Shown here piece by piece: positions 1 to 64,000 of a DNA stretch of 64,000 nucleotides. Position 1 is the stretch's first letter. Each line of letters opens with the position of its first letter. Below the pieces are notes generated by a model, which was not told the DNA's origin, did not search any database, and was given only the letters and a program-made list of their open reading frames with translations. Where the stretch lies: NCBI RefSeq assembly GCF_031769215.1, contig NW_026782205.1, positions 868,001 through 932,000 on the forward strand. The letters run 5' to 3'. Origin of the DNA: Ylistrum balloti. Its lineage: Eukaryota. Both the position numbers and the translations under genes were made by a program.

Positions 1-1485
1 TTGCAGGGGCATTCCACCACAATTACTAGGCTGTCACCTAATTTTTAGACATGCACTTGTAATGTTAATACTCTTCAGACAGAAATTAAAAAAACAAAAA
101 AAAAAAACAATTATTCTGTCACGATTCTGTGGTTGCGGTGTAGCTGGTGCAATGTTACAAATGTGTTTCCCATGTCAGTGACTGTATATGTAAATGCAAA
201 AAGAAGACATTTGAATAACAGATTTTTGTCTTCATTTGAATAATATATTTCTCTTTCATTAAGGTATCACAGATATAGTATATATCTGAAATACATCGAT
301 ATTTGAAAAATGTTGAATGCCTCTTTCTATAGACTGCATTTGAGGAAATTTGTATCTACCCTTGTAAAGGCATCAATATAAGATCAATTTTGTGATGACT
401 TGTAGAGTCTGTAACCTTGAGCATTACAAGGTCATTCTAAACCATGCCAACATATTAACATTATCTTTCTCTAGGTAATTAGACAAAGTATTTATGACAT
501 ATCTGAAACTCTTTTCAGATGTCAAAATCTTTGTATGTGTTAAAGTTTAATTTTAGTTTGCAATAAAACAAAAATAAAAAAATACACCAGAGTCAAGAAT
601 TTGGATTTCAGTTTCTGGCTGGTCTGATGACTTGGGGGTCAGCAGGGAGATATCCCTGTATGTCACATATATTTAAATTTTAGCCAGTTTTACTATACTT
701 TCTTTCAGTTAGACTTAATTTGCATATCATTTGTATAATGAAAATAATAAATATTCACTGACCTAATATAATAATGTCTTTGTTTTATTTGTACATGAAT
801 TATGCATTCTTACAAAAATGCTCCAATATAAGACATAAGTTTACACATTTTAAATTCTTCTTGATTTAAGAAATTTTAGTAAAGTTCATCAAATTGGACT
901 TTTTTAAGAATAATGAAAGATCAGAGGGTGGTGAGTGCCAAGATCATTATGGGAACTCTTGTTAGTATTTTTTTTAAATAGCAATTTTTCTCCATGGGAA
1001 AAAATAGCTAGCAATTTTAACCGTGAAGTATGAATATGTAATTAATGGCAGTGACCACTGTAGTACAGGTATCTTTTATTGATTTAATGAGGTGCTTTAT
1101 GACATCTCTAAGTTTATATCTAGAAAATAAATGTATTATTACCTCATCCTTTGATAAAGTAAAGTATGTTACACAGTAGTTTGTGCTATATGTAATAAAA
1201 GAAATATATTTAAAAGGTGGTGAATAACAAAATTCAGTCCTGCAATCACAAGAGAGCAATTTCTTCAAGGAAGAACTTGGTGGCATTTGAGTGGTCAAAC
1301 AGACCTGAAGTATTGTGCAGAAACCGATTTTCTATTTGTAGCAAGCGATTCTGACCGTACACAAAAGCAAACCCAGGTAAACACTTTATTCAAGGAACAA
1401 TGACAGGTTGTCCATGTAAAACTAGTCCAACATTTTCTTGCATGGTGCTACACTAGCAATGACCTTGCGACCCAGTCCTGAAAAA

Positions 1486-1875
1486 GCAATGCAAAACGAG
1501 CATTTACTGTCTGGAAATAAGCTATGCCAAACGAGCATTTACTGTCTGGAAATAAGCAATGCCAAACGAGCATTTACTGTCTGGAAATAAGCAATGCCAA
1601 ACGAGCATTTACTGTCTGGAAATAAGCTATGCCAAACGAGCATTTACTGTCTGGAAATAAGCAATGCCAAACGAGCATTTACTATCTGGAAATAAGCAAT
1701 GCAAAACGAGCATTTACTGCCTGGAAATAAGCTATGCCAAACGAGCATTTACTGTCTGGAAATAAGCTATGCCAAACGAGCATTTGCTGTCTGGAAATAA
1801 GCTATGCCAAACGAGCATTTGCTGTCTGGAAATAAGCTATGCCAAACGAGCATTGCTGTCTGGAAATAAGCAATG
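1486..1875. repeat. 35-bp tandem minisatellite, about 11 copies
   Basis: Unit GCAATGCCAAACGAGCATTTACTGTCTGGAAATAA repeated head-to-tail with few substitutions. Confidence 0.95.
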
Positions 1876-1929
1876 AATGAAGTGTGAGGGGAATCGGCAC
1901 AACAAAACTAGATATCGTTTCTATTCACA

Positions 1930-2200
1930 ATGTATACTGACAGTGACCTTGACCTGTGATCTCTAAATAACCAAATTATATAAAACCATCAAAAAGACAT
2001 CCTAAGCAAGCTTGAGAAAACAAATGGGGAAATGCTGAGTAGAAGTGGAGACCGGACGGACCAAGAACGAGGGAGATCATATTACAACCGCCCCTTCCGG
2101 TCGCCAGATCGGGAGGGGATAGGGAAGCTGCTTGAAGTAGGTTATCTGATCATGTCCGTTGTCGTCCGCCGTTCGTCACCATCTTCTTCGAAACATGCGC
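1930..2200. mobile_element. Degraded non-autonomous interspersed repeat ends (bivalve HINE/MITE-like)
   Basis: TGACCTTGACC motif, GACCGGACGGAC run and GTCCGTTGTCGTCCGCC run resemble termini of common bivalve non-autonomous elements. Recognised by motif only. Confidence 0.35.
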
Positions 2201-5200
2201 TACTTGTCATCATTTGTTTATAAATATTCGTTTGATATTGATAAGATTTTTTTTAGATTGTAAACATCAGAAGACCGCCCCTAGCTGGCGGTGTGTGGAC
2301 CAGAGTTTGTTCCCTTGTGGATTAACATTTGATTATTGTTTCTGACATTGGATTTGCTCAGCATGGCTGTTCACGACAGGGTCCCGAACCCGCAACCCCT
2401 CCCGGCCTCCGACGGCGATCTGACGGGGATAAGATAGACTACTAATTACATTACATACAGCCTTAATTGGTGTCAACAAGTAGCTAAGTTAATCACCTGG
2501 CGCAGGTGCTTGCAAGCGTTGGGACTAAGATGTTGGGAGTGTTTGGGGAAAGCAGACAAGCCAATTACTAGTCTACACTGATTGTAGTGCTGTGTTGCTC
2601 TTCCCGATGTAACGACTACCTAGCAATGATGTTTATACCACAAAGGGACATTTGATTCTTAATTAAAATGGAGATTTTTGTATGATACCAGATATTGGTT
2701 GATAGGGACCGTTATTTAACAATGTTGATGGTTGTTTAAGAGATAGCCTAAATTCCGTTACATGGAATTTCGAGTATTCCTCTTTGTTAATCATGTACGG
2801 TCGTAATTAACACTTCAATAAAGTTGTAACGGCTAACGAACACAGAACTACACTTCCATGCCCTAAAATGCACAAGAACGCACATTGGTAAAATGTTAAG
2901 ATCATCTGAAAGTCATAGAATACATTTTTCTTTTGCTCTCTGGAACACTTTATTTTGCATGAACATGTCAACAATATCTTTGTTTTGACCTAATTTCTAA
3001 TACATATGAGTTATGACTGTTTAAATTCACTATGGAGGAAATCGTGTCTTCAACAGTTATTTCTGTGGTTTGATATGAAGATTAAATCGTTCGCTCACAT
3101 CTGTCATTAGGTGATTGTTCAGGACACCACTTTCTCAGACGGTGATAAACAGTAACACGGAAATCAATCGTCTATATCTTTACCAACCGTACAGTCTGAT
3201 AAAGAGATACGGAGTCGATCCCACAATCCCATCGGAAATGTCTGCCTTGATCGCAAGGTAGAGATGGCGGTATATATAGACCTTTCACCAGTTTCTTAGT
3301 CTTTACCTTCCCGTGCAGGAAGCGGAGACCAAGATTACTACAGCTAAATATTGTGAGATTTTTTTTTTTTTTTTTTTTTGCAAAATTGTGTCACAACTAT
3401 CTACCAGGTTTATTGTATACCATAAGTAAAGCATGGAAGAACTTGTTAAACATTGTCTTTACGAATGTCTTCGCCTATTTCGAGCGTTATTTTTTTAGAG
3501 TTAGTCGGCCCGTGAACAGCTACGTCTGTCTAAGTCGGAGTTTGATTGCAGTAGTTGGTGGCGTACGAGCGACATTCAGGGTTGTTTTTTGATGTGATGT
3601 CTCCTTGTAGTAGCTGATCCATGGCGGCCCAGGTTATCTGTCTGTAATTATTCAAGTAATGTCGAGATAAAAAGTGTAGCATTAGGTATTTGTTTAATAC
3701 TTAGTTTGTTTGTATCCGTGCTGTAAGGTCGCATGAAATCAGTATCCACAGATAGATTTCGCTGAAATGTCATGACCTACACATACAGCGCCGCGGAACT
3801 TCAGCTGGTACCATTACTCTGACAATACATTTACCAGAGATCCAGAAATGGTCAAAACAACATGTAGGATAGGAGAGATAGTGGTCCCTCTTGCCCAATA
3901 GTCAGCAGTGAAAGTCAAACTTGTATGATATAACATAGTTTACATACAGCGGGCTATCACGAGGGAGTATACATACATCTCCATGAAACCCAATTGTAAC
4001 CGGTACCGTTATATGATGTATTTGGAATTTTGAGGTCTTTTGATGAAGCATAAAATCAAATTTGTAATCTTCAAAAAAAATCTCTTTTACAATAATGCGT
4101 GCGGTGCTTTTAACGAAATTATTTGTCATTCGACTGGAAGCCCAGCCGACACGATACTGAATTAAAATGATTCACCTTGACTCACCTTGAAAATTAACGA
4201 TTTCCAACGCATCGATTACTTCTCTATAATATATCATCATCATGATGGTGATTTTAAATACTTAATCATCAAAATAGAACAATGATGATGTGGTCTATGA
4301 TCATAAGCTATTGTCGTTTGGTTCAAATTGGGATCTGCGACCCTAATGAATAGTACTGTTTAGTAGGAAGTTCTAGCGAAGGAATCGGTACAGATACTTA
4401 GCAAAGGGGAACAACTCTTTATGGTGGTAAGCAATCTTATCATTGTGATGACACTTCATTGTAAATGTTTATATTCCACTGTGGGAAATACCTCACTGAC
4501 AACCAGAGGAAACCATAGAGATAGATATAAACGTACCACAGTGTTGCATGTGCAACTAATTGTACAGGTATACGAAGTTCTAGATAATTAATGCGCGTGC
4601 ACGCTAATTTAGTGAAATGCAGCTCTGTACACTGTTTGTAAAGCACAATAGGTCGTTAAGCTTTCAGGTTTAATACCTTTGGATTTTGAAACGCCCGACA
4701 GTAGTATAGAGCTCCTCAATTAACGACAAGGCGTATGCTGTGTAATGATACGTTTTTATACGGGACACGTGCCAGTATATCCTTCACGCGCAGCCCTACA
4801 CGTACACTATTTGGCAAGTTTGTTTATTTTTATGATATTTGTTGACCCCCATTGATTAATCTACCGGCAAAGAAACATGTACATTTTAATAAGACTTTGG
4901 AAATATTCCATCTAAAATTCTGACTCGGTTTAAAATCACGTGCACTTTGTAGTTGTGTTTCTAATGATTGTAAACTTTACATGCATAACGCAGGGTAAGG
5001 CACATATTTCAATGTTAACACTGTGTATATTAAGCTGTTGATCAGACACTGGAGATGTCTGCTTGTCTCTACACTCAGAAGAGACGACATGAGATGATTT
5101 TACAAAGTAAACACATGTATCATTTACATACAGCTTATCATCATATCTTTGTACAGACTGAGTAATTTTATAACTAAAAGGTGTGTATATTTGTTTGCTA

Positions 5201-6694
5201 TGTGCTGTTCATGTTTTTGTATAGAAGGCCTGCTAATTAAATTTTCATTTATCATAGCTTGTCATCTTTCCCGACATTTTAGATGGCTGTGTGGTCCAAG
5301 GTAATGACTTTAAATATTCAAAATAACGTAATCTCGACTTCTGCATCTTTGTACGGAAACGTATTCGGAGTTGTTTTCTGTCTTTTCTTTTTTTTAAGAA
5401 AAATGGCGTACAAGTCGAGGAATATTTCATTGTGTTTGAGTGTTTTCCAATCTTAATTCAAAGACAATGAAATTATCCGTTTCAGCTTTGTTAATTACAA
5501 ATGCAATTCCAAAATGTTCCACAGTTTTCCCTTTTTTCGATTGACGTCATTAAGAGGTTTGCTCATGAATCCTTCCATTAACACACAATTATCACAACAA
5601 CCACAGAGACTGAAGATAGAACAAATTTGTCGATCGGAATTATATTTTAGCACATACATCGCGTATCTTTAACAATTACGATATCCGAATGACAACGATC
5701 TTATTTTGTTTTCATTTCGTAGGAATTTGTGAAAACTTGTTCTCGGGTCGTCTGAAGTGTATTTATCCAAATCACACTAAAACTGTACTCAGATTCTACT
5801 GTATTGTAAAGGACTCGATTCAAGCTTCTATCTACAAAAAGTGTATGGAATGTTAACGATACAGTCACAGTATCCATTACTCTATTAGACCTCAACTGCC
5901 TTTGTCAGTGTTCGACTCTAGGTAAAAAACCGCAACATGTACTTTTAACCTGTTAATGTGTTGTTCCGAAATTGTCATGGAATTTACTTCCAGGAGTTAG
6001 GAACTCTATTGAGTTATTTGGAAAATGTCTGACAATTCTAAATCTATTTTATATATTGTGATCTGTAAATAACCTACTTAACTCAATCCTGTGTGTTAAA
6101 CTCGTACTGAAGCCGGTGAGTGTTAGCATGGGCTAGGTTTTAAATACTTCCTATTGTATAGTTACATATGTATATGTTGCTTTGTTAAAACAGGAGTATA
6201 AATATAAAGCCGGGTTAACAATGCTGATGTCATCGGATGTAGACATGATATTCAATATTTTACTGTCTTTTTTTCATTACTTTATAATCTGGTTTTAATT
6301 TTTCACGTTTTCAATTTAATAATAACAATAAAAACATTTGAAAATAACTTATACTGTACAATTCTGAAATTTAAGATAATAGCAATGTTGTTTGGACATA
6401 TTTTTTTACTGTCGTTTGAGGGAGAAACAAACAGTAATCAGTTTGGATGTCGCGAATGAAGCTACCTATCGAATTACCCCATGGCTTCATCGATGTTTTT
6501 TTCATTGTTTTATTTTTACCAAAACTATGAATCAATACAAGTCAATACAAGTATAACGATTCAAGTAGATGACCTTGCCAGTCGACACATAATTACTTCT
6601 AGGTTCTTTTCTCTATAGAGAACATCTGGGACTTTGTGTGTCTAAATGACTATGTATTTGTTCTGACGAATCGACAGGGGACAGGAAAGTCCAT

Positions 6695-6735
<41 letters not shown>
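6695..6735. repeat. (ATC)n microsatellite
   Basis: About 13 perfect ATC/CAT repeats. Confidence 0.97.
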
Positions 6736-6758
6736 TAAATAGATGTATAACATTCATC

Positions 6759-7381
6759 TATAGTGTGATATCTGTATGGTATGTATAGTGTAATATCTGT
6801 ATGGTATGTATAGTGTAAAACGTGTACGGTATGTATAGTGTAATATCTGTATGGTATGTATAGTGTAATATCTGTATGGTATGTATAGTGTAATATATGT
6901 ATGGTATGTATAGTGTAATATCTGTATGGTATGTATAGTGTGATATCTGTATGGTATGTATAGTGTAATATCTGTATGGTATGTATAGTGTAATATCTGT
7001 ATGGTATGTATAGTGTAATACGTGTATGGTATGTATAGTGTAATATCTCTATGGTATACATAGTGTAATACGTGTATGGTATGTATAGTGTAATAGGTGT
7101 ATGGTATGTATAGTGTGATATCTGTATGGTATGTATAGTGTAATACGTGTATGGTATGTATAGTGTGATATCTGTATGGTATGTATAGTGTAATATCTGT
7201 ATGGTATGTATAGTGTAATATCTGTATGGTATGTATAGTGTAATAGGTGTATCTTATGTATAGTGTAATAGGTGTATGGTATGTATAGTGTAATATCTGT
7301 ATGGTATGTATAGTGTAATACGTGTATGGTATATATAGTGTGATATCTGTATGATATGTATAGTGTAATATGTGTATGGTA
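6759..7381. repeat. 25-bp tandem minisatellite, about 25 copies
   Basis: Unit TAGTGTAATATCTGTATGGTATGTA. Explains the repetitive minus-strand ORFs 6735-7533. Confidence 0.96.
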
Positions 7382-7971
7382 AAGACATACCACACTGAAA
7401 AAACCACATTTCTGATATTTAGAGGTGATAGCAAATAAAGATTTCTTCTTGGAAATATTGCAACATAAATAACCCTATACGTGTCATCTTGAATCCTTTT
7501 ATTACCACATTGATGTAACACTTGATCATTCACGAGACCAGAATAGTTTTGACGACTATATTTACGCGAAAAATTGTTGTTGTCTATCTATAAACAAATA
7601 CGTACGCTTCGAAAATCTGGAAATTGTGCGTGAAATTTCAAGAATGGACATCATGCTTCCCAGGAGAGAATGACAAATCCATGGACCGTCTGATTCGTGA
7701 ATATTTCATTAAAACCACCAGTTGACTGACAGACACAAGAGGTTCGATACATGTAAAACTGCATTTCTCATTCGGAATGCATCGGATTGGAAGTCTCATT
7801 AGAATGATAAGTCAAATTTATTGGTCGTAATTTCCGTAGATGAAAATAAATTTTATTGAATAAACACTTTTTACAATATCTTTATATAGCTATTTGTATA
7901 ATCGTAGTCAGATGAATGATTTATATTATATGTCCTATATCAACTCCTACGCTTCAATATTTAGGCCCTTA

Positions 7972-8372
7972 GCATCACTGACGAGTCCTAACAGGACGAA
8001 ACAGCTGTATGATGTAGCATCACTGACGAGTACTAGAAGGACGAAACAGCTGTATGATGTAGCATCACTGAGGAATCCTAACAGGACGAAACAGCTGTAT
8101 GATGTAGCATCACTGATGAGTCCTAGAAGTACGAAACAGCTGTATGATGAAGCATCACTGACGAGTCCTAGAAGGACGAAACAGCTGTATGATGAAGCAT
8201 CACTGACGAGTCCTAGAAGTACGAAACAGCTGTATGATGAAGCATCACTGACGAGTCCTAGAAGGACGAAACAGCTGTATGATGAAGCATCACTGACGAG
8301 TCCTAGAAGGACGAAACAGCTGTATGATGAAGCATCACTGACGAGTCCTAACAGGACGAAACAGCTGTATGA
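7972..8372 (+). ncRNA. Tandem array of nine minimal type I hammerhead ribozymes (45-bp unit)
   Basis: Unit: GCATCA-CTGACGA-GTCCT(aac/aga)AGGAC-GAAA-CAGCTG-TA-TGATG(t/a)a. It contains core CUGANGA, stem II GTCCT/AGGAC, GAAA, palindromic stem III ACAGCTGT, cleavage triplet GUA and stem I CATCA/TGATG. Units start at 7972+45n. Predicted cleavage follows 8009, 8054, 8099, 8144, 8189, 8234, 8279, 8324 and 8369. Stem II is intact in units 1, 5, 7, 8 and 9 and has one mismatch in units 2, 3, 4 and 6. Confidence 0.88.
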
Positions 8373-11300
8373 GTCAGTTTAATTCATTGTTTGGCCCTAC
8401 TGTATCTCAATCTAAATCATTAAAAGGTGCTTTTTCTCTTGTGCTTGTTTTTTTTTTCAATCTTTCGGAAGAAATAAATGTAATCGGAGCACTTCGGCCA
8501 ATTCAGTCAGGTTTCGGAACTTTTCGGCATTGTCCGCGATGAGGCGATTGGTTAGTAGAGCAAACAAAATCATAAGTCCAGTGATATTTGTAAACCCTTT
8601 TTGTGGCCCCACGTAAGTGATAAAACAATACATTGTATCACAGGGGTTACACGTTTGATAATTAGATTACAAATAGTATGTCGAGACTTGTCCAGACAGC
8701 GACAAAGCCGACTATTACTGGAAGACGTATGTGTCTTCTGCCCAGTGGGGGCCTTGCAGAAATGTATCACTCCCAGACAGGCCAACATGCAGACGGTATA
8801 AATAATGAGCGGGAATTTATTTTCTAAAATTTATTGTGATCGTTCTGAAATGCTCGATAGACAGGGCAACTGGCGATGTTGTCAAATGTATTTGGAGATA
8901 AACCATTTAGGTGGAAAGTACATTTTATTTAAAGGACGTCTATTGGAACTCATGGCTCATATAATAAGGCTAAAACACTTGACATGTGTACTTTGAGAAA
9001 TATTTTGTTAGGTAAAGTTTAACTTTAACCGTGAGAATCAATCCAGATTCTTGCATTTCACGACAGCTTAACTGACTATTTGTTCACTAGAACGCCGCCA
9101 TATTTTTTTATTTGGCAGTATTATTGCATAGTGCCGTCAGTGCTTTCCCCTAGCGTACTACAAAGTGAGGAGGTAGTTCTCGGAACAGCCGTTAGTCACG
9201 TCAATAACGAGATTGGTGACAGTTTGAATTGACCAAGTCTAAGTACGTTACATCATATAAATATATGAGACATGAATTTTTCCAACACGTCATGCATGTC
9301 TACAGCGCGTCACGTGTAATTTCCTTATTTAGAAGTAATGTACATATACACGTTTTCGGTAATATTTATTATTACACCTCAGAGTACGTGCACTGCTCCC
9401 TTCCCAGACTCGTCACTTTAAACCAAGATGACGTAATTGTCTACTAGTATCTCATACAAACAATTTTGTATTGTTTAGTTGTAATTCTTATAAAAGTAAA
9501 ACAGCTTTGATAACCTGTTTCATGGCTTTATTTACATTATTGTAAGGAAATTTCAAAATCATCAAAAATGAAATTCTTTTAAGGTATTCAGCCCGTGAAG
9601 CCTTTTAATAGGGACAAAATCAAAAATCAAAATTTTCACCTTATTCATAAAGATCACAATGTATACTCCATTACTGACCATACTTATCCACAAGTTTTTT
9701 TCATCTAACAAAAATTTAAGTCTTTCAATGGTGTCCCATAGCATGCTGGTTGGATACGGTGAAAATATTAGTGTATGCCCAATAAAAAAAACTTAATTTC
9801 AAACAAAAACATGTGTTTTTACATACCATAATAACAGCAATGAATAATAAAATAGCTGCTATTCATATTACATTCATATACAATGTACGATATGCGAAAA
9901 AGTGTTATCTCGGTACCCTCGTTGTCACCTGTAGAAAAGTGACAAAGACACTTTGTAAGGTAAACTGAGTGTGACAAGAGTTTTCAAATGAAAAATCTGT
10001 TTAAATACTTGCTGGCACACCTTCCGCAAATTTCCAAATAACTTTTAGAAACTATTACCACATGTGATTAGATATTTCTAAGTTTTAATACCCCTACCCC
10101 CTTAATTTCGATGACACATTAGATCTCAGGAAAATTGCATACAATAGCATTATAGCCAAACAGATTATAAATACTAAACTCTTTGAAGGCTACAAGTAGA
10201 ATAGCAATAAAAGTTAACTATTTCTGATATTTTCTTACCTTGACCTCTGACCTTGACCCCGATTATGACCACATAATTCATTATATAACAAAAACGAATA
10301 AGAAATCAAGTCCTTTTTACACAAAAAAGTGTTACCATTATAGCTATATAAAAAGCTCATTTTTATCCTACTTTTCAAACAGTTCAACAAGCTTTGGAAT
10401 TACAGAATCCAGAACACACTTTGTAGAAGAGATCCGCGGCTGTCCATTACAGTTCTTTTGCACAAATATTGCTCTCAGACCATCTTCACCATACCTTTGG
10501 AATATTTTTTAGATGTTGGAAGTTTAAGCCAAAGCCTGCAATATTTTCAGCAGTAGCATGTTTTAAAATGCCCGGTGATATTAAAGGATGTAAGGAAGGC
10601 ATTTTTTTTTTTTTTTTGCCTTTTCCCCGCTAAAATTAAGGGCATGAACGTCAACTCTTTGACTTCCGAAAATTCACGATCTATAAAACGTCGGCATTCG
10701 TCGGGATTATAACCGGAAGTGGTCCATTAGGGTGGAAGTACCTTAACATCCAACTTTTCTTGCCGAATCGGGAACTTTCGGCATATTCCGTGTAGGAGAT
10801 GATGTATAACCTGTGATAAGGTAAACAGGAAATCGGATGTGCTCTTATTTTGATTGGTTTAAATTATATTTTTTTCAACATGTCTCTGGCAGCATGCGTT
10901 TTAGTCTCGTTCAATTATACCATAGTTGTCTGCACACGATTCGCCATAGAGAAGTGATCAAGCAGCTTGGTAACACACGATTATGATTGCCAAATTTATC
11001 TGTATTATTTCAGACTTTTGAAATATTTCTATTTCCCTCATGAAAATGTTAAAAACATTTTTTTTTTCTGTCAATATATTTTTATTCAATCGAAGAACCG
11101 GATGTTCCAATTCCGTGCTGCGATTAAAATTCCATCTGCCATGTAGCTGTACAAGCCGATCATGTGCAGGATATTGGTGTCGTTGGGATTTTAAAATCCT
11201 CGTGAATTTCCACACAAAGTATTTCTAAGGGTTCGCCATTATTAACCGTATGTTTCTGAGCGCTTTATAACTTTCAAAATTAAGCGGCCTTAAGATTCGC

Positions 11301-11434
11301 TTTCATCTGCTGTTGTATGTAAAAACATCAACGTGTATGTCGGGGAAAAGTATGATGATTTAATTGAACAAATTCAGTAAATACCTAATGTATGTATCTG
11401 GATGGAAATCACCTCAATGAATGCTCTCTACATG

Positions 11435-11850
11435 TTTTGGTTATCTAACTCGAACGGTTACTATGATCTGCAGCCATCATGTTCCGTTCGTCGTTGTGCT
11501 CCGTGCGTAAACTTTTTCGTTTTTAATCTTTTCAAGTTTGACTTGTGGATAGAGGTGAAACTTGCCTGAAATGATCTCGAAGTAGTCCTTACCAAGTGTG
11601 ATTATTGCTCAGGTTGATCTGAAATCCAATATAGCAGTCGTGAACGCCATCTTGAAAAACACATTCAAAACTTCTTTTCAAGTTCTGCTGGTTCCATTGA
11701 ACTGAAAATTAGTGGATGTTAAGGAAGTGAAGCCGACATAGTGTTGTTAACATTCAAGCCTCCACAACCACTGCTACTGTTACCAGGCAGTGTATCATAT
11801 TTTGGTCTTTATCAAGTTAAATGACAGTTAGGGCCCAGGGTGCCTCTTGT
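11435..11850 (-). mobile_element. Degraded HINE/Helentron-like non-autonomous element
   Basis: GTTCCGTTCGTCGTTGTGCTCCGTGCGTAAACTTTT near one end and GGGCCCAGGGTGCCTCTTGT at the other. This is the reverse orientation of the ACAAG..GGCCC start seen at 26527. Confidence 0.55.
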
Positions 11851-13939
11851 GATGTAGCGTTCTGATAGTTCTACATCGTATATTGTATTACAACCAGAAG
11901 AAAGTAGGTCAACGCTAAATAATGAATAACTGGGTTTAACATAATACACATCGTGGAAACCATATGGACCAAGGTCATTTTTAATAAAGATGACGTCACT
12001 TCCGTTATAATTCACCAGCTTCTGTTAACATGGACTTGAGACAGTGATATGCTGGACATGCATTGCCTTCTGTCAGATTGATAACAATTATAGCGAATAC
12101 GTCTACCGGAAATTATTGAATATAAATTTGTTTTTATTCATTCGTTTGATTCTAATGTATGTCTATGTACTCGGAGGGCGAAAAGGGCGCCGGTCGTTAT
12201 TGTTATCAGTTCTGGCTTGTTTTGGAAGATTGTTGATTTAGTTAGGGTAAATATGACACCCCTCTACGGCGTAAGGACGTCAAATTACCTTCTAAACACA
12301 CCAGAATAGATCTATTTTCACCTAGACTTCAACAAATTTTAAGGCCTGTGTTCTTTTGTACGGTCGGCCAGGAATTGGCAACTCAATTCTTCAGTGATTA
12401 CTAAATGGCGTCATTTCAATTGGAGCTGATCAGTTGCTTGTTTTCTTGGCTTGCTATTTCTCATCTCCCTTTGCATATTTTTGGGAAAAAATACGTGCCA
12501 TATCACGGGGTTTTCTCGTTTAACAGAAAATGACAGTACACGTTGCAATATCCTTATTGAATTCTGAGTGAAGCTTGAAGCAGGGCTAGACTTCTGAAAA
12601 ATTATTCTGAACATTTTTTTTTTTTTTTTTGTTATTTTTGTATCAAGGCATGTCCCAATCATTCTTTTCGTAATGCAAATTATCTGCTGTTGTCCGGTTC
12701 GTCAAATGCTTACATGAGAAAATTACGTGGTTTTCTCATTATGACTCTCACAAACAAATGACAAAACAGTCAATGCATGCTCACAAGAGCAGATAACTCT
12801 GCATCAAGTCTAGATAGAATTAAAAGAATATAATGGATAGCAACCCTTTTAAGAATATCACTTCATCTCCAAAAATCCGATGAGATTCTGTGAAAAAATT
12901 GACGAAATATTTAAATGATACTCGCAAAAGTGACAAAGGTTGATAACTCTGATAAAAGGTAACAAATATGATTAATAATGTAGCATATAGCCTTAATTCT
13001 TTCTTATGGTTACTCTATATCCGAACAGGAAAAGAGACATTGTGAAAGATGAGTTATTGTGCGTATATAAGCAATCCATCATTCAAACTACGTATTAGGT
13101 TATTTCCCAAGGGAATTAAGTTGCGAGAAATCCTACATTACACTTCAGCATGTAATTACATGTGTTTCTAATGCATGTATGTTAGTCACGAACCCGTGCA
13201 TATCCTTATAAAGATCTGTGTATAAATAGGCTTGCGATGACGGGTGCGTTTCCAGACAGTATGTAGTTATGACAATGTTAAATTACTGAGAAAAATATAG
13301 CACCAAAAGCCCTGTTTCCCGGTAAGTTAGATAACCCCGGCATTTTTTGGAAGTTTAGCATCATCTGCACGGGTTACAGTGACTGTGCTCCGTTTCATCC
13401 TTTCCGTGACCGTGGGATTGGTTGGTTTTATCAAAGCATCAGTATATAAAATATTCAGATCAGTTCATAATGAAAGAAAGCATGTTTCCTTTGATACAAA
13501 ATAATTAAAGATCAGTTGAAAAGATAACCTTTGAAATCTTTGACTTAAAACGACATTAACAGAGATTTTCTGAACGAGTGCATGCGATAGATCGGACTTG
13601 TGTGTTTGTAAGGATGTATAAAGACTGTCAGTTATAATCCTCTCTTTGATTTTATCGTACCTCGGTAAACTCCATCATTCGGATTAACATGATCAGGATT
13701 TGTAAGTATATGTACGTCAAGCCGGAATCCGCTGGCTGGATATACACTCTTAAATCTCTAAATGTTTGTGTCCGATTTCCTTACAGTGTTATACACTATC
13801 TCTATACACTATTTCACTGTTGTTTTCTTGATTTTTTAAAATTTATTTGTATATTTGTCTTTTGAAATAAAATTCAAATAAATGTTTGAAACAGATACAC
13901 ATTGTATACGGAAACTGATCGGAATGTAACATATATATT

Positions 13940-14500
13940 CAAACTCCGTCTAACGACCACTGTGTGTGATACTGGTGTTGACAACGTGGAATGACAGGGA
14001 CAATACTACGATTAACCAGGCTGTATAGACAGTAGGTAATCAAACCTGTCTACAATGATCAAAATGTACACTGATACCTGTCTATAGCGACCATCAAAGT
14101 TAGAGATATTATCCACGTCATTATCTATCATAAACAACCATTACAATGATGAGTTAATAATCATACCTGTCTTCAGCGACCATACTATTGAGTATTATAT
14201 GAAGAAATACCTGTTAATAACAAACACCACGATGTAGAATGCAGTAACACAGATCTACAGTGAACATGATATTGATTGACAGGTAGTCAAACTATCAACA
14301 GCGATTATGTTGATCAGAACCTGTGAAAAGCGACCACATCAAGGAGTATCATGTACTCATACGTCTACAGTGACCGTGTTGACGAGAATACTATGCATTG
14401 ATACATATTAAAACCAACCATACCTATGAGGATTGTGTCTTCATAACGACCATACTTGTGAGGATGATGTTGTCATAACGACCATACCTTTGAATGAGGA
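13940..14500. repeat. Degenerate repeat cluster (ACCTGTCT..AGCGACCA motif)
   Basis: Recurrent ACCTGTC(TA/TT)..CGACCA(C/T) motifs at irregular 35-70 bp spacing. Old, probably transposon-derived. Confidence 0.5.
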
Positions 14501-15477
14501 TTGTGAGGTCACGCCTGGAACCTTTCAATAATCATCACCATAGTGTTTTTTTAAGATAATTTCTATATAGAACAATATATATTATGGATTATTTAATGTT
14601 TACATTAAACTAGATGGTAGTCGAAGAATATAAAGAGTAAACAATTCAAAATACGGGGAAATAATTAAAACTAATAGTGTTATGCTTCTATTACTTCAAA
14701 AGGGAGAGAAGGGAATGTTCTCACCCAAGTGGGAGTGTATCCGCAACTTTAACAGCTCACCTTTAAACACTTAGAATAAAAGACATTAAATTTGAAACAA
14801 AATATGATGTAAGATGTTAATTATGTTGACGTTTTAAAGAAAATTAAAAACGACTCGTCAAAAGCAATTTTAAAGAGAAACATTACCAAGTTGAGCAGCT
14901 ACTGTGTTCTACTTTAGCTGGCGCGGAGAATGACAGATTAAGGCAAGTCACGTTAAAAGCTCATGACACTGGTGGTTGTAATGGGTAAAAATCGTCTGGC
15001 ATTGACGAGATCGGGATGTGGCATGGTTAACCTCACGGTACAATATCAATACATCATAAACGACTTAACATGTTCGTTTGTTGTTGTTTTTTATAGATAA
15101 TTCTGTAATGTATTGTCATGTTAGCGACCCAGGCTGAGGAGTGTTTTACTTTATAGACTACAAACCACCTTACATTCGAAGCCATTCATTGTTGCCGTGT
15201 TTGATCTTGTACAGAGCGCCAAATATAATAGTTTAGAGAACAGTTGTGGATTTCAATTTTCAGTGAAAAACCGTTAAAACGCGACATTTGTGTGTGTACG
15301 TTTGCTTTATAATGCGCCCCTGCTGTCGCCTTACATGAGTTTTGTAGCATTTCAAGAAGACACTTATTTGTGCTATCAAACATTTCTAAAAAGAAGTTGG
15401 CAGCGCAGGGAAATTATTGTCCATTTCATCGACAGGAAAAGGGAGCAAAAAAAGACACAGTTTCATATAAAAACGAT

Positions 15478-15483
15478 TTTATT
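15478..15483 (-). promoter_or_regulatory. Putative polyadenylation signal of the lipase gene
   Basis: AATAAA on the minus strand about 135 nt after the stop codon, followed by a T/GT-rich stretch (CTGTGTCTTTTTTTG). Confidence 0.55.
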
Positions 15484-15618
15484 TCAGAAAACAACCATAT
15501 CGCCATGTTTGAATACGGAAGACGACAATCCTAACAGCCCAGTCGGCCGAGAGTTGGGCCTACCACAGAGAGGTCAATAACTAAAACAACTCTTTGTTGT
15601 GCCCTATTACAGAGGATA

Positions 15619-17127
15619 CTAACACCCCCAGAGCGAGGACAAGGTGAGGCTGCCATCAGGATGAACGCCGTCTTCGTGTGCACAGAATTTTATTCTATCG
15701 TTTGAGTTATCTGTAGGCCCGATAATGACGCTATGCAGTCGAATTTCATGAGCCGTGTGTGACGTATGCTGGTTGTGTCTTGGTTCCTGATACTTCACGC
15801 GCAGTGACGTCACGTGGCCAACATCGATGTTTATACCTATAACGTGTTTCTCCACCTGGTCATGCCGGAAATACTCGTTACGCGGGGAAAATTTTATTTC
15901 TTCGGATTTCCCGTTTTCACCCATCAGAGTCACTAAAAGTTCTCCATATGAAGTACTTGCGAAATGAGACACGTGTATCTCCACATAGTACTCACGCGCA
16001 CAGAAGGGTTTAGACGAGGCCGTACTGAGGTAAAAGGAACCCCGTTCGAGGGATCGGTCGGCATCGTAGCCCATTACAGGGCAACCACTTGCGGGGCAGC
16101 CCATGCACGCGCCGTTGTCGAACTCAGACGCTGATGAGCACGCATGTCCGTAAAACTTACAGAAGGAATTGACTGATTCAATATATAGGTCAACAGCACG
16201 ATGGTGACTACATGTAACGGAGTTAGTGGCTCCACCTACGGATCCGTGCAGTATGCTGTTTATGGCACTGATTATGGGTTTCTCGTCACATCCGGGCTGA
16301 TGTTGGCCCCTGTTTGGATAAAAATCCATATGGCCGATCGGGCTCAGCAAGCCGTAGCCTGATAAGAGTTTAAACTTTGACCCATCGGTATGGATAATGT
16401 CCACCAAAGTTGCATCAGTTTGGTCAAGTCGTCTATCTGCGCTTTTGTCACGAAAGTCTGGCTCGGCAGGGTCCAGTCCGGAAATACGACCAATCCCTTT
16501 GACCCGGTACCCAATATGTCCAGCGACCTGGGCCCCAAGGCTGTGGCCGATAATGTGTACCCGACCGTAGTTGAGCGATTGGTTTTCGTGAAGATATGTC
16601 AGTACCTTAGCCACTTCCGCCCCAATCAAAAACGAGTTACCCACAGCAAGGTTATATTGCTGATTACTTCCGCTTTTCCAGTCCACCACGATCACGTTGA
16701 AGTCCCCTTTCCGAAGGAGCTCTCTTGTCAGTTCTATGATCCAAGAACTAGTTCCGGAATCCAGATATCCATGTATAATGAATTTAGTGTGTTTGGTGGT
16801 ATTCAACACTGTAGAAAATTGACTAATATCACTGGCGAATTTGTCTACCGCAAAGCTCGTGATCGGACTGTGCGAGTTCGAACGCGTGAACAGTTTCAGA
16901 TGTGTGTTGACAGTGGTTGGTTTTTGCGGAACAGGGACGACTCCATCCGAAACAAAACATCCAAACTCTGGTAGACATTGGGTTTGACTCGAGATATCTT
17001 TCCCGGTCACAGACAAAGCACAAGAAACAAACACTAGCATCAACATGGCCAAAACTGGTCCTGGAAATAGCCGACAACACAACATTGGACTTCGTGCCAA
17101 TATACTGACTAAGTCATCACTACACAT
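15619..17127 (-). CDS. Pancreatic lipase-related protein (triacylglycerol lipase family, alpha/beta-hydrolase plus C-terminal PLAT domain), single coding exon
   Basis: Uninterrupted ORF. Signal peptide MLMLVFVSCALSVTG; N-terminal CLPEFGCF; oxyanion IIHGY; VIVVDW; nucleophile GHSLG (Ser codon 16540-16542); RISGLDPAEP (catalytic Asp); GHMDFYPN; Cys-bounded lid PGC...TCSH (catalytic His); then a PLAT-like beta domain ending in Cys. The track start 17232 is GTG. In-frame ATGs are at 17127, 17085 and 17046 (GCCATG, giving 475 aa). Confidence 0.93.
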   Translation of the reverse strand: MCSDDLVSILARSPMLCCRLFPGPVLAMLMLVFVSCALSVTGKDISSQTQCLPEFGCFVSDGVVPVPQKPTTVNTHLKLFTRSNSHSPITSFAVDKFASDISQFSTVLNTTKHTKFIIHGYLDSGTSSWIIELTRELLRKGDFNVIVVDWKSGSNQQYNLAVGNSFLIGAEVAKVLTYLHENQSLNYGRVHIIGHSLGAQVAGHIGYRVKGIGRISGLDPAEPDFRDKSADRRLDQTDATLVDIIHTDGSKFKLLSGYGLLSPIGHMDFYPNRGQHQPGCDEKPIISAINSILHGSVGGATNSVTCSHHRAVDLYIESVNSFCKFYGHACSSASEFDNGACMGCPASGCPVMGYDADRSLERGSFYLSTASSKPFCAREYYVEIHVSHFASTSYGELLVTLMGENGKSEEIKFSPRNEYFRHDQVEKHVIGINIDVGHVTSLRVKYQEPRHNQHTSHTAHEIRLHSVIIGPTDNSNDRIKFCAHEDGVHPDGSLTLSSLWGC

Positions 17128-17141
17128 TACCAGCTTTGGTA

Positions 17142-17506
17142 CTGAAATGTCCAATCTGTATGTGTTCAGGTATCTTCTGTCGATATCCAATTCTAGTCCT
17201 GAATATTTCTTCCGTAAATAGTAACTTTTCACCGAGCTGAGCGAAATAATGTGTTGTCGTCACTAATGCTATAATTTACACTTTCAGCTAGAGAACTCTA
17301 CACCAGTGTAGCTGGGTACTTTCCATCAATCTCTAATTAAAACTGCTTTCGACTCTTTTTCCAGATCCTCGTCAACAGTTCTGTACAGTTGGTTATTTCC
17401 GGGTGTTCTTTTATTAATTATGCTCCATACTGTTGCCAGCCGTCTCTAACTATTTCCGGGTGTCATTTAAACACAATATTTCCCTGAACTTAAGAATAAA
17501 ACTTAC
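17142..17506 (-). other. Putative 5'-UTR intron of the lipase gene
   Basis: Minus-strand donor GAA|GTAAGT at 17506 and acceptor CATTTCAG| at 17142, 14 nt before the first ATG. Inferred from splice motifs only. Confidence 0.4.
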
Positions 17507-18089
17507 TTCGAAATTTCTCGAACTGTTTTACAAGATCCGGGCATGTGACGATGTGCCCTGAGGTACCATTACCACCTGGTATGGTTTTACTTCTCTTGAT
17601 CGTAAATGTGATTAAGTTCCGGATAGAATTGACCAGTTGGTTTTTCACTAGGTAGCATTGTTGTCGTTAGGTCACGAGGACAGCTACAGACATATTATTC
17701 TGATATTTTGTAAGGAAACACGTCCGAAGTATCACAGACATTCGTTTTCTGCTAGCTTCAATGGTCCAACGTGTTGATAAATGTTACGGTGAGTCTGTCA
17801 GGTGACACTCTGTACGTACATATGATAGACACCTGGATACACTTGTCCGGTATACGCCAGGGGCATGTGTGCTACCCGGACGAGGTCGTGTGCCCTGAGG
17901 ACCAGAAAGTGGCATTCTGCGCGATGTTTGTATATCAATCTGTACGGTCACCGACACCTCTGGGAAATATCACATCAATAACACCTCAAATGGCTGACAT
18001 CTATAGCTTAATATGTCCGTAACTATAAAGAGTATATGTACTCTCATAATAATATAATCTCATAAAAGTCGATTTGGCAACGCTTTGTT

Positions 18090-19560
18090 TTAAATCTGGT
18101 CATACATGTTCGAGATTTTATGGGCCCCTTTGTCCCTGTTTAGTACCGGCATGTTCAGATGGCTTCTTTGACCTGACACTTGAAAAGAGTCTTATCCCAC
18201 CTACTACTCCTGTCAATTAAGTGAATGCAGAGTTGTTCGTTCCACTCTGCTCTGCCTTTTGGGGTTTCCATGCTTTTCCGCTGTTTATCGAGTCGGACCC
18301 CAAAACTATTTCCAGTTTCTCCTACCTAAGATGCGTCGAAATTCTTGTACCCGATCTCGTATACTCAATTCGAGAATCTTAGCTTGTTTTATCCTCAAGA
18401 TGGACAAAGGTATTACAGAGCGATTTGTGAGATTCCATGGGTGTTGTAATGTAATGGCCGCGGTATATTATCTGAATGGTTTCTGATAACTTTTTCATGT
18501 AGGGAATGACTACTTGTCCTTTCATTTTAGCATCTTTTTCGTTTATTTTCATTTTTCTTTTTTACTGGTCTTCTTGTTTTTTTTGTTTTTTGTTTTGTTT
18601 CCTTTTATCAAGTTCTTTGACAACCTTCTGAAAAAAACCCAGTGTACATCTATTGAGCACAGTTCGTACACCACCCAACTTCTGTTCTAAGGGTTGGCGA
18701 GTCTGAACTTTGAGGTATTAGTCTGTGTGTGTTTCTCCATTAACCAATACTTTGACTGTGCATCCTACTTTTTCTACCAAGGAGGGTGTCAAGGAAGGGC
18801 TATTGACTTATACTTTCCGCATATGAATTTGATTCTGTTGGCGGTATCTGTGATATTGATATGCGCAGTTAAATCCCGTGACTCTTTCTTGACTATCTCT
18901 GATATACATGGCGTTTCCTTAGGCTAGGTTTGTACTCTAACATTGGCTATAAATTCTTTCTCCACATGTTCTATAAACAAGTTGGTAGCAATTGGAGACA
19001 CTGGGCTGCTCAATGCCAGTCAAAAGTGTTGCTCAGAGATGATATTATGAAAATTGAAATTTGTTTTAAATGCATTGAAATTTGTTTTAAATACTTATTC
19101 AAGAAAATCCATAAAATACGTATGTATTTCATGTGGGATTTGGTGCTTTTTCGCGAAAATCTATCTAGCTGTAAACGACTGCAAATGACACCAAGTGCTT
19201 AGTCAGTGGGGTAGTCGATAAACACACAGAACATCTTGTGATACGAGTTCCTCATCATTTTGAATCTGGACAGTGGACATAAATTCTGTCAGATCTGCTG
19301 AGTTTTTCACGTGCCCATTAAAGAGTCTTTGAATGTTCGTTAGCTATTTAGAGACATAGTCACCGTTAGAACCGTTGTAGTCCACGATCGGCGGCAATAA
19401 GTTCTCTAAAGCTCTGTTTCTTAATTACCATCGAACACTGTATACCTGAGTACTCTTTACATTTGTCACTGGTCATTTGATGTAGGTGACAGAAGAGTCA
19501 TCATAACGTCACACATTCTTCTTCTATCCTATTGTCGTAACCATTCTGAAGAGAATACTT
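18090..19560 (-). mobile_element. Decayed Penelope-like retroelement pol (reverse transcriptase plus GIY-YIG endonuclease), pseudogenised
   Basis: Manual minus-strand translation across stops and frameshifts gives PLE motifs in the expected order: LPPIVDYNGS (~19390); HVKNSADL...DEELVSQDV (~19310-19230); ALSSPVSPIATNLFIEHVEKE (~19010); IKF...PFLDTL (~18790); VKVLV..ETHTD*YL...QPLEQKLG..RTVLNRC (~18750-18645); GQVVIPYMKKLSE (~18505); HKSLCNTFVHLEDK; VYEIGYKNFDAS*VGETGNSFGVRL (GIY-YIG, ~18364-18295); QVKEAI*...LNRDKGAHKISNMYDQI* (ends 18090). Confidence 0.88.
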
Positions 19561-21788
19561 AGAGATACAACAAACCCCCTACGAACAGGGCAAGTGACAA
19601 GTTTAAAAAAAATAATAAGAGTCATATGTTGGTGATGTAGATTGTACTGATGTCATTGACGTTTTGGTCGAAAAAATGAATTATCAAGATTGTTTCAGGG
19701 GTTTACATGTTTGGTTTTTATCAAATTTAGAAAAAGCACACAATCTAACAAGCTAACCACGAACCTCTGTCTACATTACATATAAATGTTTTGAAAGACA
19801 GCCTGAACTTTATATCCTCATAGAATCCCAGTATGATACGAGGGTGTCCTTGATGACGAGCGTGACACCGATGATGATGTTTGCAGCTCTTTAAGAAGAC
19901 AATTATTTTGGTTTCATCAAACATTTCTAAAGAATAACGGAACAATACGTCGGAAACAAAAGAGAATATTAATGTATTTCCACATGCACAGCGAGACTAA
20001 TAAACGCACATCCCCAATATAAAGCCGTTTGTTAACGACAACACCATTTCATTACCTTTTCGCTTTCAGTATTTTAGATATTTTTATCCGACCGGAGAAA
20101 CATTAAGTTGTGATATCAACAACCAACTCTGGCGCACCAATATATCTCTTTTCAATTAAGGTGTCTCTCGATGACTGGCAAACACTGTTTTAACGTCACT
20201 CGTGCGCTTTATTTGTTGCTGTCGCGTGGTGTAAGGTTCGGTAAGGTTGTAATATGTGAAATGCATGCTTACATACATTATAGTAACATTAACGCTACAT
20301 GCAAACTACCATGTACAAAGCTCTGTGTGATAACTGAGTATAATACACATCTACATAATTGTCCACTTCGTTTTTGAAGGTTTTATCAGGTGTCAGGATC
20401 ACTTTTTCGCATGCCGGTCTGTTATGGCCATACCTAAAATATCATGGCGGTATTTCCGTTTATAACGGTTTAATCTGTTACTGTCCTGCACATGGGATTG
20501 GCTTGCTCTCTGACGGAACACTCCCCGACAAACGGAGACGGATGACCGAGTCGACAAAAGTAGAATTGTTTTCCAGATATAGCGGCCTCGGAACTACAAC
20601 CTAATACCTTAAAGACCATGTGCAGAGGATGAGATCGATTAATTGATATAGAACATAGTCATTGATCAATCGTCAAATAAACTCGAGTTATTACCACTAG
20701 GCAGTGATCCATCTTGTCGACTGGACAGTCCGAATTGTCTGGGCTCAGGTCAGGTCCATTGATGTCCTCATTTACATTCGGGGACACTACAAGGGGTCAG
20801 CTAGGGCCATCGATTTGACCGTATGGGGTCGGTAGTGTAAGTAGAATGTCGTGTTTCGCCACAGTCTGTAGTAATGACAAGGGAAATATATTCTATATAA
20901 TCAAAGGATATAACCTTAAATTAAATATTGATCGTAAAATGAAATAATTAGAGATTCGGTCACAGATATGCCATCTCGTTAATGTTGTTTGGATACGATT
21001 ACAACCAACATGGACATCTTTAAACCGACATTAACCGAGCAGTATTTGTTGAACTATCTGGTGTACAAACGTGACAAGATAAAGGAGGTAGAATTCATCA
21101 AAAGTGATTTTGTAAATGTAGTATTTGTGAAGCAGCATGAACTTCTTTAACTCCCCAAATATACGCATCATTTGGCAAATTTACGAGATTCAGAAAATTT
21201 TCACTTGGTAATTGTGCAAATGTAGATTAAAACATACTTAAGCAGAGTGGTATTTATCAAGAAACACCTTGTGTGGATATCACAACAAATAAATAGTAAT
21301 AAAAGTGGGTTTCAGTTAAAATACAAAACCGATGTTATAGGAAGTTCCGGAGACCGTCACGGGAAAACCATGATACCAATCTGCATACTCATACAGATGT
21401 AGCAGACGCGTTGTGTTGGGCACTTTTCGTGGCAGCATATCACAGGTATAGTCGTTTGAGGACTGTCTGTGTAGTCTAAATAGGACGTATATGTGTTTAC
21501 AGTAAACACCGAACTCTCAGGGAAATGTCTAAAAGATAATCAGACTTCGGTTCGGCAAAGATCGTAAATGGAGGCATGTTTATAAGAAGTGAATGCCAGC
21601 ATCTTTTGTACCAGCTCACGATATTGTCTAGAGTATTTCTCAGATAAGTTAATTTTTACGATATCGATATCATTAAATTATTTTTTTCTAAGCTTCTTTG
21701 GAAACATAGAAAGCGGGTTCGATCTGTCCACATATTTGCTACAGTAAACGTCATGTTACGCGTTCTCTTTAAAATATAGCACTAGTTG

Positions 21789-23835
21789 TACCAAAGGTGA
21801 TGTAAATATGCTGTTAGAGTGAGCATCACCCTGATCAAATACTTACCTACCATAGGTGATGTAAATATGCTGTTAGAGTGAGCATCACCCTGATCAAATC
21901 CTTACCTACCATAGGTGATGTAAATATGCTGTTAGAGTGAGCATCACTCACCCTGATCAAATACTTACCTACCATAGGTGATGTAAATTTGTTGTTAGAG
22001 TGAGTATCACTCACCCTGATCAAATACTTACCTACCATAGGTGATGTAAATATGTTGTTAGAGTGGGCATCACCCTGATCAAATACTTACCTTCCATAGG
22101 TGATGTAAATATATTGTTAGAGTGAGTATCACTCACCCTGATCAAATACTTACCTACCATAGGTGATGTAAATATGTTGTTAGAGTGAGCATCACTCACT
22201 CTGATCAAATACTTACCTACCATAGGTGATGTAAATATGTTGTTAGAGTGAGCATCACCCTGATCAAATACTTACCTACCATAGGTGATGTAAATATGTT
22301 GTTAGAATGAGTATCACTCACCCTGATCAAATACTTACCTACCATAGGTGACGTAAATTTGTTGTTAGAGTGAGTATCACTCACCCTGATCAAATACTTA
22401 CCTACCATAGGTGATGTAAATATATTGTAAGAGTGAGTATCACTCACCCTGATCAAATACTTACCTACCATAGGTGATGTAAATATGTTGTTAGAGTGAG
22501 TATCACTCACCCTGATCAAATACTTACCTACCATAGGTGATGTAAATATGTTGTTAGAGTGAGATCACTCACCCTGATCAAATACTTATACTTACCTTCC
22601 ATAGGTGATGTAAATATATTGTTAGAGTGAGTATCACTCACCCTGATCAAATACTTACCTACCATAGGTGATGTAAATATGTTGTTAGAGTGAGTATCAC
22701 TCACCCTGATCAAATACTTACCTACCATAGGTGATGTAAATTTGTTGTTAGAGTGGGCATCACCCTGATCAAATACTTACCTACCATAGGTGATGTAAAT
22801 ATGTTGTTAGAGTGAGTATCACTCACCCTGATCAAATACTTACCTACCATAGGTGATGTAAATATGTTGTTAGAGTGAGCATCACTCACCCTGATAAAAT
22901 ACTTACCTACCATAGGTGATGTAAATATGTTGTTAGAGTTAGTATCACTCACCCTGATCAAATACTTACCTACCATAGGTGATGTAAATATGTTGTTAGA
23001 GTGAGTATCACCCTGATCAAATCCTTACCTACCATAGGTGATGTAAATATGTTGTTAGAGTGAGTATCACTCTACCTGATCAAATACTTACCTACCATAG
23101 GTGATGTAAATATGTTGTTAGAGTGAGCATCACCCTGATCAAATACTTACCTACCATAGGTGATGTAAATATGTTGTTAGAGTGAGTATCACTCACCCTG
23201 ATCAAATACTTACATACCATAGGTGATGTAAATATGTTGTGAGTATCACTCACCCTGATCAAATACTTACCTACCATAGGTGATGTAAATATGTTGTAAG
23301 AGTGAGCATCACTCACCCTGATCAAATACTTACCTACCATAGGTGATGTAAATATGTTGTTAGAGTGAGTATCACTCACCCTGATCAAATACTTACCTAC
23401 CATAGGTGATGTAAATATATTGTAAGAGTGAGTATCACTCACCCTGATCAAATACTTACCTACCATAGGTGATGTAAATTTGTTGTTAGAGTGAGTATCA
23501 CTCACCCTGATCAAATACTTACCTACCATAGGTGATGTAAATTTGTTGTTAGAGTGGGCATCACCCTGATCAAATACTTACCTACCATAGGTGATGTAAA
23601 TATGTTGTTAGAGTGAGTATCACTCACCCTGATCAAATACTTACTTACCATAGGTGATGTAAATATGCTGTTAGAGTGAGCATCACTCACTCTAATCAAA
23701 TACTTACCTACCATAGGTGATGTAAATATGTTGTTAGAGTGAGCATCACCCTGATCAAATCCTTACCTACCATAGGTGATGTAAATATGTTGTTAGAGTG
23801 AGCATCACCCTGATCAAATACTACCATAGGTGATG
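21789..23835. repeat. 63-bp (variant 59-bp) tandem satellite, about 33 copies
   Basis: Unit TACCATAGGTGATGTAAATATGTTGTTAGAGTGAGTATCACTCACCCTGATCAAATACTTACC. Explains the MVGKYLIRVSDTHSNNIFTSP ORFs. Confidence 0.97.
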
Positions 23836-23917
23836 CTCAGAAAACAGTGGTCCAGGATCCCTAGCGGAGATATTATGGAAAATACGTTCTTTTTGTTTAG
23901 TTATAGGAATAATGCTT

Positions 23918-24352
23918 ATAACAAATGTTACTGTTTCTGTCAGGACGTTGATATATCAGATGCCACAATTTCTGACAGGACGTGTATACAACAAATGTTA
24001 CTATTTCTGTCAAAAGGGCCCTATAACAAATGTTACTATTTCTGTCTGGACGTTGATATAACAAATGTTATTTTTAACAGGACGTTGATAAATCAGATGT
24101 CACAATTTCTGTCAGGACGTGTATACAACAAATGTTACTATTTCTGTCAAAAGGGCCCTATAACAAATGTTACTATTTCTGTCAGGACGTTGATATAACA
24201 AATGTTACTATTTTTAACAGGACGTTGATAAATCAGATGTCACAATTTCTGTCAGGACGTGTATACAACAAATGTTACTATTTCTGTCAAAAGGGCCCTA
24301 TAACAAATGTTACTATTTCTGTCAGGACGTGGATATACCAAATGTTACTTTT
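23918..24352. repeat. About 35-bp subunit repeat with a ~137-140-bp higher-order period
   Basis: AACAAATGTTACTATTTCTGTC subunits. The block GTATACAACAAATG...AAAAGGGCCC recurs at about 23984, 24121 and 24261. Confidence 0.85.
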
Positions 24353-24394
24353 TCTATCAAATTGTTCCTTGATTTCTATTTCTGCCAGAGTGTT

Positions 24395-25460
24395 AATAAG
24401 ACAAGTGTTACTTTATTTGTCAGGGCGTTAATAAGACAAATGTTCCTATATTTGTCTGGGCGTTAATAAGACAAGTGTTCCTACATTTGTCTGGTCGTTA
24501 ATAAGACAAGTGTTCCTATACTTTTCTGGTCGTTAATAAGACAAATGTTCCTATATTTGTCAGGGCGTTAATAAGACAAATGTTCCTATATTTGTCTGGG
24601 CGTTAATAAGACAAGTGTTCCTATATTTGTCTGGTCGTTAATAAGACAAGTGTTCCTATACTTTTCTGGTCGTTAATAAGACAAATGTTCCTATATTTGT
24701 CAGGGCGTTAATAAGACAAGTGTTGCTATATTTGTCTGGGCGTTAATAAGACAAGTGTTCCTATATTTGCCTGGGCGTTAATAAGACAAGTGTTCCTATA
24801 TTTGTCAGGGCGTTAATCAGACAAGTTTTACTTTATTTGTCAGGTCGTTAATCAGACAAGTGTTACTTTATTTGTCAGGGCGTTAATAAGACAAGTGTTC
24901 CTATATTTGCCTGGGCGTTAATAAGACAAGTGTTCCTATATTTGTCAGGGCGTTAATCAGACAAGTTTTACTTTATTTGTCAGGTCGTTAATCAGACAAG
25001 TGTTACTTTATTTGTCAGGGCGTTAATAAGACAAGTGTTGCTATATTTGTCTGGTCGTTAATAAGACAAGTGTTCCTATATTTGTCAGGTCGCTAATAAG
25101 ACAATTGTTCCTATATTTGTCTGGTCGTTAATAATGTTCCTATATTTGTCTGGTCGTTAATAAGACAAGTGTTCCTATATTTGTCTGGTCGTTAATAAGA
25201 CAAGTGTTCCTATATTTGTCAGGTCGTTTATAAGACAAGTGTTCCTATATTTGTCAGGGCGTTAATAAGACAAGTGTTCCTATATTTGTCTGGTCGTCAA
25301 TAAGACAAGTGTTCCTATATTTGTCTGTTCGTTAATAATGTTCCTATGTTTGTCAGGGCGTTAATTAGAAAAGTGTTCCTATATTTGTCTGGTCGTTAAT
25401 AATGTTCCTATATTTGTCAGGGCGTTAATCAGAAAAGTGTTCCTATATTTATTAGGGCGT
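24395..25460. repeat. 35-bp tandem minisatellite, about 30 copies
   Basis: Unit ATAAGACAAGTGTTCCTATATTTGTC(A/T)GG(G/T)CGTTA. Confidence 0.95.
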
Positions 25461-26526
25461 GTTTATAACAACTGCTTCTCTGTGCCAGCGTAGGTGTGAT
25501 ATTTTATCCGATTTCACGTCCCTTGCTGATTGTTTTCTACATCTACACACCGAGGAAATATAAATAGTTGAAAAATACACCATCACGGTCTGATGTTTGT
25601 GATAAATGTGCTGGTGTGTGCTGTGACATTCCTCTGTCGATATCTCGAGGCATGCTGTGTGACAGGCACGTGGAGATCACATGATCTCTCTCAAAATATT
25701 TGAAAAGCATGAAATAAACGACATGCCCTCATCAGTCATAAAATAAGATGTGTTATCGGTAAATGTTGATAAATAATACGTTTTCATATCCTCCGATGAT
25801 CGCTACAGCTTCTGGGATTTTGGTGTGGTATTGAGCGAATCTCTATCATGGCCTTCGTTTTGTGATAAAGAAAGAACCTGCTGCGATATTCTGTTTTTGC
25901 ATTGCCTATGGGAGCTACTCCTAAATTGTGCAGCCACAATTCTCGGTAAATCAATGAAATAATGAAAAGATTTTGCTTCTTTAATTTGAAACTGATCACC
26001 AAGGCTTATACTTCCGGGTTTGTGATTTACGTTATAACGACGTTTCTTGTCGAGTTTCTCCAGGTAGCCTTTCGTGACTTTACTCAAAATAATCTAAATC
26101 TGTTGAAAGCGGGATGCATGGAAAGGAACGCACGGGAAGAGTTGTAGTGGTGAGAAAGTAACATACTGCCTGTCAAGGTGACGTTAATCATAGACACGTA
26201 TTTCGCGTGCATTGTCTGTCGCACTAAAGCACATTCTTTCAAATGTGTTTTTCCCGAAGAAAAACGGCACATGTCAACAAGTCTTGTATCCATAATAACC
26301 TACAATTGTATCAACTGCCTTTTGCACCAAACCTTATATCATCTAAATCCACGCAAGTGCTGTACATTAACCACTTTTCTAACCTCTTCGCTGAAGAGTG
26401 ACTACTTTCATTTCCATTCAAACACTTGGATAGTTGATGGAAGAAGACAAAAACGATAGAAAACGTGGCTTTGTTTCTTGTTTGCCTGGAATATTACGCG
26501 AAAGAAACATAGGATGAGGTGTATAT

Positions 26527-27600
26527 ACAAGGGCCCCAAGGGCCATAACGGTCACATAAATTACAATGTTTCTTGTAACACGTCTTAGAAATTATTTTGT
26601 TTAAGAAGTGTAAGATAAGTTTAACAACATTGTACACATAATGCAAATGTAACATGTGCAAAACATTAACTGCTGTCCCATGCTAAGACTTCAAACCAAG
26701 TTTGAATTAAAGGAAATTTAACTAAAAAATTCAATGTTCCTAAACAAAATCTTCCATTTATGAACAGCAGGACATCTTCGAAATTTCCGTCATTTTGACC
26801 TTATTTTGATCAGCCGAGGTCAACATGTGGATCTCACCGAACTGTCAGCTTATACCGAAAATTCTAACTGAGTTTGAACTATTTCTAAAAGAAAATAAAC
26901 AAATTATGCTCAAACTTGTTAATTTCCTGTATACATTATAGTAAGTGTTACCCCTTTCCCAGATGAAAATGTGAGACGCTGGGATCATGAAATTAACAAT
27001 TTCGGTAAAGCGATGGGATATATATATATAAAGAATATTTGGTTCTACTTTGTATGGATATTGAGAAGAAGGGCTTTGAAATTTCAGTCGATTTGACCCG
27101 TTTTTGGCCCCTCCCAACATCCCCTGGGGGTCAGCTGAGGTCCATATGTGCATCTTATCAAACTGTCATCTTGTACTCATAATTCTAACCAAGTTTGAAC
27201 TATTGCCAACAGAAAATAAACACATTCAATTATTTAATTTTCCTATATAAACTATAGTAAATTTTACCCTCTCCCCTGGGGGAAATGTGAAACCCCGGGG
27301 TCATGAAATTTACAAGTTTGGCTAAGCCTCTGAATGCATTTCCATTGATAAAGAGGATTTGTGAAGTTTCAATCAATTTTATCCATTTTGGTCCCTCCCT
27401 CAGACCTCCGCGGGTCATATGATTTACAATTTTGGTGCGCCTTTAGCCATTGAAGTGTTTTGTAAAATTTCATTGAAATCGATGCAGGAGTTTTCCAGAT
27501 GATGTCAAAATGTTGAATGTTTACGACGTACAACGCATGACGCTGGACCAAATGGGAATGCAGAGAGTCACCACGAGTCTTTGTCTCATTTGACCTGAAG
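26527..27600 (+). mobile_element. HINE/Helentron-like non-autonomous element with internal Cg170-like subrepeats
   Basis: Starts ACAAGGGCCCCAAGGGCC. Internal diverged repeats contain GGGTCATGAAATTTACAA.TTTGG (about 26980, 27297 and 27412). Ends with an ACGACG run and a short terminal hairpin. Resembles oyster Helentron-borne satellite-like repeats; recognised by motif, not searched. Confidence 0.65.
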
Positions 27601-29689
27601 TTCGTGTGTTTACCGGGCGGTGATACTGACGTTGTAGTGTACGCGTGGAGATTTGACGTTACACTAGTGTTGGGTGAGAAAGGGTTGTAAGAGTGATGTT
27701 GATGTTTTAGGGTTTTTTATGATGTTGGGGTACTGTTAGTATATTTTGAAGATTGTATGAGGAACAGTCGAACCAATTACGAACCATCACCACACCGCCA
27801 TATGTTAACCCAATACGACACCGTCCCTCTAACTTACCTCCTCAGACTATAAGGAAAACAAAACCGACGTATTTCTATAAGGATTCGGTTTGCTTGTTCT
27901 ACTAAAGACTAAACCTAGGGTTGGAGCCAGTTTTTGTTTTCATACAACATTCACTTAAAACCCGACAGATCTGATGTATAAGGATGAAAAATCAACGCGT
28001 CAGTTGTAATAATATCTAACCTTACAGAAGACGATCCAGACTTGACTGAGTTTACGATAACGGATTCTGAACGTCCAGACATCTATGGAATGGATTATTT
28101 TATGGTAAATGCTTGGGGTTCTAAAAATATAAAAGTTCTGTTTGTTTGTGCCTAAGAATTGTAATGTTATCCACTAACATTCTGATATACCGGTTGATGA
28201 ATATCTACGTCAACCTCAACAGGGGGCAATAACTGCCCGCTTCGATATCAAACAGTCGAATTTCATCTGACATTTTTCAGAGTCGAGGGATAGCATTTTT
28301 TCTAAAGTTAGACTCGGAACACTCTATTTAAAAGTGCAAATCGACAGTAAATAAACAATATCGAAACAGTGCCTCTGTTTTCTTACCCGTCTCCAGTATT
28401 TATCAACAGACACTGAAATTTTTTGTCGTTTTCAATAAAGATTTTGCAGGACACAAGAAACTCAAATGTACTGCATTTCACTACAAAAACATCTTTTTGG
28501 CCATTGTTATCAGAATTTATATAATACACATGACTTAGCATGTAAAAATAAAACCTCTGAAAAAACACGAAATTTTCAAACCACCTTTTTTCAAAGACGT
28601 TAAAGGGACCAGTTCCGCAACCGTTATGTTAAATTGTCACAAACGACGTTGTTATATCTTAACTTTCATTCTATACCACAGTTGTCGTTACTGATTTCCT
28701 TATATATACAGGAAGCAAAGTATTATCAAATGAAAACAAAATAAATAGACACATGCATTTTATTTTTCCCGTTTGAAGTTTGAATGTACATCATAAATTG
28801 ACAATTTTAACGTACTTGTATTTAAATGGAGAATGTGTTATAATGATGATACACGCGTCTACGTGTATGTTTGACTTCGAGTTCGCGGTTCTTTTGGTTT
28901 TGAAAGCTGTGTTTTGGTAAGTTATTTGAGCTAAATCATTTGTCTAGGTGCGCGGTCGATCACCATTATCCTGTCATGTCCTTTACTATCTACCGGCGTC
29001 ACGATAGACTTAACATGCCCGACAACAAATATCGACAATTTTCAATCACTGTTACAAAGCAGGAAAATAGTGGCGATAAGGCGTGCGGAGCACATGTTGA
29101 CGAGAGCTGATTTGGCGGGAATCGATCAGTCAAGGCAACAATGGCGGACGTTATCTGCGTGTGTTCGATTGGTTGGTTGCAGACCGTCGACAGGTGCCCA
29201 TACGGACTTGATACCTCACGGTTTTTCTATGACAAGGATTTATGAGTTGTGAGAGTTTGATCACCTTGGCAATCACACGTGCGCCTTCATGCATGGCACG
29301 TACATCCTGTTTGACAGGGGAAAGGACGTATCGATGAATTTATTGGATTTTAATTCCCGCGAGGTTACTTAACATCACGCGGCATGGTGGTAAAGGTCTG
29401 TAGTTTGACATTATGAACATTTGTATCTATTACCAAGGTCGTGATATTTGACGAGGCATAGTGAAACTCTGCAAAAATCAAAGTTTAGTAAAGGAGCTAG
29501 ATTACACTGCAACTCCGTGAGAGATATCCTATCAGATGTGATGTTAATTGTGCAACGACGAGAACGTGCCGCGAATGATATCGCATTCTTGCAACATTTG
29601 AAGTTCTGCTCGACCGGGATGTTACTAGTAATCTGAAAATTTCGCTTCCTACGACTTCTGCCGTTGGTTATTTAATTGATACGTGCAGC

Positions 29690-30560
29690 ATACATGCTGA
29701 GAAGAATGTCCTTGACAACGTTTGTCCTTGGTAAAAAGACGAGAACCGTGCATCATGTCTTCTATGAAGATTTATCATTGGTCATCAGACGCGGGCCATG
29801 TCACGTGTCGTCTTGTGTTTTTGAGAATTCCCACGTACTTAAGAAAGCTTGCCCTCCATCACCAGGCATGAAACATGTACCACTATCTCTTGACGACTTT
29901 CAGAACGTTTGCCCCGGCTTTAGACCCGAGCTGTTTAGCATGTCCTCTGACTAGAGAACGCTAGTCCTTAGTCTTTAGACTCGAGCCATTTAACATCAAT
30001 GGCTTCTGACGTCCTTTAAAACGCCTGGCCATGGTCTTTAGACTCGAGCCATTTAACATCAATGCCTATTGACGTCCTTTAGAACGCTTGCTCTTGGTCT
30101 TTTGACCTGAGCCATTTAACATGCCTACTGACGTCCTTGGAAATGTTTGTCCTCAGTCATATGAAGCGTGTAATATGTTGTCTTGAACGTGTCCTTGAGA
30201 AAGATTGGAAAAGGTCATTTTTTGTCATTAGACACGAGCCGTTCAGTATGTCTTCGTACGACCTTGAGAACGCTAGTCCTTAGTCTTTAGACTCAAACCT
30301 TTTAACATAAATGCCTAATGACGTCCTTTAGAACGCTTGCCCAGGGTCTTTAGTCTCGATCCTTTCAGCATGCCTACTGACGTCCTTGGAAATGTTTGTC
30401 CTAAGTCATATGAAGTGTGTAACTCCATAAACTTTGAAAAGGTAATTTCTTGTCACTAGACGCGAGCCGTCCAGCATGCCGTCTTGCGTCCTCGATAACT
30501 TTTAAACCATGTTGCACGTCTTCTGACGTCGTTGAGAACTTTTACACGTCGTCATTAGAC
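29690..30560. repeat. Degenerate ~65-bp tandem repeat
   Basis: Recurrent CTGACGTCCTT.GAACGCT..TCCTTAGTCTTTAGACTCGAGCCATTTAACAT blocks. Confidence 0.75.
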
Positions 30561-31632
30561 CCAATTATGATATTGTCGACAGTAATGTTGGTAGTCTAGC
30601 ACGACGAGTATCGCCCTGGGTAAGAAATGTCTGGACATACCTGGATGGTACTGGTTGTCATTTGGGTAATTAGATGTAATACAGAGATAACATGGAGATG
30701 TAGCACAAAACCGTCTGTATAAGTGTCAGCAACCTATTGCTGGTCAGAGAGCACTGCTATAGGGCTGCACTAAAGGCGTGGAGGGGCACCCTAATGTCAA
30801 GGCAGTAACGTTTTGTTCTGACAGATAACTTAGGGAGTTGTGTATTTCCGACAGATTCCCTTGTATCATAGCGTTTTCTTTCGCAAATTTGATAAAATGA
30901 AAAACGGACAAACCAATCAACAAACAAAAAACACAATAAAATCAGTAACATTGATATATTTTCCAAATATAATGGTTAGAACATATTCAAATCTAGCCTC
31001 TTGACATGTCATAACTTTACATACTGATAATCACATGACATATCATGTGATTACGTCACCATCTCCATATCTTTTAAACAGTGAAGTGACATATTGTATG
31101 TTGTATCTCATACACACGTTGTTTCTCTGCATTACAGACATCATTATTACTTTTAATTTAGGAAATTTTTAGACCTGATTTTGAGATGTGAGGATCTATC
31201 AACGAGATTTTACAAAAATAAATAAATATGTATCCTTTAGAGCGACATCTGGTAAAGCAGGCATATATAATTATACACGTTAAAAACGACTTCTTTTTAT
31301 GTCTGATTTGCAACATCTCTTATCACTTTAACTTTATACAAGAATGGATGGCAATTATCTGAAGTTGTGTAACTATATAAGTATCTGCCGACAAAGAGCT
31401 GGTGATAATGGTGTAATAATGCATGGATAATGTTCTGACTTCCGGTTTATCCTAAGTGTCCCAGAAATAACAATTTTCAGGAGATAGTTTATGGACCCGG
31501 CTTTGTCAGGTTTACAAAAAGTACTTAGAAAGCTTACCAATCTATCGACGTAATCTTAACGATGTTGAACGGTTGTTGAACTAAAATCCTCAACCTCGAT
31601 TGTATGTACATGTAAGCAAAGCAGTCGGATTT

Positions 31633-31870
31633 ATCTTCATAGTATAACATAGACAACTTACAGTTTGAAGATCTTCATCAAGAATTTACATGAAAAACAT
31701 ATTTTCAACGCTTTTAACTATTGAAGGTTCCGTCTATCTGTTTATAGAACGAATCTTTATGGTATAACATACACAATTTACAATTTGAAGATCTTCATCT
31801 AGAACATTACACGGAAAAACATTTTCAACGCTATATAACTATTAAAGGTTCTTTCAAACTGTTTATAGAA
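31633..31870. repeat. Diverged ~120-bp direct duplication
   Basis: Two copies of ATCTT.AT.GTATAACATA.ACAA.TTACA.TTTGAAGATCTTCATC...CTGTTTATAGAAC. Confidence 0.8.
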
Positions 31871-33300
31871 CAACATTGTTAAAATGTGTACCTTTAATTT
31901 ATCAATGTAATCAGTAATATCAACATGGACGAGAAGGAGGTTTTCAAAATAGTCAGTCTTTTGACATTATATGTATATATATATATATATGAAAACACAT
32001 ACAATTCATATAATTTTTGCTATAAAATCTGGATTCATTTACAACATTTGTTTTATATATATCTTACTATCTACCTCAATCTCAATGGAGACATCGCTTG
32101 ACTCTGATTCTAACGAAGGACTATTGAAGAGCGCCAGGAGTGATGTGTTCTCCTAAGTGACGTATCACACTGATATCCATATGACGTCGAGCACAAATAT
32201 GATGATATAGAACGTTGCGGGATTCCAGACACAGATATGTAAATGACTATGTATAAATGACTTAGATGGTTTGTCAGTGCCTGTCTAACACCCCGTCATG
32301 CCCTACATGATAAATATTTACATTTTATTTTGTTTGGATTTTAAATAAATATTGTCGAATAGGTTGGAATGTTGCTTTCTCCTGAATTTGGCTTGACAAA
32401 AACAGCCATGTACAATAGAGAAGTAATCACTTTATTTGATGCCATGCCACCATGTTGTAGAGAACTGAAAAAAGAAAATAAAAATTTCAAAGCTTAACTA
32501 AGTAATTATTATCGTCTACCAAAGAACGCATGAAACATCTCACAAATTATCAGAACTTTGAAAATAAATGTGATTATGTATGTCATTGTAATATGGACAA
32601 GGTTATAACGTAAGGGAAGACTTTTTTTATCTATTTATTTTTGTCGTGCTATTTGAAACATAAAAATATGGCTAAGCCTAAGGGAAAATAATGTGTTATC
32701 CGAGACCTTCTATCAATATGCATGCCACGTACCTACCATATTCAACTACAGGGTGACAGTACATGACGCAGGACCCCAGGATAGCCGATGATGGTGTGAC
32801 GTCACTTGAGCAACCTATCCTTTCTACTCTGCAGATCGCAAACCGGTACTTGTAATATCTAAATTACAAAACATGAAAGACCTTTCACTTCACTCTCGAA
32901 CACGTCGATGACTGTTTGTGCGGGACACACTCATCTTCGGTTGGAACATGTCACTGAATTTTAACAACACAGCTGACAGCGGGAATTTGCCTTGACTGAG
33001 GTCTTACCTTTTCCCTGGCATATTTGCCAACTTCCGGTGTCACGTTCGGACATTGATCAATCCCAAAACACACTCCAATCTCGCTGACCATTAAATATAG
33101 CACTTTTGGTGACAAATTGTCAGAGTTAGTTTACTTTAAAGTCACGTAGTTTTGTGTATGCGATGTGTCAGTCAGTAGCAGTTGTCCTTGTATTAGCAAT
33201 AAATAACAAATAACTATACACAAAACTAATTTACTTGTGTCTTTCTAAGCCATAATAAATTACTTTGAAAGCCCGGTAGCATAAATCCGTGATATGAAGG

Positions 33301-33501
33301 TTAAATTCTCCGTCCACAATAAAATTGAAGTTTTAACCAAATTATATTCCAGCTTATCACAACACAGATAAACAGATAAAGCGGATATGATGTAGTCCGA
33401 CTTCCGCCATTGTACCGATCACTTTCGCGGATGGATATCACACGTCGATTTGAACCTTCCGGTGGAGCAAATGTTGTCCTGTGATATGTTTCCGAATAAT
33501 C
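33301..33501 (-). CDS. Cys-rich secreted/anchored protein gene, exon 6 (terminal; linker plus hydrophobic GPI-signal/TM-like tail)
   Basis: Acceptor TTTTTTGTTACAG|GAT in phase 0, matching the exon 5 donor. Encodes DYSETYHRTTFAPPEGSNRRVISIRESDRYNGGSRTTSYPLYLFICVVISWNIIWLKLQFYCGRRI*. Confidence 0.75.
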   Translation of the reverse strand, partial: DYSETYHRTTFAPPEGSNRRVISIRESDRYNGGSRTTSYPLYLFICVVISWNIIWLKLQFYCGRRI

Positions 33502-33574
33502 CTGTAACAAAAAAACAGTATAATATAAAAACATTATTGATGACGTTCTCTGCAAGATAAAAATAATACAGTTG

Positions 33575-34436
33575 ACTTAACTCGATCTGTAACACTGGAA
33601 CTCGATCTGTAACACTGTAACTCGATATGTTACGCTTAACTCGATCTGTAACACTGGAACTCGATCTGTAACACTGAAACTCGATATATAATACTGAAAC
33701 TCGAACTGTAACACTGTAAATGTAACACTGTAACTCGATCTGTAAACACTGTAACTCGACCTGTTACACTGAAACTCGACCTGTTACGCTTAACTCGATC
33801 TGTAACACTGAAACTCGATATATAATACTGAAACTCGAACTGTAACACTGTAACTGTAACACTGTAACTCGATCTGTAAACACTGTAACTCGACCTGTTA
33901 CACTGAAACTCGACCTGTTACGCTTAACTCGATCTGTAACACTGAAACTCGATATATAATACTGAAACTCGAACTGTAACACTGTAATTCGACCTGTAAC
34001 ACTGTAACTCGATCTGTAAACACTGTAACTCAACCTGTAACATTGTAACTCGACCTGTTACACTGAAACTCGACCTGTTACGCTTAACTCGATCTGTAAC
34101 ACTGAAACTCGATATATAATACTGAAACTCGACATGTAACACTGTAACTCGACATTTAACACTGTAACTCAACATGTAACACTGAAACTCGAACTGTAAC
34201 ACTGTAACTCGACCTGTTACACTGAAACTCGACCTGTTACACTTAACTCGATCTGTAACACTGAAACTCGATATATGATACTGAAACACGAACTGTAACA
34301 CTGTAACTCGACCTGTAACAGTGAAACTCGATCTGTAACACTGTAACCGTCCTGTAACACTGTAATTCGACCTGTTACACTGAACCTCGATCTGTAACAC
34401 TGTAACCGTCCTGTAACACTGCCACACTGAAACACT
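33575..34436. repeat. 19-20-bp monomer satellite with a 135-160-bp higher-order period
   Basis: Monomer AACTCGA(T/C)CTGT(A/T)ACACTG(T/A). The marker GTTAC(G/A)CTTAACTCG recurs at about 33629, 33783, 33917, 34077 and 34236. Lies in intron 5. Confidence 0.93.
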
Positions 34437-37356
34437 CACTTATTTCGGCTATTCTCATACATGACATTTGCTTATGGAAGTAAAGTAATCATTTTCATTC
34501 TGTTATTCTATAAAGCAAAATTCCAATTACAAAACCCTTTATTCAATAAAAATTGTAATATATTGGGACTGTTATGACATTTTTACACTAAATATATTTG
34601 AATGACCTCTGAACAGGTTTGCTTGTTTGTTAGATAGCTAGGCACACAATCAGTAGACTCTTTCAAAGGGCTGTGTTTTATAAACAGCAAAAAACACGTA
34701 AGATAAACGACGGTCTAAATATAACTCTCCTTTCTCTGTTTTCTATTGATGTATACGAACACGTCCAACGCTTCGGTAACATTATTATCCATTTTTTAAA
34801 TTAAATTTTGACGGTTAATTTAAGGAGGGTGTGACGGATGGAAAAGGATGTAGACTTGAGTCAGATACATATCTCGGTCACGTGTCGGGTTCGACAATGC
34901 ACTTCGGTTATGCCTCGTTGATAAAACCTAATAGGGGCTACACGTTTGTGGGCACCGCCGGTCCTGTTTCTGCCGTTCATATCACATCTAAATTGTTTGT
35001 AATCTTACGTAACCATTAAGCTTCTCTCCCTTCCCCTGATTTTTTCCCCTGTAGGATTTCAATGATCGCCTGAGTTACTTCGTTAAAATTCCATTGCTCT
35101 ATTCCTACAGCTCTGCGCAGCGAAAACAGCAGACTCGGCTTCGGAGGATCATACTAACACTGTCGGGGCCAGGTCAGATTACTACAAATACACTACCACC
35201 CCTGCAATATTAGTTTTAAAACAATTACAAATCGGCATTCCACCCTACTACACGTTCGCGTCACTGGTGTTCGCGGTAGGTGGGGAATCCATGTAAGAAA
35301 CCAAGATAGTTTATGCGCCATATGCTTTCTTCAGTGCAACACGACGTGATGAAAAGTATGCGGGTTCTTTTGTAATACAATATTGGGATCCAGAGACCAA
35401 GTATACCAACAACTTTTTTCTTATTCTTGATACGTATAAATCAATAAATAGCTTGTTGAGTTCATTTTAGATGTGCTTTAAGAACCATCGATCAGTGTCT
35501 TTTAAGGGAACAGCCGTTTGATTCAAGGTCGAGTTTGAATGTTGGTTGTTGGCTTTGAAGACGCTTCAGAACGTCTACTGGTTACAATACGAGTTTTCTA
35601 TTATTTTGTTATCAGACCAACTCAGAATATTCCTTTTCACACAAAGAAAAAAAATAAAAATAATTCATAAAATATAAAATTGCTCGTTTTTAAATCGAAA
35701 AAATATTGCATACCCGTATTATGGAATCTTTGAAGACAATTACTAAACTAAATTATAATTGTGATCATTTTATAAATGTAGTTATAATCACTGTTAAAAC
35801 CTGAGAACGCAACTATTCCCGGACTTTATAATGACAGACCGTAGTCATTCTCCTGTAAAACATCCTGATATTAATACATCGCTGCCACTGCCTGGAAGTA
35901 GGCGTTGTGATATTTATGCCCACTGATCTTGTTATTCGATCTGCCAACAAATTAATTTTAAAGTGAAGCATTTAATATCGTGACAACAATCCTGTTTTAG
36001 TGGTATACTTTACAGTACAGAACCGCTCCTGGTGGTTTATCACCGCCCAGACTTTCAGATACATCACATTTCACAAAGCTGTCGTAGATTATGTTTTGCC
36101 CTGAATCTTGCGTGCTCTCAAATTGTCCTCCATGCCACAATACGTTTTCATTTAAATTCTAATCGTGGTCATCCCGGAAGAACTGGGATTGTTTTAAGTC
36201 ACACACGCACAACATTATCTAGGACCCTGGGGTTTTTGAAACAAAATGATTACAAAGGGAGACGGAATATTAATGATTTTCACTTCAATTAAAACGAGAT
36301 ATCTCATCAACATGATTAAATTCGAAACATTTTGATATTCGCAAATGAAACCGTATCCATTTCCGGTGGGGATATTTGTGTATTTTGAAGGGATTGGTAG
36401 ATTGCATACGATTGACCACCAGCTCTTTCTTCCGGGACACGCGGGTGCGTGAAAATAATCATGAATCTCGCATACGGTTTGTAGTGTATAATATATCACA
36501 AAGTTCCCGACAATCATACCTTTACGACAAACGGCGCCATTTAGTGACACCAATTAACCTCGCATCAGGTGATCAACGGTGACCTTCAGGAATCACGCGA
36601 CATACGTTACGCATGGGGATCAAACTTGTAATTGCAGACACTGGTGCTGTATGAGCACTTTCACTGAATTATTCCTATTTTTACCACCACAGAAACCACT
36701 GGTGATATGTGTTAATCCATTACAATGTCCAACAGTGTCCCAAGGGGTTCAAACCTGTGACCAGAGCCTACAACACACGATAGCCTATATACGGATAGGA
36801 ATAGACCAGCAACGGAGAAAAAAACTGCGTCTGTTCAAGACGTAATTTAGTTACCATAGTAACGAAAGTATCAGACAGGAACGAGACGCCATTCTCCAAG
36901 GATGACAAGCGCCTGCTGAACAGGGTTTGGAGTTAAACTCGATTAATTTGAATCTACTTCATAGTCATTTGTAAGAGGTCAAACTTCTTGAAGCATTAAG
37001 TTATTTTGTGCGACAGCGATCGAAAATTTAGTTGCTTGCAAACAATTAAACGTTTACTGGTACATGTCTACAAGTATTTTTAGCATTTTGGAAAATGTAT
37101 AATGTATCATGTCGATGTTTGAGGTAACCCGGTGTACCGTTTTACATGACATAAACCAAACGTTGCAAAGAAAGCCACTTCAATTTAGATTGAAGACAGA
37201 CCTTTATCAACTTCAATTTGCTACATCTGCAATGTTTATCATCATTTTTTCCCAACTGAGTTTCAAGTTATCGAACAGCGACACTTAATGCAAATATTTA
37301 TGCGATTGAAAACATGTTGACTTTGCGAGTCAGAGAAATTGGACGAGCAACCTTAC

Positions 37357-37498
37357 CTTTGTTGAAAACACGTGCTTGTCACACATGGTACTGCTCCGGA
37401 CCATCGGTTTGGCCAGCACATCCATCAGACTGGCCGCCTCTTGACCACAGCTCTGACCAATGTTGCCTTTGATACAAAGTAACACCTGACTGAGATCG
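37357..37498 (-). CDS. Cys-rich secreted/anchored protein gene, exon 5
   Basis: ATTGCAG|C...AAG|GTAAGG, 142 nt (phase 2 in, 0 out). Encodes DLSQVLLCIKGNIGQSCGQEAASLMDVLAKPMVRSSTMCDKHVFSTK. Confidence 0.85.
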
Positions 37499-38730
37499 CT
37501 GCAATGTACAATGACGTCGTAACAACATTAAACCTATTTTCGTAGTTAGAAAAGTCAACGATAAGGCGACATGTCGAGTTCAAATTTCTGAATTGTACAT
37601 TTATACACGTTAATTTGGCACTTAAAGATGATACATTTATATGTACCTTGTAATCTTTGGGAGCAACATTATTGTAGACGAGAGGAAAATACTTACTGAT
37701 ATATCGTCTAAAAGTTCATGGAATTGAAAATATCGATCACTCATAAAAAAGACATATAGAAATAATTGAAATACACGTAATGGGTATGTCTATTATTTAA
37801 ACGGTTTGTTTTAATGAAGTGCAAAAATATGAAATACTAATTGGTTTATTATGAATCTCTGCGATATGAATGCTAGTATATCTCAATCACACTGTTTAAA
37901 AACCGTCTGGGCACAAACAAAATATAATCAGCGACTCCAAAACACACATGGGTGAAAATTGCCAGCTTTCTGTCAACTCGAATACGGCAACTGTTTGTTA
38001 AAACGTTTGTGACTTTTTGATAGAGCGATGCAGCGCGATGCTTGGCGAGTGTAAACCTTACTACGATAAAACAACAATAAATCCCGTTTTATTTTCAGAT
38101 TGTCTTCGGATTGTAGCTACATCTGGATGCCTTTCGTGCCAGTGGCCGTATTTCGATGTCACCGACGTACGATGATAAACCGCACGTCTATCTGTACTGG
38201 TCTATAGGATCCGACATCAAAGAGCCAGCGCTACCATCAAACACATCAAACTACCTTCAGTTGTATGTTTCAAATCTGTTTTTGTAAAGTCAGTTTCAAT
38301 TTAGACAGTTAAGAATAAAGAGGAAATGGACATGTTTTATACATGTTATATATATATTTATACGTATCTTCCACAGAGTAGAAACCAAGGACACCTCAAG
38401 CTACAGACTAGCGTTACACAAATTACATTGTACATATACCTTAATAACAAAACATAGACAACAACATCCCACTCAAAATACTAATCCTACAAAACAAAAC
38501 ATTTCCCCAAAACACTTATTCTATATTAAAAACAATAACCCAACCCTAAACATTAACCCAACATAAAAACATTAACTTTGCCCACAAACACTACCCCATA
38601 TGTAACAGTAAACATCCTCAAAACTACTAATCCTACAAAAGAAAACGTTAAGCACATATAACAAAAAACCTACCAACAAAAGACTAACCCTACAAACACT
38701 AACCCGACCAATAAACACTAACCCTACATA

Positions 38731-39210
38731 ACCCTACCAATAAACACTAACCCTACATATCAAATCGATAACCCTAACAACAAACACTAACCCTACATAT
38801 CAAATCGATAACCCTAACAACAAACACTAACCCTACATATCAAATCGATAACCCTAACAACAAACACTAACCCTACATATCAAATCGATAACCCTAACAA
38901 CAAACACTAACCCTACATATCAAATCGATAACCCTAACAACAAACACTAACCCTACATATCAAATCGATAACCCTAACAACAAACACTAACCCTACATAT
39001 CAAATCGATAACCCTAACAACAAACAGTAACCCTACATATCAAATCGATAACCCTAACGACAAACAGTAACCCTACATATCAAATCGATAACCCTAACAA
39101 CAAACAGTAACCCTACATATCAAATCGATAACCCTCCCAATAAACAGTAACCCTACAAATCAAATCAATGACCCTACCAACAATCACTAACCCTACATAT
39201 CAAAATTCAC
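38731..39210. repeat. 40-bp tandem minisatellite containing telomere-like TAACCCTA motifs, 12 copies
   Basis: Unit ACCCTAACAACAAACACTAACCCTACATATCAAATCGATA, embedded in a degenerate C/A-rich zone of about 38450-39340. Confidence 0.95.
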
Positions 39211-41443
39211 CCTAACCACAAAACACATAAAACAAAACACCTCCTCTAAAACATTAACCTCACATGACAAAACAATAACCCGTACCACAAATTATTAAAC
39301 ACAATTTCTATACCAAAAACACTCCCCGAAAACAACTTTCTTGGACACAACGTTACGACAAAGGTCAATAATTCTGTGATGAAAGAGTTTCAGGCACTTA
39401 ATTTTGTATACTGTATAAAGTTGTGCCATGAATACATAATTTTAACAAAGGGCACTAACTCTTGAATCATGGTGTTGCAGCCCCTGTCTTTAGTACCTTG
39501 CACATCCTACAACTATGACCAATGTGTACACTACGTTCCATTATCCTAAATTTAAAGCAAGTACAGAAATGCTCCAGATACGAAAGGACGGATGGAAAAT
39601 TTTCGCGGGGCATAAAAATATCGACCCTACTGAAAAAAAACTGACCATACTTACAAAATATTGACAATATTAAGAAAATATCGACCCTTCTTACAAGACA
39701 CAACCCATATTGACAAAATATCGACCCTCCTAAAAAACTACACACTGGCATTGTCCATAATATATAGATCTTATAAAACATTTCATCTGTCCATGATATG
39801 TTTCCACCAGAGAACTTTAAGGTAATACCGTCAATGATCTTTGTGATCTACACGGTTTTCTCTATTGCACATGCCACTGGCCAATGACCTCTGACCTCCC
39901 TCAGAGTCTAGATAGGCAACTCTATCTATCCCCAACGTCAGGTTTTCAACTTAAGAGGGTCTCACAGGTGTGCCGGTAAAAATTACCCCTTCAAATGTAA
40001 AACCATCACCGTGGCAAATAAATTCTGCCCGCTTGCAGTCTTACATCAAGGATGACAGGAGTCCAAAATAACCGAAACTGGATAGGTGTGGCAACGGATC
40101 AAGTCCGATACATCCAACAAAACACTAAGATCTATTTTACCTCGGATTAATAAAAACAGTTTTGTGTATCTCCACGCGCTTCTCATGTGTGCTACAGTGT
40201 ACTTTGAAGTTGTTCTCATGGAAATGAATTAAGAAGTAATGAGAATGCATTAAAATAAACTTATTTTAACAAAAAATCCTTTTATGAAGATTGTATTTAA
40301 AAAAATATTTGAAGTGTATTCCATCCATTGGATGTTATTCAATTCGGTATCTTCCGAAGCGTTCAAAAGGTCAGTGTTTTGTGCACTTCTTTTTAGTATT
40401 ACGTAAACAATTTGTGGTCACTATTGATTGGCTAAGCGACAGACCGACAAGTCTTTTACACAGAAAACCTCTTCCAATACAACATCGTATAATGCGTCGA
40501 AACACGTTTTGCACGCACATTGGGGTATTTTTGATTGGCTTGAATTTCCTTAGACAAACCTACAATGTGATCTCGCGAGATTGCACGGCCGATACAGCCA
40601 AAGGTTTCCGGTATCTCTATATCAAAGTAATAATTGCCCCCGATAGGTTTACATCATTGGCTAATTGTGAGTTGTTATCAGTTGAGTAGCCATCAGAGGT
40701 ATAACATTTTTGTAATCTAGTCAACTCGTCAATTACAGGTCTGGTAGAGAGGTTGTAGGTGGATAACATGGAAGTTTATCGGGAGGTATAGCCGCACTTC
40801 TACGGCTTATAATATTGTTTGTTTTCTCTAGACGCCGTCCAATGTGAAGTATATTTGATTGCGATTCGCTAAGTAAAGATAATGTATCAAGGGCACATAT
40901 CATCAAAAGAGGGAGTACTAGCTGTTGGTGAGACTAAGGTAAATAGATAAACAATTGGGAAGTGGGGGTGTAGTAGGAAGCAGAACCCCTATAACTGATA
41001 ACAGATATAAACACTGTTTCTTATGTCGTTCCATAAGGTAGTATATATATATTATGACGTCATAACAAGGTAAGTATTATATCTGACAACGGGACGTCTT
41101 TAACATGGGCACATTATTAATACAAGATCTGACCGGAAAGCTCTCATCTTACACAAGCATATCTAATGCAATATCTGACACCATCTCATCTGACTCAATC
41201 ATAATTCGCAATATCTGACACCGGAAGTCTTAGTGTCTCGTCTGTAACAAGAATGAACCAAACAATATCTGACACCGGAAGTGACTCTACTTCTCTTGAT
41301 GACGTCATATAAGTTTGTGTGTGTTTCTGACACGGGAAGTGTTGATGTTGCATCTGGTTCTAGCGGGGGAAAGTATTGTATTCTATACCCGAAGAGTTTA
41401 AAACATTTGACACAAGATGTAATGGTGCCCTAGTTCTACATAC

Positions 41444-41573
41444 CTGCATAAGTCGTCCAAAGATTTCCAATTCAACCGTTTCAGAAATCGACTAGTAGTA
41501 TTCATGACGTCATGAAAGCAACGTTCAGAGTAACTTCCGTGTGACATATAGCAGCTCATATGACGAGCGTACA
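41444..41573 (-). CDS. Cys-rich secreted/anchored protein gene, exon 4
   Basis: TTTTACTTACAG|TG...TGCAG|GTATGT, 130 nt (phase 1 in, 2 out). Encodes (V)YARHMSCYMSHGSYSERCFHDVMNTTSRFLKRLNWKSLDDLC(S). Confidence 0.88.
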
Positions 41574-42452
41574 CTGTAAGTAAAAATACGATATTTGAAG
41601 AACAAACGAAACGAAACAAAAAAGACAGAAAATACCAACATATCAACGGAATCATAATTCGAACTCAATTAAAACATTACTAGAAAAAAAGAAAAAAAAT
41701 TACTCTGAGATTCCTGAAAAAAGTGTCAGAAGAATAAGACCAGGTGTTGCGGAAAAACAGGCGTAATCTGCTTATCAACACCCGTTGCGTAAATCTTGAT
41801 CAATCCAAGTAGGTAATGTCATGTTCTCAAATGAGAACAAGGTATACAAAGTAAAGAAGTCAACATCATATACAAGAAACATAATCATGTCAAGTACATA
41901 AAGGTCAAGGTCATTGACAAGCACAGAAGACTAGTGAGATAAGATTCTGTAGAAAGTTGTTCCATCTATAATACAAGTAGGTAAATAATTGTTTGTATAT
42001 ACATTGATGAGATAATAGGAAATTGATTAACACGTAAGTGGTCGGCACCAACAGAACTACCTATAATACAATGTGTATTCCTTCGCGGGAGCTAGTATGT
42101 TCCTGTACGTGTAAGACCTCGGAGATAGAAATCTAACATCCCGTCACAGTGCATAACTTACATTCTCATTCAATCCTACAGGTTTGTTTACGCGTGCATT
42201 AGATAAATAGCCGGCAACACTCTGAGATAGACGTAGTAATACGAGGAATGAATGGAACCCATCTCCCCTTACAGCTGATAATATCTGTTTCTTTTTCCCC
42301 CTAGAACGCCAGCATCATTACGAAGCCGCATATATATATATAATACACTTAGGAATGTTTTGTAAACTACTACATAACAAATACATCAACACGTTAAAAG
42401 TTATACCGGAAGTTAGAAATGTCCTTGACCTTTTTTTGTTACAGTATGTTAC

Positions 42453-42601
42453 CTTCGTATATGTCGTCGTTCTTGCACATGAAGGACAGTTCGTCCGTGG
42501 CGCCATTAAGGTTGATTAGAGGACCTTCGATCACGTGATGGTGGTCTTTCCCACACTCAGTCCTCAGCTGGTTAATACACGTCATAGCGGACAAGTATGC
42601 A
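42453..42601 (-). CDS. Cys-rich secreted/anchored protein gene, exon 3
   Basis: GTGTTTTGCAG|T...GAAG|GTAACA, 149 nt (phase 2 in, 1 out). Encodes AYLSAMTCINQLRTECGKDHHHVIEGPLINLNGATDELSFMCKNDDIYE. Confidence 0.88.
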
Positions 42602-43446
42602 CTGCAAAACACAAACAAAACTGGTATGGACTTTTGAAGAGGTCAATACATGGTTTGAAGAAATACAGAACTTGATATTAACCTATACGTTTTATCCATA
42701 AACAGGATACCATGGTAGTTTAAAATATCAGCTTATTATTGTTCAAATAAGACATAATATCACAGAATCAATGGTAACATCCACCACTTTGTGTGGATAT
42801 TTTTTATAATGACCAATGGTACTTTAGCAAAAATATCTCTGACAAGAAAGAGAAAAAATATGTTTCCAAATTGAACAGTCAGGAAGACAATTTAATCAAC
42901 TGCATAATTGAAAACGTTGTTGTAAACAAACGTTATTTGATGCGAGCAGAAAACATTAAAATTGCGTTGAATAGTCAATTTAGAGTGATTGACAGCATTC
43001 CTATGTTACTAAACATGAAATCATTTGATTATGGTGTCAAAGACTCCTAAAATCAATCGTCTAATGTTGCTACAGAAACATTATCGTCATATTAGGGACT
43101 TTGAGAATATGACGAAAAAAAAATATAAGATTGTTTTTCCATTGTTTACAATAACATAATTCGATTGACAGTGTTAAATGTTTTCACAAACATAAACTGG
43201 TTCTTGTGTTGTTGGTGGTCACTACAAAATACATAAAGGGTGTTACACCAAATTCCATCGAGACAGTTTGTAGTCTCCAAAGTTTGCCTTAACATGCACA
43301 GTACGTCATTCGAATAGTGGATACACATATACTTTACGTTCTACTAGAATTATCAGATATTTGAAAATCCAGAAATGGGTTACATTATGAAGCTAATGCA
43401 GTTCCCATCGAGATCTTTCGTTCAATCATTGATTTGCTTCAATCGC

Positions 43447-43541
43447 CTCCTACGTTTCAAAATCAAAGTCCTTTGCATCACCAAGAAGGACGAAACAGCT
43501 GTATGACGCCGTTCAATTCATTATTTGACTTAATTGTATCT
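43447..43541 (+). mobile_element. Single-copy relative of the hammerhead-array element, with the catalytic core deleted
   Basis: CTCCTACGTTTCAAAAT...GCATCAC|CAAGAAGGACGAAACAGCTGTATGA...GTTCAATTCATTATTTGAC...TGTATCT aligns with both flanks and one unit of 7944-8407. The 9 nt TGACGAGTC are missing. Confidence 0.8.
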
Positions 43542-44646
43542 AATAATAATTTTTTATTCAAGGTGATATTTACTTGAAATACAGCCCTAACTGATTATTT
43601 GAGCAGGAACAGACCTGCTGACGTTTAACACGTCCATGCTCACTCGAGTACCGACTGTAACATGTACAGAGTAACGCTATCATAACTCATCCCGTATATA
43701 ACACCGATACAGATGTTGGTTATGATCCGTGAACAAGCTAACACAGTCATGTGGAGGCTACATTTCATCATCTGTGCTATTTCGGTGAGATGGATGCATC
43801 CAAATAACGGTACCGTCAAGTTTGGTAAATGAATAATTTCTACGTGGCAGGTAATATAAGTGTTATCGATGTAAACCGTATTCACGCTAAAGTCTGGCCG
43901 AGTCTGAATATTAAACTGATTTGAACCTTTTTAAGGTTGGCCTTTTCAGTGGTATTGCCAATGGACAGTCTTAATTGGGTCTAGATTTTGTTAAGGTATA
44001 TGCAAACATTCGACAATTTTGGTATTCAAAATGTTCTTTCTTTTGAAAATTACCCGGCATGCCTCAGTGGTCGTATGTGCAGTAACAGGACGTTCTAATA
44101 TGCCAATGTATAGTTTACTTTAATTACTTTTAATGCCAATTTATTCCCACAACACTGTTCATCTTGAAAAACCAAAATTAGTACTGTCTATAATACCATA
44201 CAGATAAGGATACTGCAGTAAATCCCACAGAATTACTGACAATGACAGGAAGAAATATGAACTGGCAACACAGCCTTATCCATGTAAGACAACCATGCTC
44301 TCTACATATACTTAAATCTGATGTTTATAGTCCCCTCTCGTGAGAAATGTGGCGTCCTCCATCACAAAGAAAATTCTTATAATATTATAGTCGCGAATAC
44401 ACCGATAAAAGAACATGATTATTTTGCTATTCAACAAACTTTTTGTAATCGTGTCACATGTGCGACGGTGCCATAAGGAAGCTCCACCGCTCGATAGCCG
44501 TAGCTTGATGAAAAGATTACGATATTCAAGATAAAATACATAATAAAATGTTATAGGCGTTTAAATTCACTAAGACGGATGTTCCTGCAAATTTTAAAAC
44601 TTGGTCTTTGTTTTCAGATACCTCCAGGTGTGAAACTCGGACTTAC

Positions 44647-44800
44647 CTGCAGAATGCTCTTAGCAGTTCGACGTCAACTCCCGAGAACAACGTTCGCTGA
44701 CTTTTCTGCATGTTAAGAAACTGGGTATTGTAATCACCGAAACATGAGAAGGAATGCATCTTGAGTTTACTCGGACACAGTCCGTCCGTAACACAGAACA
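44647..44800 (-). CDS. Cys-rich secreted/anchored protein gene, exon 2
   Basis: TTTTATTTTTTCAG|TG...TGCAG|GTAAGT, 154 nt (phase 1 in, 2 out). Encodes FCVTDGLCPSKLKMHSFSCFGDYNTQFLNMQKSQRTLFSGVDVELLRAFC. Confidence 0.88.
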
Positions 44801-45610
44801 CTGAAAAAATAAAACGATAACGTATGAACGGACGACTGCAAGAAAAAAGGATGACCTATAAATGGTTAAGGAAGTGATAAGTAAAACGAAAGAAAGGTAG
44901 CGTTACTTCAGACTACAACGACGAACAACAGACAAATTTTGTCTGTCCAGACGTACATGTACGGAGTAAAGCAGCAGAAAGAAGCTATTCATATCGGAAA
45001 ACATTTGTCCGTTCGTCCCTTCAGACGATGATCGACCCTATTGTTAACATAAGGGCATATGAGAGCGATATATTCCTAGTCTTGTTTGACGTGACTACCA
45101 AAAATAGCACATTAGATGATTTTATAAGTAGCCAGAATGATTTCAAGCAGGTAAGATCATCCCTTAAGTAAATATACAGATAATATCAATCATGTTACAA
45201 AAATACTCCTAGACTTAGATTAAGTGTTACACATTCAATTCTATACAGGCTTGTGCTGCTTCTCATCGTTCATGATAAGGAAATTTCAATTCTGTCGGGT
45301 ATTTTTTCAGTTTATTCCACTAATACCGGTAAAACATCTTTGATTACCCCCCACACAGACTGTGATATACCGCCTGTATAGGGGTAATACTACCACGAAT
45401 AATTCACATCGCAAACTCCTAACGATCAATTCTTCTGAGTCGCCATCTTATCTACAAGTAAAAACGTTATCTGTCAAAGCCCAAAAATTTAATCTTGTCT
45501 TTGATGATGTTTGTGAAGATATAATCTACAGTGTTTATAGATAACAAGGGTATATATATATATTGAAAATATGGTAAATTCTCCGTGTCCAGAAAGCATA
45601 TAAAAACTTT

Positions 45611-45692
45611 AAAAACTGGAAAACACGATGAGCTGTCAAACATAAGCGCTTTCATTTCTTCTTCAGATGAAAACCGTGTTTTCCAGTTTTTT
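45611..45692 (-). ncRNA. Candidate minimal type I hammerhead ribozyme (second family, PLE-LTR-like context)
   Basis: Minus strand: AAAAACTGGAAAACACG-gtttt-CAT-CTGAAGA-agaaat-GAAA-GCGC-TT-ATG-tttgacagctcat-CGTGTTTTCCAGTTTTT. Core CUGAAGA/GAAA, palindromic AAGCGCTT stem III, 3-bp proximal stem I plus a 17-bp distal helix. Stem II is reduced to A-GAAA-U. A TATATATATAAA lies just upstream. Confidence 0.5.
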
Positions 45693-47227
45693 AAGTTTAT
45701 ATATATATCCGGTAGTACATTGAACGTAACATGCTTTTTTCAAGTGATTAGACTGTAATTTAAGCCACGCCATTTCTATAACTAACTGGTCATCATTTAT
45801 AAAGAGGTTGTACTGATAAATAACGGGTAATACTTATTGATGCAGAAAAATACTGTAAAATTACTCATTTTCGTGGAGTGAGGTGGGAATGCTGACTTCG
45901 AAGATATACAACATATGTAGATTACTAGCTTTATTGGGCCATATTCAGCCACGAAAGATGTCCATGAAATTATCTGTTACAAATCACCTAAAATATAAAC
46001 CCCACATAGATTTTACAATACAAAAAATTCTGCTCCCGTATACCAATGTGACACTTTATGAATATGCTTCAAGATACTGCTCATAGTGCATTGTAACGTC
46101 ACTTCCGGTTGATACTTAATCACTTTACCATAGATCGATGGTGCCAGTGATGGATGCTTGTTGTCTGTGATGTTGGCAAAATGTTGTTACAACTAGAATT
46201 GTAATGACTAAACAAGCTGTTTATTGTACACAAACATTCTACACGACTTGCAGTTTAGTGACGTATCTTTAGGAACCTATGTAATTGGAAAGTACGTCGG
46301 GAGGAACAATATTAATCAAATCCTTTTTGTCCATGTTTTTTTTTATCTCTAACGTCTTTCAACGAATCGCAAACATTTTCTTATTGATGTATTGCCTTGA
46401 ATTTTACACGTGCTTCGTAACATGTCCTAACGTACGTGTAAGGCCACTGATAACGTTTACCCTTGTGGCCAGGGCTTAACAACGACATCTTGGTATGGTG
46501 ATTATTAGTGATGACAGATGTAGAAATTTGCTGTCGACATTGTAAATAAATGTAGCGCAAGTGTTGCTTGTTGAGTTTGGGTAAGGGAATGCAGACGGGT
46601 TCGAGGAGACGTCTAGTTCCGAATCAGACATAGGCCAAACTGCCCGTCAGCGCCATGAGATAACACGAAGTAATTGGAACAGTAAAGTCCATTACGGAGC
46701 TTCCATCCTCAACAGCCTCGCTTGGGCAGTTACCTCGTACCAATAGGCAGACATATACATGTCTCCATGTGTCTACAACAGCTATCAACGAGTCTGCGAC
46801 AAAACATACATCTATTGCTCCCAGCAATCGTTTGTCGTGAGTAAAATACTGGACGGAGCCAGAAAAATATGCAGAATTCAGAAATAATGTGCTTTCTGTA
46901 AGACCTAGTTCGGGAGACAAGTAATTTTGAGTTTTTGTATCTATATATGGAATAGAATAAAAAACTCATAGATAACTGTACAATGCATTAGGTTCTTATT
47001 AGATAAAAACCGCTGTACTTTTATCTAATTACGGGAAAGGTCGTCTCTGCACTGAAGCTATTTATACAGTTTTGTTCTATAAACACTTATGTTCTTTGTT
47101 CTATAAACACTTATGTTCTTTGTTAAATTAGCTGTGGAACAAGTATCGTATTAGGGGTAGAAATGGTGAATTAAGGCAAAATGGTCGTGTCTAGCGTGAT
47201 TAGCTCGGCAAACCTTTTATATTTCTA

Positions 47228-48117
47228 CGTATGTATGAGGCTACATCCTGAAGTAATGGAGTACAGGATTGTAACCATGTATGTGTGAGAGCTACATCCT
47301 GAAGTAATGGAGTACAGGATTGTAACCATGTATGTGTGAAAGCTACATCCTGAAGTAATGGAGCACAGGATTGTAACCATGTATGTGTGAGGGTACATCC
47401 TGAAGTAATGAAGTACAGGATTGTAACCAGCCATGTATGTGTGAGGGTACATCCTGAAGTAATGGAGCACATGATTGTAACCATGTATGTGTGAGGCTAC
47501 ATCCTGAAGTAATGGAATACAGGATGGTAACCAGCCATGTATGTGTGAGGCTACATCCTGAAGTAATGGAGCACAGGATTTTAACCATGTATGTGTGAGG
47601 CTACATCCTGAAGTAATGGAGTACAGGATGGTAACCAGCCATGTATGTGTGAGAGCTACATCCTGAAGTAATGGAGTACAGGATTGTAACCAGCCATGTA
47701 TGTGTGAGGCTACATCCTGAAGTAATGGAGTACAGGATTTTAACCATGTATGTGTGAGGCTACATCCTGAAGTAATGGAGTACAGGATGGTAACCAGCCA
47801 TGTATGTGTGAGGGTACATCCTGAAGTAATGGAGTACAGGATTGTAACCAGCCATGTATGTGTGAGGCTACATCCTGAAGTAATGGAGTACAGGATTGTA
47901 ACCATGTATGTGTGAGGCTACATCCTGAAGTAATGGAGTACAGGATGGTTACCAGCCATGTATGTGTGAGGCTACATCCTGAAGTAATGGAGTACAGGAT
48001 TGTAACCAGCCATGTATGTGTGAGGCTACATCCTGAAGTAATGAAATACAGGATTGTAACCAGCCATGTATGTGTGAGGCTACATCCTGAAGTAATGGAG
48101 TACAGGATTGTAACCTG
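47228..48117. repeat. 50/54-bp tandem minisatellite, about 17 copies
   Basis: Unit ATGTATGTGTGAGGCTACATCCTGAAGTAATGGAGTACAGGATTGTAACC(AGCC). Lies in intron 1. Confidence 0.96.
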
Positions 48118-51100
48118 TCATGAGATGTACATATATCCTTTAAATTCTGAAAAAAAAGATTAATGCTGTTTCACTAATCGCAATGGATTGGACATTCAAA
48201 GTGGCGTAGCAAATGTTTTTTAGGAGTGTATGCTTTCAAAAGAACGTCCAGGGGTGAAGCCCCGGTGGGAGGGTCTGGGGGCGAAGCCCTCCTGAAGCTG
48301 ACGTGTATTAGCTGATTAGAAATACCTTTTCTATTTACACCAACACATTTTATTCAACATAAATGACAAAATGCAGTAATTTATTTGTTAACAATAATCG
48401 CTGTTTCCAGCGTATGGTTACGCATACAAGCATTATCGCTACGTCACTGATTTGTCTATTTCCAATACGGCTGAGGATTCATTCCCAATTGGTGCTGATT
48501 CATTTGGGATAACGGGGGCGATCAATACAAGATTATCAAACGTGTTTCTTAATTGTAGAACAAAACATTTAATTTCAGTCTTAATTCTACACCATTTTAA
48601 AATCTAACCTCTAATTCTCTGGGTCTTAAATTTCGATTTCACTATTGATTCAAAACAATACAATACAATCATCGATCGTCCACCGTGCTTGGTTAGCCCG
48701 TTATAAACAGCCAGATTCTGACCTTTCTCGCTTTAAGCTGTAAACCGTTTTAAAACAGTTGGTTTTAAGTGTTTAGTCAAAACTTAAGCACGAACTTCAA
48801 GTTGTGGTGACGATTCTTACACTCTGTCATGTCGACACGTGTCACAAAGATGGATGGCGACCCCACCTCGCATCGTCTTGGCAACAAATTAGACCAGGCT
48901 TAATCGAGTGTTAATTAAGCTCGAGATACACCCACGAAATACCATTGTCTAACCTTTAGAATGCAGTTGTATAATTCATCATGTAAACAAAGCGTGTCAA
49001 GGGAGCATCGTCGGTATCGTCATACGGGTCAAGGTCACCAGTTAAAAATAGATACTAAGAGCCGAAAACCGTAAACACTCGTGGATTTCACAAAGATAAA
49101 TCACTCTGACGTAAAACCACTTGACAAAGCCACGGACAGCAATTATCATTTTCGAGGTAAAATAATGAATTCCCATTATGAAACGGGACACTATAAATAT
49201 GTGATCTCTATGGCTACTGATGCAAACCCAACAACAATTCCTGCAGTTCCATCAGAGAAACATGACCTAATCCGCTATTTATCATTGATATGTCTGAAAA
49301 TATGTCCTTGTTGTGTAAGTGATCACAGACAGTAGCGCATCATACCAGACGACCTGTCATACCTGTTATTTTAGTACGCTGTTACAGACATTGAGTCCAC
49401 TGACCTACTAATGTGCATGGAGACCTATACGACATATCGATCGGACGATCAGAAGTTGGACACAGTATTCGTTACCAGACTCCGCTACCACGAGTATATA
49501 ATGTACTGATTAGACAAAAGACATTTACAATAAATAACAGGAAATCCACGCAAATCAGCAGGCACAAACAAGACTGATGTATACATTTAACCGTATTAAC
49601 GTTTTCAAGCATTTTCTTTCCTCGGGACAAAAATTTTGATTTTGCACTTAAAAGTTAGTAGGAATCCGATTTTCTATTTTAGTACAGTATCTTTGACTCT
49701 TAGTTTAAAGAGTACTTATTTTCAAAAGTAATAAGTCTTAGAACCTAAGTATCTGTGCTCACGCGCACTTTTAATTTACAGATTCATTGAATAAAGTTAA
49801 AAGTTTCTTCGGTAGACGTGGACAAAATGACTGCATGCAAGAAGGACGTAGCAGAGGACAAACAACGCGCCCAGTGTTATCACTTCAGACCATCCACTGA
49901 TTGTAGGACATTTTCCTGTAAAATCACCGTGTAACGAAAGTCTGCTGCTCCCTGGTAATACTATACATGGCAGCGGTGGAAGTTCTGCCGCTAAACTCAG
50001 CACCATGTATATCACCCGATACGTATGATCTTTATAATACATAAACTCTCTTACTCCAACAAAATGTACATTTCACAAGAACTATGACAGGTGGAAATGA
50101 CTAAAAATGAAATATCACCCTCGCGATAACTAATCTCTATGATAAAAAATTCAATTTCGTCTGAATGGGTTATTTTGATCCAGTGCCCTGTCGTGTCGAT
50201 AGTCTCGGCTTAGTGTTGCCTGTCGCGCGTGCATGTTACCGCCATCTTTTACAGGTTACATATGTTTAGAACCTTCCAAAGACACCATTACTCGTAAACG
50301 CTCCCGCGGGATGACTTTTACATTCTGAGGTTTGATGGAATTAAGATAGTGCGCGTTATATGGCGCGGAAAAAGTAGATTCCATCCTTCTACACTACATA
50401 GATCATGTCTGTGTTTGACATGCCCAATCTCAAACGTTGTCAAAAGCATACGTCTCTCTGACAGGACGTCCGCTCTAATCCACAACCTCTTCCTCACTTC
50501 TGTACATAATACAATACCAAGTCGATAGTTATTGGCAATAAATTTTGTTAAACATCCTCAGGAAAAAAAAAAGATTTTCTGAAAGCGATTTTAAAAAAGA
50601 GGACCCCGTCTTGGAATTACTTCACGAGAAATGGCACACCAAGTGCCCTTTCGACCATGTAATATGAAATACTAATTTGGGCACATATCATGCATGGTAC
50701 TATTACTATTATGTAAGTCAAGTGACCAAAATCATTTTTCAATTTATAATTGATGTAAAATATAAAATTTCGTAATAATGAATAATCGATTAGATTTCTT
50801 ACTTTTTACAAGTGTGCTTACTGATGACATGAAATCAAACTGCATTGTTGAAATTTTATGTTACTTTCAAAACTTAATTGCTTCAAAAATATCTCTTGAT
50901 ACATTTTTGCTGATGACCAATATTAACCAGAAGACATACAGTCTTACAATTCTAAGAACCAATCGATCAATTTCTTTTACAAAACCAATCTCAAATCAAA
51001 CTATGAGGTCAGTTCATGATTTCTAACCTTTGACCTCTGAGAAGTAAATTGACTTCTGGCGATCCCATGTTCTTGATTATGTCAATTTCATACATTACTG

Positions 51101-51288
51101 TAAGAAGATATGAGTAGTTTATTGTCAGAGTTTCAAAAATTATGCGAGATAACACTTAAATGTAATTGTAAGATCTTACCAAATATCATTTCATATGTAT
51201 ACCTATCACGTGCACATGTTCCATTTCATACCAAATATGTGCTATATCATAAGTTACCTGTTTAAGAAAATAGTTCTATACAACTTAC

Positions 51289-51373
51289 CTGATAAAACAG
51301 TAAGTATTTGAATTACATATCCAAATAGGTACGTCCGATACCAGGATTGATCAAGTTCTTTTGAATCTTTCAT
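51289..51373 (-). CDS. Cys-rich secreted/anchored protein gene, exon 1 (signal peptide)
   Basis: AAAATG start; MKDSKELDQSWYRTYLFGYVIQILTVLS then G|GTAAGT (phase 1, joins TG of exon 2 to give Val). The six exons sum to 861 nt, or 286 aa plus stop, with no frame conflict. Confidence 0.65.
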
Positions 51374-51399
51374 TTTGAATCATTTCCTTTCAGTAATGC

Positions 51400-51750
51400 T
51401 AGAGAGTATCGTACGGTCCGGTAACTAAGCGTGTGGGGCCAGCACGCGCCCTCGTCGTTATGGCAGATGTAACAGTAAGAACCGGAGCCGGGCCGTACGT
51501 CAGGTGCTGGTGACACGTAGCGGTAATATAACAGATTCCTTGGTACGGTCCGCCTAGGTAGGCAGGCAGTAGGAACCCTAATGCGTTTTACTCAAAATAA
51601 ACAGCTAACGAAATATGAGCGAATCTTTTTCTATACGGCCCGGCTGATTGCTCGAGAAAGATAAATGACCGGTGATATTGGTAGACAATTACGAAGACTC
51701 ATCGGAGCAGGGCCGATAGACCAAATAAATACTGGCAGCCGAGAGGTGTT
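51400..51750 (-). promoter_or_regulatory. GC/CpG-enriched putative promoter of the Cys-rich gene
   Basis: Locally GC/CpG-rich island directly upstream of exon 1, with a TATAGAAAAA-like motif on the minus strand near 51630. Confidence 0.35.
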
Positions 51751-52389
51751 TCTTCACTAACAAAGCGAGGGACCCGTTATAACTTATATCTGTTTAGAAG
51801 ACAATAAAAGACGGATGCTATTTAGAATGACGGAGAGATACACACGTGTTGACGTGTTGTAAGCAAAGTAGATAAGATAATTTGATCAGTTTGGATACTA
51901 TGGTTACAGAAATTTCTACAAATGTCAGTAATTTTTCATCAACACAGAGAACCTCTGTACAGAATTAGAAACTAATATGGAAACTTCAATATCGACCTGT
52001 GATTTAGTTGGTCATAGAAAGAAAAATCACTTTTAAATCTTGTTATACTCTTACAAAAAGAAATCAATCCTTATAAAACCCTAATCAAATGTAAGAAAAT
52101 GACGTCTATTGGGTTATTTTTAATTACATAGGAATAGGTTCAGGGAAAAGAAACAGAGCGGCGTGTGTTATTGAGAACCTATCTAAATCTTCAGTATCGC
52201 TATCAACATCATATCGTTAAGAAAACATAAATAAACATTATCTTGAACACGGCAATCTAAAGTATATCTCGGCGTCAATCAGGTTTCGTCCTAACACTCA
52301 ACTAGACAGTGACTGACCGATCCATGTCACTTACTCATCTACTGACCAAATCCAAACCGAAGTTCTACACGTTTTACTGTATACTATCA

Positions 52390-52790
52390 GACATAGATAT
52401 TGTTTGTTTGTTTGTCTGTTGTTCCTATCAAACAAATGATTTGTTTGATTGTTTGTTCCTATCAGACACAGGATTTGTTTGTTTGTCTGTTGTTCCTATC
52501 AGACATAGAATTTGTTTGTTTGTTCCTATCAAACAAAGGATTTGTTTCTTTGTTCCTATCAGACATAGAATTTGTTTGTTTGTTCCTATCAGACATAGAA
52601 TTTGTTTGTTTGTTCCTATCAGACACAGGATTTGTTTGTTTGTTCCTATCAGACACAGGATTTGTTTGTTTGTTCCTATCAGAAACAGGATTTATTTGTT
52701 TGTTTGTTCCTATCAGACACAGGATTTGTTTGTTTGTTTTTCCTATCAGACATAGAATTTGTTTGCTTGTCTGTTGTTCCTATCAACCAA
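52390..52790. repeat. About 30-bp tandem minisatellite
   Basis: Unit TTTGTTTGTTTGTTCCTATCAGACA(T/C)AG(A/G)A. Confidence 0.93.
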
Positions 52791-54932
52791 GAAGTGTGCA
52801 ACGAAAGAACAAGGGCTAAACTGGAAATCATCTTCATAATTCAAGGGTTTCGATATACACTTGTACATAGGGTAACAGTACCTATGGAGTTTGGAGGTAC
52901 ACGTACTAACTTACAGACAGTAATGACATCGGACATCTGTGGATTGTTGAGCACCCATTTCTATTGACTATCATCGTCCGGACTTCTGTCCTGCTATATT
53001 CTGTGTAAATTGGACTGTTTGGTCAGCTGGTCAATCAGTTCAGAGTGACCATACTAAGTTATCATATTGTCAAATCCATCATCCACCGACTGTCAAATAC
53101 TGGCCTGGTCTGTGTTGTTTCAGTAAGTTGTCTGTTGTTTTAGAACGTTACAAAGTTCATCACACAGAAAGTGCCAGATGAAAGAAGATAATTTATAACT
53201 CCACAACACATGTCTAAATCATTAACCAATGTCCTGCTGTTCAATAAAAAAAAACCTCACACGTGTACCGATGCAGTTCAAACGGCCTGCTGAATGCCAC
53301 TTCGTGATGTTTTATGACGATTACTTCACGGAAAGACTTGGGAAAAGTAGCACGTAAAACAATGATGTATTACAGGTGTCTATAAAGTCTAAACGGTAAA
53401 GAAATATAGGTACATATGATGCGTCCATGGTAACAGTCATTAGTGTTTTATTTGTATACCCTATACAGTATGAATGGTTCCATAATTAGTTCAGACTGAT
53501 TGTATAACTTTCCAATCTACAGACCCCACGCCCATCCCCCTAACTACGGAACTAGGTCATTCCATACGTACATGTATTACTAGTAATTTGCACTGTATGT
53601 CGTGTCGCCATTTTGTAACCACACAATGACCAGAATGACGAGAGAGTAGAGATATAAACACAATCTAACGTAAGTTACTCTACTTCATCTTTATTTTAGA
53701 GTGTTCATTCAGTCACTCTTCTCAACAGCGCACATTTTAAGAAAGTTTGATGAAAACGAGTATTGCGTGCGTTCTAAAAGGAACACAGATTTGAGTACGA
53801 TTTTCACGAGTACGGGCCCTGATCGTGTATTGTCATATTTTGTCGTACTATATGAATCAGAAGTATGGCATCTGAGATAGGATTTAAATCCATTAAGGAG
53901 AGATACGATTGTAATACATTTTATGGATCGGACGTTGTAACCACCGGAGTCTGGGGTGTGAGATTTAAGTTTTCATCTATATCTAGAATGAGGGATTTGT
54001 GTAGTTGTTTATGACAAAGAACTCGTAGGGTGTGAAGAGCACTCAAAACCATCACTGAAGAGAAACAAATCTCCTCATCTCTACACCAGCTTCTGAATTC
54101 TACCATCTCATCACCGTTTTTATCCCATCTAATCCAAAGTTCTTTTGAAATGTTGTAACTAAAATGAAAAATTAAGTAGGCGCGATAGAAGAGTTGCAGC
54201 TTGTGTACATGTATAAATAATGTTTTGTGGCGGTGATGAGAGGAACACGGTGTATGCATCATCACCCTTGGTATCAGATGGTCAGATACGGACGATGATC
54301 TACCAGGGAGGGGCATAAGGGGAAAGGGCCTGAGTGATTCCTAGAGGGTCGCGAAAGGAGATAAACAAATCCGATTCTGGAAAGTTGTTTTGTTAGCAGT
54401 TGTCCTGTTACATTAAGAATCATATGTATCCCCGGCGCAAAAATTGTAGGAATTTTTTTTCAGTGTATTTAGAGTTCTTAGAGCTGGAGAGGCAAGAGAA
54501 AATGATAAAGAGGAGATAAATGAACATATCAATCAAAAGGACGTGAAAGAAGGCGGCGTCTCCTAGAATAAAAGACTTGAATGAAGGCGAATCTGGAGGG
54601 GGTTGTGGTGGGGGCTCGACATGACGGAGGAGTTATGTATTGTATGTGAAGGGCCACTTGAAGATAGGGAAAGGATCCAGAAAATCGTGATCAAATTTTG
54701 AGGAGCTCCTTAGCAGATTAAATTTGTTACATTATTTTTGTATATTAGTATGCAAGGGGAGGTCAGTGCTTGGCCATCTTCATGCTGAGGGAAGTATTAA
54801 GTTACAGGGTAACCATACTTGAGTTCCACTTTAAGTGGACATATTTACAGTAAAAATCAAGGTTATAATTTGAATGTATTAGCGAAATTGCGGTGTTAAA
54901 TCTCGTCTAAATGACCGTGAAATAACTAATAC

Positions 54933-55500
54933 ATGTAAATATGTTCCTATGGTATAAACATGTTCCTATGGTGCAAATATGTTCCTATGGTAAAAACATG
55001 TTCCTATGGTGTAAATATGTTCCTATGGTATAAACATGTTCCTATGGTGCAAATATGTTCCTATGGTGTAAACACGTTCCTATGGTGTAAATACGTTCCT
55101 ATGATGTAAACATGGTCCTATGTGTAAACATGTTTCTATGGTGTAAACACGTTCCTATGGTGTAAACATGTTCCTATGGTGTAAACACGTTCCTATGGTG
55201 TAAATATGTTCCTATGGTGTAAACATGTTCTGAAATCACAATTGCTTTAAGTAACCCGTAAACATGTTTCTATGGTGTAAATATGTTCCTATGGTGTAAA
55301 CATGTTCCTATGGTGTAAACACGTTCCTATGGTGTAAACATGTTCCTATGGTGTAAACACGTTCCTATGGTGTAAATATGTTCCTATGGTGTAAACATGT
55401 TCCTATGGTGTAAATATGTTCCTATGGTGTAAATATGTTCCTATGGTGTAAACACGTTCCTATGCTGTAAACATGTTCCTATGGTGTAAACATGTTCTGA
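54933..55500. repeat. 19-bp tandem minisatellite with a duplicated interruption
   Basis: Unit AAA(C/T)ATGTTCCTATGGTGT. The spacer CTGAA(A/C)ATCACAATTGC.TTAAG.AACCCGTA occurs mid-array and again at the end. Confidence 0.94.
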
Positions 55501-56011
55501 ACATCACAATTGCCTTAAGAAACCCGTATCTTCTTTTCTTTGTCATTGATTATTAGGCGTTTACTCGTTCGAACAGATTTTCCGAGTAACGGGTTAATAA
55601 AATTATACAACCTTAACACAAAAATATTGCACTTCGATGAAAATCTGAATTTTTTTCTTTGATAACCATCTTACCTCACAATAAGATCACAATTTGTAGA
55701 AAATGTACGATAAACATTTCCCCTGTGTGTTACGGCAGATAAGGGTCTCCGCGACAATTTGTTAAATGACAGACCGGGTACATTTTTTCGTGACGAAAAT
55801 TAGATATAACCTAAAGACCAACATGTCATTGTGTTAATCGTAGGATGTATATGATGTAGTTATATCACCTCTGTTGTCGTCCTGTATTCAGCAATGTAAT
55901 TATGTACAATAAATGATCACTACGTTTATTCGTTGCCCTTTTTCTGGAAAGGTCGATAATTATACGGGAATAGCGAAATGTTCAATACTCCATGTCGTTA
56001 AGTGCTACAGT

Positions 56012-56130
56012 TTGTCCGGATTATCGTGTTGTAAAATGCTTTAATTTGTCCGGATTATCGTGTTGTAAAATGCTATGATTTGTCCGGATTATCGTGTTGT
56101 AAAATGCTATGATTTCTCCGGATTATCGTT
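56012..56130. repeat. 34-bp tandem repeat, about 3.5 copies
   Basis: TTTGTCCGGATTATCGTGTTGTAAAATGCT(A/T)T(G/A)A. Confidence 0.9.
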
Positions 56131-59100
56131 GGAAGGCGTCGGCCAATTGTAGAAATGTTTGGCGAGAGGAGTTCCTCGATTTAGAGCAGATCTTAATACA
56201 AAATTTGAAATATTGCAAAGAATTTCAATTTTAAAGTAATGCCATACACGGAGTTCTCAGTTGATCTGCAGAAAGAATTTAGACTCTTATTGTAGGCAAT
56301 CGTAAAAATTGTAATGCTGAAAACTTGTTTTTGGATAATTTTTACTTGCACGTGTATTCAGTATATACTTACATAATACATACTGGATTACAAACGCTGT
56401 GGCACAAATAGCTGGTTGTGGGACGTACTGTATGCTTGCAATAAATTCCACGCGATGCATGTGACAGAATTCTAAAGATAAAGGAAGAGGTGAATAATCT
56501 ATATAACGTTAGGGAAACGAGGTAGGAGAGCGAGGAAAGGGCAGATGTAGGGAGAAAAGGACATCTCCCCATCTTCATGGGAACCTGCAAATCGTCAACG
56601 CATCTCTGACGATCGGAAACGAGAAGTAACTGTTGAACTCTCTATCTGAGTAGTTAAAACTAGACTAATGTAAATAAGTCAGAGAAACGGCTTGTGTTTC
56701 TTTATAAAATAGATACTATCTCCACTCGACCGAGAATCTTAAATATTTTTTTGTTAATCTATTAACGACACCAAACATTTCGCTGACCCAATTCAAAACT
56801 TGTAACCATGGCGCTTGTGAACATTGGAGTGTTTCTTCACACTGCCATGAAACCGGTGACAACAATTTGTTGGCTGTATGCGATAAAAGTCAAAATACAT
56901 CTTTTTCTAATCTTATTTACGTTAGAAGAAATCGTTTAAATGGAATTTATCAGAATTGAGGATCGAGTGTTTGTAAGATAATGATAACAGAGTCTATAAA
57001 TATACCCCGTTTATGACTCCCCCAATGTATGCGTGTTCCAAACGTCTTTGAGAGCAAGATCCTGCGGCAAAATCCAATTATATTGTGAAAATGCTATTTA
57101 GTATGACAAAGCTTAACTCTTACTGATGATAAGTTACGTTATTACAGTTGAACGAATGCTGATAAACTAGGATAACAGTAAATGAATTAATAGGACAGCA
57201 GCAGAATGTATTCCGGCAAATTAGAGAAGATCGCAAGGTTATTATGATAAACGAGGACTTTGGCAAACATATGGCTCACATTTAATAAACAGCAGCATTT
57301 GTATCACAATATGGTTGTTTTAATACAGACATTAGATTATGAATCGAAATATTGAATTAAGTGATTGATATGAATAACACGATCAAAGAACTATTATAGA
57401 TAAAGCTAGTTGATGCCTCCATTTTGAATGTTTTCAAGGTTGTCATTAAAATGTTACGGTTTCTTCGGGGCTTTTAGCATAGTTGCCAATCTGTTAAAGA
57501 TGTGTGACAGTAAATGTCAGTTTTTTTCTCTACAGGCAAAGTCGAATGTATTTGTAATCAAATGTGTATGTATATATATATACGCATACGTGTATGCAAA
57601 CATTTCCGTTTCTGCATCGGAATTTACCGTATACAGAATCTGATGCTAAAATATTTGTTCAATGAAGGGTATAGTTTCAGTATCGCACTTGAAGTATAAG
57701 ACCTTAGTGAACATTCTACTAAGACCAGAAGTGAGAGTCTGGGCTTGATAAAAAAAAATCTCTAATTTCCACGCGATCCTGGCTGCACGTGCTAAGTGTT
57801 GTGCCTGTTATATCTTAAAAAAGTTTCACTTCATCGCTCTCACTTATCAACAATTTCCCTGGCTAATTCATCATACAAAAAATTGATGGTTTTATTTACA
57901 ATTCATGAATATTATAAATAAATTCAGAAGTGACAGAAAATATCGAAATTTTACTCACATTTTGAACGTGAATTAATAACAATGATAATTGCTATGGTTG
58001 TAATACGATTCTGTACATCTGATAATTTGAGAGTTTTAACAATATTGACACCTAATTAAATTAGATTAAAATATTAACATCCACAAACTTCGTATTACAG
58101 TCCAGTGATAGATATAAAGACAAAAAATGAACAGACAACCTTGGTGTAACTATATACTTGTGTCATAATAGAATTAAATTTCACGTGAAAAACTAACAAA
58201 AGTTTTTTTTTCTTAAATATGAAGCACCATCTGACCTAATCATACATAATAGCGTTTCATAAAAAAAGAGTTAACGGTAGAAAGAAATTAGATAAAGTCT
58301 TCAAGTTGCATCTTTTCTAAATAGAGAAATAATGCTGAGAAAATAATTCCTGAAATATCAACAGTTTAAACAGTTTATAAATAACGTTTTTCATATTTGT
58401 CAAAACAGAACCCAATCTTTGTCATATAGTCGACAAAAACAAAAACAAAACAAAAGTATTGAGGTTTTATCAACAGCAACAACTTTCTCAATAATGCTCC
58501 GATAATTCAATAACTTGCCCAAACCTCTCAATCAGGTTATCGGAAATCCAAACATTCTCCTTTCTATCATACTAAATTGTACCTAAACAGTCATGTGATC
58601 TACTCTTTGATCTAAGTCTGTTTTTATAATGAAAAGGCATGTATTGTCTAAATGGTGAACAATTCAATTGGAATTTGATTTGATACGTCAAGGGAATACT
58701 TAAAAAACGCAGAGTAAGAAGTGCAGAGAAACGGTTTCAGAAAGATGGCGCCAGCTTGTTTCTGAGTGACAAGTCATATTTTATAGCGTAAATTTGTAAA
58801 GAAACAAAATCCGCTGACGACATCATCAACAGCTCTGGTTACCACCTAATCAATTTGGAAACTAAAAAAGAGGTAAAAGCCGAGACATGGTCCACATCAA
58901 CAGCCGAGTGCACAATCTGGCGAGTAATTGAATTGGTGTTCTGTTCAATGGTCATATTATGGTCAAAGTTATAAAAATTGGCGTTAGTACCGCCCTGGTC
59001 AGTCTGTAACCCCCGACTGACCTGGTCGTATCGCACTGATAGCCACTAACTTGTACAACAACACTGGGAATAACTCCGATAAAACTACATTCTCGGCCAG

Positions 59101-60255
59101 ATTGACCATTTCTTATGGTGTTTTACGAGTGAAACTCCCCTGAAAGTAATTAAGACAAAGTATAACAAATATCTGCAATTCTTTCCACGTATGTGGCTCA
59201 CTGGAGCTGACAAAGATATAAGGAACTGCACGTGAGAGTAAACGTCGTTCGCGTGCAGGCGAACTGACAACACGGCACAGGGTGCTGACGTTTGTTAACA
59301 AAACAAACATATCGATACTAGTAGAGCTGTCCTTCAACATCACGTTAACTTCACTGACAACCCCGCCAAACATACCGTAATATACACCAACCTTTGTTTT
59401 GTAATCTAAATTCAAAGTTATTTGTTTAGTTACTTGTTTAACTGAACATCAAGAGTGTTCCTTGTAACAATATAAAGAGAGATACTGATCTAATTAGAAT
59501 GCAATGTGATACTCTCACGTGTAATGACGTAATTCGTTTGCTACATTGAAACAATTGGAACATCGAGAAAAAACATAAAGCGACGGATGAGAGAAATATC
59601 GGAGCAAGAAGGAAATAGTACATAGCCATGCAAATCATCGAGTGGCGATGAATTGAGAGAAGGGAGAAATAATGGGTATTAAACTGTGATATATATGTAT
59701 ATAAGGGATGATTGTCTATTGCAGCAATCAAATAGCGGCGAATAAGCATTGAACCGCAACTCTATATAAAACATAACTCGTGATCCGATTTCAGCACGCG
59801 ACACTTTGCTTTCCCAAGAGGTATCAATAAAAATCAGAAATTGTAGGCGGCGAAGTGCAAACTACGGACCAACTGACGCAACTCGAATGGAAATAGTTCC
59901 ATATACATTCCTGCCTACGATCTATTCTCGGACTACTGTCCTTTCCGAATGGGGGTTCGCTCCGGCCAAATTAATTAAAAAAGAGCGAAAGCATCAAATG
60001 ATTGTCGAGTTTACCTAATGTGACGATACAGGAAATAGTGATAAAGTGACGTCATGTATAACTGGATTTCATCATGACGTTACATTAGAGACCATATATT
60101 TTGAACAAAGAAGATTTCAAGAATAACACGGAAAATGACGGAGTCATATATCCATACAAACTGTAAACTCTTGTTAGCTATGGATAAAGGTAACTCTGAA
60201 AAGCTCGAATTTTAAATCATCACTCGGTTGAGTGTTGTACCCGTTTTGAAACAAC

Positions 60256-60256
<1 letters not shown>

Positions 60257-60296
<40 letters not shown>
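60257..60296. repeat. (TA)n microsatellite
   Basis: About 19 TA repeats. Confidence 0.96.
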
Positions 60297-60297
<1 letters not shown>

Positions 60298-60309
60298 TAC
60301 AATACATTC

Positions 60310-60730
60310 GTTGTGACTACACGTTTTGTGAGAGTATATGATATCATTATTGAGAACGGAGTTGTGACTACACGATTTGTGAGAGTATATGATATCATTA
60401 TTGAGAACGGAGTTGTGACTACACGTTTTGTGAGAGTATATGATATCATTATTGAGAACGGAGTTGTGACTACACGTTTGTGAGAGTATATGATATCATT
60501 ATTGAGAACGGAGTTGTGACTACACGTTTTGTGAGAGTATATGGCATTATTGAGAACGGAGTTGTGACTACACGATTTGTGAGAGTATATGATATCATTA
60601 TTGAGAACGGAGTTGTGACTACACGTTTTGTGAGAGTATATGATATCATTATTGAGAACGGAGTTGTGACTACACGTTTTGTGAGAGAATATGATATCAT
60701 TATTGAGAAAGGAGCTGTGACTACACAATT
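60310..60730. repeat. 51-bp tandem minisatellite, about 8 copies
   Basis: Unit GTTGTGACTACACGTTTTGTGAGAGTATATGATATCATTATTGAGAACGGA. Confidence 0.96.
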
Positions 60731-62728
60731 TGTTTTTGATAGTAACATTTTCTGAATACGCGGGTAGATAACTTCCCGTAAGAGTATCATAAGGTGTTAT
60801 AGTGTACGTAATGCTATCTACATACAGATTATACATATATGGTGTAGTTAGTGTAGTACGCTCGAGTTTTCCTAAATATGGTCAGTTTTGCTTTAAATGT
60901 ATAAATTTGCGATCCTTAGGATAAGTGGAATATATATATGTTGTGATAAATTGTTTCTTTGTTTAAGAAACGTTCCTTGTAACATATATTTCTGTATTGC
61001 ACTGCTTTCAGTTGGCATTCACGAGTATTTGAATGCCAACAGGATAAGGTCAATGTAATGAGGAGTTTTATGTTGATATTTCCTGTATCCAGTTGGCATT
61101 CATAATTCCAATGGATGCCAACTCATTTTAAATTTTCGTCTTGAAGGCTACCCCAACTTTTGCAATTGCTACATATAATGTATGTACAGTATTACTATGT
61201 CTTTTGAACTGTATAAGCTGGTATTACACAGCCGACTTTGGTAAGGTTACATCAAGGCAATGTCATGAAATGGAAATTATGTATAGTGTAACTGACGATC
61301 CAAGGACACGTGACACCTCAGGAATCAGCTTCCGATCATTCAACAACCTTTGTCTTATGTTGTAAAAAACCTTGTCCTAGACACGGCTAGTTGCTGAAGT
61401 GTTCGCCTGGACATTACAGATCAACGACCATCGATCTCCATCCTACTAATGTCTGGACGAAAGCTGCCAACCCCCTTCCCCCTCCTCCCGCCTCCCCAAA
61501 ACATCTTACAACGCAATATACTGCACGCTATTTTCTATATTTGGTGTTAAAACAATCGTGACGTTATCTTAGTCTAAACAGTGAATTATGCATGATTTTG
61601 TGCGTGAAATGAAGCGTGCACGGCGAGAGCAGACAATTAATTTGTCACTTGTTACCTCACGAGAGTCTCACAGGGACTTGGTCTGCACGTAATATTGCTA
61701 TATCCAACATTTAAAACACCTTCAAGTTTACCGGCGGCGTCACCGTGTTACCGAATACGGAACAGCAAAAGGCGATTGAATGGAAAATTCGATGGAAAAA
61801 TGGAATAGGTTATTTTGGTACAATTCAGAGATAAATAAACAGTTTGAAAGAAAACTTTCGGATACAAGAAATTTACACAAAGACTGAATGAAACATAGAT
61901 CAAAGAAACACGCCACGATCTCGATTAATGACGTGTATTTGCACGTGCAATGCTTTGACAAGCACAAGAAGACAATTCACAGTTGGAGATTCGCCACCAT
62001 CGTTCTGATAACGGCTACTAATGAACCATGGATACCCAAATCATTGGTGTCAATATCACACAGACTAAAGGGCTAATCGACTGGCCCTCTATCTAAGGGC
62101 CCTACATGCCAGGGACTTTAAGTGAAGGGAGAGGAAGAGAGGGTGATGGGGTCACGCTGTGATTCAATCAACGTGTAACCGAGCCACCGTCGACACGTGC
62201 CCGTATTTGCCCCAATTACATAGCTTAGTGAGCGTGTTAAAACAGGGACGTCTCTTAAGACGGCTTGTCGTATAATTTTCACTTTTAAAACTTATCTACA
62301 TTTTTTTCATAGAAAAACGTCAATTTTCTAAAGTTTAAGCTTGTCTAGTATTGAAAGGTATCGCTCGTTGTAAGTGGTGGATATTTGATTTGGTATCTTA
62401 AGTTGTAAGTGTTGTCAAAATGAACATGCCGCTAGCGATAACTCTGGGAGTATCAGATGAGAAGGCCATAAAGCTTAAGACGGACTTATATAGCATTAAC
62501 GGTTATCTACAAAACATCTCAGCATGCATATAACTATTGAAATACACGCAAAAACTTAATAAGTCTTCGCCACCTAACGACTAACGCAAAACAGTGTTGT
62601 TTTCGTGAAATCTGTCTTTGACTACTCATGGTCCGCTGGAGCGAGACTTACAAATGTTTTACTGTATATTGTTTACACTTTCAATGACTATGTGTCTATA
62701 ACGTAAGATAACATGTAAATATACTTAC

Positions 62729-62822
62729 TGAAGATCGTAACAAAGACGGTTAGAGCGACTTGTCCGGATCCAACAAACCGAGAACGGGTCCAGATATTAG
62801 TTGTACAATCATCCATTGCCAT
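62729..62822 (-). CDS. Putative signal-peptide first exon (alternative exon 1 of the Cys-rich gene, or of an unresolved gene)
   Basis: ATG...MAMDDCTTNIWTRSRFVGSGQVALTVFVTIF then A|GTAAGT (phase 1). A GC-rich region with a CCAAT motif lies upstream at about 62900-63130. Confidence 0.35.
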
Positions 62823-64000
62823 ATCATTATCTCTCAGAAAAAGTTTTAGAAAAGTGTCATAATTTCGGTATGTATGTGATTTAATTCCAAACAGTTTGTG
62901 TTACTGCACACACTCGGGAGCGTCACCAGCAATCTACCGCAGGACAGACTCTGCCATACGTTGCGCGAGATTACACCGGTACACACGTACCCTATCACAG
63001 CCGGGGCAGCCAATCAACAGCGTCGGCTCTGTTGTGGTGTGGTGATGGCCTTCTAACTTCGGACAGTTGGGGTCAATCAGGAACAGACCCACCGTGAACC
63101 ATCATCCCTCCTTCCACGCCTTTCATTCACTTTGATAGCCCGATACTTCGGCTGGCTGACACATTTACATGGGAAGACTGTTATAAACTATGTTAGCATT
63201 TTGACACGTGCGTTGCTAAGGTATGTAGGGTATGCCAGGTGTTATGTACCACGGGATTCCTATCTGAGGACAGAACACGTAAATTTTAAACATCTCCGTA
63301 TAATTGTCATTTTGGGTGATATCTAAGAGGGTCGGAGTGTATCTTTAGTTACTTACCAGGTAGACGCTAACAACAGGTGTGAACAGCTTATCAGGTTCAT
63401 TCTCCACTAAAACGTCTGTATGAGATACAAATGAACACTTTAAGTGGTTACCGTAACATCCAAAATAAAATTAGCGCGTTTCTGTCTGATAAGACTCAAC
63501 CCTCAAATTGTTGAAGTCCTTGATTTGTGAAAGCGAAGGTAACGTTTTTTTTCATAAAATATATATCTGTAAGGAGATATTGGTACCAGGCGTTTGTTGA
63601 CGTGGTAGTGCGTTGACCCATGTGCATCTGCCTATGCACGTGCGAACCTGTGATTTGACGTGGTACATAACAGAGCTCTACCGCTGCGATACAAGTTCTG
63701 AAGTTGATATTTAGATATGTATTTTGGGCTGAGGGGTTGGGGAGTTCGACAGATATAATACAAATATTCTCCATTTTCAATCAATACTTATCATTTCAAT
63801 TTCATGGGAAAGCAATATCAATTTAATAATGGTTGATTTGCAGGAAGAGGTTGATTTGTATCTTCCATTTATCTTTTTACACAGCAATACATACTTAAAA
63901 CTGCGATAAAGTAGATATCTGAAATTGTTCATTTCTGAAGCAGGACTTTGATGAAAGTTCGAAATCCGTTGCTTTATGTCACGACTCAACGAGGTGTAGT

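What the first reader, a model, noticed from the sequence alone, without database searches (positions are those of the whole stretch)
7972..8372. A satellite whose 45-bp monomer is one whole hammerhead ribozyme: possible ultra-minimal retrozyme
Seen: nine tandem 45-bp units, each with every hammerhead element in order (CATCA / CUGANGA / 5-bp stem II / GAAA / ACAGCTGT / GUA cleavage site / TGATG). Only about 3 nt per unit are not ribozyme. Known: minimal type I hammerheads with short palindromic stem III occur in Penelope-like element repeats and newt satellite 2 and cleave as dimers. Metazoan non-LTR retrozymes are hammerhead-bounded tandem monomers, usually about 150-400 nt. Inference: a plus-strand transcript would be cut into 45-nt monomers (TGATG...CTGTA). 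If ligated, each would be a closed hammerhead circle with triloops on stems I and II. Adjacent units could supply each other's 8-bp palindromic stem III in cis. The array may come from rolling-circle reverse transcription of such a circle, or from DNA slippage at a single ribozyme. The 162-aa ORF over it is a by-product.
Basis: partly seen in the sequence, partly recalled or inferred. Interest (0 to 1): 0.9.

Follow-up and report, generated by a model that had tools for sequence, protein, structure and literature searches.

The report
Hammerhead ribozyme minisatellite inside a retroelement
Nine back-to-back 45-base copies of a small self-cutting RNA motif sit here in a scallop genome, but they are the expanded ribozyme module of a common ~400-base mobile element and not a tiny self-copying RNA of their own.

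Summary
Window 7971-8372 is 8.9 copies of a 45-bp unit, and every unit has the hammerhead core. Rfam calls unit 1 a type I hammerhead above threshold. Across unit junctions the array also reads as a near-threshold type III hammerhead.

The "ultra-minimal retrozyme" reading is not supported. The array is the internal ribozyme module of a 5'-truncated copy (7933-8464) of a ~399-nt non-coding element present in thousands of copies in this scallop genome. Most copies sampled by flank alone carry one ribozyme, and a minority carry arrays.
- None of 42 arrays lacks both host flanks. 5' starts vary and 3' ends are fixed.
- Core positions decay as fast as loops (5.9% against 7.2% mismatch; 531 units).
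- Ribozyme-killing variants have spread through whole arrays.
- A ribozyme-free part of the same element has also formed a 47-bp array.

So the units multiply as DNA inside a retrozyme-like or Penelope-associated element, which carries them around.

This window's array is comparatively well kept: 9/9 cores intact and 4/9 units fully intact. If transcribed it could cut itself, but nothing here shows that it is transcribed or that it cuts. This scan has already reported the same family at other places in this genome. It is a new variant of a known kind, of moderate interest.

The parts
7933..7970 (+). Remnant of the host element's 5' part (monomer positions ~232-269); this copy is strongly 5'-truncated
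   Evidence: nhmmer with a profile built from natural copies: window 7933-8017 matches monomer positions 232-316; conserved motif ending ...TTTAGGCCCTT directly before the first unit, as in other loci
7971..8372 (+). Array of 9 hammerhead units of 45 bp, starting at 7971, 8016, 8061, 8106, 8151, 8196, 8241, 8286 and 8331. The predicted cleavage site follows the A of GUA at 8009 and then every 45 nt up to 8369
   Evidence: TRF, core pattern 9/9, Rfam, per-unit status
7972..8015 (+). Unit 1, the only unit above Rfam's gathering score as a type I hammerhead
   Evidence: RF00163, 36.0 bits against 34
8227..8277 (+). Best junction hammerhead (units 6|7). Helix III is formed by the two neighbouring palindromes, helix I is the hairpin UGAUG-AAG-CAUCA, and the core and helix II come from unit 7
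   Evidence: RF00008, 47.4 bits against 48.5; the MFE structure is the complete three-way hammerhead, -15.8 kcal/mol, 46% of the ensemble, z -2.9
8373..8464 (+). 3' tail of the host element (monomer positions ~316-398), ending at the family's fixed 3' end (...CAATCTT)
   Evidence: nhmmer hits 8331-8446 and 8331-8472; alignment of 20 downstream flanks
43269..43576 (+). Second, decayed copy of the same host element (monomer positions 35-379), with a single dead hammerhead whose core is partly deleted
   Evidence: nhmmer E 1.5e-45; sequence printed

Best explanation
The array is a minisatellite grown from the 45-bp hammerhead module of a ~399-nt non-coding, non-autonomous retroelement of the animal retrozyme / Penelope-associated kind. 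The hammerhead lies at monomer positions ~270-315. Shown: the basic element has one ribozyme. Genomic copies are more-than-unit-length pieces with a fixed 3' end and a variable 5' start, the mark of copying a multimeric or circular RNA from its 3' end. The window's copy keeps only 38 nt of the 5' part, nine ribozyme units and the full tail. Inferred: one or a few tandem duplications of the module arose in master copies, since all arrays share one register and 50 of 53 share the junction base T. Array-bearing elements were then spread by the host element's own retrotransposition, and some insertions were truncated inside the array. Each array then gained and lost units as DNA, by unequal crossing-over or replication slippage, while decaying neutrally. 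If the plus strand is transcribed, neighbouring units would pair through their palindromes into junction (double) hammerheads. In this well-kept array they could cut after GUA at junctions 4|5, 6|7, 7|8 and 8|9, releasing 45- and 90-nt pieces. These would be by-products, not replicons.
For: Dispersal and host element: at least 151 matches on about 45 contigs in the same register; 2517 exact junction matches, reversed control 0; flanks conserved between loci. Basic state is one ribozyme: of the 29 best loci found with the 5' part alone (2904 candidate places), about 22 have a single module, and arrays occur only in L070, L081, L082 and L085. Monomer 399 nt; 12 loci have a partial monomer starting at positions 153-359 directly before a full one, and L080 has two full monomers. 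Flank census of 42 arrays: 31 have both flanks, 5 the tail only, 5 the 5' part only, 1 lies at a locus edge, and none lacks both. 5' starts range 2-259 and tail ends 391-398. No selection on the ribozyme: among 531 array units the mismatch rate is core 5.9%, N7 4.5%, helix I 6.4%, helix II 6.7%, loop II 7.2%, helix III 6.3%. 53.7% of units have an intact core, against 54% expected from (1-0.059)^10. DNA-level growth: 37 array-private majority variants, several lethal to the ribozyme (L031 GAAA to GAGA in 93% of 15 units; L022 GAAA to GGAA in 72% of 29; L047, L085, L023). Identity is 0.909 within arrays and 0.881 between them. In the window, position 45 is A in 56% of units against 10% elsewhere, and lag-2 identity exceeds lag-1. 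Control: a 47-bp, 7-copy array of ribozyme-free monomer positions 1-36 in L066. The window itself holds more than 15 unrelated minisatellites. Folding: junction hammerhead is the MFE; the lone unit misfolds.
Against: Transcription, cleavage and mobility are all untested. The shared register and T junction in nearly all arrays are not what many independent random slippage events would give, so the founding step could be an RNA or reverse-transcription event rather than DNA duplication. The tree of 5' parts is star-like and cannot say whether array-bearing copies share ancestry (7 changes for 8 rows, as in shuffles, but well-supported branches force only 2). The link to Penelope-like elements is by analogy with the literature. 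GIY-YIG ORFs exist in the genome, but I could not fetch them to compare their ends. Units were collected by similarity to one reference unit (11 or fewer mismatches), which trims the most decayed ones.
Confidence: 0.75

Rival explanations
1. Arrays are made at the RNA or reverse-transcription step of the host element's cycle. The reverse transcriptase slips or switches template at the ribozyme, for example between RNAs or units held together by the palindromic helix III. Unit number would then change with each retrotransposition, not afterwards in the chromosome.
For: Same 45-nt register and same junction base T in 50 of 53 arrays. Arrays occur in many independent insertions with different 5' truncation points, five of them truncated inside the array. 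Divergence within arrays (9%) is not far below that between arrays (12%), so much of the growth is old.
Against: Private variants, including dead cores, have spread within single arrays. The window array has a 90-bp higher-order pattern. A ribozyme-free segment of the element also forms a tandem array (L066). All of these show that DNA-level turnover occurs. Nothing here requires an RNA step beyond ordinary transmission of an existing array.
Confidence: 0.12
2. The 45-nt unit is an ultra-minimal retrozyme: transcripts are cut into 45-nt monomers, circularised, and copied by rolling-circle reverse transcription into new arrays.
For: Every unit is a whole ribozyme. The unit is amplified at thousands of places. 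Junction hammerheads fold well. A 2026 preprint lists retrozyme families with consensus lengths down to 51 bp.
Against: None of 42 arrays lacks both host flanks, and all enter and leave the host element in the same register. Arrays made almost wholly of dead units exist. Core positions are no better kept than loops. The roughly 45-nt product is almost unstructured (-3.1 kcal/mol, z +1.3). A 45-nt circle has one palindrome copy and cannot form helix III in cis. Complete self-cleavage would trim an array to one unit per RNA passage, not build it up (inference).
Confidence: 0.06
3. The arrays are kept by the host or by the element for a function, such as a multi-site RNA-processing cassette or a source of small RNAs.
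For: In this window all nine cores and all eight neighbour palindrome pairs are intact. Arrays are frequent in the genome.
Against: Genome-wide, only 36.5% of units are fully intact, and decay is uniform across core, stems and loops. The arrays are on both strands in equal numbers (1252 and 1265). The window's copy lies between other minisatellites, about 7 kb from the nearest ORF I found.
Confidence: 0.04

Closest known systems
Animal non-LTR retrozymes (Cervera & de la Pena 2020, PMC7229834), e.g. the mussel repeats of ~350-390 bp
   Same: A type I hammerhead with a short palindromic helix III. A non-coding, low-GC monomer of about 400 nt (host element 399 nt, 35% GC). Head-to-tail partial multimers, thousands of copies, a bivalve host, and a monomer RNA more structured than shuffles (z -2.55).
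   Different: Here the ribozyme module itself has been amplified inside the monomer into a second, nested 45-bp periodicity. Described retrozyme RNAs are about 170-400 nt. No expression or circular RNA data exist for this element.
Minimal hammerheads of Penelope-like elements that cleave as dimers (Cervera & de la Pena 2014, PMC4209133; Lunse et al. 2017 as summarised in PMC6765202)
   Same: Helix III has no real loop and is completed by a second copy. Tandem arrangement is needed for the active fold. The motif is associated with retroelements showing 5' truncation, partial tandems and terminal 'tails' (PMC8557442).
   Different: PLE min-HHRs are described mostly as single motifs in pLTRs about 3 kb apart, with a long helix II (7-8 bp). 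Here helix II is 4-5 bp and helix I 5-6 bp, as in canonical metazoan type I motifs. The copies are contiguous with about 3 nt between ribozymes. No RT/GIY-YIG ORF was found next to any copy examined.
Short retrozyme families from the TRF + rnabob survey of Li, Clavereau & Pollet 2026 (bioRxiv 10.64898/2026.07.22.740005)
   Same: Tandem repeats with a complete hammerhead in consecutive units. Consensus lengths are reported down to 51 bp. The proposed origin is PLE terminal sequence followed by local amplification through unequal crossover. The window array meets their working definition.
   Different: That survey covers vertebrates and a few outgroups, not molluscs. It does not describe arrays nested in a longer retrozyme monomer. 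Our 45-bp unit is shorter than their minimum.
Double-hammerhead of newt satellite 2 and avocado sunblotch viroid (Forster et al. 1988, cited in PMC4209133)
   Same: Two adjacent ribozyme copies pair through helix III to form active sites. The 'type III' junction reading here is that fold seen from inside.
   Different: In newt satellite 2 and in viroids the two copies are about 250-330 nt apart; here they are adjacent.

Membership tests
Hammerhead ribozyme, type I (Rfam RF00163) | Conserved core CUGANGA ... GAAA and a cleavable NUH site | tested here: met
   9/9 units have the core and GUA
Hammerhead ribozyme, type I (Rfam RF00163) | Score at or above the curated gathering threshold | tested here: met
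   Unit 1 scores 36.0 bits against 34. The other units score 23-28 bits, below threshold
Hammerhead ribozyme, type I (Rfam RF00163) | Three helices around the core in one molecule | tested here: inconclusive
   Helices I and II form within a unit. Helix III forms only with a neighbouring unit. A lone unit misfolds (core CUG pairs with CAG), while the 51-nt junction folds correctly
Hammerhead ribozyme, type I (Rfam RF00163) | Self-cleavage | not testable with these tools
   Needs in vitro transcription or RNA end mapping
Non-LTR retrozyme (Cervera & de la Pena 2020): the 45-bp unit as the retrozyme | [quoted passage not shown] | tested here: not met
   The unit is 45 nt. The roughly 45-nt product folds at -3.1 kcal/mol, z +1.3. 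None of 42 arrays is free of host flanks
Non-LTR retrozyme (Cervera & de la Pena 2020): the 399-nt host element as the retrozyme | Non-coding, low-GC monomer of about 170-400 nt with a type I hammerhead, in head-to-tail copies | tested here: met
   Monomer 399 nt with the hammerhead at 270-315; partial + full and full + full tandems; GC 35%; no tRNA-like head
Non-LTR retrozyme (Cervera & de la Pena 2020): the 399-nt host element as the retrozyme | Expressed as linear and circular monomer RNA | not testable with these tools
   No transcriptome access. The monomer RNA fold has z -2.55, which is only suggestive
Penelope-like element pLTR / PLE-derived non-autonomous element | Sequence shared with the terminal region of an RT + GIY-YIG element in the same genome | not tested
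Penelope-like element pLTR / PLE-derived non-autonomous element | Insertion signature: frequent 5' truncation, partial tandems, fixed 3' end, short terminal 'tail' | tested here: met
   5' starts 2-259 and 153-359; tail ends 391-398; a 40-95-nt copy of the 3' end directly before many full monomers. The features are as listed in PMC8557442
Working definition of an 'active non-LTR retrozyme' in Li et al. 2026 | A TRF-detected tandem repeat with at least two consecutive units holding a complete hammerhead motif with MFE below -5 kcal/mol | tested here: met
   Units 7 and 8 are consecutive and fully intact. Unit MFE is -11.5 kcal/mol. Definition read

The most novel reading that the evidence does not exclude
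Transcripts of well-preserved arrays like this one are cut by their junction hammerheads into 45-nt, or ligated 90-nt circular, RNAs. These would accumulate in scallop cells and either act as small RNAs or feed back as templates during reverse transcription of the host element. That would make it the smallest ribozyme-bounded RNA unit known in animals.
Probability: 0.06. Interest if true: 0.85.

Novelty: new variant of a known kind. Interest (0 to 1): 0.35.

Why it matters
It shows how far a ribozyme-bearing repeat can shrink: a natural DNA array with only about 3 nt between successive hammerheads, laid out so that each neighbour completes the next one's fold. It also offers a genome-wide natural experiment. 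Thousands of such units decay at the same rate in catalytic and non-catalytic positions, and dead units keep multiplying. So a satellite can look like a chain of ribozymes and still be ordinary repeat DNA riding on a retrozyme-like element. That is a caution for pipelines that call any tandem repeat with intact hammerheads an 'active retrozyme'. For ribozyme biology, the better-preserved arrays are ready-made constructs for testing cis double-hammerhead cleavage.

Tried and rejected
1. My first unit-finder (fuzzy regex) split arrays and under-counted units. I replaced it with a Hamming scan, and the numbers are not used.
2. I first read the window's upstream 250 bp as a diverged full 5' part (alignment). 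The profile search shows only 38 nt belong to the element, so that reading was dropped.
3. tRNA-derived SINE head: ARAGORN and Rfam found nothing in four natural copies.
4. One clade of array-bearing copies: the tree is too star-like to decide.
5. A link to an autonomous Penelope-like element: GIY-YIG hits were found, but loci could no longer be fetched, so this was not tested.
6. Relatives outside this genome: the junction pattern has no match in metagenome or viral contigs. These collections hold essentially no animal DNA, so this is uninformative.
7. The bacterial promoter/terminator scan around the array is irrelevant to a eukaryote and was ignored.
8. Lunse et al. 2017 (PMC5785218) is not held. 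I relied on its summary in PMC6765202.
9. The supplement of PMC7229834 gave no detail on 'minimal HHR copies in tandem' beyond consensus figures.
10. The fold of the '45-nt product' was one base out of register (8191-8235 instead of 8190-8234) and used unit 6, which has a helix II mismatch. It is only indicative.

Full report
**1. What is there**

Window 7971-8372 is a clean tandem array: period 45 bp, 8.9 copies, 94% matches, no indels. Every unit contains CTGANGA, then 9-30 nt, then CGAAAC; 0.07 such matches are expected by chance in the window.

Rfam's type I hammerhead model (RF00163) scores unit 1 (7972-8015) at 36.0 bits against a gathering score of 34. With the threshold relaxed, other units score 23-28 bits. 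The array also matches the type III model (RF00008) across unit junctions, at 47.4 bits for 8227-8277 and 42 bits for 8092-8142, just under its threshold of 48.5.

Unit status:
- All nine catalytic cores are intact, and all eight pairs of neighbouring ACAGCUGU palindromes are perfectly complementary.
- Units 1, 5, 7 and 8 are flawless.
- Units 2, 4 and 6 have one helix II mismatch.
- Unit 3 has lost the G10.1-C11.1 pair.
- Unit 9 has a damaged helix I strand where the array meets the flank.

The 162-aa ORF (7894-8382, TTG start) is just a frame staying open through a 15-codon repeat.

**2. How the RNA would fold**

- A lone 45-nt unit in type I register does not adopt the active fold. Its MFE (-11.5 kcal/mol) pairs core CUG with CAG, and there is no helix III.
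- The 51-nt stretch from one palindrome to the next (8227-8277) folds as a complete three-way hammerhead: -15.8 kcal/mol, 46% of the ensemble, z -2.9. Helix III is the two palindromes, helix I is the hairpin UGAUG-AAG-CAUCA formed across the unit boundary, and helix II and the core come from the downstream unit.
- Two- and three-unit RNAs fold as nested versions of the same thing.

This is the classical double-hammerhead (Forster 1988, as cited in PMC4209133) with the two copies adjacent. A stretch close to the 45-nt cleavage product is almost unstructured (-3.1 kcal/mol, z +1.3); that fold was one base out of register and used a unit with a helix II mismatch, so it is only indicative. A 45-nt circle would carry a single palindrome copy, so it could not form helix III within itself. 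The smallest closed form able to fold as hammerheads would be a 90-nt dimer (inference).

**3. The array is part of a larger mobile element**

The same unit, in the same register, is found on dozens of contigs of this 648-Mb genome. An exact 33-nt pattern spanning a unit junction occurs 2517 times, on both strands equally, with 0 hits for the reversed control.

The flanks of the arrays are conserved between loci. About 300 bp upstream ends in ...TTTAGGCCCTT, and about 85-100 bp downstream ends in ...TGTACAATCTT.

I used a natural copy of the 5' part alone as a query. It found 2904 candidate places. Of the 29 best loci, about 22 carry a single hammerhead module. Only L070, L081, L082 and L085 carry arrays, of 5 to 26 units.

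A profile built from natural copies defines a 399-nt monomer with the hammerhead at positions ~270-315. Typical genomic copies are a full monomer directly preceded by a partial one. The partial starts at positions 153, 155, 302, 312, 320, 324, 327, 344, 345, 347, 354 or 359 and always runs to position 398. L080 has two full monomers. This fixed 3' end with a variable 5' start in more-than-unit-length copies is what copying a multimeric or circular RNA from its 3' end would give. It matches the insertion features listed for Penelope-like elements in PMC8557442 (5' truncation, partial tandems, short terminal 'tail').

Other properties of the monomer:
- GC content is 35%.
- It has no tRNA-like head.
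- A natural site-to-site monomer RNA folds better than shuffles (z -2.55).

A lipase ORF in the window (15619-17232, minus strand) is 81% identical to *Pecten maximus* and 76% to *Mizuhopecten yessoensis*, so the genome is a scallop's. In another pteriomorph bivalve, the mussel, the described retrozyme repeats are about 350-390 bp with about 5000 copies (PMC7229834). The host element here looks like the scallop counterpart.

In the window, the copy runs from 7933 to about 8464. It has 38 nt of 5' part (monomer 232-269), nine units and the whole tail. A second, decayed copy with a dead ribozyme lies at 43269-43576.

**4. Do the 45-bp units multiply as RNA replicons or as DNA?**

Five tests bear on this.

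a. Free arrays. Of 42 arrays, 31 have both host flanks, 5 have only the tail (as expected if an insertion was truncated inside the array), 5 have only the 5' part, 1 runs off the locus, and none lacks both. 5' starts scatter from 2 to 259, and tail ends cluster at 391-398. So units travel only as cargo of the host element.

b. Selection. Among 531 array units the mismatch rate is 5.9% in the ten core positions, 4.5% at the free N7 position, 6.4% in helix I, 6.7% in helix II, 7.2% in loop II and 6.3% in helix III. 53.7% of units have an intact core, which equals the neutral expectation (1-0.059)^10 = 54%. Only 36.5% of units are fully intact.

c. Dead units multiply. 37 array-private majority variants were found. 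Several kill the ribozyme yet occupy most of an array:
- L031: GAAA to GAGA in 93% of 15 units.
- L022: GAAA to GGAA in 72% of 29 units.
- L047: last core A to T in 83% of units.
- L085: CUGA to CUAA in 80% of units.
- L023: cleavage-site A to G in 60% of units.

Growth therefore does not need self-cleavage.

d. Local homogenisation. Identity is 0.909 within arrays against 0.881 between them. In the window, the junction base A is found in 56% of units against 10% elsewhere, and lag-2 identity exceeds lag-1, pointing to a 90-bp duplication of units 4-5 / 6-7.

e. Control. In L066 a ribozyme-free segment of the same element (monomer positions 1-36) has formed a 7-copy, 47-bp array. The 64-kb window alone holds more than 15 unrelated minisatellites of 19-63 bp. 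Minisatellite formation is a general habit of this genome.

**5. What remains open**

All arrays use exactly the same 45-bp register, and the junction base is T in the majority of units in 50 of 53 arrays. Many independent random slippage events would not give this. Either one or a few founding duplications occurred in master copies and were inherited through retrotransposition, or the founding step is a reproducible event during reverse transcription.

The five insertions truncated inside an array, and the modest gap between within- and between-array divergence, suggest arrays were often already present in the RNA template. The tree of 5' parts cannot settle ancestry. Array-bearing copies are scattered (7 changes for 8 rows; shuffled mean 7.3), but well-supported branches force only 2 changes.

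One inference is worth noting. Efficient self-cleavage would trim an array to one unit on each passage through RNA. Inherited arrays therefore imply inefficient cleavage, in line with the low activity reported for dimer-dependent minimal hammerheads (PMC4209133).

**6. Comparison with what is known**

- The ribozyme is a canonical metazoan type I motif (helix I 5-6 bp, helix II 4-5 bp) with the short palindromic helix III that works only in pairs (PMC4209133; PMC6765202).
- The host element fits the animal non-LTR retrozyme description (PMC7229834), apart from expression, which I cannot test.
- Li, Clavereau and Pollet (2026 preprint) list retrozyme families with consensus lengths from 51 to 972 bp. 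They propose that PLE terminal sequences give rise to retrozymes that then amplify locally by unequal crossover.
- By their working definition the window array would be called an active retrozyme. The evidence above says that label would be wrong as a statement of mechanism.
- I found no description of a ribozyme-only array nested inside a longer retrozyme monomer, nor any report from scallops. The held library is incomplete, and Lunse et al. 2017 could not be read.

**7. Verdict**

The feature is a hammerhead-module minisatellite inside a 5'-truncated copy of a ~399-nt retrozyme-like element, one of thousands in this scallop genome. It is better preserved than most, but shows no sign of selection or independent replication.

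Earlier notes of this scan on other pieces of the same genome reached similar conclusions. I re-derived the host element, the decay pattern and the DNA-level growth independently here. I also added the monomer coordinates, the flank census, the L066 control and the shared-junction argument. Novelty: new variant of a known kind. Interest: moderate.

Noticed in passing
window 15619-17232 (-): An intronless 537-aa ORF encoding a pancreatic-type lipase (Pfam PF00151, E 2.7e-85). It is 81% identical to a Pecten maximus protein and 76% to a Mizuhopecten yessoensis one, which places the genome in the scallops (Pectinidae).
   Followed up: partly
window 1480-1875, 6759-7381, 21789-25450, 33578-34421, 38728-39204, 47229-48122, 52411-52770, 54934-55497, 60310-60733: The 64-kb window holds more than 15 unrelated minisatellites with units of 19-63 bp, up to 2 kb long. 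Tandem expansion of short segments is pervasive here, independent of ribozymes.
   Followed up: no
window 38700-39204: A 40-bp minisatellite (about 12 copies) whose unit contains AACCCTAAC-like pieces, the reverse complement of the TTAGGG telomeric repeat. Some endonuclease-lacking Penelope-like elements carry such stretches beside hammerheads (PMC8557442). No link was tested.
   Followed up: no
window 43269-43576 (+): A second, older copy of the same ~399-nt host element (monomer positions 35-379), with a single hammerhead whose core is partly deleted.
   Followed up: partly
L066:1777-2094 (-): Seven tandem copies, period 47 bp, of monomer positions 1-36 of the host element, a part without any ribozyme. 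It is a useful control showing that array growth in this element is not tied to the hammerhead.
   Followed up: partly
G000 contigs C422:240415-261997 and C129:50248-67783 (not fetched): GIY-YIG endonuclease matches inside 755-aa open frames, repeated every ~5.3 kb on C422 and about 17 kb apart on C129. These are candidate autonomous Penelope-like elements that might mobilise the host element.
   Followed up: no
G000 contigs C19:664675-665769, C26:440203-441837, C4:581664-582371: Much longer arrays of the same 45-bp unit (over 1 kb), with many exact junction matches. On C4, C21 and C23, arrays on opposite strands lie within a few kb of each other.
   Followed up: no
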